A DNA stretch of 64,000 bases from Bryobacteraceae bacterium (GCA_036501045.1 DASYAX010000407.1:8670-72669); one strand, 5' to 3'. Shown: positions 1 to 64,000, counted from the first letter of the stretch. The notes: generated by a model not told the origin, from the sequence alone. A program made the numbers and translations.

Positions 1-287
1 CGGAGTTCCGGTGGTAAATGCCGCCGCACTGCAGAGGCAGGAAAGGAGAGTGGATGCACTGCATAAAAGCAAAAATGTTTTCATGGTTGAGGTCGCTCCA
101 GCGTAGACATCTCCTAGCCTAAGCTGTAAGTTGCGCCGTTACAAATCACTTTTTAGTTACAAAACGATGAGAAATTTGTGTCTCCCTCAAACCTGCGTAT
201 ATTTATTCAGATGTAACTTTCGCCAGATAGGCTGACCAGTGGCTACTCCCGGAGGAGTAGTGTCCTACAAAATTTCGACGAGGAACT

Positions 288-1892
288 ATGCGCCAATCGC
301 TTTCCATTTCGTTAGTGACAGCACTTTTCCTGGGTCTTTCGATTGACCCGCAGCTAGCGAGTGCCTACCAGAGCACGCCAGTTACGCCGATTCAGCACGT
401 GGTGGTGATTTTCGGCGAAAATATATCGTTCGATCATTACTTCGGGACGTATCCGAACGCACTCAACCCTCCCGGACAGCCGCGCTTCACTGCCGCCGCG
501 GGCACACCGTCGGTGAACGGACTTACTGGCGCTCTCCTGACGGCGAATCCGAACTTCACTAACTCGGCCAATGGCACGGGAGCCGCAAATCCATTCCGGC
601 TCGATAGGTCGCAGGCGCTGACGGCCGATCAGAACCACAGCTACACGCCGGAACAAGCCTCATTCGATCACGGGTTGATGGATCTTTTCCCGATCTCAAC
701 CGGTAGCGCCGGCGCTCCGCCCAAGTATTATCCGCCAGTAGTCTTCACGAAGGGCCTGGTGATGGGCTATTACGACGGCAACACCGTCACCGCGCTGTGG
801 AACTATGCCCAGCGCTTCGCTTTGGACGACAATTCTTTCGGCTCGCAATTTGGACCCTCAACGCCGGGCGCTCTAAACGTCATCTCGGGCCAGACCAATG
901 GCGTGAACGCGATGGTTAATGGACCAAGCTCCGCGGTTGTGAGCGACGGCAACGGCGGGACGACACTGATCAATGATGCCGATCCCATCGGCGACACATG
1001 TTCCGGATCAACGAAGTTCCAGGTCAGCTTAGGCGGCAAGAACATCGGCGACCTGTTAAACGCCGCCGGAGTATCGTGGGGCTGGTTTGAAGGCGGCTTC
1101 GATTTGACGCGTACCAACGCCAACGGAAGCACACAATGCAACCGAAGCACCGTGTCGCCGATCACCGGGCTGACTGAGGCCGACTACGTTCCTCACCACC
1201 AGCCGTTCCAGTACTATGCCTCGACGGCCAACCTGGCGCACACCCGCCCGACGTCTGTGGCGATGATCGGCAAACAAGGCGACGCCGGGAACCATCAATA
1301 CGATATCTACGACTTCTATGCGGCAGTCTCGGCGGGAAATTTCCCGGCGGTGAGCTTTCTGAAAGCGCCGTCCTATCAAGATGCCCACCCGGGAAATTCC
1401 AATCCTCTCGACGAGCAGGCGTTCATCGTTCACGTGGTCACCTTCCTCGAGTCCCAACCAGGTTGGGCCAACACCGCGGTGGTGATCGCCTATGATGACT
1501 CCGATGGCTGGTACGACCACCAAATGGGTCCAATCATCAACGGATCGAACACCACCGCCGATGCCCTAACAGGAACGGGCGCTTGCAGCAACGGCGCAAA
1601 TGCGCTCCCCGGGGTTAATCCCGCAACCACTCATGCGCAAGGCCGCTGCGGCTATGGCGTCCGCCAGCCCATGATGGTTATTTCGCCCTACGCCAAGCCG
1701 AATTTCGTCGATCACACTCTGACCGACCAGAGTTCGATCATCCACTTTGTGGAAGACAATTGGCTCGGCGGCGAGCGCATCGGCCAGGGATCCTTTGACG
1801 GCATCGCCAACTCGATTGCCTCGATGTTTAACTTCAGCCAGACGCCGAATCCCACTGTCACCTTATCTGAAACGACTGGCGAACCGCAGTAA
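288..1892 (+). CDS. Secreted phosphoesterase family protein (bacterial phospholipase C / AcpA-type acid phosphatase)
   Basis: 534-aa ORF with N-terminal signal peptide (MRQSLSISLVTALFLGLSIDPQLASA). Motifs VVVIFGENISFDHYFGTYP and IAYDDSDGWYDH are typical of the phosphoesterase family. GAGGA lies just upstream of the ATG. Confidence 0.8.
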   Translation: MRQSLSISLVTALFLGLSIDPQLASAYQSTPVTPIQHVVVIFGENISFDHYFGTYPNALNPPGQPRFTAAAGTPSVNGLTGALLTANPNFTNSANGTGAANPFRLDRSQALTADQNHSYTPEQASFDHGLMDLFPISTGSAGAPPKYYPPVVFTKGLVMGYYDGNTVTALWNYAQRFALDDNSFGSQFGPSTPGALNVISGQTNGVNAMVNGPSSAVVSDGNGGTTLINDADPIGDTCSGSTKFQVSLGGKNIGDLLNAAGVSWGWFEGGFDLTRTNANGSTQCNRSTVSPITGLTEADYVPHHQPFQYYASTANLAHTRPTSVAMIGKQGDAGNHQYDIYDFYAAVSAGNFPAVSFLKAPSYQDAHPGNSNPLDEQAFIVHVVTFLESQPGWANTAVVIAYDDSDGWYDHQMGPIINGSNTTADALTGTGACSNGANALPGVNPATTHAQGRCGYGVRQPMMVISPYAKPNFVDHTLTDQSSIIHFVEDNWLGGERIGQGSFDGIANSIASMFNFSQTPNPTVTLSETTGEPQ

Positions 1893-1927
1893 GAAGGAAC
1901 TATCGCAACTTACAGACTTGTCATGGG

Positions 1928-1960
1928 GCGGGAGGGCCGCAGAGGCCTTCCCGCTTATTC
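1928..1960 (+). terminator. GC-rich hairpin with a short T-rich tail downstream of the phosphoesterase gene (possible partial terminator)
   Basis: GCGGGAGGGCC (1928-1938) pairs with GGCCTTCCCGC (1944-1954): 11 bp with one G-T pair and loop GCAGA, followed by TTATTC. It starts 36 nt after the stop codon and ends 7 nt before the AAGGAG of the next gene. Confidence 0.45.
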
Positions 1961-1981
1961 TGCGTTAAGGAGCTATTTCCA

Positions 1982-3577
1982 ATTACACGCCGCCAGTTCT
2001 TTCAAAACAGCGGGCTCATGATGCCCGCTCTCATGGTTCCCGGCCATCAGATGCCAAAAATGGCGCCTCTGCCGTCGATGCTCGATCCAAATACACTAGC
2101 TGCCTTCGTCGATCCGCTTCCCTTGTTGCCGGTTGCGAAAAGCGCCGGCATCCGGCCTGCCCCCGATGACGCTCGGGTTCGTCTGCCGTACTACCGCATG
2201 CCGATCCGCGAAATTCACAGCAAAATTCACCGCGATGTGAGCCCGACGCGTTTCTGGTCCTACGGATCCAGCGTTCCGGGCCCGGTCTTCGAAACGCGCA
2301 GCGGCGAAGGGCTCTTGGTCGATTGGCCGAATGAACTACCGCGCGAGCACTTCTTGCCCATCGATCACAATCTGATGGGCGCCGAAGCGCATCAACCCGC
2401 GGTGCGAACCGTGGTTCATCTGCACGGCGCCAAAACTGCGCCGGAGAGCGATGGTTACCCCGACGATTGGTACGTTTCCGGAAAATCGCGGCTTTATCAT
2501 TATCCGAACCAACAGGAACCGGCGCTTCTCTGGTACCACGATCACGCCATGGGTATCAACCGCTTGAACATTTATGCCGGCATGGTCGGGCTGTTTATCA
2601 TCCGCGACAAATTCGAAGATGGGCTCAACTTGCCGAATGGGAAGTACGAAATTCCGTTGGTGATTTTCGATCGCCTGTTGACCGCCGACGGCCAGCTCTA
2701 CTATCCGGTTTCAAACCAGCCGGAGGCGCCATGGGTGCCGGAGGTTTTCGGAAATGCCGTACTCGTCAACGGCAAGCTTTTCCCCTATCTGGACGTCGAG
2801 CCGCGTAAGTACCGGTTCCGTCTGCTGAACGGTTCGAATGGCCGTTTTTACACTCTGCTGCTCGGGAACGGCCAGACATTTTTCCAAATCGGCTCCGATC
2901 AGGGATTGCTTCCCGCGCCTGTCGAGTCCAAAAGCGTGTTTCTTGCGCCCGGCGAGCGATCGGACTTTATCGTTGATTTCGCGGAACATCGCGGGGAGCA
3001 GATCGTGCTGCGCAACGAAGGCTTCAACGTTCTGCAGTTTCGCGTGGCGCGCGCCGCGAGTAACGACACGAGTTCGTTGCCCAAAGCCTTGAGACCGGTT
3101 CCCAGAATGCCCGCCTCCACGGCCATCCGTACCCGCAATCTGGCGCTCGAGGAATTCGACAGCATTCTTGACGAGCCCATCACTCATCTGCTGAATGGCG
3201 CGCGCTGGCATGATCCCATAACGGAAAATCCGCTGCTCGATAGCACCGAAATCTGGTCATTCATCAATGTGACCGACGATTCCCACCCCATCCATCTGCA
3301 TTTGGTTCGCTTCCAGATTCTCGACCGCCGTCCGTTCGACGTGACCGAATATCTGATCAAGAAACAAATCCGCTATGTAGCGGAAGCCGTCCCGCCCGAT
3401 CCCGTCGAAGCCGGTTGGAAAGATACCGTCCGCGCCACCCCGGGAGCAGTGACGCGCATTATCGTCCGCTTCGAGGGCTACGCCGGCCGTTACGTGTGGC
3501 ACTGCCATATTCTCGAGCACGAAGATAACGAAATGATGCGGCCGTACGAAGTGATTGCCGGGAAGTCGGGCGTTTAG
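1982..3577 (+). CDS. Multicopper oxidase (CotA/bilirubin-oxidase/CueO-like), probably Tat-exported
   Basis: Copper-site motifs HLHGAKT, WYHDHAMG, HPIHLHLV and HCHILEHEDNEMM. The conservative ATG start is 2018. The in-frame upstream codons encode I-TRRQFFQNSGL (twin-arginine motif), preceded by AAGGAG at 1967-1972, so I extend the start to ATT 1982 (see findings). Confidence 0.85.
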   Translation: MTRRQFFQNSGLMMPALMVPGHQMPKMAPLPSMLDPNTLAAFVDPLPLLPVAKSAGIRPAPDDARVRLPYYRMPIREIHSKIHRDVSPTRFWSYGSSVPGPVFETRSGEGLLVDWPNELPREHFLPIDHNLMGAEAHQPAVRTVVHLHGAKTAPESDGYPDDWYVSGKSRLYHYPNQQEPALLWYHDHAMGINRLNIYAGMVGLFIIRDKFEDGLNLPNGKYEIPLVIFDRLLTADGQLYYPVSNQPEAPWVPEVFGNAVLVNGKLFPYLDVEPRKYRFRLLNGSNGRFYTLLLGNGQTFFQIGSDQGLLPAPVESKSVFLAPGERSDFIVDFAEHRGEQIVLRNEGFNVLQFRVARAASNDTSSLPKALRPVPRMPASTAIRTRNLALEEFDSILDEPITHLLNGARWHDPITENPLLDSTEIWSFINVTDDSHPIHLHLVRFQILDRRPFDVTEYLIKKQIRYVAEAVPPDPVEAGWKDTVRATPGAVTRIIVRFEGYAGRYVWHCHILEHEDNEMMRPYEVIAGKSGV

Positions 3578-3595
3578 AGGATCCTTTTGAAAACG

Positions 3596-3905
3596 GAGAG
3601 TGACCGAGGCGCTCTGCGAAGCGTCCGTGCCGGCGTTTCCATTGATCTGATCGCCAGGGGATTCTGCTGCCTCAAACCGGGTGTCCTGGCCAGACCGAAA
3701 ACATTCGCGTCCGCTCCGTCATCGGCCGCTTCCTCGAACACTCGCGCATCTACTACTTTGGCGCGGGCGCCGAAAACCCGCTCAAGAGCGAGTTCTATAT
3801 CGGTTCCGCCGATTGGATGTTCCGGAATCTCTCGAAGCGTATTGAAGTGGTAACTCCGGTGACGGCGATGCGTCCGAAGCAGCGGCTCTGGGAAATTCCC
3901 GAGAT
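3596..3905 (+). pseudogene. ppk1: Polyphosphate kinase 1 C-terminal fragment, frameshifted and truncated at both ends
   Basis: Frame 2 reads ...[19 protein letters not shown]. After a 1-nt shift near 3685, frame 1 reads [59 protein letters not shown], which matches the conserved PPK1 C-terminal domain. There is no coding sequence for the N-terminal ~550 aa and no start codon. Confidence 0.7.
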
Positions 3906-3919
3906 CTCAGGTTGCAGCC

Positions 3920-4438
3920 TCAGTGCTGGCCCATCTCGTTTGGCGTTGCCGGTCGCCACGCAGTGAATTTTCCAATCTCATAGCGATCGCATCGAATGAA
4001 TGTTCGATCTGCACTCTCAACAATTGCTCCCAGCGAATAGTCTCCGTCCTGACAACGGCAGGAGTGGTCCGACGTTGACGGTCGTATCTGACAGACAGCG
4101 CGTGAGCTGCTCTCTGTTCTGGGTTGCTGACTAAACCGAAACACCGCGCCCAGAGGTTTCATGGTTGGTATCCACTCACCCGCCGAACACTCATGTTTGG
4201 CCGAGTCTATCCAAATCACTGACCCTGCTAGAAATTGACGACCGTGTGCAAAGCAAACACTTTCTTTATCTGTCGAAGCTATGGCTCCCTGTTTGTCCGC
4301 AGACTGCGCTGCTAGGGCAGACGGATGCAGGAATCCAAGGCCCAAGGTAAGAATTGAGGCGGCTCCCACACCAAGAAGGAGACCTGAAATTTGAGAAGCA
4401 GAAGGACGTGAGGAATATCTCATTGCTAACTCCGTCAA
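3920..4438 (-). CDS. Hypothetical small secreted or membrane-anchored protein with two Cys-bounded repeats
   Basis: 172-aa ORF with a hydrophobic N-terminal segment ([27 protein letters not shown]). An internal repeat C-x6-[FY]-x2-G-[SA]-[VI]-[IV]-x8/9-C occurs twice ([23 protein letters not shown] and [24 protein letters not shown]). The patch is visibly lower in GC than its flanks. Confidence 0.5.
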
Positions 4439-4532
4439 AATTCCTGAGATATAGTTCTCCGGTTCGACACAGGAGCGGACTGCTAGCTCATTATAGGTCT
4501 TTTTGCGCTCCGCGGCGGTAAAGCGTCCTGCG

Positions 4533-6215
4533 CTAACGCGGGCGCGCCGGAAGCTTCGCGAGCGCCAAACGCAGCGCTGCGGAATCTTGCACTGCCAACG
4601 CGCGCCGATACAGTTCCGCGGCTATTGGGTAATCCTGAAATTCAGCCTCGATATACGCGTAAACGGACAAGGCCTCGAAATTCTTAGGCTCAGTCGCCAA
4701 AACAATGCGCACCCGATCTCGAGCGGCGTCCAGATGGCCCGTCATCGCCTCCAACCGCGCAAATTCGATTTGCGATTGGTCCGTCAAGCCTTTATCGAGC
4801 GAGGCCTGCAGGTTTTGCCGCGCTTCTTCAAATTTGCCTCTCAAAAGATACTGGTGGCCGATGGAAGCAAACCGTAAGGCCGGAACAAGATTCGCATTAA
4901 AGGACAACAGCGTTGCCGCGGGAGGAGTGCTTTTTTCTTCGGTCACGATAAACTCGGCGCTTCGCGAGTCGCTTCCCTCATTCGCTTCCAGCGTGTACGT
5001 GCCTGCCGGAAATCCCGCGCTCGGCAATTCGACCGTCGCCACTTGCTGGGCATCGGAAGCGCCTTTCCAGAGCACCTGAACACCTTTGCGAATCACCCAG
5101 TTCACCCTTCCGGGTTTCGCCGCCGCCACTACCGCGAACCTTCCTTCGGCATTCGGTTCGAGTTGCCTACCGTCGAAGGCAAACGGAGTTCGTGCGCTGC
5201 TCGCCGCGCTTTGATCCACCCGCAGGATTTCGCCCATCGGCGTTTGTGATTCGATTCTAAGTGGATACGCGTACGTCTGTCCGTCCACTGCGAACAGCAC
5301 CCGGTATGAGCCGGGAAGCAGGTCCAGACGATGCACATAATGAATTGCCTCCGCTTTGCGAAACTTCAAGTGGAGCCGGTTCTGATAGACCGCGACCGGC
5401 CCTTCGTAGATCGCTAGATTCAACTCGCGTGCAGCGTTGGTCTCGAGCCGCATGTCGACCTGTGACCCGCCATACGTCGAAACAGTCTCAAGAGTGTCGA
5501 GCTTGGGGCGGCCGGCAATGAATCTGGATTGAACTTGCGTTTGCGGCGATTTTCCGAGCATCATCCAGGGCGACGTGATCTGCGCCAGAACCTCGTCATT
5601 GCCGGTGTTCGTAATGCCACTCGCAACGTTCACCGCCGCCGATACGATCTCATCTTCCGCCGGACTCACATTCAATGTGGTTCGGATGTTGGCTTCGGTA
5701 ATACCGTCATTCGGACCGAACATGCCGATTGTTCCGGCTTCCGGCAGCAGCAAAGCCCGAATGGTATCGAGCGTCGGCGAATACAATTTGGGAAATCCGA
5801 GACTGTTCTTCTGGTAAAAGATCAGACGTAATTCCGTAGTCAACTGAAGAGCCGGAACCGTGTCGTAGTACCAGATCTCCAGCGGTACGAAAATTCGCGA
5901 AGAGGGGATACGGGTGATGCGCGTGGGCGGACCAAGCGATAGATACACACGGCCCGGATCGGTATTCACGCCTGAGGCGAGTTTGCCCGATCCAAACGTG
6001 GTATCGACGTATTGAAGCCGCCGGTAATACTCTTCCGGCGTAATCGATTTTTCAGCCCAAAAGTTCTCTTCGAATTGCGCCCTGGCCTCCGGCTGCAGCG
6101 AAAGATAAATCTTTCGTTCTGCCGGAGTGATGATCGGGTCCACCGACGCCAACCAACCGGAAGCAGCGGCCTGAAGCCACAACGCGGTGGTAATGAAGAG
6201 AAAAGCAAACCGCAT
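4533..6215 (-). CDS. GWxTD-domain protein with C-terminal TPR-like region
   Basis: Signal peptide MRFAFLFITTALWLQAAASG at the internal ATG 6215; the longer ORF start at 6365 would overlap the upstream gene. The region FWAEKSITPEEYYRRLQYVDTTFG...SGVNTDPGRVYLSLGPP matches the GWxTD-domain pattern, with V in place of W. The C-terminus has TPR-like helices. Confidence 0.75.
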   Translation of the reverse strand: MRFAFLFITTALWLQAAASGWLASVDPIITPAERKIYLSLQPEARAQFEENFWAEKSITPEEYYRRLQYVDTTFGSGKLASGVNTDPGRVYLSLGPPTRITRIPSSRIFVPLEIWYYDTVPALQLTTELRLIFYQKNSLGFPKLYSPTLDTIRALLLPEAGTIGMFGPNDGITEANIRTTLNVSPAEDEIVSAAVNVASGITNTGNDEVLAQITSPWMMLGKSPQTQVQSRFIAGRPKLDTLETVSTYGGSQVDMRLETNAARELNLAIYEGPVAVYQNRLHLKFRKAEAIHYVHRLDLLPGSYRVLFAVDGQTYAYPLRIESQTPMGEILRVDQSAASSARTPFAFDGRQLEPNAEGRFAVVAAAKPGRVNWVIRKGVQVLWKGASDAQQVATVELPSAGFPAGTYTLEANEGSDSRSAEFIVTEEKSTPPAATLLSFNANLVPALRFASIGHQYLLRGKFEEARQNLQASLDKGLTDQSQIEFARLEAMTGHLDAARDRVRIVLATEPKNFEALSVYAYIEAEFQDYPIAAELYRRALAVQDSAALRLALAKLPARPR

Positions 6216-6216
6216 C

Positions 6217-9048
6217 TTAAAACTCGATACGCCCCGCAAACTGCAGCATGCGTGCCGCGTAAGCAAGATCTGAATTCTGGACCGGCGCTCCGTAGGAAGC
6301 TGCGGTGACAACCGTCTGGTAGCCGCCGAAATTCGAATGATTGAACAGGTTAAAGGCCTCCACAATCGGAATGAAGCGCAGGTGTTCCTTCACCGTGAAT
6401 GTCTTCGAAAGGCGCAGATCGACGCGTTCAATCGGATTCCCATACAGTGAATCGCGCGCTACGATGTTGTATCCGGGAACGGTTGACGCCTTAATGTTGG
6501 CGGATGAAGTATAGTAAGCCGCCGTTGTGGGCAGCAGGCGATTGTCGACGGTAGCGCCGAACGGATTGTATCCCGCCGTCACCTGGTATGCCTGGCCCGA
6601 TCCGTAATGGAACGAACCGCTGAGGGAAAGCCCCCACTTCCACAGATAAGAACCACTTAAGGTCAGCGTATTTCGCTGATCGTCCGGAGAATTCGCCCAT
6701 TCGTCCGCGAAGTTAAACGGATTGTTGGGGTAATAAAACGGTCCGGTCGTCGAGTCTTTGAGCCGCGCAAGCGTGTAAGCGGCCGAGGCGGACACGTTCT
6801 GTGAAAAGCGATGTTGCACGCCAACCTGCAAGCCGTCATAGATAGACCCCGCGGCGCCAGGCGTGTAGAAAGTCAGGATGTTGGTGAAGTTCGGATTCGG
6901 CCGGCCGGCGGTCGTCGGATTCATGTTGTAGCCGGTCGCGGGATTGTAGTAGAGGTTTGCGTCACTGCGGATCCAATCGTGGTAAACACGCCAGTGCAAA
7001 TAATCGGCGGAAACCACCCAGGTCTTGGTGATTTGCCGCTCCACGCCGATGCTCAACTGAAGCGAGTAGGGCGTGTGCACATTGGGCGCCAGCAATTGGA
7101 GCGCCTGCGCGCTGACCGGAACGGCGCCCGAAAGAAATTCGTCCCCGGTGACATTGCCGAACGGCGCGGACAAATTGATGGGATTACCGGTAGAAGCCTG
7201 CACGGACGGCTGCAGCGACGTTTGACCGTTGAAGATCTGTTGATCGATGGTCTGGTTGGCCTGAATGTCTCCGTAAAACAGGCCGCCGCCGCCGCGGATT
7301 ACGGTTTTCCGCGATCCGGTTGGATCGTAAGCAAAGCCAACTCGCGGCGCGAACAGCAGGTTATCGTTATGGTGCGGCGTTTGCAATCCGCTCTTCAAAT
7401 TCAGCGAAGGATCGAAAATGCCGAGGTCGTTATCGTAGCGAACGCCCAAATTCAGCGTGAGCTTGGGACTCAGCTTCCAGTCGTCTTGCACCCACACTCC
7501 AATGGCATTCGTCGGGATGTGGATGTTAAAGTTGCCAAACCCTTGCACGTACGAAACCGCCAGCGGACTGATGGCCGCAATGTTCCAGGTGGACGGATCG
7601 TTCCAGGTGGGGAAGATGGCGTTGAAATTCGACGGGTTCGCCGAGAACGACAGCACTGTGCCGCGAATGTTCTGCTGAAACAGACCGGAATACATGGTGT
7701 GCAAGTAATCGATGCCGGCCTTTAGGCTGTGGCCCCCTTTCAACCAAAACAGATCGTCGCGATACTGCTGCGTGTTCTGAATAAAATGTTGCGGATAGTT
7801 GTAAGGGCCGCCCACGGTGATGGTCGGGAACCGGTATTCCTGGCTTTGCACCAATGGCGTATTTTGCCAATCGAAGTGATTCAAACCGCCTTTCATCTCG
7901 TTGACCAGCGCCGGAGTCAGGGTTGACGTCCAAGTCCCAAGGAATGCATAACTGGTCCTGGTGGAATCCGTCGCGCGCGTGGGCGATGAACTTCCGGTCA
8001 CGTTGTTGAACGGAACCGCCCAGGTGTAGCCCGTGGCTCGTGCCGAAAGGCGATTCTTGCTGTTGATCTGCCAGTCGGAACGCAGCAAATAGCTGTTGGT
8101 CCTTAGTTCGTTTGGAAACGTGAACGATTCGCCGGTGAAGCCGGTGGGCGTGGCAAAGACGGTGTTGGGCTGCCGCTCCCCCTCATAGCCAAAAAAGAAA
8201 AATAGTTTGTCTTTGAGGATCGGTCCGCCCACCGTGCCGCCGAATTGTTGATCGGAGAACGGCAGCACCTTGTGCGCCACCGGATCGGACGCGTTGAAAG
8301 CGCTGTTGCGGAAATAACCGTACAATGTGCCGTGAAATTGGTTCGTGCCCGCCTTGGTCTGAACATTCACCTGCATTCGCGACGATCTTCCCAGCGTGGC
8401 GTCAAAACGGTTCGTGATGATTTGGAACTGGTCGATCGCGTCCTGGCTGTATTGCGGCTCGCCGAAGGCATCACCGGCAGCATTCTGCGTGACCTGCTGT
8501 CCGTCTACGTTGATCTGCAGCTTTCCGCTGTCGGTGGCGCCCAGCGGCGAATTCGTGACGTCGTTGCTCGTAATGCCGGGCACCATCATGGCTAATTGCA
8601 AATAATTGCGGCCGTTTAGCGGCAGTTTCTTGACCTCGGTCGGGCTGACGTCTCCGGAGATGGTGGAGCTCGATGTATCCACCGCCACGGCCGTCTCTTC
8701 CACGTTCACCGAAGAACTGGTCGTTGCCAATTGGAGCGTGACATCGACGCTCGCCACCTGCCCGACCAGCAGTGTAAGAGTGCGCTCCGCCGGAGCAAAC
8801 CCTGGGCTCTCAAACCGCAGAACATATGTCGCCGCCCGGAGAGTAGGAAATTGATAGAGGCCGGTGGCGTTGGTGAGTGTGCTCACCTTCGTTGCGTCTT
8901 GACCCGTTGCGGTTACTCTGACGTTGGCAATAACCAGGTTCGATGGATCGCTCACGCGTCCACTGATTCCCGTTTGCTGCGCCAGTAGCGGCGAGCAAAC
9001 AAGGCCCGCGAGGAGGAATGCCGATTGGTAATTTCTAAACCAGCTCAT
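6217..9048 (-). CDS. TonB-dependent-receptor-like outer-membrane protein with N-terminal CarboxypepD_reg domain
   Basis: Signal peptide MSWFRNYQSAFLLAGLVCSPLLAQQ. SGRVSDPSNLVIANVRVTA...TGLYQFPTLRAATYVLRFESPGFA is a carboxypeptidase-regulatory-like fold. LPLNGRNYLQL is plug-like, the body is a long beta-barrel-like sequence and the protein ends in F. Its stop lies 1 nt before the start of the GWxTD gene. Confidence 0.85.
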   Translation of the reverse strand: MSWFRNYQSAFLLAGLVCSPLLAQQTGISGRVSDPSNLVIANVRVTATGQDATKVSTLTNATGLYQFPTLRAATYVLRFESPGFAPAERTLTLLVGQVASVDVTLQLATTSSSVNVEETAVAVDTSSSTISGDVSPTEVKKLPLNGRNYLQLAMMVPGITSNDVTNSPLGATDSGKLQINVDGQQVTQNAAGDAFGEPQYSQDAIDQFQIITNRFDATLGRSSRMQVNVQTKAGTNQFHGTLYGYFRNSAFNASDPVAHKVLPFSDQQFGGTVGGPILKDKLFFFFGYEGERQPNTVFATPTGFTGESFTFPNELRTNSYLLRSDWQINSKNRLSARATGYTWAVPFNNVTGSSSPTRATDSTRTSYAFLGTWTSTLTPALVNEMKGGLNHFDWQNTPLVQSQEYRFPTITVGGPYNYPQHFIQNTQQYRDDLFWLKGGHSLKAGIDYLHTMYSGLFQQNIRGTVLSFSANPSNFNAIFPTWNDPSTWNIAAISPLAVSYVQGFGNFNIHIPTNAIGVWVQDDWKLSPKLTLNLGVRYDNDLGIFDPSLNLKSGLQTPHHNDNLLFAPRVGFAYDPTGSRKTVIRGGGGLFYGDIQANQTIDQQIFNGQTSLQPSVQASTGNPINLSAPFGNVTGDEFLSGAVPVSAQALQLLAPNVHTPYSLQLSIGVERQITKTWVVSADYLHWRVYHDWIRSDANLYYNPATGYNMNPTTAGRPNPNFTNILTFYTPGAAGSIYDGLQVGVQHRFSQNVSASAAYTLARLKDSTTGPFYYPNNPFNFADEWANSPDDQRNTLTLSGSYLWKWGLSLSGSFHYGSGQAYQVTAGYNPFGATVDNRLLPTTAAYYTSSANIKASTVPGYNIVARDSLYGNPIERVDLRLSKTFTVKEHLRFIPIVEAFNLFNHSNFGGYQTVVTAASYGAPVQNSDLAYAARMLQFAGRIEF

Positions 9049-10463
9049 TTGCCTGCCACCTCGACTAAAGTTTGGTAAATCCATTTCTCGCCCTCATCGA
9101 GCGATTTCACCGGAACACGTTCGTCGTTGCCGTGCATCCGGCTTAAGTCTTCGTCTGTAATTGGGTAGGGATAAACTCCATAAACGGGAACGCCGCGGCT
9201 GCGCCATGCCACCGCGTCGGTTCCCGCCTGAAACAAATAGGGCGTCACCGGCGCACTCCAGATCGAATCGGCGGTCTTCGCCAGAGTCTGGTAAAGTTTC
9301 GTGTCGGTGGGCGATTCTTTCACGCCATGCATGATGTTTCGATACCGTGCATAAAGCGCGCCTTCGGGTCCTTTCAGCGAAGGCGTCGCCACGTCCACGT
9401 CCGGATCGTCGATCACTTTCTTGATCTCGGCAATCAAATCCTCTGTCTTCGTACCGGGAATCGTCCGGAAATTGATGGTGGCCGTCGCGGAGCCCGGAAT
9501 CACGTTGCCCCGAAAGCCCGCGTTCAGAAAAACAGGCGCAATCGTGTTGCGCATGATGGCATGCAGCAAAACATTTTTGCTGATCTCTTTGCTCGCCTCT
9601 TCCACCACCGCGGGATCGGTGCTGTTGACCAGGTTGTAGAAGTAGGTCGACATAGGCGGCTCACTGGTCTTCGCCAGCGTCAGGAAAAATTCCTTGGTGC
9701 TCGCCGTCAATTGCGGTTTGGTGTCGTATCGGGATAGTTTGGCAAGGGCGTTGGCCAGCCGGAAAATCGCATTGTCGGGCCGGGGCATGGAGGAGTGCGT
9801 CGATGTTCCATGAGCAGTGAGCAATAGTGTGACGCTTGACTTATCCGCCGTCGAAATGCTGACGTAGCGAACCTTGCCATCGGGCCGCTCCATGATCCAG
9901 CCGCCTTCATTGAGAGCAAATTCACAATCGATCTTGTCCCAATTCTTTTGTGCCAGCCACATGGTGTTGTACTGCGCGCCTTCTTCATCCGCCTCCACCA
10001 AAAAAATGACGTCGCGCTTGAGCGGAACCTTGTTCTTGGCAAGCTGCATGACGGCTTCGGCGAAAACGGCCACGCCGCCTTTGAAATCGATCGCGCCGCG
10101 CCCGTACAAATAGCCGTCCTTGAGCACGCCCGCGAATGGATCCACCGTCCATTTCTCGCGCTCGACGCCTACCGTGTCGCCATGCGATGCCAACAGCAGC
10201 GGCCGCGCGCTCCCATCGCCCTTCAAGCGCGCGATTAGGTGCGATTTCCCGGGTTGCGGAGTCGGAATAATATCGATTTGAAAACCCAGCGGCTTCAGCT
10301 TTGCCGCTAGCAAACTGTCAAGCTGGCCTTCGTTGCCCGGCGGGTTGCAATTGTTGACCCGTAGAAGTTCCCGCAGCAAGTCCGCAGTCGGATTTTGGGC
10401 CACTGATGCAGGCGCCGCGCAAAGCAATAGGGCGAATAACCAATTACGGTGACTAACCACCAT
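9045..10463 (-). CDS. Secreted M20-family metallopeptidase (dipeptidase/carboxypeptidase type)
   Basis: Signal peptide. Motifs ASHGDTVGV, GRGAIDFKGG and LVEADEEG match M20 metal and catalytic residues. Its stop overlaps the OMP start (ATGA at 9045-9048). Confidence 0.85.
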   Translation of the reverse strand: MVVSHRNWLFALLLCAAPASVAQNPTADLLRELLRVNNCNPPGNEGQLDSLLAAKLKPLGFQIDIIPTPQPGKSHLIARLKGDGSARPLLLASHGDTVGVEREKWTVDPFAGVLKDGYLYGRGAIDFKGGVAVFAEAVMQLAKNKVPLKRDVIFLVEADEEGAQYNTMWLAQKNWDKIDCEFALNEGGWIMERPDGKVRYVSISTADKSSVTLLLTAHGTSTHSSMPRPDNAIFRLANALAKLSRYDTKPQLTASTKEFFLTLAKTSEPPMSTYFYNLVNSTDPAVVEEASKEISKNVLLHAIMRNTIAPVFLNAGFRGNVIPGSATATINFRTIPGTKTEDLIAEIKKVIDDPDVDVATPSLKGPEGALYARYRNIMHGVKESPTDTKLYQTLAKTADSIWSAPVTPYLFQAGTDAVAWRSRGVPVYGVYPYPITDEDLSRMHGNDERVPVKSLDEGEKWIYQTLVEVAGK

Positions 10464-10546
10464 GAACCTCCAAGCCTGGAACAGAGTAATCTCTTACAGG
10501 TCAAGAATCGGCTCGGTCGTGGAGCGTACCTTTAGGTATAAGAGCG

Positions 10547-10575
10547 AGTATCGAAGAAGCGCTGCCCCTTGTCAA
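10547..10575 (-). promoter_or_regulatory. Candidate sigma70-type promoter for the M20/OMP/GWxTD operon
   Basis: On the minus strand: TTGACA (10575-10570), a 17-nt spacer, then GATACT (10552-10547), with an AT-rich stretch upstream. It lies about 80 nt upstream of the M20 start. Confidence 0.35.
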
Positions 10576-10602
10576 CCGCCTTTAGTAATGTATTTGAAAA
10601 AT

Positions 10603-11565
10603 CTATGGCTCGTAGTAGCCGGTGCGCGCGCTAACTTTCAGCGCCGCATCGCGCGTCCCGACCGTCACCGGATGGAAGCGCCGCGGCTCTTCGCGCACGT
10701 TTCTTGGATAGAACCCTAACAAATATTGCGTTCGCAGCTCTCGAATGATGTCCGCAAAGGCGCTATCGAGCTCGGCAAAGCCCTCCGGATAGAAAATCCG
10801 GCCGCCGGTGGACGCGGCGAGCGTAGCGAGCGCATGCTCCCCGCCCGTATTACGCCCGGCATCGTTAGCGATGGGCACCACTACGATCGGATAAAGGACC
10901 ACGTCCGCGCGCTGTGCTGCCGTCAGCGCATCGCCATAATGTTTGTAGCTCGTGGTGTCTCCGCCGTCGGTTACCACGATCATCACGTGCCGGCCCTCCC
11001 GATCGCTCAGCGTGTTACTCGCCAGATAGAGGGCATCATATAGAGACGTTCCGCCCTCGCCCTGCAAGCCGCGCAAAGCACGTTCGGCGCGCTTATGATT
11101 GCGCGAATAATCGACCTCCAGGTTCGTGTGCCAGTTGAAGCTGAATAACGCGAACGTGTCCTCCGGATTGCCCGCTCCCAACAACGTCGGAATGAAGCGC
11201 AGCACGGACTCGGTTTCATAGTGCAGATCGATCCGTGTGCTGCCGCTCGTGTCAATCAGAATCGCCACCGACAATGGCAGCGAAGTATTCCGTTCAAACA
11301 CGGCGATGTTTTGCATCACCCCGCTATCGAGCACCTGAAAGTCTTCCTTATCGAGATTCGTCAGGATGGCGCCGTTTGCGTCCCGCACCGAGACCAGCAG
11401 CCGGACTAAGTTCACCTTGATGGAAAAGGTCGGCGCCTCCGCCGATTGTTGGCGCGCCGGCGGCGGATGATTCGGATTCACCGGCTTAAACTGTCCCCAG
11501 CCGGGTGTCCCGGCACATACCAGGACCAGCCCCGCCAGCCAGCGGACCGCTTTACGTTTCGCCAT
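10603..11565 (-). CDS. VWA-domain protein (acidobacterial VWFA-related type), secreted
   Basis: Signal peptide MAKRKAVRWLAGLVLVCAGTPGWGQ at the internal ATG 11565. MIDAS-like motifs LIDTSGST, GGTSLYDAL and VVTDGGDT. Confidence 0.8.
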   Translation of the reverse strand: MAKRKAVRWLAGLVLVCAGTPGWGQFKPVNPNHPPPARQQSAEAPTFSIKVNLVRLLVSVRDANGAILTNLDKEDFQVLDSGVMQNIAVFERNTSLPLSVAILIDTSGSTRIDLHYETESVLRFIPTLLGAGNPEDTFALFSFNWHTNLEVDYSRNHKRAERALRGLQGEGGTSLYDALYLASNTLSDREGRHVMIVVTDGGDTTSYKHYGDALTAAQRADVVLYPIVVVPIANDAGRNTGGEHALATLAASTGGRIFYPEGFAELDSAFADIIRELRTQYLLGFYPRNVREEPRRFHPVTVGTRDAALKVSARTGYYEP

Positions 11566-12274
11566 GCCTCGACGAATCTGCCAGCAACCGCTCATCCCAC
11601 TCTCCGTCGACCCACACCGCGCCATCCGCGAAAAACTCCTTTTTCCAGATGGGAACTTCGCGCTTCAGACGGTTGATGCCCTCGAGAGCGGCCTCAAACG
11701 CCGCTTTGCGGTGAGGCGCAGTCGTGACCACGGCGACGCTTGCCTCGCCAATCTCCAGCCGTCCCAGACGATGGATCATGCCAATCCTGCCGACGGCGAA
11801 CTGGGCCGCGATCTCCCGGCCGATCCGCGCCATGGAGTTCTTTGCCATCTCTTCATAACACTCGTATTCCAGGTGAAGCGTGGCGCGTCCCTTCGTGTTG
11901 TTGCGCACCACCCCTTCAAACACCACCACCGCGCCGTCCTCCGGCCGCTGTAAGATCTCCGCCAGCCGCCGGGAATCGATCTTCTCGCGGATGATGGCGA
12001 AAAAATGCCCGTCCGCCTCCGGCGAGCCGCAACCACCGCTCACCGGCGGCAAAAAGGCGATCTCATCCTCGTCAGCGAGAGCGGTATCCGGCGCGGCAAA
12101 CTCCCGATTCCTTGCAAATAGAATCGACGGGCGCATCCGGTTCACGGTTTCGAAGCGTTCCGCGTACCCGGCAAAGACGCTCTCAAGCGTAGCCCCCGCG
12201 GGAACATCGAGCGCTTCCTCGGTCCGCCCCACCAAATCCTTCAGCGGCCCGAAAAATAACACCCTCACCCGCAT
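11552..12274 (-). CDS. moaDE: Fused molybdopterin synthase, MoaD (sulfur carrier) plus MoaE (catalytic subunit)
   Basis: The N-terminal ~82 aa is a ubiquitin-like MoaD ending in FLPPVSGG. After a short linker (CGSPEADGH) comes MoaE (VVVFEGVVRNNTKGR, MIHRLGRLEIGEASVAVVTTAPHRKAAFEA, PIWKKE). The 3' end overlaps the VWA gene start by 14 nt. Confidence 0.85.
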   Translation of the reverse strand: MRVRVLFFGPLKDLVGRTEEALDVPAGATLESVFAGYAERFETVNRMRPSILFARNREFAAPDTALADEDEIAFLPPVSGGCGSPEADGHFFAIIREKIDSRRLAEILQRPEDGAVVVFEGVVRNNTKGRATLHLEYECYEEMAKNSMARIGREIAAQFAVGRIGMIHRLGRLEIGEASVAVVTTAPHRKAAFEAALEGINRLKREVPIWKKEFFADGAVWVDGEWDERLLADSSRHGET

Positions 12275-12456
12275 GTCTCAAATGCTAACAAGGGGCGGCT
12301 ACCTCAAGCGCTACTTTTGAATCCGTTCTTCGATGCGCCCGGAATGCCTCCTCTCTGAACGTTGATGAACTGGCGGAGGCGATAGCCGAGTGCGTTTGGA
12401 CTCATCCGCACAACCTGCGTCAGTGTAAAGTCGCTGGCATTGCGCGACTCGTCTGA

Positions 12457-13521
12457 CTAGTCACAACCTAGCAGGGGATTGCCGCGGGCAATGCTACCAC
12501 TCCCATTTCGCAAGCCAACCCGGCAACTGGATTGCCGTGCCACCAGGCGAGGAGGAATCAACACGCAGCGGGGAACCGGTGGAGACTTGGCGCGCATGCA
12601 TTCAACCAGGATATTCGCGCTGGTTTCGCCGATCTTGGAGGCGCTTTGATCGATCGTGGAGAGCGGCACCCGCAGCAGATCGGAATAATGAACGTTGCCG
12701 GCGCCGATAATCGCCATATCTTCCGGAATCCTCGCGCCGCTCTCAAGTATCGCCTTGATAGCGCCTGCCGCCACTGGATCGTTATAGCAGAATACTCCGT
12801 CCGGCCGGCGTTTCAAGCTTAGAAGTTCCTTCATCGCGCGATAGCCGCTTTCATCGCCAGTCCCGCCTTCTACCACCGATTGCGAAAGGCGTTTCCGGCC
12901 GCTCTTTGCGATGGCGCGCTGAAAACCCTCCAGGCGGCGTGCTCCGTTCGGGTTGTCGGGGCCTCGGATGTGAGCGAGGCGCGTGCACCCCTGCTCAAGC
13001 AGGTGCGCGGTCGCCAGCTCTCCCAGGTCTTCGTCGCGGGTGCCGACATAGTTGACATTGACTCCCGCCGGCATCCGGTCAATCAAGACATATGGCGTGT
13101 CATTGTTTTTTAAAACGTGCGGGATCCCGCGCCGCCAATCGCGTTGCGCGGAAGCCACCACCAGCCCGTCCACGCTTCGCGCCAACAGCAGCTCGATTTC
13201 CCGCCGCTCCGTCGCCGCATCTTCGTCCGAGTTCGCGAGTACGATCTGGTATCCGAGCGGCCCTAACTCCTTCGTCAGGCCGTTGGCTACCTCGGCGAAG
13301 AATGAGTGCATCAAATCCGGGATGACCAACCCGACGATAAATGTGTGCCGGCTTACCAGACTGCGAGCGATCCAATTGGGTTGGTATTTCAACTGTTTGG
13401 CCCGCCGCAGAATGCGCTCACGCGTTTTCTCGCTGATGTCCGTATGGCCGCGAAGCGCCTTCGACACCGTCATCAGCGACACGCCCAGATCCCCCGCGAT
13501 GTCCTTCATCCGAACAGCCAA
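12457..13521 (-). CDS. LacI-family transcriptional regulator
   Basis: N-terminal HTH MKDIAGDLGVSLMTVSKALRGH, followed by a periplasmic-binding-protein-like sugar-binding core. Confidence 0.85.
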   Translation of the reverse strand: MAVRMKDIAGDLGVSLMTVSKALRGHTDISEKTRERILRRAKQLKYQPNWIARSLVSRHTFIVGLVIPDLMHSFFAEVANGLTKELGPLGYQIVLANSDEDAATERREIELLLARSVDGLVVASAQRDWRRGIPHVLKNNDTPYVLIDRMPAGVNVNYVGTRDEDLGELATAHLLEQGCTRLAHIRGPDNPNGARRLEGFQRAIAKSGRKRLSQSVVEGGTGDESGYRAMKELLSLKRRPDGVFCYNDPVAAGAIKAILESGARIPEDMAIIGAGNVHYSDLLRVPLSTIDQSASKIGETSANILVECMRAKSPPVPRCVLIPPRLVARQSSCRVGLRNGSGSIARGNPLLGCD

Positions 13522-13599
13522 GAAAGAAACCTCCTCTCGAAAGCCTACCTGGAATAGTCCTCGATAGCAAGCGGACGTAATTCTCCTTTACCGCTACAA

Positions 13600-13609
13600 T
13601 TAGCGCTAA
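13600..13609. promoter_or_regulatory. Candidate LacI-family operator (perfect 10-bp palindrome with central CG)
   Basis: TTAGCGCTAA is a perfect palindrome in the divergent lacI/GH27 intergenic region. It fits the general AANCGNTT core of LacI-family operators. Confidence 0.35.
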
Positions 13610-13627
13610 AGAAAATATAAAATACTC

Positions 13628-13656
13628 TTGACAAGCACTCGTAAAGTTATCGAATT
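13628..13656 (+). promoter_or_regulatory. Candidate sigma70-type promoter for the GH27 operon
   Basis: Perfect TTGACA at 13628-13633, preceded by an AT-rich stretch (GAAAATATAAAATA). A weak -10 (TCGAAT or CGAATT) lies 16-17 nt downstream. This would give a leader of about 220 nt. Confidence 0.3.
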
Positions 13657-13882
13657 GAAGTCGCGCCGGTACTTTCTGGTAGACTCCACGTTTGAGAACG
13701 GTTCCGTCCGTCGTCTCGCCATCCACTCGCTAGCCGGCGCACTGTGCCGAATCGCGAATCCGTGGGAAAGAGCGCGCGTTACCATCGAACGGGATGGAAT
13801 CCGCGCCGAAATGCTCGAGGGAGAAACGTTGACATTTCGAACCAGGAAAGGCGAACAAAATCGCACTGCTACATGAGGCGTT

Positions 13883-15385
13883 ATGAAGAAATTGCTAATC
13901 GTTCTTTTGTCGGCCCAGACCTTGTGCCTGGCGGCCGATTTGACAGGCAATTGGGTGGCTCTCGATCCTCGGCCCGACGGCACCGTCCGAAGGACCTATT
14001 TCAACCTCAAACAGGACGGCTCGAACATTACGGGCTACATTCGCGGCAGCCAGTTCTACTACCAGATCACTGAAAGCACCGGAGGCCCGGATGGGTTCAC
14101 TCTCACCGGCAGCATGCCGGATGGCAGCAGCACGCGGCACGCCAAGTACGAGGGAAAGCTGGTTGGGGACGAACTGCAAATCAGTACCCGCCGCCGGCCG
14201 GATGCGCCGATCACCGAAATGGTCGCGCACCCGGCGCCGGCCGGTGAAGGCGCGCTGCCCGCTCGCTTGCCGCTTCCCGCGCTGCATCGCGTGCCCTACA
14301 ACGGCCTCGCCAAAACGCCGCCCATGGGCTGGAACAGTTGGAATAAATTTGCCTCCAAAGTAGACGATGCCGCCGTGCGCGCGGCCACCGACGCGATGGT
14401 CTCGACCGGGATGAAGAAGGCCGGCTATATCTACGTCAACATCGACGACACTTGGCAAGCCGGCCGCGACGCGCAAGGAAACATTCAAACCAATAAGAAA
14501 TTCCCGGACATAAAGGCCCTCGCCGATTATGTTCATAGCAAAGGTCTCAAGCTTGGCATCTATTCGTCTCCAGGCCCCAACACCTGCGCCGGCTACGAGG
14601 GCAGCTACGGACACGAAGCGCAAGACGCGAAGACCTACGCTTCCTGGGGAATCGATTATTTGAAATACGACTGGTGCGGCGCCCGAACCATCTATAAAGA
14701 CGAGGACATGCAGGCCGTCTATCAGAAAATGGGCGATGCACTCGAAGCCTCGGGCCGGCCCATCGTGTACAGCCTCTGCCAATATGGCCGCGCCGACGTG
14801 TGGAAGTGGGGTCCCGAGGTCAGTGGAAATCTCTGGCGAACCACCGGCGACATTCGCGACACCTGGGATTCCATGACCAAGATCGGCTTCAAGCAGGGTG
14901 AGATTGCCCAGTATGCCGCGCCGGGTCATTGGAACGATCCGGACATGCTCGAAATCGGCAATGGCGGCATGAATGAAACGGAGTATCGCACCCATATGAC
15001 GCTCTGGTCGATGCTCGCCGCCCCACTGCTTGCCGGCAACGATCTCGAACATATGTCACCGGAAATATTGGCGATCCTCACCAACCGGGATGTAATCGCC
15101 CTCGATCAGGACCCGGCCGGCAAGGAAGCCACTCGTATTGCGAAAGCCGGCGATTCCGAAGTATGGATGAAAGAGCTCGCGGGCGGCGCGAAAGCGATTG
15201 CCCTCTTTAATCGCGCCACAGAGCAAGCCAGCGTCTCCGTAAAATGGACCGATGCCGGCTTCACGCGCGCGCCCAAGCGGGCACGCGATCTTTGGCTTCA
15301 CAAAAACGTGGCCTTACACGGGTCGGAATATTCGACGGCGGTTCCCGCACACGGTGTGGTGGTGCTTCGTGTACCGGCCGCCTAA
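13883..15385 (+). CDS. Alpha-galactosidase, glycoside hydrolase family 27, with an extra ~110-aa N-terminal domain
   Basis: Signal peptide. GH27 motifs PPMGWNSWNKF, YVNIDDTWQ, YLKYDWC and DPDMLEIGN. Confidence 0.85.
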   Translation: MKKLLIVLLSAQTLCLAADLTGNWVALDPRPDGTVRRTYFNLKQDGSNITGYIRGSQFYYQITESTGGPDGFTLTGSMPDGSSTRHAKYEGKLVGDELQISTRRRPDAPITEMVAHPAPAGEGALPARLPLPALHRVPYNGLAKTPPMGWNSWNKFASKVDDAAVRAATDAMVSTGMKKAGYIYVNIDDTWQAGRDAQGNIQTNKKFPDIKALADYVHSKGLKLGIYSSPGPNTCAGYEGSYGHEAQDAKTYASWGIDYLKYDWCGARTIYKDEDMQAVYQKMGDALEASGRPIVYSLCQYGRADVWKWGPEVSGNLWRTTGDIRDTWDSMTKIGFKQGEIAQYAAPGHWNDPDMLEIGNGGMNETEYRTHMTLWSMLAAPLLAGNDLEHMSPEILAILTNRDVIALDQDPAGKEATRIAKAGDSEVWMKELAGGAKAIALFNRATEQASVSVKWTDAGFTRAPKRARDLWLHKNVALHGSEYSTAVPAHGVVVLRVPAA

Positions 15386-15411
15386 ATGCGGCGTTGGAGA
15401 ATGAAGAAAAG

Positions 15412-16293
15412 ATGCGTCATTCAAGGCTGATCCGTTTCGAGATAATGCTGGTCTTTGCGGCCGCCTGCGCCTGGAGCCAGGAGCCGCCCACCGCTGGTGC
15501 GGGCCAGACCCGACCCGGAGGCGATGACACGGTTAGCGCTGCCGCCCTCGCCGGGTCCAAGCAGGATCCCGCCGCAGTCGAGCGCGGCGGCAAGGTTTTC
15601 GCACAATACTGTGCTGGCTGCCACGGTGTCGCCGCTAAAGGTGGCCCGGGCGCGCCGGATCTGGTCCGGTCTCTGCTTGTTCTGGACGACGAGAAAGGGA
15701 GCTTGATCGCGCCAGTCGTTCGGGAAGGACGCCCCGACAAGGGGATGCCGAAATTGAATCTCAGCGAGGCGCAAATTTCCGACGTCGTCGCCTGGCTGCA
15801 CGTCCGAACCTACGCCGCCGGTCATCGTGGAACCTATACCTTCCGCAACGTCGTGACCGGCGACCCGAAGCAAGGCGAGATCTATTTCAACACGGCAGGG
15901 AAGTGCAACACCTGCCATTCGCCCACTGGCGATCTCGCGGGTATTGCCAGCAAATATGATTCGCTCTCGCTGCAAACCCGCTGGTTGGAACCACGGGAAC
16001 CCAGACGCAGAGGCCGCGGCGCCTCGGCGCATGCTGCGTCCGCGAGTCCCGCGACGCCTCACGTCACGGTCACCCTCCCTTCCGGAGAATCGTTTTCCGG
16101 CACCTTGGATCACATCGATGACTTCACCGTCTCCTTGCGCGATTCCAGCGGCCAATTCCATTCGTTCACGCGCGATGGCGCGACCCCCAAAGTCGTCGTG
16201 CATGATCCGCTCGAAGCCCACACCGAAATGCTCCGCCACTACACCGACGCTGACATCCACAACGTAACCGCCTATTTGGTGACGCTGAAATGA
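15412..16293 (+). CDS. Dihaem c-type cytochrome
   Basis: Start taken at the internal ATG 15412 (MRHSRLIRFEIMLVFAAACAWSQ signal). Two CxxCH motifs (CAGCHG, CNTCHS). The stop overlaps the next gene start (ATGA at 16290-16293). Confidence 0.8.
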   Translation: MRHSRLIRFEIMLVFAAACAWSQEPPTAGAGQTRPGGDDTVSAAALAGSKQDPAAVERGGKVFAQYCAGCHGVAAKGGPGAPDLVRSLLVLDDEKGSLIAPVVREGRPDKGMPKLNLSEAQISDVVAWLHVRTYAAGHRGTYTFRNVVTGDPKQGEIYFNTAGKCNTCHSPTGDLAGIASKYDSLSLQTRWLEPREPRRRGRGASAHAASASPATPHVTVTLPSGESFSGTLDHIDDFTVSLRDSSGQFHSFTRDGATPKVVVHDPLEAHTEMLRHYTDADIHNVTAYLVTLK

Positions 16294-17888
16294 ATATCCG
16301 CTGCCTCTTCCCACTCGCCTTGCTCGCCATCCCTGCCGCCGCTTTTGGTCAGGGTCTCGATTCGGCCGCTCTGTTGAAATGGCACGCCAACAGTTGGCCG
16401 ACCTACAACGGCGATTATTCGGGCCGCCGCTTCAGTCCTTTGGCGCAAATCAACAGCGCCAACGTGCATGACTTAGCGCTCGCCTGGGCAGCGCGTTATA
16501 CCAGCAGCAACGCCGGTCCCGGAATTCAGATCAAGGCGACGCCCCTTCTGGTAAACGGCGTCCTTTATTTCTCGTCGCCCAACAATGTCTGGGCTGTCGA
16601 CGTGCGGACCGGCCGCGAGTTATGGCACTACACCTACCCGCCCAATACCGGCAGCACCATCGGCAACCGCGGCGTCGGCATGTATGAGAATTGGTTGTTT
16701 TTCGAGACCCCGGACAGCCACCTGGTCAGTCTCGACGCAACTACCGGCAAAGAGCGCTGGAAAGTGGAGATCGCCGACCCGAAGCTCGATTACACTTCGA
16801 CCGTCGCGCCGGTAGTCGTCGGCAATCACATCATCGTGGGAATTGGCGGCGATCATCTCGATAATCCTGGCTTCCTTCAATCGCGCGACCCGGAAACGGG
16901 AGCCCTACAGTGGAAATGGTGGACCACGCCGCGCAAGGGCGAGCCGGGTATTGAAACGTGGCCCGACGAATATTCTTCCGCCCACGGCACCGGACAGACC
17001 TGGATCCCCGGCACGTACGACCCGGAACTCAACCTCTACTATCTCGGCACTGGCAACCCGAATCCGGTCATGGCTGGACAAAGCCGCGCCGGCGCTAATC
17101 TTTTTACCTGCTCCATTGTGGCCCTCAATCCCGATACCGGCAAGCTTGTCTGGTATTACCAGGTCTCGCCGCACGATGTACACGATTGGGATGCGGGCGA
17201 GACACCTGTGCTGATAGACGGAACAATCGACGGTAAGCCTCGCAAATTACTCGCCCAAGCCAGCAGAAACGGATATTTCTTTGTGTTAGACCGGACCAAC
17301 GGCAAACACATACTGACCCGCCCGTTCATCGACACCCTCAATTGGGCAAAGGGTTTGAACGCGGAGGGACAACCCATCGCAAACGTCGAGAAGTACCCGG
17401 CGACCGATGGAGTACTGGTATCGCCTTCCGCGGGTGGAGCCACCAACTGGCCCCCGCCCAGCTTCGATCCCGCCACTGGCCTGATGTATGTCGGCTCGAA
17501 CCGGCCCTACAGCATGTTCTACCTGATCGATACGGATCCACGCCCGGAAGGTTGGGGTGGCCTCGATCGCGCGGCTGGCGGCGATGGCGGGGCGCTGCTT
17601 GCCATCGACTACAAGACCGGTAACATCGCCTGGCGGCACGATTGGCCGAGCGGCACGGGCGTTGCGTCGATGTTGTCCACCGCCGGCAAATTATTGTTCA
17701 CCAGCAATGAAAATTATCTGGTCGCTTTCGACACCGTCAGTGGCAAAATCTTATGGCATGCCGGCCTCACCGCAAATCCCACCGGCGGACCCATCACCTA
17801 TGCGGTCGACGGCAAGCAGTACGTCCTCGTAGCCGCGGGCGACACGCTATTCGCCTTCACGGTGAATCCGGGTTCTGCAAGCCATTAG
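16290..17888 (+). CDS. PQQ-dependent dehydrogenase family protein (quinoprotein beta-propeller)
   Basis: Signal peptide. YNGDYSGRRFSPLAQINSANV plus repeated propeller blades typical of the methanol/ethanol quinoprotein family. No adjacent Cys-Cys pair is seen. Confidence 0.85.
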   Translation: MNIRCLFPLALLAIPAAAFGQGLDSAALLKWHANSWPTYNGDYSGRRFSPLAQINSANVHDLALAWAARYTSSNAGPGIQIKATPLLVNGVLYFSSPNNVWAVDVRTGRELWHYTYPPNTGSTIGNRGVGMYENWLFFETPDSHLVSLDATTGKERWKVEIADPKLDYTSTVAPVVVGNHIIVGIGGDHLDNPGFLQSRDPETGALQWKWWTTPRKGEPGIETWPDEYSSAHGTGQTWIPGTYDPELNLYYLGTGNPNPVMAGQSRAGANLFTCSIVALNPDTGKLVWYYQVSPHDVHDWDAGETPVLIDGTIDGKPRKLLAQASRNGYFFVLDRTNGKHILTRPFIDTLNWAKGLNAEGQPIANVEKYPATDGVLVSPSAGGATNWPPPSFDPATGLMYVGSNRPYSMFYLIDTDPRPEGWGGLDRAAGGDGGALLAIDYKTGNIAWRHDWPSGTGVASMLSTAGKLLFTSNENYLVAFDTVSGKILWHAGLTANPTGGPITYAVDGKQYVLVAAGDTLFAFTVNPGSASH

Positions 17889-17889
17889 C

Positions 17890-19392
17890 ATGCAGCCAAG
17901 TCCATTTCTCTTGTGCGCCCTGCTTCTTTCGGCGCCGTGCCTCCACGCCGCTTTCAGCGTCAAGGATTACGGTGCCGCGGGAGATGGCAAGACGCTCGAT
18001 TCGGCTGCCATCAACAAGGCGATCGATGCCGCGGCCGCCGCGGGTGGCGGCACCGTTTACTTCCCGGCCGGCAGTTGGCTCTCCGGTTCTATCCATCTCA
18101 AAAGCAACGTTACGCTTTTCCTTGAACAAGGCTCGACGATTTTAGCCACCGCCGATCCTTTGGCCTACGATGAGGCCGAACCTAACCAGTGGGACAAGTA
18201 TCAGGACTTCGGCCATAGCCACTTCCATAACAGCCTGATCTGGGGGGAAGGACTCGAAAACGTTTCGATCATCGGTTCCGGCCGGATCTACGGCCAGGGC
18301 CTCACCCGCTCGGCCAACAAGCGCGTCGGCAATAAGGCCATCGCTTTGAAGCTCTGCCGCAACGTAATTATCCGCGACATCTCCATCCTCATGGGCGGTC
18401 ATTTCGGAATTCTCGCCACCGGCGTCGACAACTTGACCATCGACAATGTAAAGATCGACACCAATCGCGACGGAATGGATATCGATTCCTGCCGCAACGT
18501 GCGAATCTCCAATTGCAGCGTGAACTCGCCGTATGACGACGGCATCTGCCTGAAGGCCGATTACGCGCTGGGCTTTTTCCGCGACGTGGAAAACGTAACG
18601 ATTACCAATTCGGAGGTCAGCGGCTTCGACAACGGGACATTTCTAGATGGCAGCTATCAGCGCAAGGCGTTCGACAAACCGGATAGCGCCGGACCAACCG
18701 GTCGAGTCAAGTTCGGAACCGAATCCAGCGGCGGATTCAAAAATATTACGATTTCTAATGTCGTTTTCGACTACTGCCGCGGTCTCGCGCTCGAGACGGT
18801 GGACGGCGGCGCCCTCGAAGACGTGACCATTTCGAATATCACCATGCGCGACATCGTGAACGCGCCCATCTTCCTGCGGCTCGGCAGCCGGATGCGCTCT
18901 CCGGAAGGCACTCCAGTCGGTGTATTGCGCCGCGTCAACATCGCCAACGTGGTCGTCTACAATGCTGACCCGCGCTACGCTTCCATCATCAGCGGCATTC
19001 CAGGACACGACATTGAAGACGTGAAGCTGAGCAACATTCGCATTTATTACAAAGGCGGGGGCACCAAGGAGCAAGCCTTGCTCACGCCGCCCGAGGACGA
19101 ACAGAAATACCCCGAACCGCGCATGTTTGGCGAGATTCCGGCTTATGGCTTTTTCATTCGTCACGTAAAAGGAATTGAGCTCGACAACGTGGACGTCCGG
19201 TACCTGAAGGAAGATGCCCGGCCGCCGTTTATTCTGCAAGCCGTCACCCAAGCGGAATTCGACAACGTAAAGGCGCAGCATGCCCCCGGCGTCCCCGCCC
19301 TCGTCGCAAAAGATGTCGATGGTTTGGAAGTACGCAACTCGCCCTGGATGCCCGACACAAAATTACGCGTCGTTAAAGACAAGCAATTCTAA
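17890..19392 (+). CDS. Glycoside hydrolase family 28 (polygalacturonase/rhamnogalacturonase-like beta-helix)
   Basis: Signal peptide. FSVKDYGAAGDGKTLDSAAINKAIDAA is a pectate-lyase-superfamily N-terminus. NRDGMDIDSC and YDDGICLK are the catalytic Asp motifs. Confidence 0.85.
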   Translation: MQPSPFLLCALLLSAPCLHAAFSVKDYGAAGDGKTLDSAAINKAIDAAAAAGGGTVYFPAGSWLSGSIHLKSNVTLFLEQGSTILATADPLAYDEAEPNQWDKYQDFGHSHFHNSLIWGEGLENVSIIGSGRIYGQGLTRSANKRVGNKAIALKLCRNVIIRDISILMGGHFGILATGVDNLTIDNVKIDTNRDGMDIDSCRNVRISNCSVNSPYDDGICLKADYALGFFRDVENVTITNSEVSGFDNGTFLDGSYQRKAFDKPDSAGPTGRVKFGTESSGGFKNITISNVVFDYCRGLALETVDGGALEDVTISNITMRDIVNAPIFLRLGSRMRSPEGTPVGVLRRVNIANVVVYNADPRYASIISGIPGHDIEDVKLSNIRIYYKGGGTKEQALLTPPEDEQKYPEPRMFGEIPAYGFFIRHVKGIELDNVDVRYLKEDARPPFILQAVTQAEFDNVKAQHAPGVPALVAKDVDGLEVRNSPWMPDTKLRVVKDKQF

Positions 19393-19486
19393 AAAGCGCG
19401 TTAAAACAGTAGCGAAAACCAGGACGCAGAAGAAACGGGCGCATGTCAACGCCCTGACTTTATGGATGCCTTCCGCTCCTGATCCA

Positions 19487-22147
19487 CTAGTATTTCCGCA
19501 GGAACGCGTCGACGCTTGGCTCCTGAGCCGCTTTGGTCGCGATGCAGACGTCGATTCGCTCCAAGGTCTGGGAAAGCATGCGGGAGCCGCCGAGCAGGTT
19601 GGCGATGCGCGGTTCGAAAAAGCTTTCCAATTCCTGTTTCGACTGGGCATCGCAGTACGACTGTCCCACTCTGGGCAGCTCCGCGGCGAAATCAAACCCG
19701 CCGCCCGTTGGACGCTTCGCCAGGATCTCGTCATAGTGCGCCTTGAGGAAGGTCAAGGGTATCTTGCGGGTTTCCGCGAAACCCTGCCCCGCGAACAACA
19801 GCATGGCGCCCTCGATAAACGGAATCTTTCCGGAGAGCAGCGCCTGCATCCCCTCTTCGAGAGCAGCCGGATCCCGGAAGGCAGCGAGTGCCGCTCGAAG
19901 GCTTCGGCGTTCCGAGCGGTCCTTCGTCTTCTCCAACTCCGCCAGTAGCCGGTCGAAAAACGCTTTATCGCCATAGTAGGCGGCAGACTCCAGCACCGCC
20001 GTCACCAGGTTCGGATTTACTGAGGAGTGGTCCTTCAACCATTCTTCGGCAAGCTCGCGCGCCTGGTGCGCCAGCTCCTCGTCTTGCGCGTAGGTTGCTA
20101 CGTCATGCAGTAGAGTTGGCCGCAAGAGCCGGATATCGTCCGGCTCGCCCGGCTTAGCAACCCAACCCAGCTCGCGCGCCCGCGCGTCAAAATTCCTCCG
20201 GAGAAAGCGCTCATAATTCGCCATGAGGTTGGCGGGTATCAGATGCTCACGCGGGGCGAGCGCGAGATCCAGGGCTTTCTCAACGACGTGCCGATCCGGG
20301 TCCGCGTGGAAGGTTTCCACCAGCTTCAAAGAATCGCCCTCGGCGAGCCTACCGGCATCGGACAACGCTCGCGCGTCGCCCATGAAATTCACTCGCTCCG
20401 GCGCCCGCAGCCGCTGCTCCGCATCACCGTCTGTGAGGTCGGCAAGCAACTGCCCTTGATAACGAACTCGATAGTATCCAACGGCGTTCGCGTTGCCTTC
20501 CACCCAAGCCGGACAATTTTTGGCCTTCAAGGGCCACGCCTGCTCCGATTGCGTCAACATCGTGCAGGCGTTCTCCGCCGTTTCTCCGCTTCCATAACGA
20601 ATGCAAACGGGAATATTCCATTGCTGACCGACAGGAGCCTTGGAGCCGAGTGGAAGAGATCGCTCCTGATGCAGGCGCAAAGTAGGTGCGTTCTGCTTGC
20701 AATCGAGCGAGACCGAGACCAGCGGAACACCCGCCTGGTTTAGAAATGTCGAAAAAGCCTTCGTAACCTCTTTCTGGCTGGTGGACCCGATGGCATCGAG
20801 GAATTCAGGCGCAGTGGCATTGCGAAAAGCGTATTGTTTGAGATATTTCTGCACGCCTTTACGGAACTCCTCGGGACCGACCCAATTTTCGAACATGCCG
20901 ATGACCGCTGCGCCCTTATCGTATGTAATGCTGTCAAAGGCGTTGCCAATATCGCCTTTGGTCACGATTTCCTGTCGAATTTTGCGCGACGATAACAAGC
21001 TATCCGCTTTTTCAGCGTTCAGCTTGGAGTCCACATCGGCGACCCGCGTGTTCCACTCCGGCTTCCATTCGGCAATCAGCTTCTGTTCCATCCACGTTGC
21101 GAACGCTTCGTTTAGCCAAATGTCATTCCACCAGGCGGTAGTTACTAAGTCGCCGAACCATTGATGCGCAAGCTCGTGCGCGGCGACCGACGCATACAGA
21201 CGTTGACGTGTCGTCGTATCGTTCTCAGGCTTGGCCAGGATATAAGACTGGCCATAAGTCACCATCCCGGCATTTTCCATCGCCCCAAAGCCAAAAGTAA
21301 CCGGGATTGCGACATTGTCCGACTTTTCATATGGATAGGGAATGCCGAAATAATCTTCGAGCCGGGTCAGGATGGTGGCAGTAACTTTGGCCGCGTATTG
21401 TGCTTCATCCGCATGACCTTTGGGAGTTACAATGCGAACCGGAACATGATTCCTGCCTGCCGTGCCCGCATCCACATACTCAAAAGGACCTACCGCAAAC
21501 GCCACCAGATAGCTGGGTAACGGCTTGGTTTGCTTGAACACATAGACCTTGCTTCCAGCGCGCTGCTGTTGCTCTGCAATCGGAGTATTACTGATGGCGG
21601 TATCCTGCGCTGGTACAGTGAGCGTCAGTTGCCACGGCACCTTATAGGACGGCTCATCAAAGCACGGGAACGCGCCGCGCGCGTCGGTGGATTCGAACTG
21701 CGTGAAGATGTATTTGTTGCCGTTGTCTTCCATCCCGAAGATGCCCGAGCTGTCTTGCTGACGGACCTTCCCCGTGTAATGAATCAGCAGCTCAGCCACC
21801 TCCGCGGGAACCTGCTTTTCGAACCGCAAACCAATGAAATCGTCACCCGCGGGGATGGTTTTTGCGCGATACGTTCTGCCGCCTGATGTTAAGGAAGCAT
21901 CGATAATACCGATCTGGGTGGCATTCAGCCAAATCGTGCCAGTTGGTTGAGCGATCTTGATTTTTATCGCAATCGTTCCACTGAAATCGTCTTTGCTGGG
22001 ATCAAGTGTCAACTCGGCGCGATAGCTGATGGGAGCGACTGTATCGGGCAACCGCAAGGTGGGAGGCCGTTCATCGGCGAAAGCGCGGGGAGAGCCCAGC
22101 GCGCAAATCAGAGCCGCGGTAGCAACTCCCATCTGTAACTTCTTCAT
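19487..22147 (-). CDS. Secreted M1-family aminopeptidase (aminopeptidase N-like with ERAP1-like C-terminal domain)
   Basis: Signal peptide MKKLQMGVATAALICALGSPRAFA, GAMEN motif, and HELAHQWFGD...WLNEAFA (HEXXH-18-E). Confidence 0.9.
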   Translation of the reverse strand: MKKLQMGVATAALICALGSPRAFADERPPTLRLPDTVAPISYRAELTLDPSKDDFSGTIAIKIKIAQPTGTIWLNATQIGIIDASLTSGGRTYRAKTIPAGDDFIGLRFEKQVPAEVAELLIHYTGKVRQQDSSGIFGMEDNGNKYIFTQFESTDARGAFPCFDEPSYKVPWQLTLTVPAQDTAISNTPIAEQQQRAGSKVYVFKQTKPLPSYLVAFAVGPFEYVDAGTAGRNHVPVRIVTPKGHADEAQYAAKVTATILTRLEDYFGIPYPYEKSDNVAIPVTFGFGAMENAGMVTYGQSYILAKPENDTTTRQRLYASVAAHELAHQWFGDLVTTAWWNDIWLNEAFATWMEQKLIAEWKPEWNTRVADVDSKLNAEKADSLLSSRKIRQEIVTKGDIGNAFDSITYDKGAAVIGMFENWVGPEEFRKGVQKYLKQYAFRNATAPEFLDAIGSTSQKEVTKAFSTFLNQAGVPLVSVSLDCKQNAPTLRLHQERSLPLGSKAPVGQQWNIPVCIRYGSGETAENACTMLTQSEQAWPLKAKNCPAWVEGNANAVGYYRVRYQGQLLADLTDGDAEQRLRAPERVNFMGDARALSDAGRLAEGDSLKLVETFHADPDRHVVEKALDLALAPREHLIPANLMANYERFLRRNFDARARELGWVAKPGEPDDIRLLRPTLLHDVATYAQDEELAHQARELAEEWLKDHSSVNPNLVTAVLESAAYYGDKAFFDRLLAELEKTKDRSERRSLRAALAAFRDPAALEEGMQALLSGKIPFIEGAMLLFAGQGFAETRKIPLTFLKAHYDEILAKRPTGGGFDFAAELPRVGQSYCDAQSKQELESFFEPRIANLLGGSRMLSQTLERIDVCIATKAAQEPSVDAFLRKY

Positions 22148-22183
22148 AAACCGCTATCGTGACACAGCGAATTTGAATCGTCG

Positions 22184-22825
22184 CTAGCCAGACAACCGCA
22201 TCCACTCCTCGGCGCGGCGCGCGAGCGACTTGCGATCGCACGACTCCGGTAATAGGCCTGAAATCACCGCCACCGAATCCGCCTTGGCTTCCAGGACTTG
22301 AGCGGCGTTTTCGATCGCGATGCCTCCGATCGCAACCAACGGCTTCGTGGTAAGAGGCCGCAAAGCCCGCAGGCCATCGACACCCACCATCGGATCGGGC
22401 CGAAGCTTGGTCGAAGTAGCAAAAATCGGGCCCAAAGAAAGATACTCCACCGGCTCCTGTTCGCCGCGCGTGATCTGCAGCGCATTATGGGTCGAAAAAC
22501 CCATCACTTCGTCGCTGATAACCTGCCGCGCGGCCATCGGAGACAAATCGTCCTGCCCTACATGGAGAGCCGTTCGCAGTAACCGTGCAAAATCGGCGCG
22601 ATCGTTTAGGACAAAAAGAACGCCCGTGTCCTGACAAAGGGCCGCTAGCTCCTTCACTTCGTCGAACTGCGCTTGCGTCCAGTTCTCCTTGTGCCGGTAC
22701 TGCAGGATCCTTACCCCCGCTTCGACCAAGGCCCGGCCGGCGGTAAGCACCGGACACTTTCGCGTCGCCAGTAGGGCGGTGTCAAGGATCGGATAGAAAC
22801 GGGGAAGGCGGAAGGCAACGGGCAT
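22184..22825 (-). CDS. thiE: Thiamine-phosphate synthase
   Basis: RFYPILDT, LQYRHKE, VLNDRADFA, HVGQDDL, YLSLGPIFATSTK and VAIGGI motifs in the ThiE order; 213 aa. Confidence 0.85.
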   Translation of the reverse strand: MPVAFRLPRFYPILDTALLATRKCPVLTAGRALVEAGVRILQYRHKENWTQAQFDEVKELAALCQDTGVLFVLNDRADFARLLRTALHVGQDDLSPMAARQVISDEVMGFSTHNALQITRGEQEPVEYLSLGPIFATSTKLRPDPMVGVDGLRALRPLTTKPLVAIGGIAIENAAQVLEAKADSVAVISGLLPESCDRKSLARRAEEWMRLSG

Positions 22826-22841
22826 GCACGAAAATGGCTGG

Positions 22842-25028
22842 CTAGCGCGCGGCCAAGCTTGCCTGACCTTCTTTCAGATAACGATCAAAAAAACGGGCCG
22901 CTCGTCCGAAAGCATCTTTCAGCGTTTCGTCACGCACGTACGCGTGGCTTTCTTCCGGATAAAATGCTTCTTCAAACTGTTTTCCTTCATGGATCAATTT
23001 CTCGGAAAGCTGCACAGCTTCCTGGAACAGTACGTTATTGTCCACGATACCGTGGAAAATGAGTAAGTGATTCTGTAACTGCCCGGAAAAATGGATCGGC
23101 GAGCTGCGTTGATAAGCCTCCGGATTCTCCGCCGGCGTGGTCAGCCGCTCGTCCGTGTAATTGGCATTGTAATTGGCCCAATCGTAGACACCCGAAAACG
23201 CTGCACCCGCCTTGAACGTCGTGGGCGCTTTGAACATCGCCATGGCCGTCATGAAGCCGCCATAGCTCCAGCCCCAGATACCCACACGTGCCATGTCGAT
23301 ATTCTTAAGACCGCGAAGATATTCCACGCCGCCCAAAACATCCTCTAAATCGGGGCCGCCCATGTTGAGATACACTCCGCTGCGCCAATCGCGGCCATAA
23401 TTCGTACTGCCGCGATAATCCATTTCGAGAATGACGTATCCCTGCTCAGCCATGTAGTTGTTAAACACAAAGCGAAGTTCCTGGTAGCTTCCCCATTGCT
23501 TGAGGACGCTCGTGGCGTATCCCGAACCATGTATATAGATGATCGCCGGGCGTGGCTTCTGATTGGGCTGTTCGGGGACATAGCCAGGCGGAAGGAGAAG
23601 CCGCGCCGAAACAGGCTTGCGATCCTTCAACGATGGATAGGTCACGAATCGCGCCGCCGCCCATGGCAGCCGATAGAACTCAGGAAGCGGCGACTTAGTA
23701 ACTTGCTCGCCGTTCACATAGAGGTCGAACGGATTCTTCATGTCCGCCTGCAGCATGGCTCGCGCCTGGCCATCTTTCGACATCCAGCCAATATTGAGTC
23801 CTTCCAGTTTCGACAAACGCTCGGGTGCCCCCGAACCATCCGCCTTCGTCCGGTAAAACTGGCGTTCGGCGGTACTTTCGGCGGTCGACGAATAGTAAAT
23901 CGAATCGCCGATCCACTCAGGGCTATGCGAGAAAGGATCGTTGTGAATCTCCCACGAGCCGTGGGTAATTTGCTTGAGACCGCTGCCGTCGATCGCAACC
24001 GTGTAGAGATGTTGAAAGCCCGATTGATCGCTGGTAAACCAAATGCGCGTGGAAGCCGGGTTCCAACCAACGTCCGAAACCTCTATCCAGCGGTCGTCGG
24101 TTTGATGAAAGACAGCTTTCGATTTTCCCGAATTGACGTCAACGATCCGGATTTCCTCGCTCTTATAGTTAGCCGCTTGGCTCGCCAGCGCCAGATACTT
24201 GGAATCTTCCGACCAGTGCGGCGGCCGCGCGTCGAGCCCATGCCCGGTATCGAGAAGCCGCGGGGGGTTGTCCCCGCTCGCTTCCGCTACATACCATTGG
24301 CGCGCAATCGGTACATCCCCGGCCACCGTTCTGGGAAATGGCGGCGTTGTGACGAACTCACCCGAGTAGTTCGGCAGTGGCACGGTCCGCCCGGCCCGCG
24401 GCTGTACTGAATACGAAAGATAACGGCCATCCGGCGACCAACTGAAGCCGCCAAGGCTCGCGGGAGGTCTCACATCGGTGCGTTGCTCGAGCGTGCCGCC
24501 GTCCAGCGTGAGAATATAGATCTCGCCTGCCTGCGTGAACGCAACCCGTTTGCCGTCCGGTGAAAACTGCGGGCTCACTTCCTGCGCTTTCGTCTTGGTT
24601 AGGCGAAGCAGCGGCCCGCCGCTCGCCGAAGCGATAAAGAGATCGCCGTGATACGAGAAAACAGCTTTGCTGCCATCTTCGGCAAGATCGAACGAAGTAA
24701 GTCCCGCCTCGGGAGGCAGGTAGTCTTTGCGGTGAACATCGCGCTCCGCGTCCGTCTCATTAATCGGATCTTTCAGCCCTTGCAAATCCGTTAGCCGCAC
24801 CAATTTTTTCGAATCGGAGTCGTAGACGTACAGGTCCCGGAATGTTTCGCCCTTGGCGTTCCATAGAAAACCAAGCAAATGCGCATGCTTCGCCCAGGCA
24901 ATTTGAGAAGGCCAAGTCCCCCAAACGTACGGCCGGGAAAACAACTGGTCGAGCGACCAGCCTTGGCCCATCGCGAGGAACGCGGCGGCAAAGAACGCAA
25001 CGATCAATCGAAGCATGAAACCGACCAT
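22842..25028 (-). CDS. S9-family serine peptidase (prolyl oligopeptidase / DPP-like, beta-propeller plus alpha/beta hydrolase)
   Basis: The N-terminal propeller has TolB-like repeats (SPDGKRVAF, SPDGRYLSY). The catalytic region has GIWGWSYGG (nucleophile elbow), HGIVDNNV and ESHAY. Confidence 0.85.
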   Translation of the reverse strand: MVGFMLRLIVAFFAAAFLAMGQGWSLDQLFSRPYVWGTWPSQIAWAKHAHLLGFLWNAKGETFRDLYVYDSDSKKLVRLTDLQGLKDPINETDAERDVHRKDYLPPEAGLTSFDLAEDGSKAVFSYHGDLFIASASGGPLLRLTKTKAQEVSPQFSPDGKRVAFTQAGEIYILTLDGGTLEQRTDVRPPASLGGFSWSPDGRYLSYSVQPRAGRTVPLPNYSGEFVTTPPFPRTVAGDVPIARQWYVAEASGDNPPRLLDTGHGLDARPPHWSEDSKYLALASQAANYKSEEIRIVDVNSGKSKAVFHQTDDRWIEVSDVGWNPASTRIWFTSDQSGFQHLYTVAIDGSGLKQITHGSWEIHNDPFSHSPEWIGDSIYYSSTAESTAERQFYRTKADGSGAPERLSKLEGLNIGWMSKDGQARAMLQADMKNPFDLYVNGEQVTKSPLPEFYRLPWAAARFVTYPSLKDRKPVSARLLLPPGYVPEQPNQKPRPAIIYIHGSGYATSVLKQWGSYQELRFVFNNYMAEQGYVILEMDYRGSTNYGRDWRSGVYLNMGGPDLEDVLGGVEYLRGLKNIDMARVGIWGWSYGGFMTAMAMFKAPTTFKAGAAFSGVYDWANYNANYTDERLTTPAENPEAYQRSSPIHFSGQLQNHLLIFHGIVDNNVLFQEAVQLSEKLIHEGKQFEEAFYPEESHAYVRDETLKDAFGRAARFFDRYLKEGQASLAAR

Positions 25029-25047
25029 TGTACTTGTGACGGCACGC

Positions 25048-26760
25048 TCAATAGCGCCAGCTAGTCAAATCGGCGCCCGGCGGTGCGGTAGCAGCAATGC
25101 GCTCCATGATCTTCGGCAAATACATGGTGTTGTAGTGCAGCCGCGATAAATAGTTAGGTAGCGTCGGGTCGCCGTTCCAGCAATGCTCGGCGCGGTCGCC
25201 ATACCTCACCTCGCCGCGATAAGGCGGGTTCGCCGTCCGTTGCAGGAAATCGTCCATCTTATAAACGGCATCGTTCAGGAAGTAAGTGTCCGCGCTGCCG
25301 ACATAGATATGTATCTTGCCGGTAAGCTTCGGGCCAAGCTTTGGCCAATTGCGCTGTAAGTACGCCCGCAGATCGTAGTGATCGCGCCAATACGCCGCCA
25401 CCTGATGATCAATCTCACCGGTCCGCTTGTTAAAGATCGGCTGGGGATAGCCATCAGCCCCCACCGGTGAATACACTGCCTGCCAGATATCGAACTGTTC
25501 GCCGGAGCGCCCATGGTCACCGAGCGCCAGCTCATAGGCTTGATTGTCTTCGAGCGTCAGCAGCGTGTGTCCCAAATAGTCGCGCATCGCGGGCTGCGCA
25601 ATGCGTTTGTGCGCGCCTTCGAGAAAGAGCGCGTTCTTCTGCGTATAGAGATCGATGACCGTGTAGGCGCTGAAATCAATCGGATCGGGACACGCGGCAA
25701 ACGTGCCGTTATAGTGATCGGGATAAAAGAGCTGCACGGCGAGCGCTTCCCAGCCGCCCGTCGAGCCGCCATACAGAAAGCGCGCCCATCCCTGCCCGAT
25801 GCCGCGAAACTTTTTCTCGATGGCCGGTATCAGCTCATTCTCGATCGCCGTGCCGTAAGGCCCTACATTCGCGGAGTCGACCGCGTACGAATCGTCGTAG
25901 TAAGGGTTGGCGTGCCGGATCTTGACAATAAGAACGCGCGGAAAATGCGGTCCGGTCCATTGCCGGTAGAACTTATACGCTTCTTGCTGCTGAATGCGAT
26001 TGTAGCCCGAAACGTGAAAGCGCTGGCTGTAGTCGGGCTTCAAGTTCGGGTCGGGCGGCTCCGTGCGGAAGTCCGAAAAATCCCGCACGAAGTGATCGTG
26101 AAAGATAATAAGCGGATAATGCGCTTCGAGATGCGTATCAAAACCCTCGGGCACCAGCACAATCGCCGATAGCGTCATCGGCCTGCCCCAAAACTTGCTC
26201 AGCACCGCACTTTGAATTTTGATGTGCCGCACATACTTGGTGTCCGCCGGAATCGGGATCGGAGGAATTTCCCGGTCGAGCTCAATATGGATTGCGGCGC
26301 TATCTTCGGATATCGTGATCTTGCGTGGCGTACTGTACAGATTGCCGGGCGCGAGGTTCCAATGCTGCCCTTCGCCGCGGTCCATCGGCAGCTTGACCAC
26401 CTTGCCGTCCGAACGATGAAAAGTCTCATACAGGTGGAGCACCGCCTGAACCGTATATTCACCGGGCTTCACGTCCGGCAAGCTCCGCACCGGATAGCCC
26501 GCCGCGCTCGCATCCACTTTCATCGCCTGTCCAGGCCGCCAGCCATCTACCGTTACGCCGAAGACCATCTGCGAATTCGGCGTGTCGTTGATTTGCATGC
26601 GCGGCTCAGCCGACGAGTCCGTGGAAAGCAACAGCAGCAGTCGGCCATCCAAAGGCTTCTGGCTTCTTTCGCGTGAAAAAGTGACGAGAAATTGCGGACT
26701 AGCGGCGCTGCTCGCGGCAGAGAGCGAGAGCAGCAAAACGAACCACCGGAAGATTTCCAT
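25048..26760 (-). CDS. Secreted esterase-like alpha/beta-hydrolase (enterochelin-esterase-like 'putative esterase' type)
   Basis: Signal peptide and an N-terminal beta-rich domain. LYGGSTGGWEALA contains a G-x-S-x-G elbow. Function not assignable. Confidence 0.55.
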   Translation of the reverse strand: MEIFRWFVLLLSLSAASSAASPQFLVTFSRERSQKPLDGRLLLLLSTDSSAEPRMQINDTPNSQMVFGVTVDGWRPGQAMKVDASAAGYPVRSLPDVKPGEYTVQAVLHLYETFHRSDGKVVKLPMDRGEGQHWNLAPGNLYSTPRKITISEDSAAIHIELDREIPPIPIPADTKYVRHIKIQSAVLSKFWGRPMTLSAIVLVPEGFDTHLEAHYPLIIFHDHFVRDFSDFRTEPPDPNLKPDYSQRFHVSGYNRIQQQEAYKFYRQWTGPHFPRVLIVKIRHANPYYDDSYAVDSANVGPYGTAIENELIPAIEKKFRGIGQGWARFLYGGSTGGWEALAVQLFYPDHYNGTFAACPDPIDFSAYTVIDLYTQKNALFLEGAHKRIAQPAMRDYLGHTLLTLEDNQAYELALGDHGRSGEQFDIWQAVYSPVGADGYPQPIFNKRTGEIDHQVAAYWRDHYDLRAYLQRNWPKLGPKLTGKIHIYVGSADTYFLNDAVYKMDDFLQRTANPPYRGEVRYGDRAEHCWNGDPTLPNYLSRLHYNTMYLPKIMERIAATAPPGADLTSWRY

Positions 26761-26778
26761 AAGTGGCAGTGTAGTTCA

Positions 26779-27555
26779 TCAAGGATTCTCTTGGAACCGC
26801 CGCGCCATGGAAGCGGTGAATTGAATAGGAGCAAAACGGGTGAGAAACGCCATCAGCCGATTCTTGCCTCCCGCGATCGCGAGCGGTTTGCCCGCTTTCA
26901 TCGCAGCGAGGCCAAACTGGGCAACGCTGAGCGCGCTCATCGCGTGCCCGCTATTGAAGAGTTTGGTGAGACTGGCGCCGGCGCGCTTATCGAATTCTGT
27001 TTTGGTGGGGCCGGGGCAAAGGCACGTCACTTTAACGCCGTACTCGCGCGCTTCGTTATGAACAGCCTCCGAGAAGGAGACCACATATGCTTTACTCGCG
27101 TAATACACCGACATGAGCGGACCGGGCTGAAACGCCGCCGTAGACGCAACATTCAGAATGGAGCCGCGCCGGCGTTCAATCATGTCCGGAAGGAATAATC
27201 TCGTGAGATGAGTCAGGGCGCCGATATTGAGATGAACCATCTGCATCTGTTCTTCTTCATCCAGTTCCCAAAAGCGGCCGAGCAATCCGAATCCGGCATT
27301 GTTGATGAGCATGTCAACCTCGATGCCCGTGCAAATGATGTCATCGTAAAGTTCGTGTGCGGCGGCCGGATTCGATAGATCTTTCGCGAAAATATACGCG
27401 GTCCGTCCGGTTTTTTGCTGAATATCCGCAGAAAGGGCTTGCAGTTGTGGCTTCGAGCGGGCGGTCAAGACAACATCATGACCGTCCTGCGCGCACAGAT
27501 AAGCGAATTCGCGGCCAATGCCGGTAGAGGCACCGGTGATCAGGGCTGCTGCCAT
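26779..27555 (-). CDS. SDR-family oxidoreductase
   Basis: LITGASTGIGREFA (TGxxxGxG), NNAG and YYASKAY (YxxxK). Confidence 0.85.
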   Translation of the reverse strand: MAAALITGASTGIGREFAYLCAQDGHDVVLTARSKPQLQALSADIQQKTGRTAYIFAKDLSNPAAAHELYDDIICTGIEVDMLINNAGFGLLGRFWELDEEEQMQMVHLNIGALTHLTRLFLPDMIERRRGSILNVASTAAFQPGPLMSVYYASKAYVVSFSEAVHNEAREYGVKVTCLCPGPTKTEFDKRAGASLTKLFNSGHAMSALSVAQFGLAAMKAGKPLAIAGGKNRLMAFLTRFAPIQFTASMARRFQENP

Positions 27556-27622
27556 AGTGCTTTGATTTTGTCATTGCCGCTAAAGACTCCGCGATTTTCG
27601 GCCCGAAGACCCGAAAGCGCCG

Positions 27623-30031
27623 CTATTCTTCGCGCAACGCTTTGAGTGGCTCGATCCGCGAAGCGCGCCACGCCGGCAGATAGCTGGCGGCTAGAGCCAC
27701 ACTGGTTAGTAGCGCAATCATCGTCAGATAAGTCGCGGGATCCTCCGTTGAAACGTGAAAGAGCTGCGACTGTAGCAAGCGCGTAACAGCGATGGCTCCG
27801 AACCCGCCAACCACGATGCCAATACCGGTCAGCTTGAGCGCCTGCCCCAGCACCATGCGCAGGATCTGTTCCCGAGGCGCGCCTAGCGCAACGCGCAAGC
27901 CGATCTCCGCCGTACGTTGCGTCACCGCATAAGCCAACACGGCGTAAATGCCGATCACGGCGAGCAGCATCGCGAGACCCGCGAAGACCGAGATCAGCTC
28001 GCTGCTGAAGCGCGGTGTGGAAACCACGGTGGCCAGATGATTCTCCATTGTGCTGAGCTTTAGAGAGGCCTCGGGATTCATCGTACGCACCTTACGGCGA
28101 ACCGCCGCAGCGAGAGAAAGCGGATTCTCGCCCGCCCTCACAATTACGCGTGCATTCTGGCGCGGATGTTGCAAGTACGGCATATAGATTTCTGCACCGG
28201 GCGCTTTGGCTGGACCGTCCATATGAACATCGCGCACCACCCCCACGATTTTCATCCATTTCATCGATGTAAGGTCAAGGCCGCACAGGATGGTCTGCCC
28301 AACGGGATCGCGCCGCGCAAAGGGCCGCCGCGCCAGAGCCTCGCTGATGATGGCGACAGGCAGCGCGCTCGCGTCATCGCGGTCTGAGAAGGTGCGCCCC
28401 TCGGCTAGCGGGATTTTCATGGCATTGAAATAGTCCGCTGAGACGACGCTAAAACCCGCTTCCGGACCGCCGAGTCTCATGTCATTCAGGCTCTGGCCGC
28501 TAATTACGTAACTGCCGTCTGAGCGCGTGTCGGTTTCTCCGGGAAGAGTTTGGGTCAAAGCGGCGGCTTGCACACCCGGAATCGTCGAGAGGCGTGCCAG
28601 CAGCGGCTTATAGAAAACTTCATTCGCCCGGTCTGAAGAAACGACAGGCACGCTCAGTTCCGCCACCAGCAGACGGTTCGGCCGGAAGCCCATATCCACC
28701 GAGGTCAGAGCCGAGAAGCTCTTGAGCAGGAGTCCGGCTGAAACAAGCAGGATCATGCACAAGGCAACCTCGGCGGTCACGAACACCCGGCGCAGCCGGC
28801 CCGTGACGCTGCCAAGAACTCCGCGGGCATTCCCGCGCAAGCCTTGACTGGGATCAACTCGTGAGGCCTGAAAAGCCGGAGCAAGGCCGAACAGGAGGCT
28901 GGCGGCAAACCCGCAGCCAGCACAAAAGAGGAGCACCTGCAAATCCACCGTCACCTGATCAAGACGCGGAACAAAGCGCGGCGCGGCCGCAACCAGCAGC
29001 GGCAAAACCGCTTTGGCAAGTAGCACGCCCGCGCCACAACCAGCGGCCCCGAGCAACAGACTCTCTACAAGCAACTGGCGCACGATGCGGGCACGCCCGG
29101 CCCCCAGAGCGGCGCGGATGGCAAGTTCACGGACACGTCCGGCTCCCCGCGCCAACAGCAGATTGGCTACATTGGCGCACGCAATGGCCAGCACGAGCGC
29201 CACAGCCGCGAGCAAAACATACAAGCTGGTTTTCACATTGCGGACCGTGAAGTTCACCAGCGGCGTCACGAAAGAGCTGGTGCCTTTGTTGGTGCCTGGA
29301 TAAGCTTTGGCCAGGCGCTCGCCGAGAGCCGAAAGCTGTACTTGCGCCTGCTCCACCGTCACTCCACGCTTCAGCCGGCCGACTACCCGGTAATTGTGGC
29401 CGCCTCGATTGGTGCTTGCCAGGTTCTCCGAAAAAGGCAGCCAAATCTCGGTCCCGGATTCCTCCGGAAAATGAAACCCAGCCGGAAGAATTCCGACGAT
29501 CTCGCTCGCCCCGCCCCAGCTCTTCACCGTATGGCCGCCCGAGAAAGCGGCGTCGCCAAAATGCCGTTGCCAGAAACTGGCGCTAACCAGCGCGGCATGC
29601 GCCTTGCCTGGTATCCACTCCTCCCGGGTAAAGGCGCGTCCCTGGATCGGCTGAACGCCCAGGGCGCGTAGGAAATCTTCGGAGATTTCCGCCACGCCCG
29701 TAAACTCCGAGTACGAGTCCGCCCCTGCTGTGGTGACGACGCTGGTCACGCCGGAACTGTAAGCGGCCATGGAGGCGAAGGCGCTCGTCTGGCTTCGCCA
29801 ATCAAGAAAATCCGGGCCGGAAACTTGGCCGTAATTACTCCGATTGCGGAACACCGTGCTGATGGAGACCAGCCGATCCGGGTCCGGATAGCCGAGCGGC
29901 CGCAGAATGACCGAGTGCACCACGCTGAAAATGGCCGTATTGGCGCCGATGCCGAGGGCGAGAATAGCAATCGCCAGCAGCGTGAAGCCCGGACTGCGGG
30001 CGAGCGAGCGAAGAGCGAATTTGGTGTCCAT
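27623..30031 (-). CDS. ADOP-family ABC-type permease (duplicated MacB periplasmic core plus FtsX domains) with no adjacent ATPase
   Basis: 802 aa. The N-terminus FALRSLARSPGFTLLAIAILALGIGANTAIFSVV is typical of MacB-like permeases. Two FtsX-like 4-TM modules are present. Confidence 0.85.
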   Translation of the reverse strand: MDTKFALRSLARSPGFTLLAIAILALGIGANTAIFSVVHSVILRPLGYPDPDRLVSISTVFRNRSNYGQVSGPDFLDWRSQTSAFASMAAYSSGVTSVVTTAGADSYSEFTGVAEISEDFLRALGVQPIQGRAFTREEWIPGKAHAALVSASFWQRHFGDAAFSGGHTVKSWGGASEIVGILPAGFHFPEESGTEIWLPFSENLASTNRGGHNYRVVGRLKRGVTVEQAQVQLSALGERLAKAYPGTNKGTSSFVTPLVNFTVRNVKTSLYVLLAAVALVLAIACANVANLLLARGAGRVRELAIRAALGAGRARIVRQLLVESLLLGAAGCGAGVLLAKAVLPLLVAAAPRFVPRLDQVTVDLQVLLFCAGCGFAASLLFGLAPAFQASRVDPSQGLRGNARGVLGSVTGRLRRVFVTAEVALCMILLVSAGLLLKSFSALTSVDMGFRPNRLLVAELSVPVVSSDRANEVFYKPLLARLSTIPGVQAAALTQTLPGETDTRSDGSYVISGQSLNDMRLGGPEAGFSVVSADYFNAMKIPLAEGRTFSDRDDASALPVAIISEALARRPFARRDPVGQTILCGLDLTSMKWMKIVGVVRDVHMDGPAKAPGAEIYMPYLQHPRQNARVIVRAGENPLSLAAAVRRKVRTMNPEASLKLSTMENHLATVVSTPRFSSELISVFAGLAMLLAVIGIYAVLAYAVTQRTAEIGLRVALGAPREQILRMVLGQALKLTGIGIVVGGFGAIAVTRLLQSQLFHVSTEDPATYLTMIALLTSVALAASYLPAWRASRIEPLKALREE

Positions 30032-30173
30032 TTGTCTGGTTAGAGAAGCACTCGACCTTCCCTGCCCGCCCTTGGAACGAAAGGTGTTTGCCGCGCCAGC
30101 TGTGCGGCTATGGGAAGCGACTGGTCGATTTCATACCCGCCAAGGCATGTTATTTTGAAATCTGCCTCTTAGT

Positions 30174-30250
30174 GGGCTCTTAGCTCAGTTGGTTAGAGCG
30201 CTTCCTTGACACGGAAGAGGTCGGATGTTCGAGTCATCTAGAGCCCACCA
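30174..30250 (+). tRNA. tRNA-Val (anticodon GAC), CCA encoded
   Basis: Cloverleaf read by hand: acceptor GGGCTCT/AGAGCCC, D arm GCTC/GAGC, anticodon stem CTTCC/GGAAG with loop TTGACAC (GAC at 30208-30210), T arm GGATG-TTCGAGT-CATCT, discriminator A plus CCA. Confidence 0.9.
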
Positions 30251-30447
30251 TCGCACCGGGATCGAAGTAGAATCCGCACAAGCGGCACGACATTTCGAGA
30301 AGCCGCCTTCAGTCTCTATTTGGCCAGAAGGCAAGGTTAAGTGAAAGCTACCAAGTTAGGCAGAACGGCCTCTGCGTTCAGCTTGTGTTCTGAAACCATT
30401 ATTAACATTACGGCCCGGATCCGTTCATGTTAACTCACCATCGCACC
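30246..30447 (+). repeat. 12-bp direct repeat CACCATCGCACC: one copy spans the tRNA-Val 3' end, the second lies 190 bp downstream
   Basis: Exact copies at 30246-30257 and 30436-30447. The sequence between them is comparatively AT-rich and non-coding. Confidence 0.5.
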
Positions 30448-30507
30448 TGAATTTACTTGAGAGCCTATTCAGAGATGGGATAGCATCGAACCTCCAGGGA
30501 GGCCACC

Positions 30508-33500
30508 ATGCTGCGTCTGCATCGGACCGCCGGTTTACTTCTTTGTCTATCGCTCGCAATCAGCCTTTGCCGGGGTCAAGCCGGTCGCGGAGGAATCAGC
30601 GGAATCGTTACCGACAAGTCCGGAGCGGTCGTGCCGGGGGCGGCCATGAAACTGACCGACGTAGCGACCGATGTTTCCCGCACGATGGAGACCAGTTCAA
30701 GCGGACTCGATTCATTCACTGCGCTGGTTCCCGGCAGCTATGCCCTCACGGTCACAATGACTGGTTTTCAAGAGGCGGTCAACCGAGCCGTACCGGTCGA
30801 AGTAGACCGGGTCTCGACAGTCAATTTCGTGCTCAATCCAGGGAATCTCGTCCAAAGCGTCGACGTCACCGGATCGTCGGGAACGCTTGCTCAATACCAG
30901 CGATTCGACGGTGGGCGAGATTATCGATAACAAAACGCTCGAAAGCGTGCCCCTGAATGGCCGTGATGTCTTCCTGCTGGTCCAGCTAAGCCCCGGCGTA
31001 ATTCCGGCGGATGGATCGCTCAACTCCACCGGCGAGTGGAACCGGCCTGGAATCGGCGTCTCGGCGTTCAAGATCAATGGCGTGCACGAAGGCAGTCTGG
31101 CTTATGTGTTGGACGGAAGTCCGTTGACGGTGGCGGGTTATGGCACGTCATCGACCTCACCGGCGCTTACTCCACCGTTGGATGCCACGCAGGAGTTTCG
31201 TTTGGTAACCAGCAACATGACAGCCTCGGTCGCCAGCTCGGGATCAGGAGTCCTGAGCCTCGTGAGCAAGTCCGGCACGAACCAATTCCACGGTTCGGCT
31301 TTCTATTTCCGCCGTCCTGACGGCCTGGATGCGAACGACCCCTTTACCAAGGCCGCGCAGATTCAGGCGGGCGAAGAGAACACCCCGCCGCCGTTTCACC
31401 GTAATCAGTGGGGAGGCAGCATCGGCGGGCCAATCAAGAAGGACAAGCTGTTCTTCTTCGGCGACTACGAAAACACCAGAGCGCGAGGACTGTCGACGCT
31501 GACAACCACGCTGCCCACGGAAGCCGAGCGGAAAGGCGATTTTTCCGGCGTGCCCACCATCTACAATCCATTTGACGTAAGCGCTGCCGGAGCGAGAATG
31601 CCCTTCGCGGGAAATCAAATTCCGGCGAGCATGTTCAATCAAACGGCACTGAAGCTGCAAAATGTTTACCCGTCACCCAATCAGGCCGGTAAGGGCGCCT
31701 ACCATAACAACAACTACTTCGACGCGTCCACCACGCCGAATGACGCCGACAAGTTTGATGTCCGCCTGGATTACTACAAGAGCGAACGCCAGCAGATTTT
31801 CGGCCGTTATTCATTCGCGCAGATGGTCTACGGAACAGCCGATCACTACCACAACGGCGCCGATCCAAGCTATTATGCCGACCATACGCGCGGGCAGAAC
31901 GTCTTGCTCGCCGACAATATCACCATCAATCCAAGCACGCTTTTGCAGATGCGATATTCGTTCACGCGCCATGCCGAAGCACAATCCGCTCCTCCGATTC
32001 CGGATGGATATGACCTGGTCTCGCTGGGCTTCCCGAGTTTCATGGCATCGGCTGAATCCACGCCCGCGATTCCCAATATCGGTATCGGCGGGTTGAATGG
32101 CGTCGGGTCTGCCACCTGGGCCACGGGATTCAAATTCATTAGCATGAATCATGATGTGACCGTGTCCTTGGATGCCCTTCGCGGCCGTCATGATTTCAAG
32201 TTCGGCTTCGAATACAGAAAGGACTTGGAAAACATAGGGCAGCCGATCGCGCCTGCCGGAGCTTACTATTTCGACAACACAGCCACCAGCTCCACCACCT
32301 TTGCCAACGATGGATATGGATACGCATCGTTCCTGTTAGGCATGGGAAGCCCCTACGAGGGAACCAATTTCACGCAGGATCCATTCGTTGCACAAGCCAG
32401 CCCTTACTATGGATCGTTCGTGGAAGACGTATTTCGAGCGACCGACAACTTGACGCTAACTTTCGGGCTCCGATGGGACATTTTCGGAGGCCGCACTGAG
32501 CGCTACAACCGGCTGGAGTACTTCGATCCCAATGCCTCCTATACCGTCAATGACGTGACGATGAAAGGTGGTGAGGTGTTCGTCAAGGATGGCGCGAGCC
32601 CCTTTGACGCGAACATGAGGAACTTTGCTCCGCGCTTCGGCCTGGCTTGGCGGCCCTTTAACAGGTTGCTGTTCCATGGCGGCTTCGGGATCTTCTAGCG
32701 CAATCGGGGTCGGGTTGCCGTTCGACGATACGGACTCCTTCTCGAGCTCGAATTATTGGAACGCGGTTAGTTATGACCAGTTCGGCAATACGGTAATGCG
32801 CAGCCCGCTCAACAATCCGTTCCCGAACGGACTGGTGCCGTTGAGTGCGGGATCCGCCGGGCTCGCGACCAATCTCGGCAACTCGATCACGACGGTCATG
32901 AGGAACCGCCCGGACGCGACCGTCTACAACTGGAACACCGGATTCCAATACGAATTTCCCCATGGCATCCTGGCTACAGCCGATTACGTTGGCAGCCGCG
33001 GTCTGCATTTGATTTCGGGTAACGGCGGCGCCAGCGCAAATCTGAATCAGCTCTCTCTCGGACAAATTGCTCAGTATGGGTCGAGTTTGCTAAATCAGGT
33101 GCCGAACCCCTATGTAAACGCGATCACCGATCCCACCGCACCGTTCTATGGCCAGGCGACGATCCCGCTCTGGCAGGCTCTTGCCGAATATCCGCAGTAT
33201 GCCACTGGTGCCCCGAACGGCGGCGCGGGCATCAGTCTCATGCCGCTCGGCGACTCGATCTATCATGCCGTATCCCTCAAGCTGGAAAAGCGGCTGACCA
33301 GTCACTTCATGACAACCGCCTCCTTTACGGGCGGAAAAGTGATTGGCGTCGGGACCGGCCCCTACGCCTACGTGCTGCAGAGCGCAGGCTTTCAGGATAC
33401 GAAGAATATAAACCTCGATCGCTCTGTGGATCCGCAAGACGTGAGCCGTGCATTCACCTGGGCCATGTTCTATGATCTGCCAATCGGCCACGGACGCTTC

Positions 33501-33992
33501 ATCAGCCCTGGCAACCGCTGGATGGATCTTACGGTTGGAGGATGGACCGTGAACACTGTGCTCAGCCTCAGCACTGGCACTCCGATCGTCACAAGTGGAA
33601 GCTTTCCGAATCAGAGTCAATTCTTCAGCCAGCGGCCGGACCTGGTCTGCGACCCGTCTACTGGAGCTCTCCATACAGCTCAGCAATGGTTTACTTCGAA
33701 TTGTTTTGCGGCCCCAGCCAGTCCCTACATAGCGGGGACGGCCCCTCGCACCCTTTCGCAGGTGCGTGCGGATGGCATTCATAATCTCGATCTGTCCCTT
33801 TTCAAGAACTTTCGCTTTACGGAGCAGATGAATGTCCAGTTCCGGGCGGAGTTCTTCAACTTCACCAATTCTGTTCAGCTAGGCAAACCAAATGCCAATT
33901 GGAATCCGAATAATCTTGCGACATTCGGCCAGATCACTTCTGCGGCGAGCACACCGCGACAAGTGCAGTTTGGGGTACGATTCGAATTCTGA
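30508..33992 (+). pseudogene. TonB-dependent-receptor-like OMP (CarboxypepD_reg type) interrupted by two frameshifts
   Basis: Three consecutive ORFs in frames 1, 2 and 0 read through as one protein. The first junction is ...VDVTGSSGTL | LNTSDSTVGEIIDNKTLESVPLNGRD (near 30885-30892). The second is ...FHGGFGIF | SSAIGVGLPF... (near 32690-32698). It is a paralogue of the intact gene at 6217-9048. Confidence 0.75.
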
Positions 33993-33993
33993 G

Positions 33994-35400
33994 GTGAGAA
34001 GTCCGAAGCTTTTTGGATCGCGCGCCATGGCGGCGGCCGTCTGTCTCGCGTGCTGTTTATTTTGCGGACAGGCCGAACTCCTGGCAGAGAACGCATCGTC
34101 CGCCTACCGGGAAGTTCGCAGACTCATCGACGAAGGGCGCTACACCGACGCGGAACGTCTGATCGGCGCGCAGCTTCAGCAGCACCTCTCGGACCCGGTC
34201 GGCATCGGCGTGCTCGCACTCATTCTCGACTTCGAGGGGCGCCATGGGGAGGCGGAGGTCTGCTTTCAAAAGGGCCTCAGGATGGCACCTGATTCGATCT
34301 TCCTGCTCAACAATCTTGGCCGTCATTACGTGTCCTTGAAGCGCTTTCCGGAGGCGCGGGATGCCTTTGCGAAAGCTCTGGCGCTCGATGCTTCGAATGC
34401 ATTCGCGCTGCTCGAGTTGGCGCAACTCGACTTGAATATAGGGAAACCCGGAACGGCTCTCGACTATTTGAATCGCCTCCCGGGTTCGGTGGCGGAGCAG
34501 TCCACGACGGTTCTGTTGCGAGCGCGGGCTTTGCATCTTAGCGGCGACGATACCACAGCGGCGAATCTTCTCGACAAAATGGAGGCGTCCGGCCCGAGCC
34601 GCGCTTCGCTGTACTTTTCGGCCGGGCTCCTGCTGGCGGAGTGCCGGCGCTATCGCGAAGCGCAGCGAGCTTTTGTGCGAGCTCTGGATGCGGATCCAGC
34701 CAGCTTCAATATTCAATACAACCTGGGCGTGGCGTCGGCTGAAGCGGGCGATCTTGACCGCGCTCGCGAGATCTTCGAACATGCCTTGGCGCGGCGTTCC
34801 GATGACGTCGATTGCATGCTGCAGTTGGCCTTGGTCTATCAACAAAAGCTGGATTTCGATCGCAGTCTCCCCATCCTCATGCGCGCGACTGTCCTCGCTC
34901 CCAAACGGCTGGACATTCTAGCCGCAATTGCGTTCGCCACGGAGAAGCTTGGCATGTATGGCGACACCGCGCAGGCTTGGGACCGCTATCTTCAGATTCA
35001 GCCGGATGACGATATCGCGCGCCGTGAAAAAGGCTTTGCCCTGGCGAGTGGCGACGATCATCCGGAGAAAGGCTTGGAGGATTTGCGCTGGTTTCAGCGG
35101 AAGCATCCCCAGGACGTGAAAGGCCTCTACGAATTGGCCATTGCGGAAGCAGTCGAACAGCCGGATCGGGCGCTCGAGCACCTGAACACGGCAGTTCAGG
35201 AGAAGCCTGACTCCCTGCCGGCCCGTTATGCGCGCGCCTCGCTCGAATACCAGGATGGGAAGCTGCAACAGGCCGAAGAAGACGCCGAATACGTTGTGAA
35301 GAGCGCGCCTGACAACGTTCGCGCGATCACTCTGTTGGCGCGTATCGATCTGCGCGCGAACCATGCCGAACGTGCTCTCAAATCCTTGGCCGAGGGTTGA
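33994..35400 (+). CDS. TPR-repeat protein
   Basis: GTG at 33994, or ATG at 34027 (MAAAVCLACCLFCGQAELLA, signal-like), followed by many TPR units. Confidence 0.7.
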   Translation: MRSPKLFGSRAMAAAVCLACCLFCGQAELLAENASSAYREVRRLIDEGRYTDAERLIGAQLQQHLSDPVGIGVLALILDFEGRHGEAEVCFQKGLRMAPDSIFLLNNLGRHYVSLKRFPEARDAFAKALALDASNAFALLELAQLDLNIGKPGTALDYLNRLPGSVAEQSTTVLLRARALHLSGDDTTAANLLDKMEASGPSRASLYFSAGLLLAECRRYREAQRAFVRALDADPASFNIQYNLGVASAEAGDLDRAREIFEHALARRSDDVDCMLQLALVYQQKLDFDRSLPILMRATVLAPKRLDILAAIAFATEKLGMYGDTAQAWDRYLQIQPDDDIARREKGFALASGDDHPEKGLEDLRWFQRKHPQDVKGLYELAIAEAVEQPDRALEHLNTAVQEKPDSLPARYARASLEYQDGKLQQAEEDAEYVVKSAPDNVRAITLLARIDLRANHAERALKSLAEG

Positions 35401-36749
35401 AGAGCGCTCCGAATGATCCTCAATTGCTGCTGCACTATAGCCAAGTGCTGCGGCGGCTCGGTCGTGCCGGCGAGGCCCGACAGGCAATCGACAAGCTGAA
35501 AGCTGCGGAAAGCAAGATCGAGCAACCTTCCTCGGAAGCCTGGGCCTTCGACCTTTACCGGCAGTCTCCTGGCGAGCAACGCACTCGATATATCGAAGCC
35601 TTGCGAAGGGAGCTTGTAGCTGATCCGGAAAACCCGCCGCTGCACTTGGCGCTTGCCTCAGCGCTGCTTTCGGAGAGTCATACCGGCGAAGCTGTTGCGG
35701 AATTGCGCAGCGCATCGCGATCGTCCGGCGATCCGGCAATCCAGGCGCGCTGCGGGCGAGAACTTTTGAAAGCCGGACATCCGGCTGCGGCAGCGGAGTT
35801 CCTCCGCTCAGCGGCTGTCGCAACGGTGCCTTCCGATGATCTGCTGTATGACCTCGCCGTAGCCGAGTTCCATGCAGCCGGCGCGGGCGAGGCGTTGGCG
35901 GCCCTCGATCGAATTCCCGAAGGAAAGCGGAGCGTGGAATATTATCTGCTCCGAGCCGAAATCCTGGACGCCTCCGACCGTTCTGCCGAGGCTGTCGCCT
36001 GGCTGGTCAAAGCTCAGGCCTTCCAGTGTCCCGGAGATGCCCGGCCCGAATTCTATCTGGAGTGGTCGAGTATGCTGCTGCTGCACGAACGCGGACGGGA
36101 TGCTCTGGAAGTGTTGCTGCTAGGCGAGAAGGCGTTCCCGCGGCAGCGGGAACTGCTCCTTGGGGAGGCGGTCGTTAACTTATCACAGGGTGACTCTGGA
36201 GCCGCATCGAGAATTCTCGCCGGCCTGGAGCGTCAATGGCCGGAGTGGAGCCGCCTCCATCTCGTGAAGGGAGCGATACTCGCCAATCGAGGCAATGTGC
36301 CCGGCGCGTTGAATGCGTTCAAGGTCACGACGACCATGGCACCCGCGATGGCGGGCGCGGCCTGTTATATGGCTGCCGCCCTGTTGCATGGAAACTCGGT
36401 GGACCGGGAAAAATGGTCCGGAACTGCGGCGGAGTTGATCGGAGTGGAACCGAATCATCCGTTTTGCCGGCTGCTTGCCGGCACGATCGCTCATTCCAGT
36501 GAGGATTACAAGGCGGCATTACTGAATTTGGCCCCCATTGTTGCCACTCACCCCCGCTGGAAACAAGGCCATATCGCGATGCGTGACCTTTACCGTGCCC
36601 TTGGCCGGCCGCTGGATGCGGCCAGGGAAGAAAGCGCGGCGAAACAGGCTTCGGGACCCTCTCTACCAGAGATCGGCGGACCACTGGCAGCGGCGGGCTT
36701 GATGGGCGCAACGCTGAGGATTCCGTCCGCGGCCGGCGCCGTGCGATAG
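35397..36749 (+). CDS. TPR-repeat protein (possibly the 3' part of the preceding gene)
   Basis: The TTG start overlaps the preceding stop (TTGA). The text reads continuously across the junction (..KSLAEG / LKSAPNDPQLLLHY..). Confidence 0.6.
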   Translation: MKSAPNDPQLLLHYSQVLRRLGRAGEARQAIDKLKAAESKIEQPSSEAWAFDLYRQSPGEQRTRYIEALRRELVADPENPPLHLALASALLSESHTGEAVAELRSASRSSGDPAIQARCGRELLKAGHPAAAAEFLRSAAVATVPSDDLLYDLAVAEFHAAGAGEALAALDRIPEGKRSVEYYLLRAEILDASDRSAEAVAWLVKAQAFQCPGDARPEFYLEWSSMLLLHERGRDALEVLLLGEKAFPRQRELLLGEAVVNLSQGDSGAASRILAGLERQWPEWSRLHLVKGAILANRGNVPGALNAFKVTTTMAPAMAGAACYMAAALLHGNSVDREKWSGTAAELIGVEPNHPFCRLLAGTIAHSSEDYKAALLNLAPIVATHPRWKQGHIAMRDLYRALGRPLDAAREESAAKQASGPSLPEIGGPLAAAGLMGATLRIPSAAGAVR

Positions 36750-36784
36750 GAGCTTATAAGAACCGGCGAAGCCGAGCCAGTCCG

Positions 36785-38869
36785 CTAGTAGCGCAAATTG
36801 CGCAAGTAAGCCCTGGTAACAAGCACCTGCTGCGGCGCCTTCGGGCTCTCGTCTTCGATGTAGTAGCGCTTGACACCGGCAGTCTTTGCCGCGCGGAAAA
36901 TCGCCGGCCAGTTCAGCTCGCCGGCGCCCAGGGCTACGCTGATTTCGTCCGGTGCTCTCCCGCTGAGATCCGGCTGAAAGCCCTTGGCAATATCCTTGAG
37001 ATGCATCAGTTGAAAACGGTTTGGATATCGCTCGAGGAAAGTAACGGGATCCGCGCCGCCGTGCGCGAACCAAAAGACATCCATTTCAAACGTGACAAAT
37101 TCGGGGTTCGTCTCTGCCGCGAGGACGTCGAACAGCGTCCCTGTGGGCGTGTGCCCAAATTCGAAGCCGTGCGGATGATAGCCGAATTGCAAGCCTTGCG
37201 ACCTGAGCTTCTCGCCCCAGGTATTGAAATCGCTAGCGGCCTTCTTTACGTCGTCCGCGGTGAGTTCACCGTGGCGCGGAATTTCCGATGTGAGCACGTA
37301 ATGCGCACCCATCACTTTGGCGTCGTTTACTACGCCATCCAGATCCTTGCTCAGACGATCGTAGCTGGCGATTATGCTGCTGCAAGTGAGTCCTTCTTTG
37401 TCGAGGATGGCTCGAAATTCAGCCGCCGAGTGGTCGTAAAAACTGGCCGTCTCCACATCTGTGAAGCCCAATTTCCGCAGCTTTGCGAGCGTGCCAGGCA
37501 AATCTTTTTTCAGATCCCGGCGATAAGTCCAGAGTTCCATGCCCACCGGTTCCCGGAATGGCGTCCGATGGACGCTTGATGCAGTTTTGGGTATCCATCG
37601 CTTGACCTTACCCGTTCCGTTATTCAGCCAGACATCGACTCGAGGCGCGCTCCAGGCATACGGCTTTTGGAGAATATCCATATCGCCATCGCCGTCAAAA
37701 TCCGCGATTTTGCCGTCGTGCCAGCCTTCTCCTTTATCCAGCAGGGTCGTGCGAAAGTTTCCGCGGCCATCTCCATAAAGAATGAAAGCCGAGGCATCCG
37801 GATTGTCGAGCGCGCTCTGCTTGGTCGTCCATTTACCCTGTTCCGCCGCGAGGATGTCCAGGTTACCATCGCCATTCACATCACCGATCGCGAGCGTGTG
37901 TCCGTGGATCAGGTCTCGGTCAAGCAGCTTATGTCCGACCCAGGCATTGGAGTCCTCCGGATCGCCCTGGCACTCGTACATCATCAATGGGCCGCTGCCA
38001 TCGCCTGGACCGATGATGATCTGGGGATACTTGCCTGGCTTGAACTTGCCGGCCCTGATGCGCCCGCCGAAAGCGCCCACTTGAATCGCCTTGAAATGAT
38101 TGCCGCCTTCGTACTTGAACCAGTAGTTTCCGGCAAGCAGATCGACGCGGCCGTCTCCATCGATGTCATAAGTGTCCATGCCTTCTGCGTAGAGAGCTGC
38201 GCCATGCGTGCCTTCGCCAGCGTTACCTGAAAAGATAGGCGTATAGGGCCAAGGCTCCGTATGCCGCGGATCCTTGGGGATCTCCGCAAGAAAAATCGTT
38301 TTGGCTTGCTGGTTCCAGAAGACTAACTGAGGTTTGCCCAAGCCTTTCAAATCGGCAAATATTTGATCGTGGTGCTGGTTTGCCCCACCATCCTTAATCA
38401 CATGCCGTTTCCAGGAAACATTCGGATCGAAGTTGGGATAGGGATTCTCCCACCACCAGAGGTGGTTGCCTTGCCAATCGTTGCCGAAGACGATGTCCAG
38501 ATCGCCATCGCCATCGATGTCGTAGGCGGCGCCTCCGGCCTCGATGGGCAGAAATTCTTTCTCGACAACGTAGCGATCCCAACCGGTAGGAGTGCGCCGG
38601 TACCAAACCAAGGCAGGAGCGACGACCCGGAAACTGAGCACGAAGTCTGCGGCCCGCGAATCCGGATCGAAGTGCCCTACCAGATCGCCGGTTTGCTCGC
38701 GTGATGTGCTGGGTACAGGCAGGTCTCCCTGGCTACTCGATTTGCGAACCCAGTGAATGTCGTTTCCCTTTCCAATCACGACCGGGAGCAGAATCGCACC
38801 GGATGCCAACACCAACAAGCTGCTGACTGTGAGGGGCCGGAGCCGGAACACGCGAAAGTATCTAGACAT
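36785..38869 (-). CDS. Fusion protein: N-terminal FG-GAP/VCBS repeat region plus C-terminal xylose-isomerase-like TIM-barrel (sugar phosphate isomerase/epimerase family)
   Basis: N-terminal signal anchor. Four Ca-binding-type repeats (DIDGDGDLDIVFGN, DIDGDGRVDLLAGN, DVNGDGNLDILAAE, DFDGDGDMDILQ). The last ~260 aa (LAKLRKLGFTDVE...HPHGFEF...LMHLKD...) look like a TIM-barrel of the AP-endonuclease-2/xylose isomerase-like family. Confidence 0.75.
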   Translation of the reverse strand: MSRYFRVFRLRPLTVSSLLVLASGAILLPVVIGKGNDIHWVRKSSSQGDLPVPSTSREQTGDLVGHFDPDSRAADFVLSFRVVAPALVWYRRTPTGWDRYVVEKEFLPIEAGGAAYDIDGDGDLDIVFGNDWQGNHLWWWENPYPNFDPNVSWKRHVIKDGGANQHHDQIFADLKGLGKPQLVFWNQQAKTIFLAEIPKDPRHTEPWPYTPIFSGNAGEGTHGAALYAEGMDTYDIDGDGRVDLLAGNYWFKYEGGNHFKAIQVGAFGGRIRAGKFKPGKYPQIIIGPGDGSGPLMMYECQGDPEDSNAWVGHKLLDRDLIHGHTLAIGDVNGDGNLDILAAEQGKWTTKQSALDNPDASAFILYGDGRGNFRTTLLDKGEGWHDGKIADFDGDGDMDILQKPYAWSAPRVDVWLNNGTGKVKRWIPKTASSVHRTPFREPVGMELWTYRRDLKKDLPGTLAKLRKLGFTDVETASFYDHSAAEFRAILDKEGLTCSSIIASYDRLSKDLDGVVNDAKVMGAHYVLTSEIPRHGELTADDVKKAASDFNTWGEKLRSQGLQFGYHPHGFEFGHTPTGTLFDVLAAETNPEFVTFEMDVFWFAHGGADPVTFLERYPNRFQLMHLKDIAKGFQPDLSGRAPDEISVALGAGELNWPAIFRAAKTAGVKRYYIEDESPKAPQQVLVTRAYLRNLRY

Positions 38870-38978
38870 AGAAATGAGGGCAGACTACTGGTTACCTGAT
38901 CATAGATTGATGCCAGGCAGGGACGAAGTAAATAGAAGTAAATGGCCATAAGCGGGCGTCACGCGACGCACAGGTCCC

Positions 38979-39039
38979 TCTCACTTAACGCTGGCGGCTT
39001 CTCACTTAACCTCTTGTTACCGATTGTTCACTAGAGTGA
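38979..39039. promoter_or_regulatory. Array of TCACT-containing motifs in a divergent promoter region
   Basis: TCTCACTTAAC occurs at 38979-38989 and again at 39000-39010, exactly 21 bp apart. The inverted repeat TCACT-AG-AGTGA lies at 39028-39039. Confidence 0.35.
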
Positions 39040-39071
39040 CGGATTATTCTCGCCTAGACTCGGCTTAGGGA

Positions 39072-39932
39072 ATGGTGTCGGCGAAGCACCAAACGAAGTT
39101 CATGCTTGATCCTGAGAAACGGCGATTGCTGCAACGAAAGGCTCTGGAAATTCGAAGAAGCATCGTGTCCATGGTGACGCGGGCGAATTCGGGCCATGTC
39201 GGTGGAAGTTTAGGTGCAACCGATATCGTGGTCGCCCTCTATTACCACCTCATGCGGCACGACCCGGCCAATCCAGGATGGCCGCAACGCGACCGTTTCG
39301 TTCTTTCGAAGGGTCACTGTACGCCAGTGATCTACGCGGTGCTTGCGGATTGTGGCTATTTCCCGGTAATTGAGCTTGACAGCTTCCGCAGGGCCGGTTC
39401 ACACCTACAAGGTCATCCCTACGCACCGAAGACTCCAGGAATCGATGCATCGACAGGAACGCTCGGACTTGGCCTCTCCACAGCCGCAGGTATGGCGCTC
39501 GCGGCCAAATTGCGGGGGGACGCGCATCACTATTACGTGGTTTGTGGAGACGGTGAGATTCAAGAAGGGCAGATCTGGGAGGCCGCACTGTTTGCGAACA
39601 AATACAGACTGGAAAACCTCATTGCATTTGTGGACCGGAACTACCTTCAGACGGACGGGAACTCCGAGGACGTCATGCCGCTCGATCCGCTGCGCCCGAA
39701 ATGGGAGGCGTTCGGCTGGCTTACGTACGAGATCGACGGGCACGATTTCGAACAGATTGTAGAAGCCGTGGAACTGGCACGCAGTCAAACCGGGAAGCCA
39801 AAGATGATCATTGCCCGCACCGTGAAGGGCAAGGGCGTATCCTTCATGGAAAACGATAATAGATGGCACGGCACACCGCCAACTGTGGACGAATGCGGGA
39901 GAGCGCTGCTGGAGCTAAGCAGTGGAATCTAG
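39072..39932 (+). CDS. Transketolase, N-terminal (TPP-binding) subunit
   Basis: SGHVGGSLGATDIVVALYYH, SKGHCTPVIYAVLA and GDGEIQEGQIWEA. Confidence 0.9.
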   Translation: MVSAKHQTKFMLDPEKRRLLQRKALEIRRSIVSMVTRANSGHVGGSLGATDIVVALYYHLMRHDPANPGWPQRDRFVLSKGHCTPVIYAVLADCGYFPVIELDSFRRAGSHLQGHPYAPKTPGIDASTGTLGLGLSTAAGMALAAKLRGDAHHYYVVCGDGEIQEGQIWEAALFANKYRLENLIAFVDRNYLQTDGNSEDVMPLDPLRPKWEAFGWLTYEIDGHDFEQIVEAVELARSQTGKPKMIIARTVKGKGVSFMENDNRWHGTPPTVDECGRALLELSSGI

Positions 39933-40869
39933 GCAGACGCGTCAGGGCTATGTCGACGCCCTGATCGAACTGGCACGCGAGAACCCACGCGTGGTGGTGC
40001 TCGATTCAGATGTCGCCAAAGCGAGTAAGACCTGCGATTTCGCTGCGCTGTTCCCCGATCGATTCTTTAATTGCGGCGTCCAGGAGCAGAACATGATGTC
40101 CGTAGCGGCAGGTCTCGCGATCGAAGGATTTTTACCGTTTGCCACAACATTTGCAGCCTTTGCGGCTTTTCGTGCCGGCGACCAGGTGCGCAACTCAATC
40201 GCATATCCCAAGCTGAATGTGAAGATCGGGGCAACGCACGGAGGTATTTCCACGGGAGGCGATGGCGCCTCTCATCAAGCGAACGAGGATCTGGCCGTGA
40301 TGCGCAGTTTCCCGAACATGACCGTGATTGTACCGGGCGACTACGAAGAAGCGCGACTGGCGACGAGAGCGGCGGCAGAGCATAGCGGGCCGGTGTACCT
40401 CCGTTTTGGGCGCGATACCTACCCGGTCGTCAAGCAGATCGATGCTGGCTTCTGCATCGGCAAAGCCAAGCTGATCCGGGAAGGTATCGACTTGACGATT
40501 ATCAGTACGGGGATCATGGTTAGCGAAGCATTGCTTGCCGCAGAGGAGCTGCTGAATTCGGGTATATCCGCCCAAGTTGTCCATATGCCAACAATAAAAC
40601 CGCTAGACACCGAAATTGTTCTACAGGCTGCGAGACAAACGCGCGGCATAGTGACAGCCGAAGAGCATTCCATTCTGGGTGGCCTGGGAGAAGCTGTGGC
40701 GGGAGTGGTGTGTGAAAGCTACCCCGTTACCGTCAAGCGAGTTGGCATCCGGGATACGTTCGGTGAGTCCGGAACCGCATCCGAACTGCTGACGCGCTAC
40801 GGCCTTCGCGCCAGAGACATTATCCAGGCAGCGCACGCGGTCTGTGCCGGGCAAGTATGCGAGCGTTAG
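39922..40869 (+). CDS. Transketolase, C-terminal (pyrimidine-binding) subunit
   Basis: The GTG start overlaps the upstream gene by 11 nt. Motifs FPDRFFNCGVQEQNMMSVAAGLA and GGDGASHQANEDLA. Confidence 0.9.
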   Translation: MESRQTRQGYVDALIELARENPRVVVLDSDVAKASKTCDFAALFPDRFFNCGVQEQNMMSVAAGLAIEGFLPFATTFAAFAAFRAGDQVRNSIAYPKLNVKIGATHGGISTGGDGASHQANEDLAVMRSFPNMTVIVPGDYEEARLATRAAAEHSGPVYLRFGRDTYPVVKQIDAGFCIGKAKLIREGIDLTIISTGIMVSEALLAAEELLNSGISAQVVHMPTIKPLDTEIVLQAARQTRGIVTAEEHSILGGLGEAVAGVVCESYPVTVKRVGIRDTFGESGTASELLTRYGLRARDIIQAAHAVCAGQVCER

Positions 40870-41909
40870 TTAAAACAGCATCTGGCGCCGGTCATTTGGA
40901 ATTACGGGAGTGGCCAGAGCCCTCACCAGCTCCAGGAGAAGTGAAGCTGCGCGTTGGATCCGTGGGAATCTGCGGGACCGACATTCACATCTACAAAGGC
41001 ACGTGGGGATGCGATCCGCCGGTTGTTCTGGGGCATGAATGGTGTGGAACCGTTGCTGAAGCCGGTTCGGGTGTGACGCACTTGCGTCCCGGAGATCGAG
41101 TGGCCGCCTCAAACCCGGCACGAAGCTGCGGCAATTGCATTCACTGCATAGCGGGCAATTCCTTCATGTGCGCGCAGCGGGTTTCGGCGGGGTATATGAT
41201 TGACGGCGCTTTCGCGGATTACCACTGTATCGACGCGCGGCGGTGTCACAAAATTCCCGATCATGTCAGTTTTCGAGCGGCCGCCCTGGGGGAGCCGATT
41301 TCGGTTGCGGTCCGTGCGGTTATCGAGCGCACCACGGTGCACGCAGGCGATCTTGTACTCATTTCCGGACCTGGCTGTATCGGCCTTCTGACCTTGCAGC
41401 TTGCAAAACTCAAAGGAGCCAGAGTCATCGTCGCGGGTCTCAATAAAGACAAGGTGCGGCTCGACTGCGCGCGGCGGCTTGGAGCGGACGTAGTTGTCGA
41501 TGTGGAAGAGCAGGATCTGTTGGAGATTGTTCTGGCCGAAAGTGGCGGCCTTGGCGTAGATACGGTGTACGAGTGCGCGGGGAGTCCCTCATCGCTCGAT
41601 GCCTGCTGGCGAGCCGTCCGGAAGGAAGGCACTCTCGTTCCTCTGGGAGTGCAGTCCGGCCCGATTCAAACAGACATCAACAACGTGATGATGAAGGAGT
41701 TGCGTGTCATCGGGTCCTATGGCTATGTATGGACCACGTGGCGGAGGACGGTTCAACTGCTTGCCGACGGCAAGATCAATATAGATGAAATGGTGTCACA
41801 CGAATTTCCACTTGAGTCTTACCAAGAAGCCTTTCGCGTGACACAGGACGGATCAGGCATAAAGGTGATTCTCAGCCCGGAATACAATGGAGCTGCGAGC
41901 CTTAGATAA
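40857..41909 (+). CDS. Zinc-dependent medium-chain dehydrogenase (sorbitol/threonine dehydrogenase-like)
   Basis: GICGTDIHIYKG, GHEWCGTV, structural zinc site CGNCIHCIAGNSFMC, and Rossmann motif ISGPGCIGLL. Confidence 0.85.
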   Translation: MRALVKTASGAGHLELREWPEPSPAPGEVKLRVGSVGICGTDIHIYKGTWGCDPPVVLGHEWCGTVAEAGSGVTHLRPGDRVAASNPARSCGNCIHCIAGNSFMCAQRVSAGYMIDGAFADYHCIDARRCHKIPDHVSFRAAALGEPISVAVRAVIERTTVHAGDLVLISGPGCIGLLTLQLAKLKGARVIVAGLNKDKVRLDCARRLGADVVVDVEEQDLLEIVLAESGGLGVDTVYECAGSPSSLDACWRAVRKEGTLVPLGVQSGPIQTDINNVMMKELRVIGSYGYVWTTWRRTVQLLADGKINIDEMVSHEFPLESYQEAFRVTQDGSGIKVILSPEYNGAASLR

Positions 41910-42050
41910 AAAGTACTGATCGAGTTCGTAGATGGGCTGGGCCGCCTGTGGCCCCCCACCTTTGTCCATATCCCGGCCGAAATTGGCAGATCGCCAATAT
42001 GTTAGCGTTGGATCGTTCCTTAATGTCGCACAAACGCGAACACGCAAAGC

Positions 42051-43196
42051 ATGACTCCACAGCAACAGGCTCTTGTCCGGCGGATTCTCGAAAGCCGCTA
42101 CTTTAGCAACACGGTCATCCTTGGTAGGATTCTGCAGTTCGTATGTGAAAACACTGCCAACACAGACCGGTCTTTGAAGGAATACGAAATCGCGTTAGAG
42201 GTCCTGCAGCGGCCGGAAAGCTTCGATCCCAAGCTGGATCCGGTGGTTCGCGTCAGCATGAAGAGCATCCGTGAACGGTTGCACGCGTACTTTGATAACG
42301 AAGGACTGCATGAGGATGTGTGCGTGTCCATTCCCAAAGGACACTATCGCGCCCAGTTCTCCCGAACGGAACGATCGCCGGCGGCGCCTGCAACGGAAGA
42401 AGTCCGCGCGAGCAGCTTGGAGCGCTTTTGGCGGCCTTACCTGGCTGAGCGATCCAACCTGCTGCTCCATACCGAGCCACTATTCTTTAGAGACGGACGC
42501 GGAAATTACATCCGCAATCTGTATCTGAACGATCCGTCCATGGATTCGCGCGAGATAGCAGATCGTCTTGGCTGTGAAGCGGATTCAATACAGCCATGCT
42601 TTCATTACCTTTCAGCGGGTGAAGTCCACTGCGTATTTTCGTTGATGCGATTGTTCCACGATCTGGGAAAAAATCTGCAGATTGTAAATTCACGCCTCTC
42701 GTCGTGGAACGAAACACGCCATTCCAATTTAATTCTCATCGGGAGTACGCGGACGAATAGGTTTATGGACGCGCTGCAGGAACAAAGTGATTTTGTCCTG
42801 ACTGATGAAGAGATCCGCAATCTTTCGCCGCGCGAAAACGAGCAGAACTGTTATCGGGGCTATCGGTACCGCGATGGTAAGCTTCACAGGTTCAGTGAAT
42901 ATGCCTTGATCACGCGCAGGCAAGGCGCAACTCCTGGGTCGTCGGTCACCGTGATCGCATCAAATCATGGCCGTGCGATTGAAGGTGTTGGAAATTTTCT
43001 GACTTTGGGCGGCGAGATCGCTAAGCTCCTGGCGCGCATGGAGCTGGATCGCGCACCTGTTCTGCCGGACAGATTTCAGGTGCTCGTACGTGTTGACATG
43101 ATCGACCTGGATGACGAAGTCGTGAACGTCGAGTATGTTAGTCACCGGACCGGAGCGTCCGCCGGCACGCTGTCGCCCGCTGCCGGCAGAGCCTGA
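42051..43196 (+). CDS. Hypothetical protein with a recognisable N-terminal helical motif and an unknown C-terminal domain
   Basis: 381-aa ORF, visibly lower in GC than its neighbours. The N-terminus (ILQFVCENT...LKEYEIALEVLQRPESFDPKLDPVVRVSMKSIRERLHAYFDNEGLHEDVCVSIPKGHYRAQF) resembles a motif I have seen at the N-termini of various sensor, cyclase and TPR proteins. The remaining ~270 aa are not recognised. Confidence 0.6.
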   Translation: MTPQQQALVRRILESRYFSNTVILGRILQFVCENTANTDRSLKEYEIALEVLQRPESFDPKLDPVVRVSMKSIRERLHAYFDNEGLHEDVCVSIPKGHYRAQFSRTERSPAAPATEEVRASSLERFWRPYLAERSNLLLHTEPLFFRDGRGNYIRNLYLNDPSMDSREIADRLGCEADSIQPCFHYLSAGEVHCVFSLMRLFHDLGKNLQIVNSRLSSWNETRHSNLILIGSTRTNRFMDALQEQSDFVLTDEEIRNLSPRENEQNCYRGYRYRDGKLHRFSEYALITRRQGATPGSSVTVIASNHGRAIEGVGNFLTLGGEIAKLLARMELDRAPVLPDRFQVLVRVDMIDLDDEVVNVEYVSHRTGASAGTLSPAAGRA

Positions 43197-43202
43197 TTAA
43201 AA

Positions 43203-43982
43203 CTAACGCTTTTCGTGCTCAGCGGGCCACGGCGGACGGGTGAACAGCCCGCCGTCCACATAGATCGTCTGGCCCGTTATAAACGAACTTGCTTCGCCGG
43301 CGAGAAACACGACCGCCCTGCCCACATCTTGCGGATAACCGATGCGGCCGAGCGGAGTCAGCGCGCTCCAGGCGCCGGCGTAGTCGCCAAGTTCCGTCTT
43401 GGTGCGCTCGATTTCGATCGCGCCTGGCGCGACGCAATTGACACGAATGCCATAGCGCCCCAACTCAACTGCCGACACCTTGGTCAGGTTCTCGAGCCCT
43501 CCCTTGCTGGCACTGTAATCCACCAAGTTAGGAAATGGCCATTTATTGCAGCCCGAGCCTATATTGATGATGGAACCATCGCTTCGCACTTTCATGTGTG
43601 TAGCTGCGGCCTTCGTGCACAGGAAAGAGCCCTTCAGGTTCGTGTCGATGACCCGGTCCCAGTCACTTTCGCTTAGATCAAGAAGCGAGCTCCAGGTCTG
43701 CACACCAGCGTTGTTGACCAACACATCAATCCGCGCCACAGTCTTTAGAGCCTGGTAGAACAACTCCGCCACTTCGGTCGCTTCTGCCACATTGCCTTTC
43801 AAAGCAATCGCATTTCGTCCGAGCGCCTTGAGTTCCGCCACAGTTGCCTCCGCGCTCGTGCGGTCCGAGTTGTAATTCACGATAACGTCGCAGCCGGCAC
43901 GGCCCAGTTCGATCGCGATGCCTTTTCCGACGCCCTTACCGGCTCCGGTGACCAGCGCCGTCTTGCCGTTCAACTCATACAT
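43203..43982 (-). CDS. SDR-family oxidoreductase (glucose 1-dehydrogenase / 3-oxoacyl-ACP reductase-like)
   Basis: ALVTGAGKGVGKGIA, NNAG and YSASKGG. Confidence 0.85.
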   Translation of the reverse strand: MYELNGKTALVTGAGKGVGKGIAIELGRAGCDVIVNYNSDRTSAEATVAELKALGRNAIALKGNVAEATEVAELFYQALKTVARIDVLVNNAGVQTWSSLLDLSESDWDRVIDTNLKGSFLCTKAAATHMKVRSDGSIINIGSGCNKWPFPNLVDYSASKGGLENLTKVSAVELGRYGIRVNCVAPGAIEIERTKTELGDYAGAWSALTPLGRIGYPQDVGRAVVFLAGEASSFITGQTIYVDGGLFTRPPWPAEHEKR

Positions 43983-44125
43983 TCGTTAGAGAGTACAAGC
44001 GCTCGCTTCGGATTGCAAGTTAGTTGCCTTATTAACGTCAAATCGGAGCTACGGTGGTCCCGACTACATAGCTTAACTTCCGCAATTTGCGTTTGGACCC
44101 CACACTGGCCGTATATGCTCGCTAG

Positions 44126-44395
44126 TCTTTGTCTTATGGCTGAGCGTAAAACTCGCATCCGGTGCGGGATCGTTGGATTCGGTTTTATCGGCCCCCATCA
44201 CCTGGAAGCTATCCTACATCTGGGCCAAACGTCGAAGTGACAGCCGCAGCGTCCAGAAAGATCGATAAGACGAGGGCCAAAGCGTGGGGTTCGGAATCGA
44301 GAGGGTGCGCGGGTCATTTGAGGAGCTGGTTGCGCGCCAGACGGCGCCGTTCCTCACTTCGATGCTGGCGGTCGCCGTTTAGTGCACGGCGGGTT
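44126..44395 (+). pseudogene. Gfo/Idh/MocA-family oxidoreductase N-terminal remnant (frameshifted, truncated)
   Basis: MAERKTRIRCGIVGFGFIGPHHLEA (Rossmann N-terminus) runs into a stop at 44238-44240. Other frames continue with NVEVTAAASRKIDKTRAKAWG and then IERVRGSFEELVAR, which is the expected order for this family. The rest of the gene is absent. Confidence 0.5.
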
Positions 44396-44433
44396 TGTGC
44401 GGCTTGCTGGCGCTGCGCTATGAATGACGGGTG

Positions 44434-45210
44434 CTACTTCCAGAGAGCGAAAAAGGACGGTTTTTTGGGCGGCGCGGAAACGATAGGCTCGCCGGTGAGG
44501 ACGGCGGCCGGATTGTGGATAAAGAGCGCGTCAGCCCGATCGACGCCCCAGCGCGCGTGGACGAACTGATAGGCAGCGGACAGGCCGGGCGGGCGGGCGG
44601 TGCAATCATGCGCGTCGCTCGCGACGAAATGCACGAGCCGATCAGTGAGAAGAGCCTCGGAAGCGCGCCCGGCGGCGGGCCCGAAGTCCCCTAATAGCGA
44701 TTGAGCGGTCAGTTGCAGGAGACAGCCATCGCGCACCCAGCCAGCCAATTCTTTGGAATGCGTTGGCGTCTGTAAAGAGAGATTTCGCTCGGGGTGGGTG
44801 ATGATGGGCGTAATGGCGGCATCGCGAAGGCGAAGCAGGGCGGCGCGGACGGCTGGGGGAGAGAATAGCTCGGGCAATTCCACCAAGAGATAACGCCTAT
44901 TGTTAATTGTGTACTTAGTGGGATATTCTAGGGCTTCCATTAGGTTATCGAAGCTGAGGTGAAAGTCGCAGCCACGGTGCAGGGTGATGTGTTCGCCAGC
45001 GCACGCCGATAATTCGGCCAGCCGTTGTTCGACGACCGCCGCATCGAACGCATATTGGGAATTGGCGTGGGGGGTGGCAACGATATCGGTGGTGCCGGCA
45101 GCGGCGGCGAGCCTGAGCATTTCGAGGCTTTCCTCCATGGTTCGAGCACCGTCGTCGAGGCCGGGAAGAATGTGGCTGTGAATGTCGACCAAGGAGAGAC
45201 TCCCTTGCAT
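44434..45210 (-). CDS. PHP-family protein-tyrosine phosphatase (CpsB/YwqE-type, capsule/EPS regulation)
   Basis: VDIHSHILPGLDDGA, VATPH, ITHPERN and VASDAHD motifs in the CpsB order. Confidence 0.8.
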   Translation of the reverse strand: MQGSLSLVDIHSHILPGLDDGARTMEESLEMLRLAAAAGTTDIVATPHANSQYAFDAAVVEQRLAELSACAGEHITLHRGCDFHLSFDNLMEALEYPTKYTINNRRYLLVELPELFSPPAVRAALLRLRDAAITPIITHPERNLSLQTPTHSKELAGWVRDGCLLQLTAQSLLGDFGPAAGRASEALLTDRLVHFVASDAHDCTARPPGLSAAYQFVHARWGVDRADALFIHNPAAVLTGEPIVSAPPKKPSFFALWK

Positions 45211-45273
45211 TATAGGGACACGACGTGCTGGTCATTCGGTTGCTGGTAGAACTACGATGAGCAAGGGAGCCAA

Positions 45274-46392
45274 GTGGCTCATGCGGTAACGTCGGGTCCG
45301 TTGGGACGCGGCCTTGAAGCCTCCGACCGGTTGGGGTTGGATGGCTGGTCGCCCGGTCACAATCCGGGGGCACACAGCTTGTTTTTGCATCCGGCCGAGC
45401 TGCGGCGGCGGCGCGAGCGATGCCGTGACATCGTCGATCGGTTGCAGGACCGCGAGCGCGAATTCGTGGCCGTCTGCAACATATGTGGATCGGAGCGGAA
45501 CGCGGTAGTCGCGCAGCCCGACCGGTACGGTTTTCCGTCGCGTACGGCGATGTGCCTCAACTGCGGGCTCTTTTATCTGGTGGATCGTTTCAGCGACGCC
45601 GACTATGTAGCATTCTACCGTGATGGGACGTACCGGCGGCTTACGTCGCTGTTCAGCGGCACGGGGCAAGGCATAGGCGATCTGCAAGCCGATCAGGCGC
45701 AATATGCCAAAGAGTTGATCGGAAGCCTGGCCGGATATGTAAGGTTTGGGGCGGGGGTGCGCTTCCTTGATATAGGAGGCAGCACCGGACGGGTGGCGGC
45801 GGAGTTTCAGAACCGGTTCGGCATGAAGGGGACGGTGATCGATCCGGCCGAGGCGGAGGTGGAAGCCGCGAGGAAACTGGGATTGAACGCGGTGGTGGGG
45901 TCCGTCGAGGAATGGCGCACCGAGGAACGGTTCGAGTTGATTCTGCTGTGCCGGTCGATCGAGCACGTGCAGGATTTGCGCAGAGCGTTAGAGCGAATCC
46001 GGCAGTTGCTCGATCCCAACGGACTGCTGTATTGCGACATTGTGGATTTCACCGAAGCCTGCCGGTTGGTGGGCCATCCGGAAGCGGTGACGAAGATCGA
46101 CCATTGCCATTGGATGACGCAGGAATCCGCGCCGGGCATCTTTCGCTCGGTGGGACTGGAGGTGGTTTCGATGAATCTGGCGGTACGCCAGCCGCTGGCG
46201 GGTTTTCTGCTGCGGGCGGGCGAACCCTCGCCCTGCCTCCCGGTGGATCCGCTGCGGAGGGAGCTACAGCTCAGACGATTGCAGCAGAGCGCGTCGGAAT
46301 GGCAGGCGGTGGGTAGAACGCCACGCGATGCCAAGGATTGGCTGCGGCGGAACGCTTACCTGGTGAAGCGCAAATTGCGACGCCTTTTCTGA
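45274..46392 (+). CDS. Class I SAM-dependent methyltransferase with an N-terminal Cys4 zinc-ribbon
   Basis: CNICGS...CLNCG, followed by the FLDIGGSTGR SAM-binding motif. The GTG start is uncertain. Confidence 0.7.
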   Translation: MAHAVTSGPLGRGLEASDRLGLDGWSPGHNPGAHSLFLHPAELRRRRERCRDIVDRLQDREREFVAVCNICGSERNAVVAQPDRYGFPSRTAMCLNCGLFYLVDRFSDADYVAFYRDGTYRRLTSLFSGTGQGIGDLQADQAQYAKELIGSLAGYVRFGAGVRFLDIGGSTGRVAAEFQNRFGMKGTVIDPAEAEVEAARKLGLNAVVGSVEEWRTEERFELILLCRSIEHVQDLRRALERIRQLLDPNGLLYCDIVDFTEACRLVGHPEAVTKIDHCHWMTQESAPGIFRSVGLEVVSMNLAVRQPLAGFLLRAGEPSPCLPVDPLRRELQLRRLQQSASEWQAVGRTPRDAKDWLRRNAYLVKRKLRRLF

Positions 46393-46410
46393 AGGGCGGC
46401 GGGCTGCAAG

Positions 46411-47196
46411 CTAAGGATGGCGATGCAGCACGTGGGTGGCGATATCGGGCCAGAACTCGCGGAAGACGTTGGTGAGCGCATCGCGCATGAGGGAATAGCC
46501 CAACTTGGTAGCAAGCTCGCCGGCGGTACGGTCCGCACTGGGATAGTAGGTCGAAGAAATTCCCTGCGCCATGGCGCGGCCCAATAATTCCGAAGCGTTT
46601 AAGCTGGCGTGGCCGTGATAGTTCGGGGTGATGAGGATGCGGCTGGCCGCATAGATAGCGCGTTTGCCGATGCTGCCCTTTCCCAGGGCGTAATAACGTT
46701 CGTCCTGGTGAAAGAGAGTGGGGAGGGCGAAAATCACCAGATAATTTCCGTCCGTTTTGTCCAGATAGCCGCGCCAGTAATAAGACCAATAGGCGGTGAT
46801 GCCCACGCCAAGCTGTTTGTGGGCCTGCTGGCCATCGGCGATCGCCGAGGTGAAGCCGGTGAAGAGAAACGCCGAATAATCGAAGCTGTTTTGCGTGGCG
46901 ATTTTAAAAGCTTGTTTCAGGGTGGGGGGCGGCGGGATGGCGCCAGCGCTGACGGCGCGGTAATTGGGCATGACGCCGAGAATGCGCTTGGGCTGGCGCT
47001 TCGATTTTGGAACCGCCTCGTCGCCTGTTTTGGGCTGATCGGGCGCCGGCGGGGTTGGTGTTTGCTGGTCCGCGTAAAAGGAGGCCACCAGATGGACGGC
47101 GTGAACCGCCGCGAAGGCGCTCGAGCGATAGCCGCTCGGTTGGCCGAAGGAGCTGGTCGCCATCGATAGAAGGGCGAGCGACAATACGAAACGCAT
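46411..47196 (-). CDS. Hypothetical secreted protein
   Basis: Start taken at the internal ATG 47196 (MRFVLSLALLSMATSSFGQ signal). No recognised motifs. Confidence 0.5.
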   Translation of the reverse strand: MRFVLSLALLSMATSSFGQPSGYRSSAFAAVHAVHLVASFYADQQTPTPPAPDQPKTGDEAVPKSKRQPKRILGVMPNYRAVSAGAIPPPPTLKQAFKIATQNSFDYSAFLFTGFTSAIADGQQAHKQLGVGITAYWSYYWRGYLDKTDGNYLVIFALPTLFHQDERYYALGKGSIGKRAIYAASRILITPNYHGHASLNASELLGRAMAQGISSTYYPSADRTAGELATKLGYSLMRDALTNVFREFWPDIATHVLHRHP

Positions 47197-47364
47197 ACGA
47201 AACGAGACGGCAATATTGTGAGTGCGCGGGATTTTTAGCCTCTTTGCAATGGCGTGAAGCACCATGGTCGCATAGCGAGGGTGGCCGCCCCCGAGGCACT
47301 ACAATTCTTGACCTAAATTTTCGCGGCTAGCGTCTACAGATGACTTTATTCGACTGCGAAGCAA

Positions 47365-50300
47365 GTGAAGATGCGTTTACCGATTTTTCCGCGCGTGGCA
47401 CTGTTGGCCGGCACCGCTCTCTTACTCGCCCGGCCGGCGGCTCTGCAGGCGCAGACAATCAGCATCGATTGCGGCTCGTTTCAGAGCTATACGGGCGCCG
47501 ACGGCACCGTTTGGCAGGCGGACCGCTACTATACAGGCGGTCAGCAACTTTACTCAAGCTACGGAGTTGGCGGCAGCGCTGACTCGTTGCTTTATCGCAC
47601 CGGGCGAGCCGGCTATTACGGCGATTTCAGCTATTCCATTCCGGTTTCGAACGGCCAGTACAGCGTCAGCTTGAAGTTTGCCGAGACACAATATTCGGCA
47701 GCCGGGCAGCGGGTATTCAATGTCACGATCAACGGCACTCAGGTATTGAGTAATTTCGATATCGTGGCGCAGGGCGGGTATTTTTCGGCCATCGAACGGA
47801 CGTTTTCGACTACCGCGACCGCGAGTGCGATTCAAATAACGGTGCATGGCGTGGTGAACCTGGGTCTGCTGAGCGCGCTTCAGATTACACCTGTCGCGTC
47901 GGGCGGAGGCAGCCCGCCGCCGGCGGGGGGAACGCAGGCGGTCCAAATCGATTGCGGCGCATTTCAGAGCTATACGGGCGCGGACGGAACGGTCTGGGCG
48001 AAAGATCAGTACTACGCGGGCGGAACGCCGTTTTATGCGGGATATCCGGCGGGAGGCACGGCGGATCCGGCCTTATATGGCACAGCGCGCACCGGCTTTG
48101 ACGGCAATTTCAGCTATGCGATTCCGGTTGGAAACGGGGCCTATAGGGTCACTTTGAAATTCGCGGAAATTCAATATTGGGCGCCGGGCCAGCGAATTTT
48201 CAATGTTTCGCTGAATGGCACGCCGGTTTTGAGCAACTTCGACGTCGTGGCGCAGGGCGGCTATTTCAAGGCGATTGACCGGCAATTTACGACCACAGTG
48301 GCAAACGGTTTGGTGCAGATCGGCGTGACGGGCGTGGTGAATACCGGGCTGCTGAATGCGATTCAGATCGTGCCGGCGGGCGGGACGACGACGCCACCGG
48401 TGTCGACGCCGGTGCTGCAGATTTCTCAAACCAGTTTGACGTTTGCGGGGGCGCCGGGAGGAGCAAATCCGGCGGCGCAGAGCGTGAACATTACGAATAC
48501 CGGCGGCGGGACGCTTAATTGGACGGCGGCGACGAACCAGGGATGGCTGACGGTTGCGACCGGCGCGGGGACCGCGCCCAGCACGCTATCAATCAACGCG
48601 GCCTCTTCGGGTCTGGCGGCGGGCACTTATACGGGTACGGTAACGATCAGCGCGACGGGAGCGAGCGGATCGCCGCAGACGGTCGGGGTGACGTTGAACG
48701 TGACGGCGGCGCCCGCGGTCTTGACGCTTTCGACGCACGCGCTTGGCTTTTCGGGGCTCGCGGGCGGAGCGGATCCGGCGGCGCAAAGCGTGAACATTAC
48801 GAATGCGGGTGGCGGAACTTTGAACTGGACAGCGAGCAAGACGCAACCGTGGCTTACGTTATCGGCTGGATCGGGGAGCGCGCCGGGCGCGCTGTCGGTG
48901 GGCGTTTCGATTGCCGGGCTAGCGGCGGGGAGCTATAGCGACGTGGTCACGGTTGCGGCACCGAGCGCGGGCGTGGCGGCGCAGGCGGTGAGTGTTACGC
49001 TCGCGATTGCCGGCACCCAGAGCACGAGCAGTCAACATTACGTCTCACCGAGCGGCTCGTCGAGCGGCGATGGCAGCATCACCAGGCCGTGGGACTTACC
49101 GACGGCGCTGAGCGGACCGAGCTCGGTCCACCCAGGGGACACGATTTGGATTCGAGGCGGGACCTATGGCAACGGCCGGGGCGTTTTCTACAGTTCGCTG
49201 GTGGGAACGGCGGCGGCGCCGATCATCGTCAAGCAATACCCGGGTGAACGGGCGACCATCGATGGCTGGCTGCAAGTCGGCTGCTGCGACCAGAATCCGC
49301 ATCCGAACCAGGGCGCTTATGTGTGGTTTTGGGGACTGGAATTCGCCAGCTCGATTACCGACCGTACCGGACAGCCGGACGGGCCGCCGGCGTACGGGCA
49401 ATCGGCGGTGCTCGATTCGATCGATACCTGGGCGCCGGGTTCGAAGTTCATCAACAACGTGATTCACGATACGCGCATGGGCCCCGCGATGTGGAAAGAG
49501 GCGACCGGCGCGGAAGCGTACGGCAACATTGTTTACGACAACGGCTTTCAGGCGAGCGATCGGGGGCATGGGCACGGCTTCTATCTGCAGAACAACAGCC
49601 CGACCATGAGCGTGAGCGACAACTTCAGCTTCAATAATTTCGATAACGGGCTGCAGGCCTACGGATCGGATGCCGCGATTGTGCGGAATATCACTGTACA
49701 AGGGAACATCATGTTCAACAACGGCATCATCGCGGCGGGCCGGCCGGTGGCGGACGATGTTATTTTCGCCTGGACCGGAGGGCTTTCCGGCATGCAGTTG
49801 CTGAACAATTATTTTTACAACACGCCGTCACGGGACCTCGGCTATAACGAGCTTGGATGGGCCAGTCCCAACGCGGATCTGGTGGCACAGAACAACTATT
49901 TCATGGGCGGGTTCGAATCGCTCGCGCTGAGCGACTGGCAGTCGGTGAATTTTCAGAACAATACGGTGTACTCGCAGGACAAATTCACCGTCGTGCTGAA
50001 CACCAACAGTACGGCTTCGAACTGGGCGTGGGACAACAACACGTATTACGGGTCCGGCTTGTTTTTGGATAACGGCAACAGCGGAACGTACGCCAGTTGG
50101 CCCGGATGGACGCACTTCGACGTGCACAGCGTTTACCGGCCGGGCGCGCCGACGGGGATTTGGACGTTCGTGCGGCCGAACAAGTACGAACCAGGACGCG
50201 CAAACATTGCGATCTACAACTGGGATTTGGCGAGCTCGGTGGCGGTGGATATCAGCTCGGCCATGGCGGCGGGCACGCGCTATGAGGTGCGCGATGCGCA

Positions 50301-50475
50301 GAACTTCTATGGGAGTCCAGTGGCCATGGGCACGTATACGGGGACGTCGATTCAGATTCCCATGACGGGACTGAGCATCGCGGCGCCGAACGGCAATGTG
50401 CCGAGTCCGCCGATTCACACGGCGCCGCAGTTCGGCACGTTTGTGCTGCTGCCTCTGCCCTACCGGTCTAGATGA
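47365..50475 (+). CDS. Large secreted protein: 2 malectin-like domains, 2 BACON-like Ig repeats and a C-terminal right-handed beta-helix domain
   Basis: Signal peptide. IDCG[SA]FQSYTGADGTVW...FNV[TS][IL]NGT.VLSNFD[IV]VAQGGYF occurs twice. NITN[TA]GGGTLNWTA...WL...G.Y repeats occur twice. The C-terminal ~480 aa are paralogous to 60221-61789. Confidence 0.8.
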   Translation: MKMRLPIFPRVALLAGTALLLARPAALQAQTISIDCGSFQSYTGADGTVWQADRYYTGGQQLYSSYGVGGSADSLLYRTGRAGYYGDFSYSIPVSNGQYSVSLKFAETQYSAAGQRVFNVTINGTQVLSNFDIVAQGGYFSAIERTFSTTATASAIQITVHGVVNLGLLSALQITPVASGGGSPPPAGGTQAVQIDCGAFQSYTGADGTVWAKDQYYAGGTPFYAGYPAGGTADPALYGTARTGFDGNFSYAIPVGNGAYRVTLKFAEIQYWAPGQRIFNVSLNGTPVLSNFDVVAQGGYFKAIDRQFTTTVANGLVQIGVTGVVNTGLLNAIQIVPAGGTTTPPVSTPVLQISQTSLTFAGAPGGANPAAQSVNITNTGGGTLNWTAATNQGWLTVATGAGTAPSTLSINAASSGLAAGTYTGTVTISATGASGSPQTVGVTLNVTAAPAVLTLSTHALGFSGLAGGADPAAQSVNITNAGGGTLNWTASKTQPWLTLSAGSGSAPGALSVGVSIAGLAAGSYSDVVTVAAPSAGVAAQAVSVTLAIAGTQSTSSQHYVSPSGSSSGDGSITRPWDLPTALSGPSSVHPGDTIWIRGGTYGNGRGVFYSSLVGTAAAPIIVKQYPGERATIDGWLQVGCCDQNPHPNQGAYVWFWGLEFASSITDRTGQPDGPPAYGQSAVLDSIDTWAPGSKFINNVIHDTRMGPAMWKEATGAEAYGNIVYDNGFQASDRGHGHGFYLQNNSPTMSVSDNFSFNNFDNGLQAYGSDAAIVRNITVQGNIMFNNGIIAAGRPVADDVIFAWTGGLSGMQLLNNYFYNTPSRDLGYNELGWASPNADLVAQNNYFMGGFESLALSDWQSVNFQNNTVYSQDKFTVVLNTNSTASNWAWDNNTYYGSGLFLDNGNSGTYASWPGWTHFDVHSVYRPGAPTGIWTFVRPNKYEPGRANIAIYNWDLASSVAVDISSAMAAGTRYEVRDAQNFYGSPVAMGTYTGTSIQIPMTGLSIAAPNGNVPSPPIHTAPQFGTFVLLPLPYRSR
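47455..48376 (+). repeat. Intragenic tandem duplication (two ~145-aa malectin-like units, ~480-nt period)
   Basis: The units start near 47455 and 47935. Long identical peptide stretches include FQSYTGADGTVW and VLSNFD.VAQGGYF. Confidence 0.7.
48409..49012 (+). repeat. Intragenic tandem duplication (two ~100-aa BACON-like units)
   Basis: PAAQSVNITN.GGGTLNWTA occurs twice, about 300 nt apart. Confidence 0.7.
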
Positions 50476-51509
50476 AGCCCAAGCGCGCTCGAGAGGCGGT
50501 GCTTCCAACCGGCGCGGAAGCGGATCAAGCCAGCCAAAAAACCGGCTCCGTAGGCGACGTGCAGCACGGCGAAGGAAAACATGATTCCGGGACGGAGCGG
50601 CTGGTCCGGCGGAGGAGCGATTTTTACGGCGGCGAGGGCGGCTGCGCCGGTGTAGGCGACAGCCACGGTTCCTAGCAGCACGCGCGGGAGACGGAAAAAG
50701 GGCGCAGCGCCTAGCAGAGTCGCCAAGCCGAGCACGAAGCAGGCTGGAACGAACTGGCGAGGCTGCATCTGCCTGGGATGCTTCTGCATGACGCGCACTT
50801 TCCAAAGGCCGTATTCGTAATACTGGCGCCAGAGAGACGAGACGGTGCCGCGGTTGAAATATTGGGAACGAATGAGCGGAGTGAGCAGGACACGGCCGCC
50901 GCGCTCGCGCAAGCGATAATTCAGCTCGTCGTCCTGATTGCGGACTTGCTCCTCGTCGAAACCACCGATCCAATCGAAAACGGCGCGCGGCCAAGCGCCG
51001 AGATAGACGGTATCGACCCATTCTTCGCGGTTTGAATAATGGAAGCGCGCGCCGCCCACACCGAAGGGCGATGAGGTGGCGAGCGCGACGGCTTTACCGA
51101 AGGGCGTCGTGCCCACGGGAGACATGCGGCCGCCGGCGTTGTGAGCGCCGCTGCGCTGTAAGGCTTCGACGCATTGCCTGACGTAATCGCGCTCGACGAC
51201 GGTGTGGCCATCGACGCGCACGATCACATCGCCGCGGGCGTGCGCCAAGGCGATATTCAGTCCGGCGCTGACGAAGCGTTGGGGATTATCGAGGATGGTA
51301 ACGGCGGGCGAGGGGGAGGCGGCGGTAGCGGCGGCGATTACTTGGCGGGTGGCATCCTCCGATTGCCCGTCGGCGATGAGAAGCTCCATGCGATCAAGCG
51401 GAAAATCCTGCTCGAGGATGGCGGATACGGTTCGTTCGATGAAGCTTGCTTCGTTACGGATCGCGAGGATCACGCTGACAAAAGGGGACTCTGGCAAGGA
51501 CGGAATCAT
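50460..51509 (-). CDS. Glycosyltransferase family 2 (ExoA-like) with C-terminal TM helices
   Basis: FVSVILAIRNEASFIERTVSAILEQDFP, VDGH and QDDELNYRL. The C-terminus is hydrophobic. The 3' end overlaps the convergent gene by 16 nt. Confidence 0.85.
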   Translation of the reverse strand: MIPSLPESPFVSVILAIRNEASFIERTVSAILEQDFPLDRMELLIADGQSEDATRQVIAAATAASPSPAVTILDNPQRFVSAGLNIALAHARGDVIVRVDGHTVVERDYVRQCVEALQRSGAHNAGGRMSPVGTTPFGKAVALATSSPFGVGGARFHYSNREEWVDTVYLGAWPRAVFDWIGGFDEEQVRNQDDELNYRLRERGGRVLLTPLIRSQYFNRGTVSSLWRQYYEYGLWKVRVMQKHPRQMQPRQFVPACFVLGLATLLGAAPFFRLPRVLLGTVAVAYTGAAALAAVKIAPPPDQPLRPGIMFSFAVLHVAYGAGFLAGLIRFRAGWKHRLSSALGLHLDR

Positions 51510-51544
51510 GCCTAAAGGAATTATCGGGAAAAGAAGCGTAAAGC

Positions 51545-51581
51545 GGAAGAAAAAGAAAATGGGCGGGGGAGAGCCCCGCCC
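51545..51581 (-). terminator. Rho-independent terminator after the PEP-CTERM gene
   Basis: Minus strand: GGGCGGGG-CTCTC-CCCCGCCC (8-bp GC stem, 51561-51581) followed by ATTTTCTTTTTCTTCC. It lies 31 nt after the stop codon. Confidence 0.7.
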
Positions 51582-51611
51582 ATAAGATTAAAAAGCGAAC
51601 AAATTGAAGAA

Positions 51612-52376
51612 TTAGCTCCGGCGACGGCGCAACGTGGCCAGACCTAATAGACCCATCCCGAGAAACGCGATGCTGGCCGGTTCCGGGGTCGCTACCGTGG
51701 CGGGCATGATGTCAAAGTTCGCGATGCGGTTGTTGCCGCTCCCGCCGCCTACGGGCGTTGAATCGACGAACAAGTCGAGGCCAATAGAGGCGCCGACATC
51801 AATGCCCGGGAGAGTGAGAGTCAGGGTTGGGACCTGGAGCCATTGGCCGTCGGTTGGAACGGTAATAGCAAAGCCCGACCCGATGTCGAGGCCATTTGCA
51901 GTGAAGTACAGGATGATAGTCCCTACTGGCGCCGTCGGGGTAGTGTTGTCCGATGGCAAGGTGCTAGGCGTACCAACCCACAGATTACTCAGCACGTATG
52001 TATTTGCCGAGCTATAAGTGCCAAGTCCAGTTTGCGTCAAATGGCCCGATCCCTCTACGTTGGTTGGGCTGGTTGCCGCATGGGTCCCGTCGGGAACAAT
52101 CTTGCCGCCGGTCAAGCCGTCCGAACCAGCGGTATATTGAGCACTTGTGACCGTGTAAGAAGTGAATCCCGGGGTCGGGCTGCCGGTGCATGTCCAGCCA
52201 ACCGGACAACCGACGGTATCGCCGGGCTGGACGGGTTGGTTTCCTGCCTCAAAGGAAGGATTGGCTACCAGAGTGCCTAAATCGATAGTGGCGCCGTACG
52301 CGTTTGCCGAAGCAAAGAGGCATGCGAACGCGACGGGGAGCATCAGAGCTCCCCGTACAGAGATTATTTTTTTCAT
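51612..52376 (-). CDS. PEP-CTERM sorting-signal protein (Thr/Ser/Gly-rich, jelly-roll-like N-terminal part)
   Basis: Start at the internal ATG 52376 (MKKIISVRGALMLPVAFACLFASANA). The C-terminus VATPEPASIAFLGMGLLGLATLRRRRS has the PEP motif, a TM helix and a basic tail. NPSFEAG occurs near the N-terminus. Confidence 0.85.
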   Translation of the reverse strand: MKKIISVRGALMLPVAFACLFASANAYGATIDLGTLVANPSFEAGNQPVQPGDTVGCPVGWTCTGSPTPGFTSYTVTSAQYTAGSDGLTGGKIVPDGTHAATSPTNVEGSGHLTQTGLGTYSSANTYVLSNLWVGTPSTLPSDNTTPTAPVGTIILYFTANGLDIGSGFAITVPTDGQWLQVPTLTLTLPGIDVGASIGLDLFVDSTPVGGGSGNNRIANFDIMPATVATPEPASIAFLGMGLLGLATLRRRRS

Positions 52377-52530
52377 TTTTCCTCCTGAGTAACTACCAAA
52401 GCTGTTGCGACAAAGTGAAGGGATCCAAGGATCAACGCGAGTATTTCCAATCGTCGATGGGTTTGAGTCCGACAAAAAGCAAAGTTCCCCGAGCCCTTAA
52501 TTCCAGAGAATTTCGGGCAGTATCGGGTCG

Positions 52531-52560
52531 ATTATACTAGCAAGGAGACGCGTTTGTATC
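52531..52560 (-). promoter_or_regulatory. Candidate sigma70-type promoter for the PEP-CTERM gene
   Basis: Minus strand: GATACA (52560-52555), an 18-nt spacer, then a perfect TATAAT (52536-52531), about 150 nt upstream of the ATG. Confidence 0.3.
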
Positions 52561-52641
52561 GGGGGAGAAGTGCTGGTACTGCCATGACTTAGCTCCAGTT
52601 AGCGAAGTACCAGGATCTATCACGCAGGGCAGAAAAACTGT

Positions 52642-53505
52642 TTACGTTTGACTCGCGCCGATGCGCTGCCTGGCAGTGCATTCGACCTGCGCCATGGTTT
52701 CGAAGGTTAGTTTGCCGTGCGCGCGCTCGCGCTCGAAGGTAGCGAAAAAGCGGCCCAGCAGCTCGGCCGATTCGACATTCGGGGTAGCGTGCGCGAGGGC
52801 TTGGTTCGGATGGGCGTAAAGGACAACCAAGCTGTCGGTATCAAGGTAGCGGCGCACCAAGCTTACGGCGGTGTCGCCGAAGCCGGTGGCATGCAGCGGG
52901 ACGGCGACCAAGCCATGGAAGAGAAACGGCACGGGAAGGTAGCCGTTGGTCATGCGGAGTTTGTCGGCGATTCCTCGAAAGGTATTGCGAAAGCTGACCC
53001 GGCACCAGCCGAAGCCCAAGCGCTGGAGGGTAGTGAGCAGGGTGCCGATGCTTTGGCGTCCGCGTCCGCGTCCTTGCAAGCCGAAGCATTCCGAGAAGCT
53101 GATGGCGCCTTTATGCGGGAAATGGGACGGCCGGTTAAAGGGTGGAATGTAGCCTCGAATGCTTTTGCCGATACAGGCTTCGAGGGCCTCTTTGCTGGCT
53201 TTTGTATCGTCGAAGAGCTGCTCGCTGCGCATGGGCGGGAGGAAGCGATGATACATGGAATGCGAGGCGATTTCATGTCCGGCTGCATGCAGGCGGCGGA
53301 TTTGATCGGGACAATGATCAGGCGGCTCGCCGGGTAAGGCGACCAACCCGACCACGGCGAAGGTGGCTTTGACGTCTTCGGCGGCCAGCACTTTGAGAAG
53401 CGCTTCGGTGCCTTCAAGGTCGGCGGCGGGGTGATAATCCTTCTTGCCGAAGGATTCCCGATAGCCAGCGGGCGAATCGTAATCGAAGGAAATGGCGACC
53501 CGCAT
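52642..53505 (-). CDS. Polysaccharide deacetylase family protein (CE4)
   Basis: Start at MRVAISFDYDS. FDYD and HEIASHSMYH (H-S-x-x-H) are the CE4 metal motifs. Confidence 0.8.
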   Translation of the reverse strand: MRVAISFDYDSPAGYRESFGKKDYHPAADLEGTEALLKVLAAEDVKATFAVVGLVALPGEPPDHCPDQIRRLHAAGHEIASHSMYHRFLPPMRSEQLFDDTKASKEALEACIGKSIRGYIPPFNRPSHFPHKGAISFSECFGLQGRGRGRQSIGTLLTTLQRLGFGWCRVSFRNTFRGIADKLRMTNGYLPVPFLFHGLVAVPLHATGFGDTAVSLVRRYLDTDSLVVLYAHPNQALAHATPNVESAELLGRFFATFERERAHGKLTFETMAQVECTARQRIGASQT

Positions 53506-53521
53506 TGCTAGATGATAGTGC

Positions 53522-54217
53522 TCATCGCTTGGTGGCGACAACACAATACTGCGCGCCGAAGGGTAGGTGGAGTAGGGCGGGCTCCAGCACGCGCAAGGGC
53601 GCCAGGGCGCGGGGAAAATAAAAAAGGAAGCGAACGGCGTGGGAAATGGCGAAACCGCCTTCGCGGACTAATGCTTTAGTTTCGAGATAGGAGAGGGTTT
53701 TCGCATCGCGATCGAACGGGATGCGGCGCATGACCATGCGGGTGCCTGGATTCCAGGGATTGTTTTCGAATAAGGCGAAATAGCCGCCGGGCGCCAAGGC
53801 GGTATGGATGGCGCGTACGGCCTCGAGGCGGCGTGGGAGCTCGATGTGATGAAAGACTCCGTTCACGTAGCAGAGCTCGAAGGGCGCTTCGCCAGGGAGC
53901 GATTCGATGGCGCCGAAACGGACATTAGAGGCGCGGTGCCGGCGGCCGGCCAGCTCGATGGCGGGGGCGGCGGTATCGACACCGACCACCGTAGCTCCCG
54001 GAAACGTTTGCGCCAGATGAGCGGAAGACTCGCCGGTACCGCAACCGAAGTCGAGAATGCGCGAGGGTTTGAAGCCGGAGGGCAGACAGCGGGCGAGATC
54101 GGCAATACGGGCGCGCATGAAGTAGGCGGGATCTTCGCCGGAGAGGCCGACGCCCATGCGCAGCATCTCCTCATACTGCTCGCTCAGGTCGAACAGGTCG
54201 TTGGCGTTGCCGGTCAT
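53522..54217 (-). CDS. Class I SAM-dependent methyltransferase
   Basis: Start at the internal ATG 54217 (MTGNAND), which forms ATGA with the upstream stop. ILDFGCGTGESS is the SAM motif. Confidence 0.8.
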   Translation of the reverse strand: MTGNANDLFDLSEQYEEMLRMGVGLSGEDPAYFMRARIADLARCLPSGFKPSRILDFGCGTGESSAHLAQTFPGATVVGVDTAAPAIELAGRRHRASNVRFGAIESLPGEAPFELCYVNGVFHHIELPRRLEAVRAIHTALAPGGYFALFENNPWNPGTRMVMRRIPFDRDAKTLSYLETKALVREGGFAISHAVRFLFYFPRALAPLRVLEPALLHLPFGAQYCVVATKR

Positions 54218-55431
54218 GCGGCCACCTTTGCCAGGCGCTCCTTGGTGCGGGCGCGCAGAAACTCGAGGCGGTCTTCGAGAAGATCGAGAATGTAATCGCA
54301 AGCGCGGGTAGTCAGCAGGATGATGGCGACTGAGAACAGGAACGACATGGCAATGAAGCGCGACCAGTGCTCGTAGGTGGCGCCGGTACGGGCCAACTGC
54401 ACGAGGCTCGGCAGAACGAGCAGGCCGCCGGCGGTCATCAGCAGCAAGGGAAGAAGCCAAAAATAGCGGCTTTGGAGGGTAGCTTGGGCGACCGAGGTAA
54501 GCGACCGCCGGCCCGCACCGTTTTGTAGCGTGATGCCGACGATACGCGCGGTGACGTAACTCGCCGAAAACAACAGGCAAGCGCAAATGCCGGCCAGATG
54601 GCTGACTACGAAACGATAGATCATCCATTCGGCGACCGAACGATGGGCTAGGTAATAGAGCGTGGGATTGAGCATCAGCCCGATTGCCACCAGCAGACAA
54701 CCGAGGCCGAGGAGGCTCAAGGGGCGTTCCGGCCGGTAGAGAAAGGCGGCCTCGAAGATCACTTTGAGGAAGCGCAGCCCGTCGCGCACGACATTGAGTT
54801 TGGAATGGCCTTCGCGCTCGGCGTACGGCATGTCGATCTCGCGCATTTTGAGGCTGCGGTCGAGCATGGCGCGGGCGCTCATGGCGGGAGTAAAGTGCAT
54901 GCCGGTGGGGAGCGGCTCGAGTTTATCGAGGCTTTCGCGGCGGACCACGCGCATGCCGCTTGCGGTATCACGGACGCGCGTCGAAGAGAAGACGCCGAGC
55001 AGCAGCGCAAAGATGGAATTGCCGAAGCGGCGCAGGGCGGGCATTTTGCTCTGCTTGTTCATGCGGCAGCCGATAACGACGTCGGCTTTTTCGGCCTCGA
55101 TGGCGCTGCAGAGGGTGGAGAAAAAGCGGGGATCGCAGGTGCCGTCGGCGTCGAGGAAGCCGAGCAGGTCGGCATCGGACTGCTTCCAAGCTTCTTGGAT
55201 GGCCGCGCCATAGCCGCGATTTTTGTGAAAGGCGATTACTTTGATTTCGTGGTCGTGGGTTTGGGCAATTTCGAGCGTGCGGTCGGTAGAGCCATCGCTC
55301 ACGACGGCGATATCCACCTGATGAACCGGCGAGGTAGCGGTAATATGCGCGCGCGCAGCGAGCGAGCGCTCGATAATCGGCTCGATGCTCTGCTCTTCGT
55401 TATAGGCCGGGATGGCAATCAGCAACTTCAT
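54214..55431 (-). CDS. Membrane-anchored GT2, polyprenyl-phosphate sugar synthase type (GtrB/ArnC/DPM1-like)
   Basis: Start at MKLLIAIPAYNEE. NRGYGAA and LDADG motifs. The last ~150 aa contain about four hydrophobic helices. Confidence 0.75.
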   Translation of the reverse strand: MKLLIAIPAYNEEQSIEPIIERSLAARAHITATSPVHQVDIAVVSDGSTDRTLEIAQTHDHEIKVIAFHKNRGYGAAIQEAWKQSDADLLGFLDADGTCDPRFFSTLCSAIEAEKADVVIGCRMNKQSKMPALRRFGNSIFALLLGVFSSTRVRDTASGMRVVRRESLDKLEPLPTGMHFTPAMSARAMLDRSLKMREIDMPYAEREGHSKLNVVRDGLRFLKVIFEAAFLYRPERPLSLLGLGCLLVAIGLMLNPTLYYLAHRSVAEWMIYRFVVSHLAGICACLLFSASYVTARIVGITLQNGAGRRSLTSVAQATLQSRYFWLLPLLLMTAGGLLVLPSLVQLARTGATYEHWSRFIAMSFLFSVAIILLTTRACDYILDLLEDRLEFLRARTKERLAKVAA

Positions 55432-55465
55432 GGCAAAATCCTCCAAAAAAAGGGGCGGGCGGTCA

Positions 55466-56584
55466 TTAGCCGGCACCCGAAAAACGATGGGCGGCAGAAA
55501 ACAGTAATTCGCGCCAGCGTGGAAGAATCACCGACCAGTCATATTCTTCAACGGCTCGCCGGGCGTTTTGCGATAGGGTAGCGGCCAATTTCGGCTTTCC
55601 GAGTATTTCCGAGACCCCTTGGGCGAGGGCTTGGGCATCGCCGGTAGGAACCAGCAGGCAATTGAGGCGGTCTTTGGCGAGATACGGGATGCCGCCGGGC
55701 GCGGTGCTGACGACGCAAGCGCCGCACGCCATCGCCTCGAGCAAGGTAACGGGATGGTTGTCCACGGCCGAGGTATTCATGAAAATATCACCCTGGTTGA
55801 GAAAGAGGGGGATTTCGGCTTTCGGGAGGCGGCCCGAAAAGTCGATGCGGCCGGCGACGCCCAGGGCTTCGGCGAGCGAGCGGGCTTCGATGAGACTGCC
55901 ATCCTGTTTGTCCGGCCCCGCCATGCTGAGCCGGACATCGGGAAAGTCGGCAGCAAGCAGGGCGAGCGCACGCACGGCGGTGGATGGCTGGTAAATCCGA
56001 TGGAAGGCGCGCAGCCAAATGAGGCGCGGGGCGGCGGTTTGGCGCGCCCGGAACGGATAGGCCGGGAGGTCGATGGCGTTGGGAAGAATCAGAATGTCCG
56101 AGCGAAAGCGCTGAAGCGCTTCGGATAGATAGCCGGACGGGGCGGTCACGGCCGCGGCCGAGCGGAGCAGTGCGCCGAGAAATCGCGGCCAACGAGCGCT
56201 GAAGGCCGGCAAGTTACCCCCATGTAACGTGAGGATATACGGTTTCTTCAGGCAGCGCAGCAACCAGCACACAGCGGCGGCCCAGAAGAAGGCCGGTCCG
56301 CTGAACAGATCGATTTGGGCGACTTGGTATTGTTTACGGGTTCGCCAGGCGGCGACGAGCATGTCGAGGAGACGCGCGAGACGACCGGTGCGGTGCGAGG
56401 TGGCGACGACGGTCCACCCGGAGGCGGACAAGCGCTCGGCTAAATCTTCGCAGACGCTGCGATTGCGCCCGGCGGACGAGAGAAAGTTGCCGACGATGAG
56501 CACCGAGCCGGTGTAGGGGGTGGGGGCAGGCGCGTGATTTTCCGTCCCGGCGGCTAAGGCGTCGAGCGGCGCGAGGGGTGCCAT
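55466..56584 (-). CDS. Glycosyltransferase family 4 (GT-B, 'group 1')
   Basis: SVLIVGNF... N-terminal domain. NTSAVDNHPVTLLEAMACGACVVST is the EX7E-type motif. Confidence 0.8.
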   Translation of the reverse strand: MAPLAPLDALAAGTENHAPAPTPYTGSVLIVGNFLSSAGRNRSVCEDLAERLSASGWTVVATSHRTGRLARLLDMLVAAWRTRKQYQVAQIDLFSGPAFFWAAAVCWLLRCLKKPYILTLHGGNLPAFSARWPRFLGALLRSAAAVTAPSGYLSEALQRFRSDILILPNAIDLPAYPFRARQTAAPRLIWLRAFHRIYQPSTAVRALALLAADFPDVRLSMAGPDKQDGSLIEARSLAEALGVAGRIDFSGRLPKAEIPLFLNQGDIFMNTSAVDNHPVTLLEAMACGACVVSTAPGGIPYLAKDRLNCLLVPTGDAQALAQGVSEILGKPKLAATLSQNARRAVEEYDWSVILPRWRELLFSAAHRFSGAG

Positions 56585-56611
56585 AAAACTCTTATCGATT
56601 CTTCTCAGCCT

Positions 56612-58330
56612 TCATTTTGTCGTGCCGCCGGGGGGCGGAAGCAAGGGGAGAGCTTTACTGTAAATCGTTTGTGGTACTTCCGGATAGCGCCGGAGATCCT
56701 GGGGGGAGCGGTCGGGTTGGAGCAGCCAGAAGTGACGGTCTTTGAAGTAGGCGAGCAGACGGCGGTCTTCCTGGGGGGGCATGTCGTCGCGGGCCCAGAC
56801 GACCTTGGAGGCGTCGATATCGGCGCGGTTGTAGACCCATTCCTGGATGGGATTATGGGTGGCGGAATAGCGTACCAGGACCACCTGCCCGCCGGGTTGG
56901 GCTTCGAGGGTGCGTTCGATCGCGGCGCGCTCACGGGGAAAGGCGGCGGTAGAAGGTTCGGGCTTCAGGTGTTCGATGAGGCTGACGGCGCTACAGAGGA
57001 TAACGGCGGTAGCGCAGGCTTGACCCACGCGGCGGCCGCGGAAGCGGAAACAGGCAAGACGCCGGAGCGAGAGCAATTTCAAAGCGGCGGCCAAACCGAT
57101 CACGGGAGCGAAATAGTGAATCTGGCACCAACCTTCGACCGAGAGAGCGGCAAGGAAGAGGGCGAGGACGGCGATCAGGAAGCGCGAGGCCGGAGCGCGC
57201 CACAGAAAGAGCCCGGAGGCGAGGCACAGCAGCAGAAAGAAATTGCCGAACAGTACTTCTTTGGCCATACGCAGCCGGGTTTTCTGGATGGCGATCCAGC
57301 CGTGGAGAGTTTTGAGTTGATCGACGGATTGGTAGTGAGGCTCCCATTCAGTGTAGAAGCGCTGCATGACGGCGTGACGGTAATGCGGAGCGGGCGTACT
57401 CGATTGCCAGACGAAGAGCGGGACGGTCGAATAGGTTTTATGGACCGCTACATAAGGAAGACGTAAGGGATTGCCGGTGATGCGCCAGCAGTAATAGAGC
57501 ATGCTGGCGGCGGTAACGGTGAGTAGCAGAGAGCACGGGACCAGGGCGGAGACGAAGCGGCGGCGGAACGCGCCGGCATGGTCACGGAAGAACGAGTAGA
57601 GCAAGCTGACGGCGACCGGAAGCATGACGGTCATGCCCTCCCAGGGACGGCTGTTGAGCAGAATCGCGACGCCGACGGCGAGCAGGATGCCGTTTGCGAG
57701 GGCGCTCGAAGAGAGCGGCCGGAACTTTCGCAAGCGGCCGTACGCGCCGAGCACCAGGCAGCCGCCGATCGCGGCCGGCGCGCCACCCCAATAGGAATTC
57801 ATCCAGTAATGAGTGACTCCGAACTGCAGTCCGACGGCGAGCGCGCCGAATAGCGCCCATTTTCCGGGCAGCCAGGCCTGGAGCATCCAACACATGGCGC
57901 CGCACATGAGACCCACGCTGAGAAACACGCCCCACCAGGGATGCCCGAAAAGCACTTGCCCGGCGGCCATGAAGAGGCCCTGCGCGGGCGGGTATTTCGA
58001 CATGTAGGAAGGCTGCTGTAACACATGGAAGCTTTCAAAGAACTCCCACAGCGGATGGGTCAAGTTGGTGACGCGTCCGTGAGCGAAGGTATCGGCGGCG
58101 AGGAGATAGCTGAATTCGTCGTGGATACGCGGCAACGGGATGGGGAGCACGGGTAACATGCAGAGGCGGATCAGCAAGGGGAGGGCGGCGGCGCTGGCGA
58201 TGGCCAAGGCGGCGTGCCGCGCGAAATAGCCGAAGACCACACGGACGGGGCGCACGGCGGCGCGCAGCGCTTTGGGCCGGAACCAGAACAGCGCGAAGAC
58301 GGCGAGGAAGATAGCGAGATTGAGCAGCAT
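56612..58330 (-). CDS. Polytopic membrane protein, GT-C-like glycosyltransferase candidate
   Basis: At least 10 hydrophobic helices. The acidic motif PRIHDEFSYLLAADTFAHGR follows TM1-2. The C-terminal soluble domain is ~170 aa. ATG 58330 overlaps the upstream stop (TGATG). Confidence 0.6.
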   Translation of the reverse strand: MLLNLAIFLAVFALFWFRPKALRAAVRPVRVVFGYFARHAALAIASAAALPLLIRLCMLPVLPIPLPRIHDEFSYLLAADTFAHGRVTNLTHPLWEFFESFHVLQQPSYMSKYPPAQGLFMAAGQVLFGHPWWGVFLSVGLMCGAMCWMLQAWLPGKWALFGALAVGLQFGVTHYWMNSYWGGAPAAIGGCLVLGAYGRLRKFRPLSSSALANGILLAVGVAILLNSRPWEGMTVMLPVAVSLLYSFFRDHAGAFRRRFVSALVPCSLLLTVTAASMLYYCWRITGNPLRLPYVAVHKTYSTVPLFVWQSSTPAPHYRHAVMQRFYTEWEPHYQSVDQLKTLHGWIAIQKTRLRMAKEVLFGNFFLLLCLASGLFLWRAPASRFLIAVLALFLAALSVEGWCQIHYFAPVIGLAAALKLLSLRRLACFRFRGRRVGQACATAVILCSAVSLIEHLKPEPSTAAFPRERAAIERTLEAQPGGQVVLVRYSATHNPIQEWVYNRADIDASKVVWARDDMPPQEDRRLLAYFKDRHFWLLQPDRSPQDLRRYPEVPQTIYSKALPLLPPPGGTTK

Positions 58331-60213
58331 CAATTTTTCGCCAAGCTATTGACGGAGGTCTCCGCGGAGGGGCGGAGGCGATAGAAGAAATAGCGCGTAT
58401 TGCCGATTTGTTCCCAGCCGGAGGGCGGCGTTACGCTCGCTGGAACGTTTGAGGCGACGACAAGCAGCGCGCCGGTTTGGGCAAAGGCGGCGAGGGAGCG
58501 GGCTTGCGCCGCCGGGTCGAGTTTCCAGTAGGGATCCTTGGGGGCGAAGGCGTTGGTGTAGATTTCGGCGACGATCCGGCAGCGGGCGAGGCGCGCCCAT
58601 TGCGCATTGCCGTGATTCGCGTATTCGAGCGAAGCGATCTTCGAGCCGGGTGGGAGCTCGACTTGTTGCGTAAGCGCGGAAGCGACCTGCCAGGCTTCAA
58701 ATTGCGAGGCGCCTTGCGGAAGCGAGCCGCGGAGGGTGTAAGCGGCGAGACGCGCGCTCGAGACGCCGACTGTAAGCGTAAAGGCCGCGACGACGGCGAT
58801 CGCGAGGGGCTTCAGGAAGAGCTGGTCTGTGCCGATGGGGAAACGGATGGCCGAAAACAGGCCGAGATAGAGCAGCACGATGAAGGGCGCAAGATGCCGC
58901 GGCTCGCAGTAGACGAGGGCGTACATGGCGAGCGCGGCGAAGGAGAGCAGCAGCAGCGGCCGGGCGGCCGGACTAAATGGGGCAAACGCCCGCCGGGTGC
59001 GCCAGAACAACACGAGCCAGGCAGCGAGTAGCAGCGGCGAGAAGAAGCGGAACCAACGGTCTTCGCGATAGAGCTGAACGACGTGCACGTTCAGCAGCAG
59101 GCTGTACATGAAGTTCAGATTGACCAGAATTTTACGGACTTGCTGGGCGGGATCGAAGACCGGGGCGAGACCTTCGTTCCAATAGCTCGGGTCATACCAG
59201 ACCGGATAGGTGCCGGCGACCGGCCCAGCGAATTCATAGACGGGAGGCGCATCGAGTATTTTGCGCGTGGGGTGAACGGGGACGCCGCTCGAGGTGGGGC
59301 CTTTCGACCAGCGGGGCGCGACTTCCGAGCGGGTTCCGAGCGGCTCGCCTTGCCAGTGACGGTAGCTCGCGCCATCGACGTACCAGGCATAGTTGAGCCG
59401 TCCGGAGTCGCCGAAGGTGGGACGCTGTTTGCTTTTCGAAAGCGCGATGACGTAAGGGCCGGCGACGAGCAGAAAGGCGGCGAAAGCGGCCAGCGTTTTG
59501 GGAAGCAGCTTCGGCCATTTCGCCGGAGCGAGCAAGGTCAGGGCGAGGAATACAAACGCTAAGAGGAAGACGGGAACTTTCGCGAGGTAACCGCAGCCGA
59601 GGAGCAAACCGAGCACCAGAAATTTTTGCAAATCGAGGGCGCCCGCAGCGATTTCGAGCAGAAGGCCGGCGGCGAAAAAGACAAACGCCGCAACTTCCAT
59701 GTCGGGTGAGGTGGAGCTGACGGTGACCAATTCGAGCAGTGCCCAGACGGCGATCGTGTAGCCGGCGGCGACGAGCAGCCAGCCCGGCAGCGGTTCCGCC
59801 GAGGCGGCTTTGGTCGCGGGCCGGGCCCGGCGCACGCACTCGACCAGCCGCTCGAGAAAGAAATCGAAACCGGCGAAGGCCGCGAGATAGATGGCGAAAT
59901 TGACGGCATGGACGACGGCGAATTCGTAGAGCGGGCCGGGCTTCGCAATCGCGAGCGCAAGGGCGATCGCGGCCGGATAGAGCGGGCTCCAATAGCCGTT
60001 GACGGCGGCCTGCCAATCGCCGTGCGCGAGGCGGCTCGCGATATCGAGATAAGAAATGCCATCGCTCGTGATGGTGTTGCGAGAGGCCCAGGCTTGGAGC
60101 GCGCCGGCGAGAATGGCAAACAGCCAGAAGAAGAGCCGCAGGCGGCGCACGTTACGGTCGAACGCCTGGGTAGTTTTTAGCGCGTAGGCCACGTCGAAGG
60201 TGCTGGTGGTCAT
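58330..60213 (-). CDS. Polytopic membrane protein, GT-C-like (PMT_2/ArnT-like) glycosyltransferase candidate
   Basis: Start at MTTSTFDVAY (60213). ITSDGISYLDIASRLAHGD follows TM1. There are many TM helices, an internal soluble loop and a C-terminal soluble domain. Confidence 0.65.
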   Translation of the reverse strand: MTTSTFDVAYALKTTQAFDRNVRRLRLFFWLFAILAGALQAWASRNTITSDGISYLDIASRLAHGDWQAAVNGYWSPLYPAAIALALAIAKPGPLYEFAVVHAVNFAIYLAAFAGFDFFLERLVECVRRARPATKAASAEPLPGWLLVAAGYTIAVWALLELVTVSSTSPDMEVAAFVFFAAGLLLEIAAGALDLQKFLVLGLLLGCGYLAKVPVFLLAFVFLALTLLAPAKWPKLLPKTLAAFAAFLLVAGPYVIALSKSKQRPTFGDSGRLNYAWYVDGASYRHWQGEPLGTRSEVAPRWSKGPTSSGVPVHPTRKILDAPPVYEFAGPVAGTYPVWYDPSYWNEGLAPVFDPAQQVRKILVNLNFMYSLLLNVHVVQLYREDRWFRFFSPLLLAAWLVLFWRTRRAFAPFSPAARPLLLLSFAALAMYALVYCEPRHLAPFIVLLYLGLFSAIRFPIGTDQLFLKPLAIAVVAAFTLTVGVSSARLAAYTLRGSLPQGASQFEAWQVASALTQQVELPPGSKIASLEYANHGNAQWARLARCRIVAEIYTNAFAPKDPYWKLDPAAQARSLAAFAQTGALLVVASNVPASVTPPSGWEQIGNTRYFFYRLRPSAETSVNSLAKN

Positions 60214-60220
60214 GTGAGGC

Positions 60221-61789
60221 TTAAGACGGCAGCAGAACAAAAGCACCGAATTCCGGCGCCGAATGTTTCGGCGGAGTGGGAACTTGGCCGTTGGGAGCGG
60301 CTACGGCGAGGCCGGTCATGGGAATTTCGAGCGGACCGCCCTGATAAAGACCGGTGCAGACCGGCGGTCCGAAGAAATTTTGGACATCGCGGACTTCGAA
60401 GCGCTGGCCGCGCGTTAGGACGCTTGCGGCATTGACCGGAACCGGACTCTTGCGGTCCCAGTTATAGATGACGATGTTGGCGCGGCCTTTTTCGTATTTA
60501 TTAGGACGCACAAAGGCCCAGATACCGGTGGGGCGTCCGGGCGTGAACTGGCTGTTGGCGTCGACCTTGGCCGAGGAGCGCCACAGCACCCAAGGCATTT
60601 GCCGTCCACCGATGGAGAAGATGCCGGAGCCGAAATAGCGGTTGTGGTCCCACTGGTAATTCGCAAAACTTTGATTGGCGAGCAACTCGACGTTCACCAG
60701 GATTTTGGAGTTCGAGAACACCATGTTGTGGTTGAAGGTTACTTTGTTCCAGCGGGCGAGGAACAGCGCAATGTCGCCGCCAATCCAGTAATTGTTGACG
60801 ATGTTGGCGGAGTCGTTCAGCGGGCTGAATTGCCAGCCGATACTCGAATGGCCCTGGTCGTCGGCGGGGGTGTGATAGGTGAAGTTTTGGTCGAGGGTGA
60901 GGTTGTCGACGCCGGTGCCGACACCGAAGAGAATATTGTCATCATGCAGCCCGCGGCGCGAGATGGTGCCGTTATTGAAGACGATGTTGCCGCGCAAGAC
61001 AATATCGCGCACCCAGGCGGTCGCCGAGCCATAGCCATGGATACCGAGACCGAACTGATCGAACACGATATTGTCTTCGAGGACTTTTGTGCCGCTTTTG
61101 TTCTGCACGTAGATGCCGTGGCCATGGCCGCGGTCGGGCCCTTGAAAACCGTTGTAATAGACGATGTTGCCGTACGCCTCGCCGGCGCCGGCTTCGGTCC
61201 ACCAGCCGATGCCTTCGCGGGTATCGTGAATCACCAGATTGATGAAGCGCGTGCCGGGCGCCCAGCTATCGATGGCATCGGGGACGGCGGACTTCCCCCA
61301 ATCGGGCGGACCGGCGGCGCCGCCGGTGCGATCTTTGATGGAATTGGCGAACTCGAGTCCCCAGAACCAGACATAGCCGCCGGAGGCCGGCTGCGGATCT
61401 CCGTTGCAGCAGCCCACCTGCACCCAGCCGTCGATGGTCGCCCGCTCATGCGGATAGGCACGCACGACGATGGGCGCGTCAGGCGTGCCGAGCAAGCGGG
61501 TGCGAAAGATGGTAGAGCCATTGCCGTAGTGCCCGGCGCGAATCCAGATCATGCTGCCGGGCTTCACGCCCTGCGATTGATAGAGCGCGGTAGCGAGATC
61601 CCAGGGGGCGGACAGGCTGCCGTTGTTTGACGCTTTGCCGTTGGGCGATACATAGAAGTCGGCGGGCCCGGGCCCACGCATGGGATCGGCCGGTGGGCGG
61701 CTCGATAACGGAGGCGAGGCGATCAGGAAGAGACCGGCGACGAGAGCGAGCAGGCCCAGGGCCGGGGTGCGGGTGACGATGTTTTTCAC
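60221..61789 (-). CDS. Secreted right-handed beta-helix protein, paralogue of the C-terminal domain of 47365-50475
   Basis: The GTG start overlaps the upstream stop (GTGA). Signal peptide present. Shared motifs include ERATIDGW.QVGCC, YVWFWGLEFA, GEAYGNIVY.NGFQ..DRGHGHG, FVRPNKYE.GRANI.IYNWD and IPMTGL..AAPNG.VP.PP. Confidence 0.75.
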   Translation of the reverse strand: MKNIVTRTPALGLLALVAGLFLIASPPLSSRPPADPMRGPGPADFYVSPNGKASNNGSLSAPWDLATALYQSQGVKPGSMIWIRAGHYGNGSTIFRTRLLGTPDAPIVVRAYPHERATIDGWVQVGCCNGDPQPASGGYVWFWGLEFANSIKDRTGGAAGPPDWGKSAVPDAIDSWAPGTRFINLVIHDTREGIGWWTEAGAGEAYGNIVYYNGFQGPDRGHGHGIYVQNKSGTKVLEDNIVFDQFGLGIHGYGSATAWVRDIVLRGNIVFNNGTISRRGLHDDNILFGVGTGVDNLTLDQNFTYHTPADDQGHSSIGWQFSPLNDSANIVNNYWIGGDIALFLARWNKVTFNHNMVFSNSKILVNVELLANQSFANYQWDHNRYFGSGIFSIGGRQMPWVLWRSSAKVDANSQFTPGRPTGIWAFVRPNKYEKGRANIVIYNWDRKSPVPVNAASVLTRGQRFEVRDVQNFFGPPVCTGLYQGGPLEIPMTGLAVAAPNGQVPTPPKHSAPEFGAFVLLPS

Positions 61790-63198
61790 GGGATACGGAC
61801 GACTTCCCGCTCGGCTTCGCGCTCACGCGGCAGCCGGCTGATAACGGCCTGAAATTTGCCGCGGCTCGAACGCGGAATGGACGGGACCGGCTCGACCTGG
61901 ACGGTGACGGCGGGGCCGAGACGATTTTTTACGCGCTGGATGACATCGCGAATGTCGGGCTCGCCGAAGCCCTGGGCGGGAACGATCTTGACGTGGATGA
62001 GATCGAGCTTTTCCTGAATGATCTGGCCTTCGCGAATATGCGGCTGATCGACGAAGATGCCATGAAAGCGCACCAGACGGCGGCCATCGGGGCCAACGAC
62101 GACATCTTCGGTCCGGCCGAGAACTTCCTGCATGACGGGCATCGACGAGCCGCAGGGACACGGCTCAGCAGCCCAGGCGGCGACGTCGCCGAGCCGATAG
62201 CGGATAAAGAGCTGATACTCGCGGAGCAGCGAGGTAGCGACCACTTCGCCCGGCTCGCCGGGATCGCAGGCCGCGCCATCGGGCCGGAGAATCTCGACGA
62301 TCGCAACATCCGGACTGAGATGCAGGCGGCCGTGCGCGCATTCGCTCGCAAACAAAGAGCTCTCGACGGTGCTGTACTCTTCATAGACGCGCGTGCGGTA
62401 GGCGCGCTCCATCACCTGGCGCATGGCGGGCGTGAGTTTTTCGCTGGTAGTGATGATGGCGCGCAGCGCGGGGACCTCGAGCTTCTGTTCGAGGATCATT
62501 TCGGCTAGCAGGTAGTAGGAGACGGCATAGCCGGTGAGCCATTGGACGCGGTGTTGGCGCAGCGCCTCGACATACAGTGGGGCGTTTTCGGGACGCAGGT
62601 GAAATGGCGACAAATAGACCTGGCCTTCGACCGCGTTATAGCGGTGGAAGGGACCTGTACTTTCGGGATCGGGCTCGGCCATGCGGCCGGAAAAGGTGGC
62701 GCGCCGTAGACGGAAGGAGACGCCCGCCCAGCGATTGGAGCGCACTTCACGGAGCGCGAGCGAATTGCGGATCTCGGACGCTTTCCAGATGGTGCGGATG
62801 GGCGTGCCGGTGGAGCCACTGGTGTGGAAGGAGAAGTCCGGCCAGGCTGTCACGTCGGTGCGGACAAAGGCGCGGGCATCGGCGCGGATCGCGTCTTTTT
62901 CAAGCAACGGCAGGTCCGCCAATTCGCCGGCGAGCGCGGCGGCGGTTTGCGTTTTGGTCCAGGTGTCGCGGTAATGCGGAATGTGCTTGGCCGCGACCGG
63001 AAGCAAGCGGGCGAGCCGTTCTTTTTGCCAATGGGACCATTCGCCCGGAGTAAAGCGTTCGCGCTGTTCATAGCCGCGGACGTATCCGCGGTATCCCGGG
63101 CCGAAGCGCAGCCAGTGCCAATAGGCGCCGTAGGTGGTGACTGCACCATGTTGCGCCCAGACGGGCAGCCGCTTATAGAGATCGAGTGCAAGGCTCAT
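61786..63198 (-). CDS. Phenylacetate-CoA ligase family adenylate-forming enzyme (CapK / F390-synthetase-like)
   Basis: FHTSGSTGTPI is the adenylation motif. 470 aa. ATGA overlap with the upstream gene. Confidence 0.8.
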   Translation of the reverse strand: MSLALDLYKRLPVWAQHGAVTTYGAYWHWLRFGPGYRGYVRGYEQRERFTPGEWSHWQKERLARLLPVAAKHIPHYRDTWTKTQTAAALAGELADLPLLEKDAIRADARAFVRTDVTAWPDFSFHTSGSTGTPIRTIWKASEIRNSLALREVRSNRWAGVSFRLRRATFSGRMAEPDPESTGPFHRYNAVEGQVYLSPFHLRPENAPLYVEALRQHRVQWLTGYAVSYYLLAEMILEQKLEVPALRAIITTSEKLTPAMRQVMERAYRTRVYEEYSTVESSLFASECAHGRLHLSPDVAIVEILRPDGAACDPGEPGEVVATSLLREYQLFIRYRLGDVAAWAAEPCPCGSSMPVMQEVLGRTEDVVVGPDGRRLVRFHGIFVDQPHIREGQIIQEKLDLIHVKIVPAQGFGEPDIRDVIQRVKNRLGPAVTVQVEPVPSIPRSSRGKFQAVISRLPREREAEREVVRIP

Positions 63199-64000
63199 GG
63201 CGCAATATCGGGGCGGTCGACCATGGGCCTCAGCGAGACGAGCGGTCCCGCGCGTTTGCTGAGCACCTGGCCGTAGACTTCAGCCACTTGCGCCACGATG
63301 CGTTCGGCTCCATAGTGTGCGGTGACGCGCTCACGCAGTTTTTTGCCGAGCGTGGCGCGGCGCTCGGGAGAGCCGAGCAAAGAAAGTAAGGCGGCAGCAA
63401 GCTCCGCGGGCGAGCCGGGCGGGACCAGGATGCCGGCAGCGCCTTCGGCGAGCACTTCGGGGCATTGCCCGACATTGGTCGCGATAGCGGGAAGACCGGA
63501 CATGCCGTACTCGAGTAGGGCGAGAGGCAAACCTTCCGAACGGGAGCTGAGGACGGCGATATCGCAGCCTTCGATGATGGCCGCGACATCGTTGCGGCGG
63601 CCGAGATAGGAGACCGAGGCCGCGAGACCGAGCTCCCCAATTTGCCGCAGGATGGAATCCTTGTACGCGGCGTCGGCGAAATCGCCCACCAGCAGCAGAT
63701 GCGCTTGGGGTGCCTGGGTTTTGAGGAGGGTCATGGCCGCGAGCAGCGTGGGATGATCTTTTTGCGGGCGGATATTAGCAACACAGACGATGCGGCTGCC
63801 GGGGACGCCGGGAAGCTCGACGGCCGAGCGCCCACCCGCGGGCATTTCGACCAGATTAGGGATGTACCAGACGCGCCCGGCGGGAATGCCGAGCGTCCGG
63901 CGCGACCATTCGGCGAGTGGATGATTCACCGCGATGACGCCGCCCACTCGCCGGGTGGCGGCCCGATAGAGCCAGGCGGGGCGGTCATTGAAGGTGTAGC
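63195..64000 (-). CDS. Glycosyltransferase family 4 (partial; the N-terminus lies beyond the window end)
   Basis: The reading frame stays open to position 64000 (..YTFNDRPAWLYRAATRRVGGVIAVN..). SSRSEGLPLALLEYGMSGLPAIATNVG is the EX7E motif. Confidence 0.8.
   Translation of the reverse strand, partial: YTFNDRPAWLYRAATRRVGGVIAVNHPLAEWSRRTLGIPAGRVWYIPNLVEMPAGGRSAVELPGVPGSRIVCVANIRPQKDHPTLLAAMTLLKTQAPQAHLLLVGDFADAAYKDSILRQIGELGLAASVSYLGRRNDVAAIIEGCDIAVLSSRSEGLPLALLEYGMSGLPAIATNVGQCPEVLAEGAAGILVPPGSPAELAAALLSLLGSPERRATLGKKLRERVTAHYGAERIVAQVAEVYGQVLSKRAGPLVSLRPMVDRPDIAP

Follow-up and report, generated by a model that had tools for sequence, protein, structure and literature searches.

Conserved operon of a transporter-like outer-membrane barrel, a GWxTD-family protein, and a secreted hydrolase in Bryobacterales: a possible peptide-uptake locus

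The closest described counterparts of the locus analyzed here are the SusC/SusD and RagA/RagB loci of Bacteroidota and the Oar protein of Myxococcus xanthus. RagAB pairs a TonB-dependent transporter (TBDT) with a TPR lid and has been implicated in protein and oligopeptide uptake (PMC11817032; bioRxiv 10.1101/755678). Oar-class TBDTs are defined by a PF13620 extension, and Oar itself, a member of this class, is experimentally required for secretion of the PopC protease (PMC6434023). The large paralogue families listed for Solibacter include TonB-type receptors and VWA proteins (PMC3174227). GWxTD, TIGR03436, TIGR04514, PF20094, and PF25183 are not mentioned in the literature searched. In Acidobacteriota, which rank with the most abundant bacteria in soil, CarboxypepD_reg-type outer-membrane barrels are very greatly expanded in number.

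The present locus lies in a 64,000-nucleotide stretch of DNA from a Bryobacteraceae bacterium, a soil acidobacterium (GCA_036501045.1 DASYAX010000407.1:8670-72669), referred to below as the window. It resembles SusC/SusD and RagA/RagB in that the barrel carries a CarboxypepD_reg-type extension, a TPR-containing partner is encoded directly next to it in the same operon, and secreted hydrolases occur alongside and vary between paralogous loci; as for RagAB, the enzymes are peptide related. The arrangement is that of a SusC/SusD-type locus, with a transporter gene followed by a partner gene and hydrolases alongside. Unlike SusD and RagB, the window partner shows no homology to this family (no Pfam SusD match and no Foldseek match), has no lipoprotein signal, and consists of a GWxTD domain without a solved relative together with two Ig-like domains. 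SusC and RagA also differ from the window barrel, which is a PF25183 member and matches none of the solved TBDTs by sequence.

Gene content and operon boundaries

Four consecutive genes on the minus strand were considered. An acidobacterial VWA protein of 320 aa (TIGR03436) is encoded at 10603-11565, a secreted M20 metallopeptidase of 472 aa (PF01546, PF07687) at 9045-10463, an outer-membrane protein (OMP) of 943 aa resembling Oar-class TBDTs (PF13620, PF25183) at 6217-9048, and a GWxTD-family protein of 560 aa (TIGR04514, with C-terminal TPR matches) at 4533-6215. The M20 stop and OMP start codons share the sequence ATGA (9048-9045), and a single base (6216) separates the OMP stop codon (6219-6217) from the ATG of the GWxTD gene (6215). 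The gap between the VWA and M20 genes is 139 nt and contains a sigma-70-type promoter candidate, TTGACA-N17-GATACT (10547-10575, minus strand), ∼84 nt upstream of the M20 start. The analysis confirmed what a first-pass annotation of the window had reported, namely the genes with their domain content, the overlapping ATGA, the 1-nt spacing, and the promoter sequence, all at the positions given there. By eye, all four N-termini (4/4) read as signal peptides with a basic n-region, a hydrophobic core, and an A-x-A-like site, which is also the reading that the annotation had given for the four proteins.

The same annotation had treated the genes as one tightly coupled set of four. The M20, OMP, and GWxTD genes are indeed kept together; the VWA gene adjoins this module in 0/39 related loci (see below) and is set apart from it by the promoter. 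Moreover, the VWA start (11565) overlaps the stop of an upstream moaD-moaE fusion gene (11552-12274; stop at 11552) by 14 nt, and the VWA gene is therefore coupled upstream and not to M20. Taken together, the 0/39 count, the conserved intervening promoter, and the moaDE overlap rule out the VWA gene as part of the unit. It is a neighbor outside the conserved operon, which comprises three genes (promoter-M20-OMP-GWxTD) and not four. The VWA product itself matches TIGR03436 with 201.7 bits (cutoff of 81.25) over profile positions 1 to 322 of 324 and PF00092 with 50.7 bits.

TTGACA-N17-GATACT is the best promoter-like match between 3500 and 13800 (10/12 positions), across which such sites show no overall enrichment (5 observed versus 4.1 expected). 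The same -35/-10 layout occurs 60 to 127 nt upstream of M20 in 18/21 M20-type loci by regular expression (17 related loci plus the window), and the remaining three have TTGACA-N17-TAGCAT by eye. In 8 of the 15 loci without M20, the same promoter arrangement precedes the OMP gene. The good promoter candidate noted earlier between the VWA and M20 genes is present, its position upstream of M20 is kept in relatives, and it marks the 5′ end of the operon. When 15 leaders were aligned, the -35 TTGAC was the sole invariant part, and an Rfam search of the 84-nt 5′ untranslated region gave no match. A riboswitch or conserved leader RNA was ruled out on these grounds, as leaders are not kept beyond the promoter.

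At the 3′ end, no convincing intrinsic terminator follows the GWxTD gene, and terminator-like sites occur at background level. Flanking open reading frames used as queries (a 172-aa ORF at 3920-4438, a LacI-type ORF, and others) were not kept beside the module in related loci, and clustering of all neighbors in these loci revealed no further recurrent gene.

Domain architecture of the three proteins

The M20 protein matches PF01546 with 89 bits (cutoff of 24.6) and the PF07687 dimerization domain with 50.6 bits (cutoff of 21); its best NCBIfam match, NF006596, scores 295 bits, below the cutoff of 349. It contains the motifs SHGD (residue 93), GAIDFKG (123), ADEEG (158), NEGG (184), and MHGNDE (443), which, after the DapE/CPG2 motifs, we take to be the five putative metal ligands and the putative catalytic Glu (H-x-D, bridging D, E-E, E, and H). 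Among solved structures, the protein is closest to DapE, ArgE, and aminoacylase-1. Secreted peptidases are plentiful in the window, among them an M1 enzyme encoded at 19487-22147 and an S9 enzyme at 22842-25028.

The OMP begins with a signal peptide (residues 1 to 24), followed by a CarboxypepD_reg N-terminal extension (PF13620, 66.7 bits; residues 28 to 106, 8731-8967, minus strand), a plug-like region (residues ∼107 to 250, 8299-8730, minus strand), and a beta-barrel (PF25183 OMP_b-brl_4, 364 bits) that extends to the C-terminal Phe at residue 943 (...GRIEF). The PF13620 extension, the plug-like region, and the large barrel are features in common with M. xanthus Oar, which is likewise linked with a protease (PMC6434023). 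Compared with Oar, the window OMP has no Pfam Plug match, its PF00593 match is negligible (E = 1.3), and it is followed by a GWxTD-type partner, of which there is no mention in the available text of PMC6434023. The Plug model (PF07715) failed to match the window OMP (E ≤ 10) or 18 orthologues (E ≤ 1); weak PF00593 matches were found in 11 of these 18 (best, 7.6e-7). Residues 99 to 250 align with the N-terminal region of a Plug-bearing paralogue (L047, 8234-10774) at an hhalign probability of 99.8%, and a candidate TonB-box strand, VNVEETAVAVD, was seen by eye between the extension and the plug-like region. Neither the single sequence nor a profile matched any solved structure or solved TBDT. 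Because the Pfam Plug match is missing and the cluster contains no TonB or ExbBD genes, we infer TonB dependence from homology only. With the PF13620 extension at its N-terminus, the OMP is probably a TonB-dependent-transporter-like barrel of the Oar subclass.

The GWxTD protein, as the earlier annotation had proposed, belongs to its namesake family, matching TIGR04514 with 65.7 bits (cutoff of 28; residues 23 to 118, profile positions 4 to 105 of 105). Its PF20094 score of 25.6 bits falls just below the gathering score of 26.9, and PF20094 matches are precomputed for many orthologues. It consists of an N-terminal GWxTD domain (residues 20 to 236, 5508-6158), two Ig/FN3-like beta-sandwiches (residues 238 to 440, 4896-5504), and three TPRs with a capping helix (residues 445 to 554, 4554-4883), all on the minus strand. 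Canonical family members of ∼690 to 710 aa have the same layout (signal peptide, N-terminal GWxTD domain, beta-sandwich middle, and C-terminal TPRs), and several of them also adjoin PF25183 OMPs. Relative to these, the window protein represents a shorter (∼560 aa), divergent Bryobacterales subfamily that has lost the eponymous Trp and scores just under the PF20094 threshold. In place of the literal G-W-x-T-D motif, it has S-G-V-N-T-D-P-G-R; the subfamily consensus is SGANTDQGR (SG[AV]NTDxGR), in which Trp is replaced and T-D-x-G-R is kept, whereas canonical relatives have GWxTDRGR. Full-length orthologues are 38 to 79% identical, and the N-terminal domain of ∼220 residues is highly conserved, with ∼27 invariant positions.

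AlphaFold2 modeled the full GWxTD protein with a pLDDT of 84.5 and the isolated N-terminal domain with a pLDDT of 84.4 and a pTM of 0.81. When the full model was compared with the PDB by Foldseek, the best 50 matches listed were solely TPR and Ig/FN3 folds, and the TPR part of the model resembled three-repeat TPR domains, including peptide-binding ones. For the N-terminal domain, no solved relative was found by a sequence profile against the PDB or by Foldseek with either the full model or the isolated domain (best E = 0.66). The signal peptide is of the SPI type and contains no Cys in the window protein, and orthologues have no Cys at the lipobox position. Given this type I signal peptide, the protein would by default be periplasmic. 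The SusD Pfam family was not among the matches of the protein, and no SusD or RagB appeared among the best 50 Foldseek PDB matches listed. A SusD-like partner was thus ruled out by Pfam, Foldseek, and the missing lipoprotein signal, and a surface-lid role of the SusD/RagB type is not supported.

Conservation in related loci and beyond

Synteny was assessed in 39 related Bryobacterales loci (GTDB species) ranging from relatives of the window to Paludibaculum and Bryobacter; these loci share phylogeny and are thus not independent observations. The OMP gene lies directly upstream of the GWxTD gene in all related loci for which DNA was available, with one degraded exception (L030). Across the 39 loci, identity is 38 to 65% for the GWxTD protein and 51 to 79% for the OMP, and the other flanking genes differ. 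The distance from OMP stop to GWxTD start is mostly -4 to +30 nt; gene order and near-zero spacing persist to 38% identity while the surroundings change. In two metagenome-assembled genomes, the module is present twice (L003 with L019 and L005 with L008). Trees of the OMP and of the GWxTD protein agree in large part, which indicates inheritance as a pair. Conserved order with tiny spacing and pairwise duplication are typical of genes with interacting products.

A secreted hydrolase is coupled to the OMP-GWxTD pair in 36/39 related loci. M20 is upstream of the OMP gene in 21/39, and the AAATGA M20/OMP junction is found in 7 of these 21 M20-type loci as well as in the window. In 15/39 loci, a PD40-propeller/amidohydrolase protein of ∼1,000 aa is present instead, either downstream (n = 14), with a start that in many cases shares a 4-nt overlap with the GWxTD stop, or divergently upstream (n = 1; L012). 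The best NCBIfam match of this protein is the Caulobacter Xaa-Pro dipeptidase model, below cutoff. M20-type and amidohydrolase-type loci interleave in neighbor-joining trees, which are crude and leave the branching unresolved; on this basis, a division into two clean clades was ruled out. Since an unrelated amidohydrolase replaces M20 in 15 loci, the peptidase is a swappable accessory and not a fixed subunit. The presence of two unrelated exopeptidase-type folds in the same slot suggests that the function includes amide hydrolysis, and the repeated occurrence of such secreted enzymes is in line with the earlier suggestion of substrate capture, processing, and uptake. M20 and Xaa-Pro-dipeptidase-like enzymes usually complete the breakdown of small peptides, and nonpeptide amides, such as N-acyl amino acids, are also acted on by M20 and amidohydrolase enzymes. 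Both the OMP-GWxTD and the M20-OMP adjacencies, which the first-pass annotation expected to be enriched in relatives, are strongly kept with tight junctions, and this adjacency gives the GWxTD family the functional context that had been claimed for it.

Beyond the orthogroup, 12 distant GWxTD genes were looked up singly, a sample limited by the fact that a domain-only profile gave mainly short or partial proteins; with a profile of whole canonical GWxTD proteins, the results were swamped by TPR proteins. An OMP with PF13620 and PF25183 was found within 4 kb of 7/12 of these genes, in OMP-then-GWxTD order in two cases, against a background of ∼1 such OMP per 150 kb in the Bryobacterales DNA examined. 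No such OMP was nearby in the other 5/12, so that the link does not extend to every family member. In the DNA examined, a GWxTD neighbor is missing from most paralogous OMPs of this class, and TPR-only or CarboxypepD_reg-TPR proteins follow other OMPs of this class (window 33892-35400; L045 to L047).

Proposed function and alternative explanations

We propose, at roughly even chances, that the operon is a peptide-uptake locus composed of an Oar-class TonB-type transporter, a soluble partner dedicated to it, and a periplasmic exopeptidase that can be exchanged. The sequence data show the domain identities, the operon structure, and the conservation of the pair, the promoter, and the tight junctions; physical contact, localization, transport direction, and substrate are what we infer for these components. 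The barrel would import oligopeptides or other amide-linked small substrates. The GWxTD/Ig/TPR partner, co-inherited and exported, may bind cargo or the periplasmic face of the transporter through its TPR and Ig domains, and the hydrolase would trim the imported substrate for inner-membrane uptake. The whole could then be regarded as a "peptide utilization locus" whose logic is analogous to that of SusCD/RagAB of Bacteroidota. As a three-gene operon kept across the order, it offers the first clear partner for the function-less GWxTD family. The conserved barrel-partner-hydrolase module makes this family, and possibly the acidobacterial VWA family, testable. It predicts a physical pair, a substrate class (peptides or amides), and, more generally, that in these genomes the substrate of such a locus can be read from the enzyme encoded beside it.

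Several features of the module would also agree with a barrel that serves export and not import and carries the GWxTD protein, the hydrolase, or both out of the periplasm to the surface or medium. The OMP has the Oar architecture with its PF13620 extension, a class with a precedent in protease secretion (PMC6434023). The module proteins all carry Sec-type signal peptides with no other sorting signal, and the hydrolase, like a cargo, differs between loci that keep the same OMP-GWxTD pair. Outside the cell, the GWxTD protein could act as a substrate catcher or unlipidated lid. We nevertheless consider export rather unlikely, as M20 and PD40-gated Xaa-Pro-dipeptidase-like enzymes, being small-peptide finishers, would suit the periplasm better than the medium. 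In addition, popC is not described as adjoining oar in the available text of PMC6434023, so that the precedent, to that extent, does not predict the gene linkage seen here. The tight order of OMP and partner and their co-inheritance would also suit a private periplasmic assembly or quality-control factor for the barrel, like the TPR-bearing BamD or BepA, with a peptidase that is merely coregulated. TPR domains are common in periplasmic OMP-biogenesis factors, and the TPR-only or CarboxypepD_reg-TPR proteins that follow other OMPs of the same class are in line with such a role. However, most paralogous OMPs lack a GWxTD neighbor, and both the highly conserved 220-residue N-terminal domain and the constant presence of a hydrolase would be left unexplained; an assembly factor thus seems distinctly unlikely.

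Adjacency could instead reflect shared regulation of envelope nutrient scavenging by physically independent proteins of one pathway, with no transporter-partner complex. The abundance of secreted peptidases in the window (M1, S9) and the 5/12 distant GWxTD genes without a nearby OMP would agree with this, but gene order and near-zero spacing persist to 38% identity amid changing surroundings, and within genomes the pair has been duplicated together, which makes independent proteins improbable. The four-protein envelope complex of the first-pass annotation, which included the VWA protein, draws on a VWA gene that is codirectional, encodes a secreted product, and lies 139 nt upstream. It also draws on a long TIGR03436 protein found elsewhere (P0328), which has a beta-sandwich region in common with the GWxTD family (hhalign probability of 97%) and is encoded 11 nt downstream of an OMP of the same class. 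The window VWA protein is a clear TIGR03436 member but a short form without the shared beta-sandwich region; it is not kept beside the module (0/39 related loci) and is coupled to moaDE by its overlapping start, with the conserved promoter between it and M20. We regard a four-protein complex as highly improbable.

Returning to the peptide-uptake locus, if this reading is true, transporters with a dedicated partner also evolved outside Bacteroidota, and the partner there has an unrelated fold. By the shared beta-sandwich and OMP context of P0328, the VWA and GWxTD families are related in context. A broader proposal, which we put forward tentatively and at somewhat less than even chances, is that GWxTD proteins and long acidobacterial VWA proteins, sharing a beta-sandwich stalk, form a hitherto unrecognized class of dedicated partner subunits for Oar-type TonB-dependent barrels, with a swappable hydrolase (M20, PD40-amidohydrolase, or sulfatase-TPR) defining acidobacterial substrate-utilization loci. 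Such a class would be a nonhomologous counterpart of SusCD/RagAB, built on a domain without a solved structural relative. The sulfatase-TPR protein is a third hydrolase type, found at some of the distant GWxTD loci.

Gene order and joins between 4533 and 11565

Four codirectional minus-strand genes occupy positions 4533 to 11565; the gene set, its ATGA overlap, its single-base spacer, and a TTGACA-N17-GATACT site all lie where the first-pass annotation had placed them. In transcriptional order, the products are a 320-aa VWA protein (10603 to 11565; TIGR03436, 201.7 bits; cutoff, 81.25), a 472-aa M20 protein (9045 to 10463; PF01546 and PF07687), a 943-aa OMP (6217 to 9048; PF13620 CarboxypepD_reg, 66.7 bits; PF25183 OMP_b-brl_4, 364 bits), and a 560-aa GWxTD protein with a C-terminal TPR region (4533 to 6215). 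The proposed family of the last was borne out by TIGR04514 (65.7 bits; cutoff, 28), with 25.6 bits against PF20094 (gathering threshold, 26.9). All four N termini (4/4) resemble Sec signal peptides. The M20 and OMP genes share the ATGA (9048 to 9045), and one base (6216) separates OMP from GWxTD. Missed in the first pass, the ATG of the VWA gene (11565) overlaps by 14 nt the stop of a moaD-moaE fusion gene (11552 to 12274, minus strand; ThiS-like N terminus and MoaE domain), an unusual combination of a molybdopterin synthase gene and the gene for a secreted VWA protein.

The M20 protein carries motifs that we take to be M20-family metal ligands, and its closest solved relatives are DapE, ArgE, and aminoacylase-1. 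The OMP bears PF13620 as an N-terminal extension; because PMC6434023 gives this extension as the mark of the Oar subclass of TonB-dependent transporters, we apply that name here. No match to the Pfam Plug domain was found in the window OMP or any of 18 orthologues, and PF00593 matches were weak. OMP residues 99 to 250 align with the N terminus of a paralogue for which a Plug is recorded (hhalign, 99.8% probability), and the C-terminal residue is Phe. Sequence searches found no solved structure matching the OMP.

The AF2 model of the GWxTD protein (pLDDT 84.5) comprises an alpha/beta N-terminal domain (~20 to 236), two beta-sandwiches (238 to 440), and three TPRs with a cap (445 to 554). The Foldseek matches listed from the PDB were TPR domains (consensus designs and Hsp90-cochaperone type) or Ig/FN3 pairs only. 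Modeled alone (pLDDT 84.4, pTM 0.81), the N-terminal domain found no PDB relative (top match, E = 0.66); it is strongly conserved, with ~27 invariant positions across 120 orthologues. The window subfamily is without the eponymous Trp, reading SG[AV]NTDxGR, and no lipobox cysteine was found in signal peptides of the family.

Conservation of the module and its promoter

Loci were chosen by alignment of full-length GWxTD orthologues on one-genome-per-species GTDB contigs, giving 39 Bryobacterales-type orthologues (38 to 65% GWxTD identity) and one distant Ignavibacteria protein (40 loci). Neighboring genes were compared by tblastn and by clustering of all adjoining ORFs. Wherever DNA was available among the 39 loci, an OMP orthologue (51 to 79% identity) lay immediately 5' of GWxTD, the sole exception being a fragmentary locus (L030). 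M20 precedes OMP in the window and in 21/39 loci, which take in the deepest branches, Paludibaculum and Bryobacter. It is missing in 15/39, where a secreted protein of ~1000 aa is present instead, that combines an amidohydrolase domain with two regions of PD40 beta-propeller (top NCBIfam match, a Caulobacter Xaa-Pro dipeptidase model, below cutoff). The replacement gene is immediately 3' of GWxTD in 14 of these 15 loci and divergent, upstream of OMP, in L012. Two loci (L019 and L029) have neither enzyme, and one (L037) is truncated. No further shared neighbors were found past the closest relatives across the 39 loci. In one complete Bryobacteraceae chromosome (L023), a second OMP paralogue of the same class lies immediately 3' of GWxTD (11830 to 15666, plus strand).

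The genes are closely spaced. Most GWxTD genes start -4 to +30 nt from the OMP stop; the M20/OMP junction is AAATGA in the window and seven loci, with gaps of 12 to 36 nt in the others; and between GWxTD and the amidohydrolase ORF there is a 4-nt overlap of stop and start in four loci and a gap of 3 to 24 nt in four more. The neighbor-joining trees of OMP and GWxTD are largely congruent, the module is duplicated within the genome in two MAGs (L003 and L019; L005 and L008), and M20-type and amidohydrolase-type loci interleave in the trees; thus, the pair travels as a unit while the enzyme is exchanged. Across the 39 loci, the first-pass interpretation is upheld in part: the OMP-GWxTD pair and its peptidase link stand, but membership of the VWA gene, which adjoins the module in 0/39, and the claimed four-protein stoichiometric complex do not.

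The TTGACA-N17-GATACT site (10575 to 10547), between VWA and M20, does not stand out statistically by itself (5 promoter-like sites observed in the region, 4.1 expected). A regular expression for TTGAC[AT]-N16-18 plus a -10-like hexamer retrieved a site 60 to 127 nt 5' of M20 in 18/21 M20-type loci; the remaining three have TTGACA-N17-TAGCAT, found by eye. A similar site precedes OMP in 8/15 M20-less loci. When 15 leaders were aligned, the sole invariant block was the -35 TTGAC, with no conserved sequence beyond the promoter, and the M20 leader had no Rfam match. That the site keeps its place while the proteins diverge this far speaks for a real promoter, which puts M20 at the 5' end of the operon. 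A hairpin-forming leader stretch (GATCGCAAACGCG...CGTTTGCG; L001, ~5620 to 5650; L015, ~5640 to 5670; L021, ~745 to 775) is common to the closest M20-type relatives and missing from the window and more distant loci.

Proposed substrate utilization and its alternatives

The module under its one promoter is best read as a substrate-utilization locus. An Oar-class TonB-type barrel would work with a dedicated soluble partner, the GWxTD protein, and a swappable, secreted hydrolase of exopeptidase type would finish the substrate. Two unrelated exopeptidase-type folds in the same slot point to peptides or related amides as that substrate. Physical contact, localization, transport direction, and substrate are properties that we infer for this system.

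Oar is needed for protease export according to PMC6434023, which makes export or surface display by the barrel a serious rival, one we nevertheless consider unlikely. Mere coregulation of the three genes seems about equally improbable, and a GWxTD protein acting as a private assembly factor for the barrel is more doubtful still. Substrate utilization is preferred because the OMP-GWxTD pair is conserved, coinherited, and tightly joined, the enzyme is swappable, and the promoter is conserved.

In logic, the module comes closest to SusCD/RagAB, in which RagA forms a 22-strand barrel, RagB is its four-TPR lid, and the pair is implicated in oligopeptide uptake (PMC11817032; bioRxiv 10.1101/755678). 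The GWxTD partner lacks both SusD-defining features tested, fold/HMM and lipoprotein signal; thus, the likeness is in how the system would work, not in family membership. The module would be a transporter-partner-hydrolase locus with a nonhomologous, structurally unmatched partner. The literature searched held no mention of GWxTD, TIGR03436, TIGR04514, PF20094, or PF25183. Such a module opens the GWxTD family, and perhaps also the VWA family of acidobacteria, to direct testing in a phylum that is ecologically dominant.

Distant GWxTD loci and other observations

At E ≤ 1e-3, a search with the GWxTD N-terminal domain retrieved 1428 clusters (50% identity level). A canonical subfamily of ~690 to 710 aa, with the layout of the window protein and a genuine GWxTDRGR motif, was the type seen most often among the best 150. 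Twelve distant neighborhoods were inspected singly. A PF13620+PF25183 OMP is directly upstream and codirectional in L043 and the P0272 contigs, adjacent but divergent or convergent in L044 and L051, within 1 to 4 kb in L045, L046, and L047, and not nearby in L040, L041, L048, L049, and L050. Against a background of ~1 nonmodule OMP of this class per 150 kb (five in 792 kb of Bryobacterales DNA), 7/12 is far above chance, with the caveats of a small sample and of differing lineages.

Several distant loci carry a sulfatase (PF00884)-TPR fusion gene (L041, 2262 to 4454; L045, 444 to 2786; L051, 10755 to 12723) and some a ~310-aa CarboxypepD_reg-TPR gene (L045, 8090 to 9007; L046, 8993 to 9970; L047, 5024 to 5953), recurring beside GWxTD/OMP genes; two GWxTD genes occur together in some of them. 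Such loci hint that the system exists in a larger, multicomponent form in other lineages.

P0328, a 723-aa acidobacterial VWA protein (TIGR03436, 254 bits), is encoded at 7001 to 9172, 11 nt 3' of a CarboxypepD_reg/PF25183 OMP gene (3498/3540 to 6989), in six places (L052 to L057) that represent one population (n = 1). Its C-terminal half (431 to 697) is, unexpectedly, homologous to the canonical GWxTD beta-sandwich middle (hhalign, 97%; E = 7e-11). This single case suggests that VWA and GWxTD may each serve as the head of a shared partner scaffold.

Elsewhere in the window, a second PF25183 OMP gene (30508 to 33992, plus strand), just downstream of a tRNA (30174 to 30247), is broken up into two or three ORFs, being frameshifted or a pseudogene. 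Directly after and overlapping it is a gene for a 502-aa all-TPR protein (33892 to 35400, plus strand), making another pair of barrel then TPR partner. An M1 aminopeptidase (19487 to 22147) and an S9/DPP-IV-type peptidase (22842 to 25028), both minus strand, lie ~8 to 14 kb from the operon, a peptidase-rich neighborhood consistent with a proteolytic lifestyle. GC skew is negative from 1 to 34 kb and strongly positive from 44 kb; the sign change at ~34000 to 44000 could be a replication origin, a terminus, or a gene-orientation switch.

Follow-up and report, generated by a model that had tools for sequence, protein, structure and literature searches.

What reaction do two large polytopic proteins, encoded in tandem among glycosyltransferase genes and close to a PEP-CTERM protein gene, carry out in a Bryobacteraceae-like soil acidobacterium, and which molecule receives the sugar? 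The genes lie in a 64,000-nt stretch of DNA (the window), and their locus is a slice of a long exopolysaccharide (EPS) or cell-surface glycan operon, with EPS-like surroundings that include several GT4/GT2 genes, a CpsB/CapC phosphatase gene and genes for secreted beta-helix/malectin proteins. An earlier note had described six co-directional, tightly packed genes; the six ORFs are confirmed at 52642-60213, all on the minus strand like the neighbouring genes of the locus, together with the motifs quoted from them (AIPAYNEE, LDADG, NRGYGAA, FDYD, HSMYH, PRIHDEFSYLLAADTFAHG and ITSDGISYLDIASRLAHG). The junctions, read directly in the sequence, are a TGATG overlap between GT-C2 and GT-C1 (58332-58328), an ATGA overlap between GT2-TM and the methyltransferase gene (54217-54214), and gaps of 27 nt (GT-C1 to GT4), 34 nt (GT4 to GT2) and 16 nt (methyltransferase to CE4). 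The tight packing continues upstream of GT-C2, where 7 nt separate it from a beta-helix gene, followed by a GTGA overlap between the CapK-like and beta-helix genes (61789-61786) and an ATGA overlap between GT4 and CapK-like genes (63198-63195). Thus, the coupled unit is larger than the six genes first delimited, comprising at least nine and reaching the window end.

The two polytopic proteins, GT-C1 (572 aa; 56612..58330) and GT-C2 (627 aa; 58330..60213), are GT-C-fold membrane glycosyltransferases by AlphaFold modelling and Foldseek comparison. In their AF2 models (pLDDT 92.8 and pTM 0.92 for GT-C1, 88.8 and 0.91 for GT-C2) a multi-helix membrane core is followed by a C-terminal alpha/beta domain, in agreement with the architecture read earlier from the sequence, namely an acidic motif just after the first TM helices (PRIHDEFSYLLAADTFAHG and ITSDGISYLDIASRLAHG) and a C-terminal soluble domain. 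Against the PDB (Foldseek, E<=1e-3), the models match GT-C enzymes exclusively, 18 for GT-C1 and 7 for GT-C2, with ArnT (5ezm) on top for both: at 6e-6 for GT-C1, ahead of AglB, ALG12, STT3, PglB, AftA and Pmt4, and at 4.7e-7 for GT-C2, ahead of ALG12, AftB, ALG9, AglB and STT3. Emb, AftD and Pmt1/2 are further names among these structural matches. The TM-scores are moderate (0.45-0.57) and the RMSD large for both proteins, and the oligosaccharyltransferases AglB, PglB and STT3 score close behind ArnT. Oligosaccharyltransferases use Und-PP or Dol-PP donors, whereas ArnT uses a monosaccharide-P-lipid donor. No Wzy, O-antigen ligase or transporter fold is ranked for either protein in the PDB comparison, which bears out the earlier proposal of a GT-C fold.

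Domain profiles behaved otherwise than the earlier note had expected, in that neither protein itself gives a PF13231 or PF02366 match. GT-C1 matches nothing in Pfam or NCBIfam, and Pfam is also blank for 45 of its homologues. GT-C2 likewise has no match in either collection and is borderline PMT_2-like: 14 of 47 homologues match PF13231 (PMT_2), at best with 4e-6, and two homologues scanned singly score 27.5 and 23.8 against a gathering score of 26.1. When the two family profiles are compared by hhalign, they align with 96% probability (E 2e-9), by which measure GT-C1 and GT-C2 are distant paralogues. Neither is a GT83/ArnT member as judged from sequence, hhalign of both profiles against E. 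coli ArnT giving a probability of 2% or less and sequence and profile searches of the PDB being negative.

Residues P66, P68, D72, E73 and F74 are invariant across 46 GT-C1 sequences, and across 47 GT-C2 sequences D51 is invariant and D57 is conserved in at least 90%. D72/E73 and D51 follow the first modelled TM helix, and this conserved acidic loop would be the first extracytoplasmic loop, facing the periplasm. Both enzymes probably transfer sugar outside the cytoplasm, and their donor would be a lipid-phosphate-linked sugar, to which the ArnC/DPMS-type GT2 conserved alongside them points indirectly.

This GT2, here GT2-TM (54214..55431), is a predicted polyprenyl-phosphate sugar synthase. 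Its GT-A domain (PF00535 at 4e-28, with the LDADG motif) is followed by four hydrophobic C-terminal TM segments within residues 240-377, as in PfDPMS and in the GtrB/ArnC/DPM1 architecture of about four TM helices attributed to it earlier. The best PDB matches are ArnC (8e-13), the archaeal Dol-P-Man synthase PfDPMS (1.7e-12) and GtrB (1.3e-7), so that among solved proteins it stands nearest to this type rather than to soluble-acceptor or processive GT2 enzymes. Aligned with E. coli ArnC, it shows 27% identity over 257 aa (E 2e-17), the aligned part spanning residues 2 to 251 and reaching into the first TM segment. The best NCBIfam matches are AglJ, Dol-P-hexose transferase, ArnC, PpgS (3e-14) and PgfS (5.6e-14), none at its equivalog cutoff (AglJ 99.8 bits vs 325; Dol-P-hexose transferase 93 vs 375; ArnC 58 vs 529). 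With a DxD-bearing GT-A domain, C-terminal TM helices and nearest relatives of the ArnC/GtrB/DPMS type, GT2-TM has the features of a polyprenyl-phosphate GT2, and its probable role is to charge a lipid carrier in the membrane with a sugar. A second membrane GT2 (50460..51509; PF00535 at 1e-20), with three C-terminal hydrophobic segments within residues 253-329, is a conserved downstream neighbour that has homologues in the related loci L001, L003 and L005/L006.

The remaining genes of the module belong to the Pfam families foreseen for them, as does GT2-TM. A class I SAM-dependent methyltransferase (53522..54217; Methyltransf_25/23/12/11 at about 1e-16) is translationally coupled to GT2-TM through the ATGA overlap, and this overlap or abutment is retained in L001, L003, L004 and L005. 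Between GT-C1 and GT2-TM lies a GT4 glycosyltransferase (55466..56584; PF00534 at 2e-24, PF13439 at 2e-10), which keeps its position in L001 and L003-L006. The CE4 deacetylase (52642..53505; PF01522 at 4e-16), recognized earlier by its FDYD and HSMYH motifs, is predicted to be cytoplasmic, as it lacks a signal peptide. Its residues D8, D10, H77, E78, H82 and H86 align with the DVD and HHEVGLHAWDH of E. coli ArnD, the N-terminal DxD and the HExxxHxxxH motif being common to both proteins. Overall identity to ArnD is 22% (BLASTP E 0.001 over 65 aa), the insertion of about 37 residues present in ArnD is missing, the closest solved relatives are peptidoglycan GlcNAc deacetylases, and the best NCBIfam match, the XrtA-system polysaccharide deacetylase, falls far under its cutoff. 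Since CE4 is only remotely ArnD-like, has peptidoglycan deacetylases as relatives and is relocated in L003, the ArnD-like deacylation on the carrier put forward in the earlier note becomes a conjecture.

Upstream of GT-C2, the secreted right-handed beta-helix protein (60221..61789; PF13229 at 2e-5) is Pel9A-like, begins with a signal-like hydrophobic segment and is probably a polysaccharide lyase, hydrolase or epimerase; its homologue in L001 matches PF22842. The window protein and the C-terminus of the product of 47365-50475 have 53% identity. Next comes a CapK/F390-synthetase-like adenylate-forming enzyme (61786..63198), whose NCBIfam match to a DVU_1553-family AMP-dependent ligase (1.3e-35) is below cutoff. 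Its homologues in L001, L003 and L004 carry PF27533 (CapK_C), and their genes immediately precede the GT-C pair or the beta-helix gene. Furthest upstream in the window, the operon encodes a GT4 glycosyltransferase (63195..63947) of which the ORF holds only the C-terminal GT1 domain (PF00534 at 7e-33); its best NCBIfam match is TIGR03088, a PEP-CTERM/XrtA-system GT (1.6e-35, profile positions 141-374 only, below cutoff).

The neighbourhood is conserved, as the earlier note required. The order CapK-like, GT-C2, GT-C1, GT4, GT2-TM and methyltransferase, usually with CE4, recurs in four other Bryobacteraceae/Solibacter lineages (L001, L003, L004/L007 and L005/L006) with the CapK-like gene as the conserved first gene; the neighbourhood as a whole is kept at 57-92% identity, the proteins counted one by one range over 50-97%, and GT2-TM has 77-97%. 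Giant Big_7 (Ig-like) surface-protein genes flank the module in L003 and L004. The GT-C1 family is large (8,479 clusters at 50% identity) and unannotated, is seen mainly in Acidobacteriota, and usually occurs outside this module, often in tandem arrays. A GT2 related to GT2-TM lies within 10 kb in 22 of 79 stand-alone GT-C1 loci, nine of which have the two genes in one and the same convergent arrangement, the GT2 ORF being about 405 aa long, and none is found within that distance in the other 57. In the distant locus L065 (GT-C1, GT2, GT-C2, GT-C1, GT-C1), an orthologue of the methyltransferase (E 2e-50) forms, as in the module, a pair with a GT2-TM-like gene next to the GT-C array, and L061 has the order GT-C1, GT-C2, GT2, GT-C1. 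The grouping of GT2, GT-C1 and GT-C2 has thus re-formed independently in distant genomes.

The reading that we favor, and regard as fairly probable, is that the module forms an Arn/Gtr/Pgf-like, lipid-carrier-dependent extracytoplasmic glycosylation branch of the EPS locus. By family, GT2-TM would act at the cytoplasmic face of the membrane, where it would use a nucleotide sugar to glycosylate polyprenyl (undecaprenyl) phosphate. The coupled methyltransferase may tailor the lipid-linked sugar on the same face, and the cytoplasmic CE4 may deacetylate it if it is an N-acetyl-hexosamine, two steps conjectured from gene linkage. The lipid-linked sugar would then be flipped by a route outside the genes of the module: no flippase candidate (GtrA/SMR, ArnE/F, MATE or Wzx) is found within or adjoining it, none of the nine operon proteins (gaps <=34 nt) is small-membrane or MATE/Wzx-like, and the related loci likewise have no flippase. 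In the periplasm, the paralogous GT-C1 and GT-C2 would transfer the sugar by means of the conserved D72/E73 and D51, either to two different positions or acceptors or acting as a pair. The acceptor would most likely be the polysaccharide that the GT4/GT2-rich genes around the module assemble, by analogy with Gtr-type three-component side-chain glycosylation, the PEP-CTERM protein being a less likely one. Such a branch has precedents in the three-component systems (PMC11127046) and in the Pgf operon (PMC12041528). Besides the missing flippase, several results speak against it: the moderate TM-scores with large RMSD, the near-equal scores of the oligosaccharyltransferases, the negative sequence comparison with E. 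coli ArnT, the remote ArnD likeness and the relocation of CE4, and the majority of GT-C1 loci (57 of 79) in which a related GT2 is not found within 10 kb. The mechanism is well known, and the module is a variant of it, not a new kind of system.

The adjoining PEP-CTERM gene nonetheless suggests an alternative of the Pgf/PMT type, in which GT2-TM would make the lipid-linked sugar and the GT-C pair would use it to O-glycosylate secreted proteins rich in Thr/Ser, while these are in the periplasm and not yet processed by exosortase; the PEP-CTERM protein itself and the giant Ig-like surface proteins beside the module in L003 and L004 would be candidate acceptors. The gene (51612..52376; PF07589 at 3e-5, TIGR02595) encodes a signal peptide, a mature part rich in glycine (13%), threonine (13%) and serine (8%), and a C-terminal sorting signal, and lies directly downstream of the module, as had been pointed out. 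In the window as in L003, L004 and L005/L006, a PEP-CTERM gene lies no more than 10 kb from the module, Big_7 giants flank the module in L003 and L004, and the GT-C proteins have Pmt4 and Pmt1/2 among the enzymes that they match in structure. The Pgf operon follows a like logic, with the GT-A enzyme PgfS, two GT-C enzymes and adjoining adhesin substrate genes (PMC12041528). However, ArnT and the ALG/Aft enzymes outrank the PMTs structurally, and the linkage pointed out in the earlier note holds for most related loci but fails in L001, where no PEP-CTERM gene lies within 10 kb; orthologues are found in L003 and L005/L006, and the L004 copy is non-orthologous. Moreover, about 265 nt separate the CE4 stop from the likely start of the gene further downstream (Met34, MKKIISV..., the signal-peptide Met, at 52376), a promoter-like TATAAT box lies ahead of it near 52537-52532, and an intrinsic-terminator-like hairpin follows directly (51559..51583; 10-bp stem with 8 G-C pairs, then TTTCTTTTTC). 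With its own box and a strong terminator, the gene is probably a separate transcription unit. Acidobacteriota have many PEP-CTERM genes, and these tend to be located near EPS loci, so their proximity is weak evidence, and we consider this O-glycosylation rather unlikely. As regards an XrtA-type EPS locus, the PEP-CTERM protein is present, no exosortase is found among the approximately 46 window ORFs scanned, the operon running past the window, and stp2 and pepcterm_polyde matches are well under their cutoffs in these ORFs.

It is also unlikely that the GT-C proteins work independently of GT2-TM, as a polymerase, ligase or oligosaccharyltransferase-like enzyme on an Und-PP-linked oligo- or polysaccharide, with CE4, methyltransferase and GT4 acting on the Und-PP repeat unit or on nucleotide sugars. 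That AglB, PglB and STT3 match nearly at the ArnT level would fit such a role, as would the kinship of CE4, closer to polysaccharide/peptidoglycan deacetylases than to ArnD, its variable position between loci (L003), and the presence of GT4 enzymes, which usually build repeat units. No Wzy-like polymerase is found in the visible part of the locus, although the upstream part of the operon lies outside the window. On the other hand, the ArnC/DPMS/GtrB-type GT2 is retained in the module at high identity and re-associates with GT-C1/GT-C2 arrays in distant genomes, and ArnT, which uses a monosaccharide-P-lipid, tops the structural matches of both proteins. ArnT as best match, the GT2, CE4 and GT-C composition and the DxD and HExxxHxxxH shared with ArnD would also suit an Arn/Lgm-type pathway that attaches a cationic amino sugar to lipid A or the LPS core, in which GT2 would make Und-P-HexNAc, CE4 would convert it to Und-P-HexN and a GT-C enzyme would transfer the sugar to a lipid A phosphate. 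The Bordetella Lgm locus combines the same three activities. LgmB is the enzyme that places GlcN on the phosphates of lipid A (PMC11401268). Nevertheless, this is a very improbable reading: no lipid A, LPS-core or arnA/arnB-type genes are found in the window or in the related loci L001, L003 and L004, the family profiles do not match E. coli ArnT, the chemistry needs neither two GT-C enzymes nor a GT4 and a methyltransferase, and the operon around the module is of EPS type, being rich in GT4 genes and encoding a CapK-like enzyme and secreted beta-helix proteins.

The favored branch of the EPS locus can be compared with several known routes. The three-component periplasmic systems, i.e., GtrA/GtrB/Gtr*, the Gram-positive CsbB/GtcA/YfhO and Citrobacter youngae ORF15/ORF14/ORF12, founder of GT136, likewise place a polyprenyl-phosphate sugar synthase beside GT-C-fold transferase(s) in a polysaccharide locus, and in their GT-C enzymes TM1 is followed by a periplasmic loop and the C-terminal domain is soluble, being a CBM in ORF12 (PMC11127046). 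Unlike them, the module has no flippase gene, contains two paralogous GT-C enzymes instead of one, and conserves a methyltransferase, CE4, GT4 and CapK-like enzyme; by the sequence tests run, GT-C1 and GT-C2 fall outside the Gtr*, YfhO and GT136 families. GT2-TM also has four TM segments, against two in the GtrB structure. The likeness to the Arn pathway lies in the ArnC identity of GT2-TM, the ArnD-like CE4 motifs and the closeness of both GT-C structures to ArnT, whereas ArnA/ArnB, ArnE/F and a lipid A context are missing, no equivalog cutoff is reached, hhalign against ArnT is negative, and CE4 differs from ArnD in its insertion and nearest relatives. In mycobacteria, GT2 lipid-sugar synthases feed several paralogous GT-C enzymes (Ppm1 with MptA/B/C; PpgS with Rv3779, which places GalN on arabinogalactan; Emb/Aft), and the PpgS route de-N-acetylates lipid-linked HexNAc. 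PpgS is among the GT2-TM matches, and the GT-C proteins match AftA, AftB, Emb and AftD in structure, but the phylum and cell envelope differ, GT-C1 and GT-C2 are not sequence-level members of those families, and the genes here share their operon with GT4, CapK-like and methyltransferase genes. As to the claim of the earlier note that no characterized system has such a composition, one GT2 with two GT-C enzymes beside substrate genes is already known from the Streptococcus mutans Pgf system (PgfS, PgfE, PgfM1 and PgfM2), which combines one GT-A/GT2 synthase, a tailoring enzyme, two GT-C enzymes and adjoining candidate substrate genes (PMC12041528). It differs in that PgfM1 and PgfM2 belong to the YfhO family, tailoring is by an epimerase instead of a methyltransferase and CE4, and the substrates are sortase-anchored adhesins of a Gram-positive organism rather than a PEP-CTERM/exosortase-type protein of a diderm (PMC12041528); the protein-gene linkage is, moreover, not universal here.

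A bolder version of the proposal, which we regard as a long shot, is that GT-C1 founds a new phylum-wide GT-C family and forms a heteromeric periplasmic enzyme with GT-C2, which would decorate PEP-CTERM/exosortase cargo proteins, or the EPS anchor of these proteins, with an amino sugar that is methylated and de-N-acetylated on the lipid carrier. If GT-C1 and GT-C2 did so, exosortase sorting would for the first time be tied mechanistically to lipid-carrier-dependent glycosylation.

The two polytopic proteins of the module, GT-C1 (56612-58330, minus strand, 572 aa) and GT-C2 (58330-60213, minus strand, 627 aa), were matched by no Pfam or NCBIfam model, and sequence and family-profile searches against all PDB chains gave nothing meaningful, whereas fold comparison, alone among these approaches, was informative. 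AlphaFold2 models built from alignments of 46 (GT-C1) and 47 (GT-C2) homologues reached a pLDDT of 92.8 and a pTM of 0.92 for GT-C1, and 88.8 and 0.91 for GT-C2. Foldseek searches of the PDB with these models retrieved, at E<=1e-3, GT-C glycosyltransferases only: ArnT (6e-6), AglB, ALG12, STT3, PglB, ALG9, AftA and Pmt4 for GT-C1, and ArnT (4.7e-7), ALG12, AftB, ALG9, AglB and STT3 for GT-C2. The Foldseek TM-scores against GT-C enzymes are moderate (0.45-0.57), and those of non-GT-C folds, including BetP and a GPCR, are only about 0.1-0.15. The GT-C assignment proposed in the earlier note is thus borne out by the models and the fold searches, in which no Wzy, O-antigen ligase or transporter fold ranks, so that these competing assignments were rejected for both proteins.

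The acidic motifs that had been singled out in the two proteins are present and conserved in their families. P66, P68, D72, E73 and F74 are invariant among 46 GT-C1 sequences, while among 47 GT-C2 sequences D51 never varies and D57 is retained in at least 90%. On inspection, the motifs of the two families resemble each other (HDEFSYLLAADTFAHG vs SDGISYLDIASRLAHG). In profile-profile comparison, the families show homology throughout their C-terminal two-thirds, with the soluble domain included (96% probability, E 2e-9); GT-C1 and GT-C2 are distant paralogues. Pfam PMT_2 is touched by 14 of the 47 GT-C2 relatives, two of which, when scanned singly, scored close to the gathering threshold; about 46 GT-C1 relatives scanned with Pfam gave neither PMT_2 nor any other match. 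Additionally, neither family profile matched E. coli ArnT when this was compared by hhalign as a single sequence. By their modelled folds both proteins are GT-C enzymes, but by the sequence tests run they lie outside GT83/ArnT. Helix counts from DSSP and Kyte-Doolittle profiles were ambiguous as to the side on which their C-terminal domains lie.

The predicted lipid-sugar synthase of the module is GT2-TM (54214-55431, minus strand), a GT2 protein (PF00535, 4e-28 in Pfam) with four C-terminal hydrophobic segments. Its best NCBIfam matches (AglJ, haloarchaeal Dol-P-hexose transferase, ArnC, PpgS and PgfS) are all lipid-phosphate sugar synthases, each matched below its equivalog cutoff, and its closest solved relatives are ArnC (8e-13), the Pyrococcus Dol-P-Man synthase (1.7e-12) and GtrB (1.3e-7). 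With E. coli ArnC it shares 27% identity over 257 residues, in an alignment that reaches the first membrane segment. Taken together, these matches, the solved relatives and the four C-terminal segments therefore place the protein, as anticipated, with polyprenyl-phosphate synthases and not with soluble-acceptor or processive GT2s.

The CE4 deacetylase (52642-53505, minus strand; PF01522, 4e-16 in Pfam) had been likened to ArnD. The domain assignment holds, and the N-terminal DxD and the HExxxHxxxH motif are common to CE4 and E. coli ArnD, but identity is only 22% and the insertion of about 37 residues in ArnD is absent. CE4 is without a signal peptide, and its closest solved relatives are peptidoglycan GlcNAc deacetylases. 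An ArnD-like action on the carrier lipid is possible. The remaining soluble enzymes are MT (53522-54217, minus strand), a class I SAM methyltransferase (about 1e-16 in Pfam), and a GT4 (55466-56584, minus strand; PF00534, 2e-24 in Pfam). MT also matches the NCBIfam DVU_1556-family methyltransferase (2.4e-10), and the CapK/F390-synthetase-like protein encoded at 61786-63198 (minus strand) matches the DVU_1553-family ligase (1.3e-35), both below cutoff. These two models take their names from adjacent Desulfovibrio genes, which hints at a recurrent ligase-methyltransferase partnership; a literature search for DVU_1553/DVU_1556 gave nothing.

Read directly from the DNA, the junctions of the six genes from CE4 to GT-C2 agree with the earlier description, with overlaps at 58332-58328 (TGATG) and 54217-54214 (ATGA) and gaps of 16, 34 and 27 nt at the others. 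The unit is larger than these six genes, since coupling continues upstream: GT-C2 is separated by 7 nt from a beta-helix protein gene (60221-61789, minus strand), which shares a GTGA overlap with the CapK-like gene (61786-63198), itself joined by an ATGA overlap to another GT4 gene (63195-63947, minus strand). The six thus belong to a longer operon, with nine genes or more, the 5' part of which lies beyond the window end, where two near-identical contigs break at the same point. The last GT4 ORF matches only positions 141-374 of the TIGR03088 profile, that is, the C-terminal part, and an in-frame stop codon lies upstream of it, before the window end; its N-terminal domain may have been lost or may lie in a different frame. 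From 44000 to 64000, GC skew is strongly positive (+0.12 to +0.19), after values mostly below or close to zero over roughly the first 44 kb; in these last 20 kb of the window most long genes, those of the operon all among them, lie on the minus strand.

The neighbourhood was found, as expected, to be conserved in relatives. The order CapK-like, optionally beta-helix, GT-C2, GT-C1, GT4, GT2-TM, MT and usually then CE4 recurs in the related loci L005/L006 (GT-C1 identity about 92%), L001 (63%), L003 (57%) and L004 (57%), the last being the same contig as L007, from a Candidatus Solibacter MAG. The GT-C2/GT-C1 and GT2/MT junctions overlap or abut in all module loci, and in L003 CE4 is relocated upstream and a PEP-CTERM gene follows MT.

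The GT-C1 family extends far beyond this module. It comprises at least 5,967 members at E<=1e-3 among 8,000 scored candidates of a 90%-clustered collection, and, in 50%-identity clusters, 8,479 matches at E<=1e-3 and 3,707 at E<=1e-30. At least 593 stretches of species-representative genomes carry a relative, and the 80 kept are almost all from Acidobacteriota (Terriglobales, Bryobacterales, Acidiferrales, Sulfotelmatobacter). The gene usually lies outside the module in these genomes; an obligate tie of the family to the module was rejected, as none of the other 79 genome loci carries the full module. In 22 of the 79, a relative of GT2-TM is encoded within 10 kb, and nine of these 22 share one fixed convergent layout, in which the GT2 ORF is about 405 aa long (domain confirmed by Pfam in both of the two scanned). 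A GT-C2 gene is nearby in only two: L065 (9863-19654) carries GT-C1, GT2, GT-C2, GT-C1 and GT-C1 together with a GT2-TM-like/MT pair whose MT is orthologous (match E 2e-50), and L061 (9839-17221) carries GT-C1, GT-C2, GT2 and GT-C1. These distant loci rebuild the GT2/GT-C association independently, and such repeated re-association is the strongest argument that GT2-TM, with MT, works with the GT-C proteins. Tandem GT-C1 arrays were also observed, with four copies in L044 (9854-21039) and three in L056 (8165-15897), which suggests diversified acceptor or linkage specificity. A literature search combining GT-C, Acidobacteria and EPS gave nothing.

In the best-supported reading, the locus encodes one branch of an EPS or surface-glycan pathway, in which glycosylation depends on a lipid carrier and takes place outside the cytoplasm. 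GT2-TM would load a sugar onto polyprenyl phosphate; the coupled MT, and possibly a cytoplasmic CE4, could tailor the lipid-linked sugar, as judged from gene linkage only; a flippase or the four-helix tail of GT2-TM would bring it to the periplasm; and the two GT-C paralogues would transfer it, most likely to a polysaccharide made by the surrounding locus. EPS-type genes indeed flank the module on both sides, among them a second membrane GT2 (50460-51509), a 1,036-aa malectin/BACON/beta-helix protein and a CpsB/CapC phosphatase. No flippase was found in or adjoining the module, and none, nor any Wzx/Wzy or exosortase, among the scanned ORFs of the 64-kb window. Over its last 478 residues, the 1,036-aa protein (47365-50475, plus strand; two malectin domains and BACON) is 53% identical (E 1e-169) to the beta-helix protein at 60221-61789 (minus strand); thus, two paralogous secreted Pel9A-like beta-helix enzymes flank the module, and the same duplication is present in L001. 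Elsewhere in the window, the overlapping plus-strand ORFs 30887-32698 and 32625-33992 match halves of the PF25183 outer-membrane beta-barrel model (1-461 and 478-838) and look like a single TonB-dependent-type receptor gene broken by a frameshift, as a pseudogene or by sequencing error. Additionally, the long ORFs 45232-45966 (minus) and 45274-46392 (plus; 373 aa) overlap on opposite strands. The former has no family match; the latter, with a glycine motif (LDIGGSTG) like that of class I SAM methyltransferases, is probably the genuine gene.

An unlikely alternative is that PEP-CTERM proteins or giant surface proteins are O-glycosylated. For this the Pgf operon of S. mutans, which encodes a single GT-A, two GT-C enzymes and an enzyme for sugar tailoring beside substrate genes, is a characterised precedent (PMC12041528). 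The gene downstream of CE4 does encode a PEP-CTERM protein with a signal peptide, and in L005/L006 and L003 the module is likewise followed by an orthologue. The adjacency described in the earlier note is real, but the gene looks like a separate transcription unit: about 265 nt separate its likely start (Met34) from the stop of CE4, and it is preceded by a perfect TATAAT box and followed by a strong terminator hairpin (51583-51559). In L004 a non-orthologous PEP-CTERM gene lies 4 kb from the module, and in L001 there is none within 10 kb. A literature search on Acidobacteria, PEP-CTERM, exopolysaccharide and Solibacter returned general works only, in which the term PEP-CTERM is absent. Giant Ig-like repeat proteins (Big_7/Laminin_G_3) are encoded directly upstream of the module or its EPS genes in L003 (1-460, >2,600 aa) and L004 (1-6606, 3,801 aa) and are possible alternative acceptors. 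Action of the GT-C enzymes on Und-PP-linked glycans appears rather improbable; the presence of AglB, STT3 and PglB among the fold matches speaks for it, and the match of GT2-TM to lipid-phosphate sugar synthases speaks against it. Genuine modification of lipid A, to which the combination of GT2, CE4 and GT-C and the fold match to ArnT might point, is the least likely rival and very improbable because of gene context, as the window holds no lipid A or Ara4N genes.

The logic of the module matches that of the Arn pathway and that of the mycobacterial GT2/GT-C pathways. It is likewise that of the three-component systems, which Kelly et al. reviewed and extended in a paper showing that GT-C families, such as GT136, continue to be established (PMC11127046). 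New here are the composition (methyltransferase, CE4, GT4 and CapK-like), the lack of a flippase gene in the module, the paralogy of the GT-C pair and the origin of one partner in a very large unannotated family, here mainly from Acidobacteriota. Since the pairing of a polyprenyl-P-sugar donor with a GT-C transferase is a well-established mechanism in other phyla, the value of the locus is one of extension and annotation, with no new principle. Acidobacteriota rank with the most abundant bacteria of soil and their exopolysaccharides contribute to soil aggregation; to our knowledge, almost nothing is known of the biochemistry of their assembly. The locus offers a concrete, conserved and testable module, in which a lipid-sugar synthase and its coupled methyltransferase are joined by a deacetylase and two GT-C transferases. 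Since a very large GT-C-fold family is missed by current domain libraries, thousands of 'hypothetical proteins' could become probable periplasmic glycosyltransferases. Thus, although unsurprising to a glycobiologist, the finding is useful for annotation and provides a tractable way into acidobacterial EPS chemistry.
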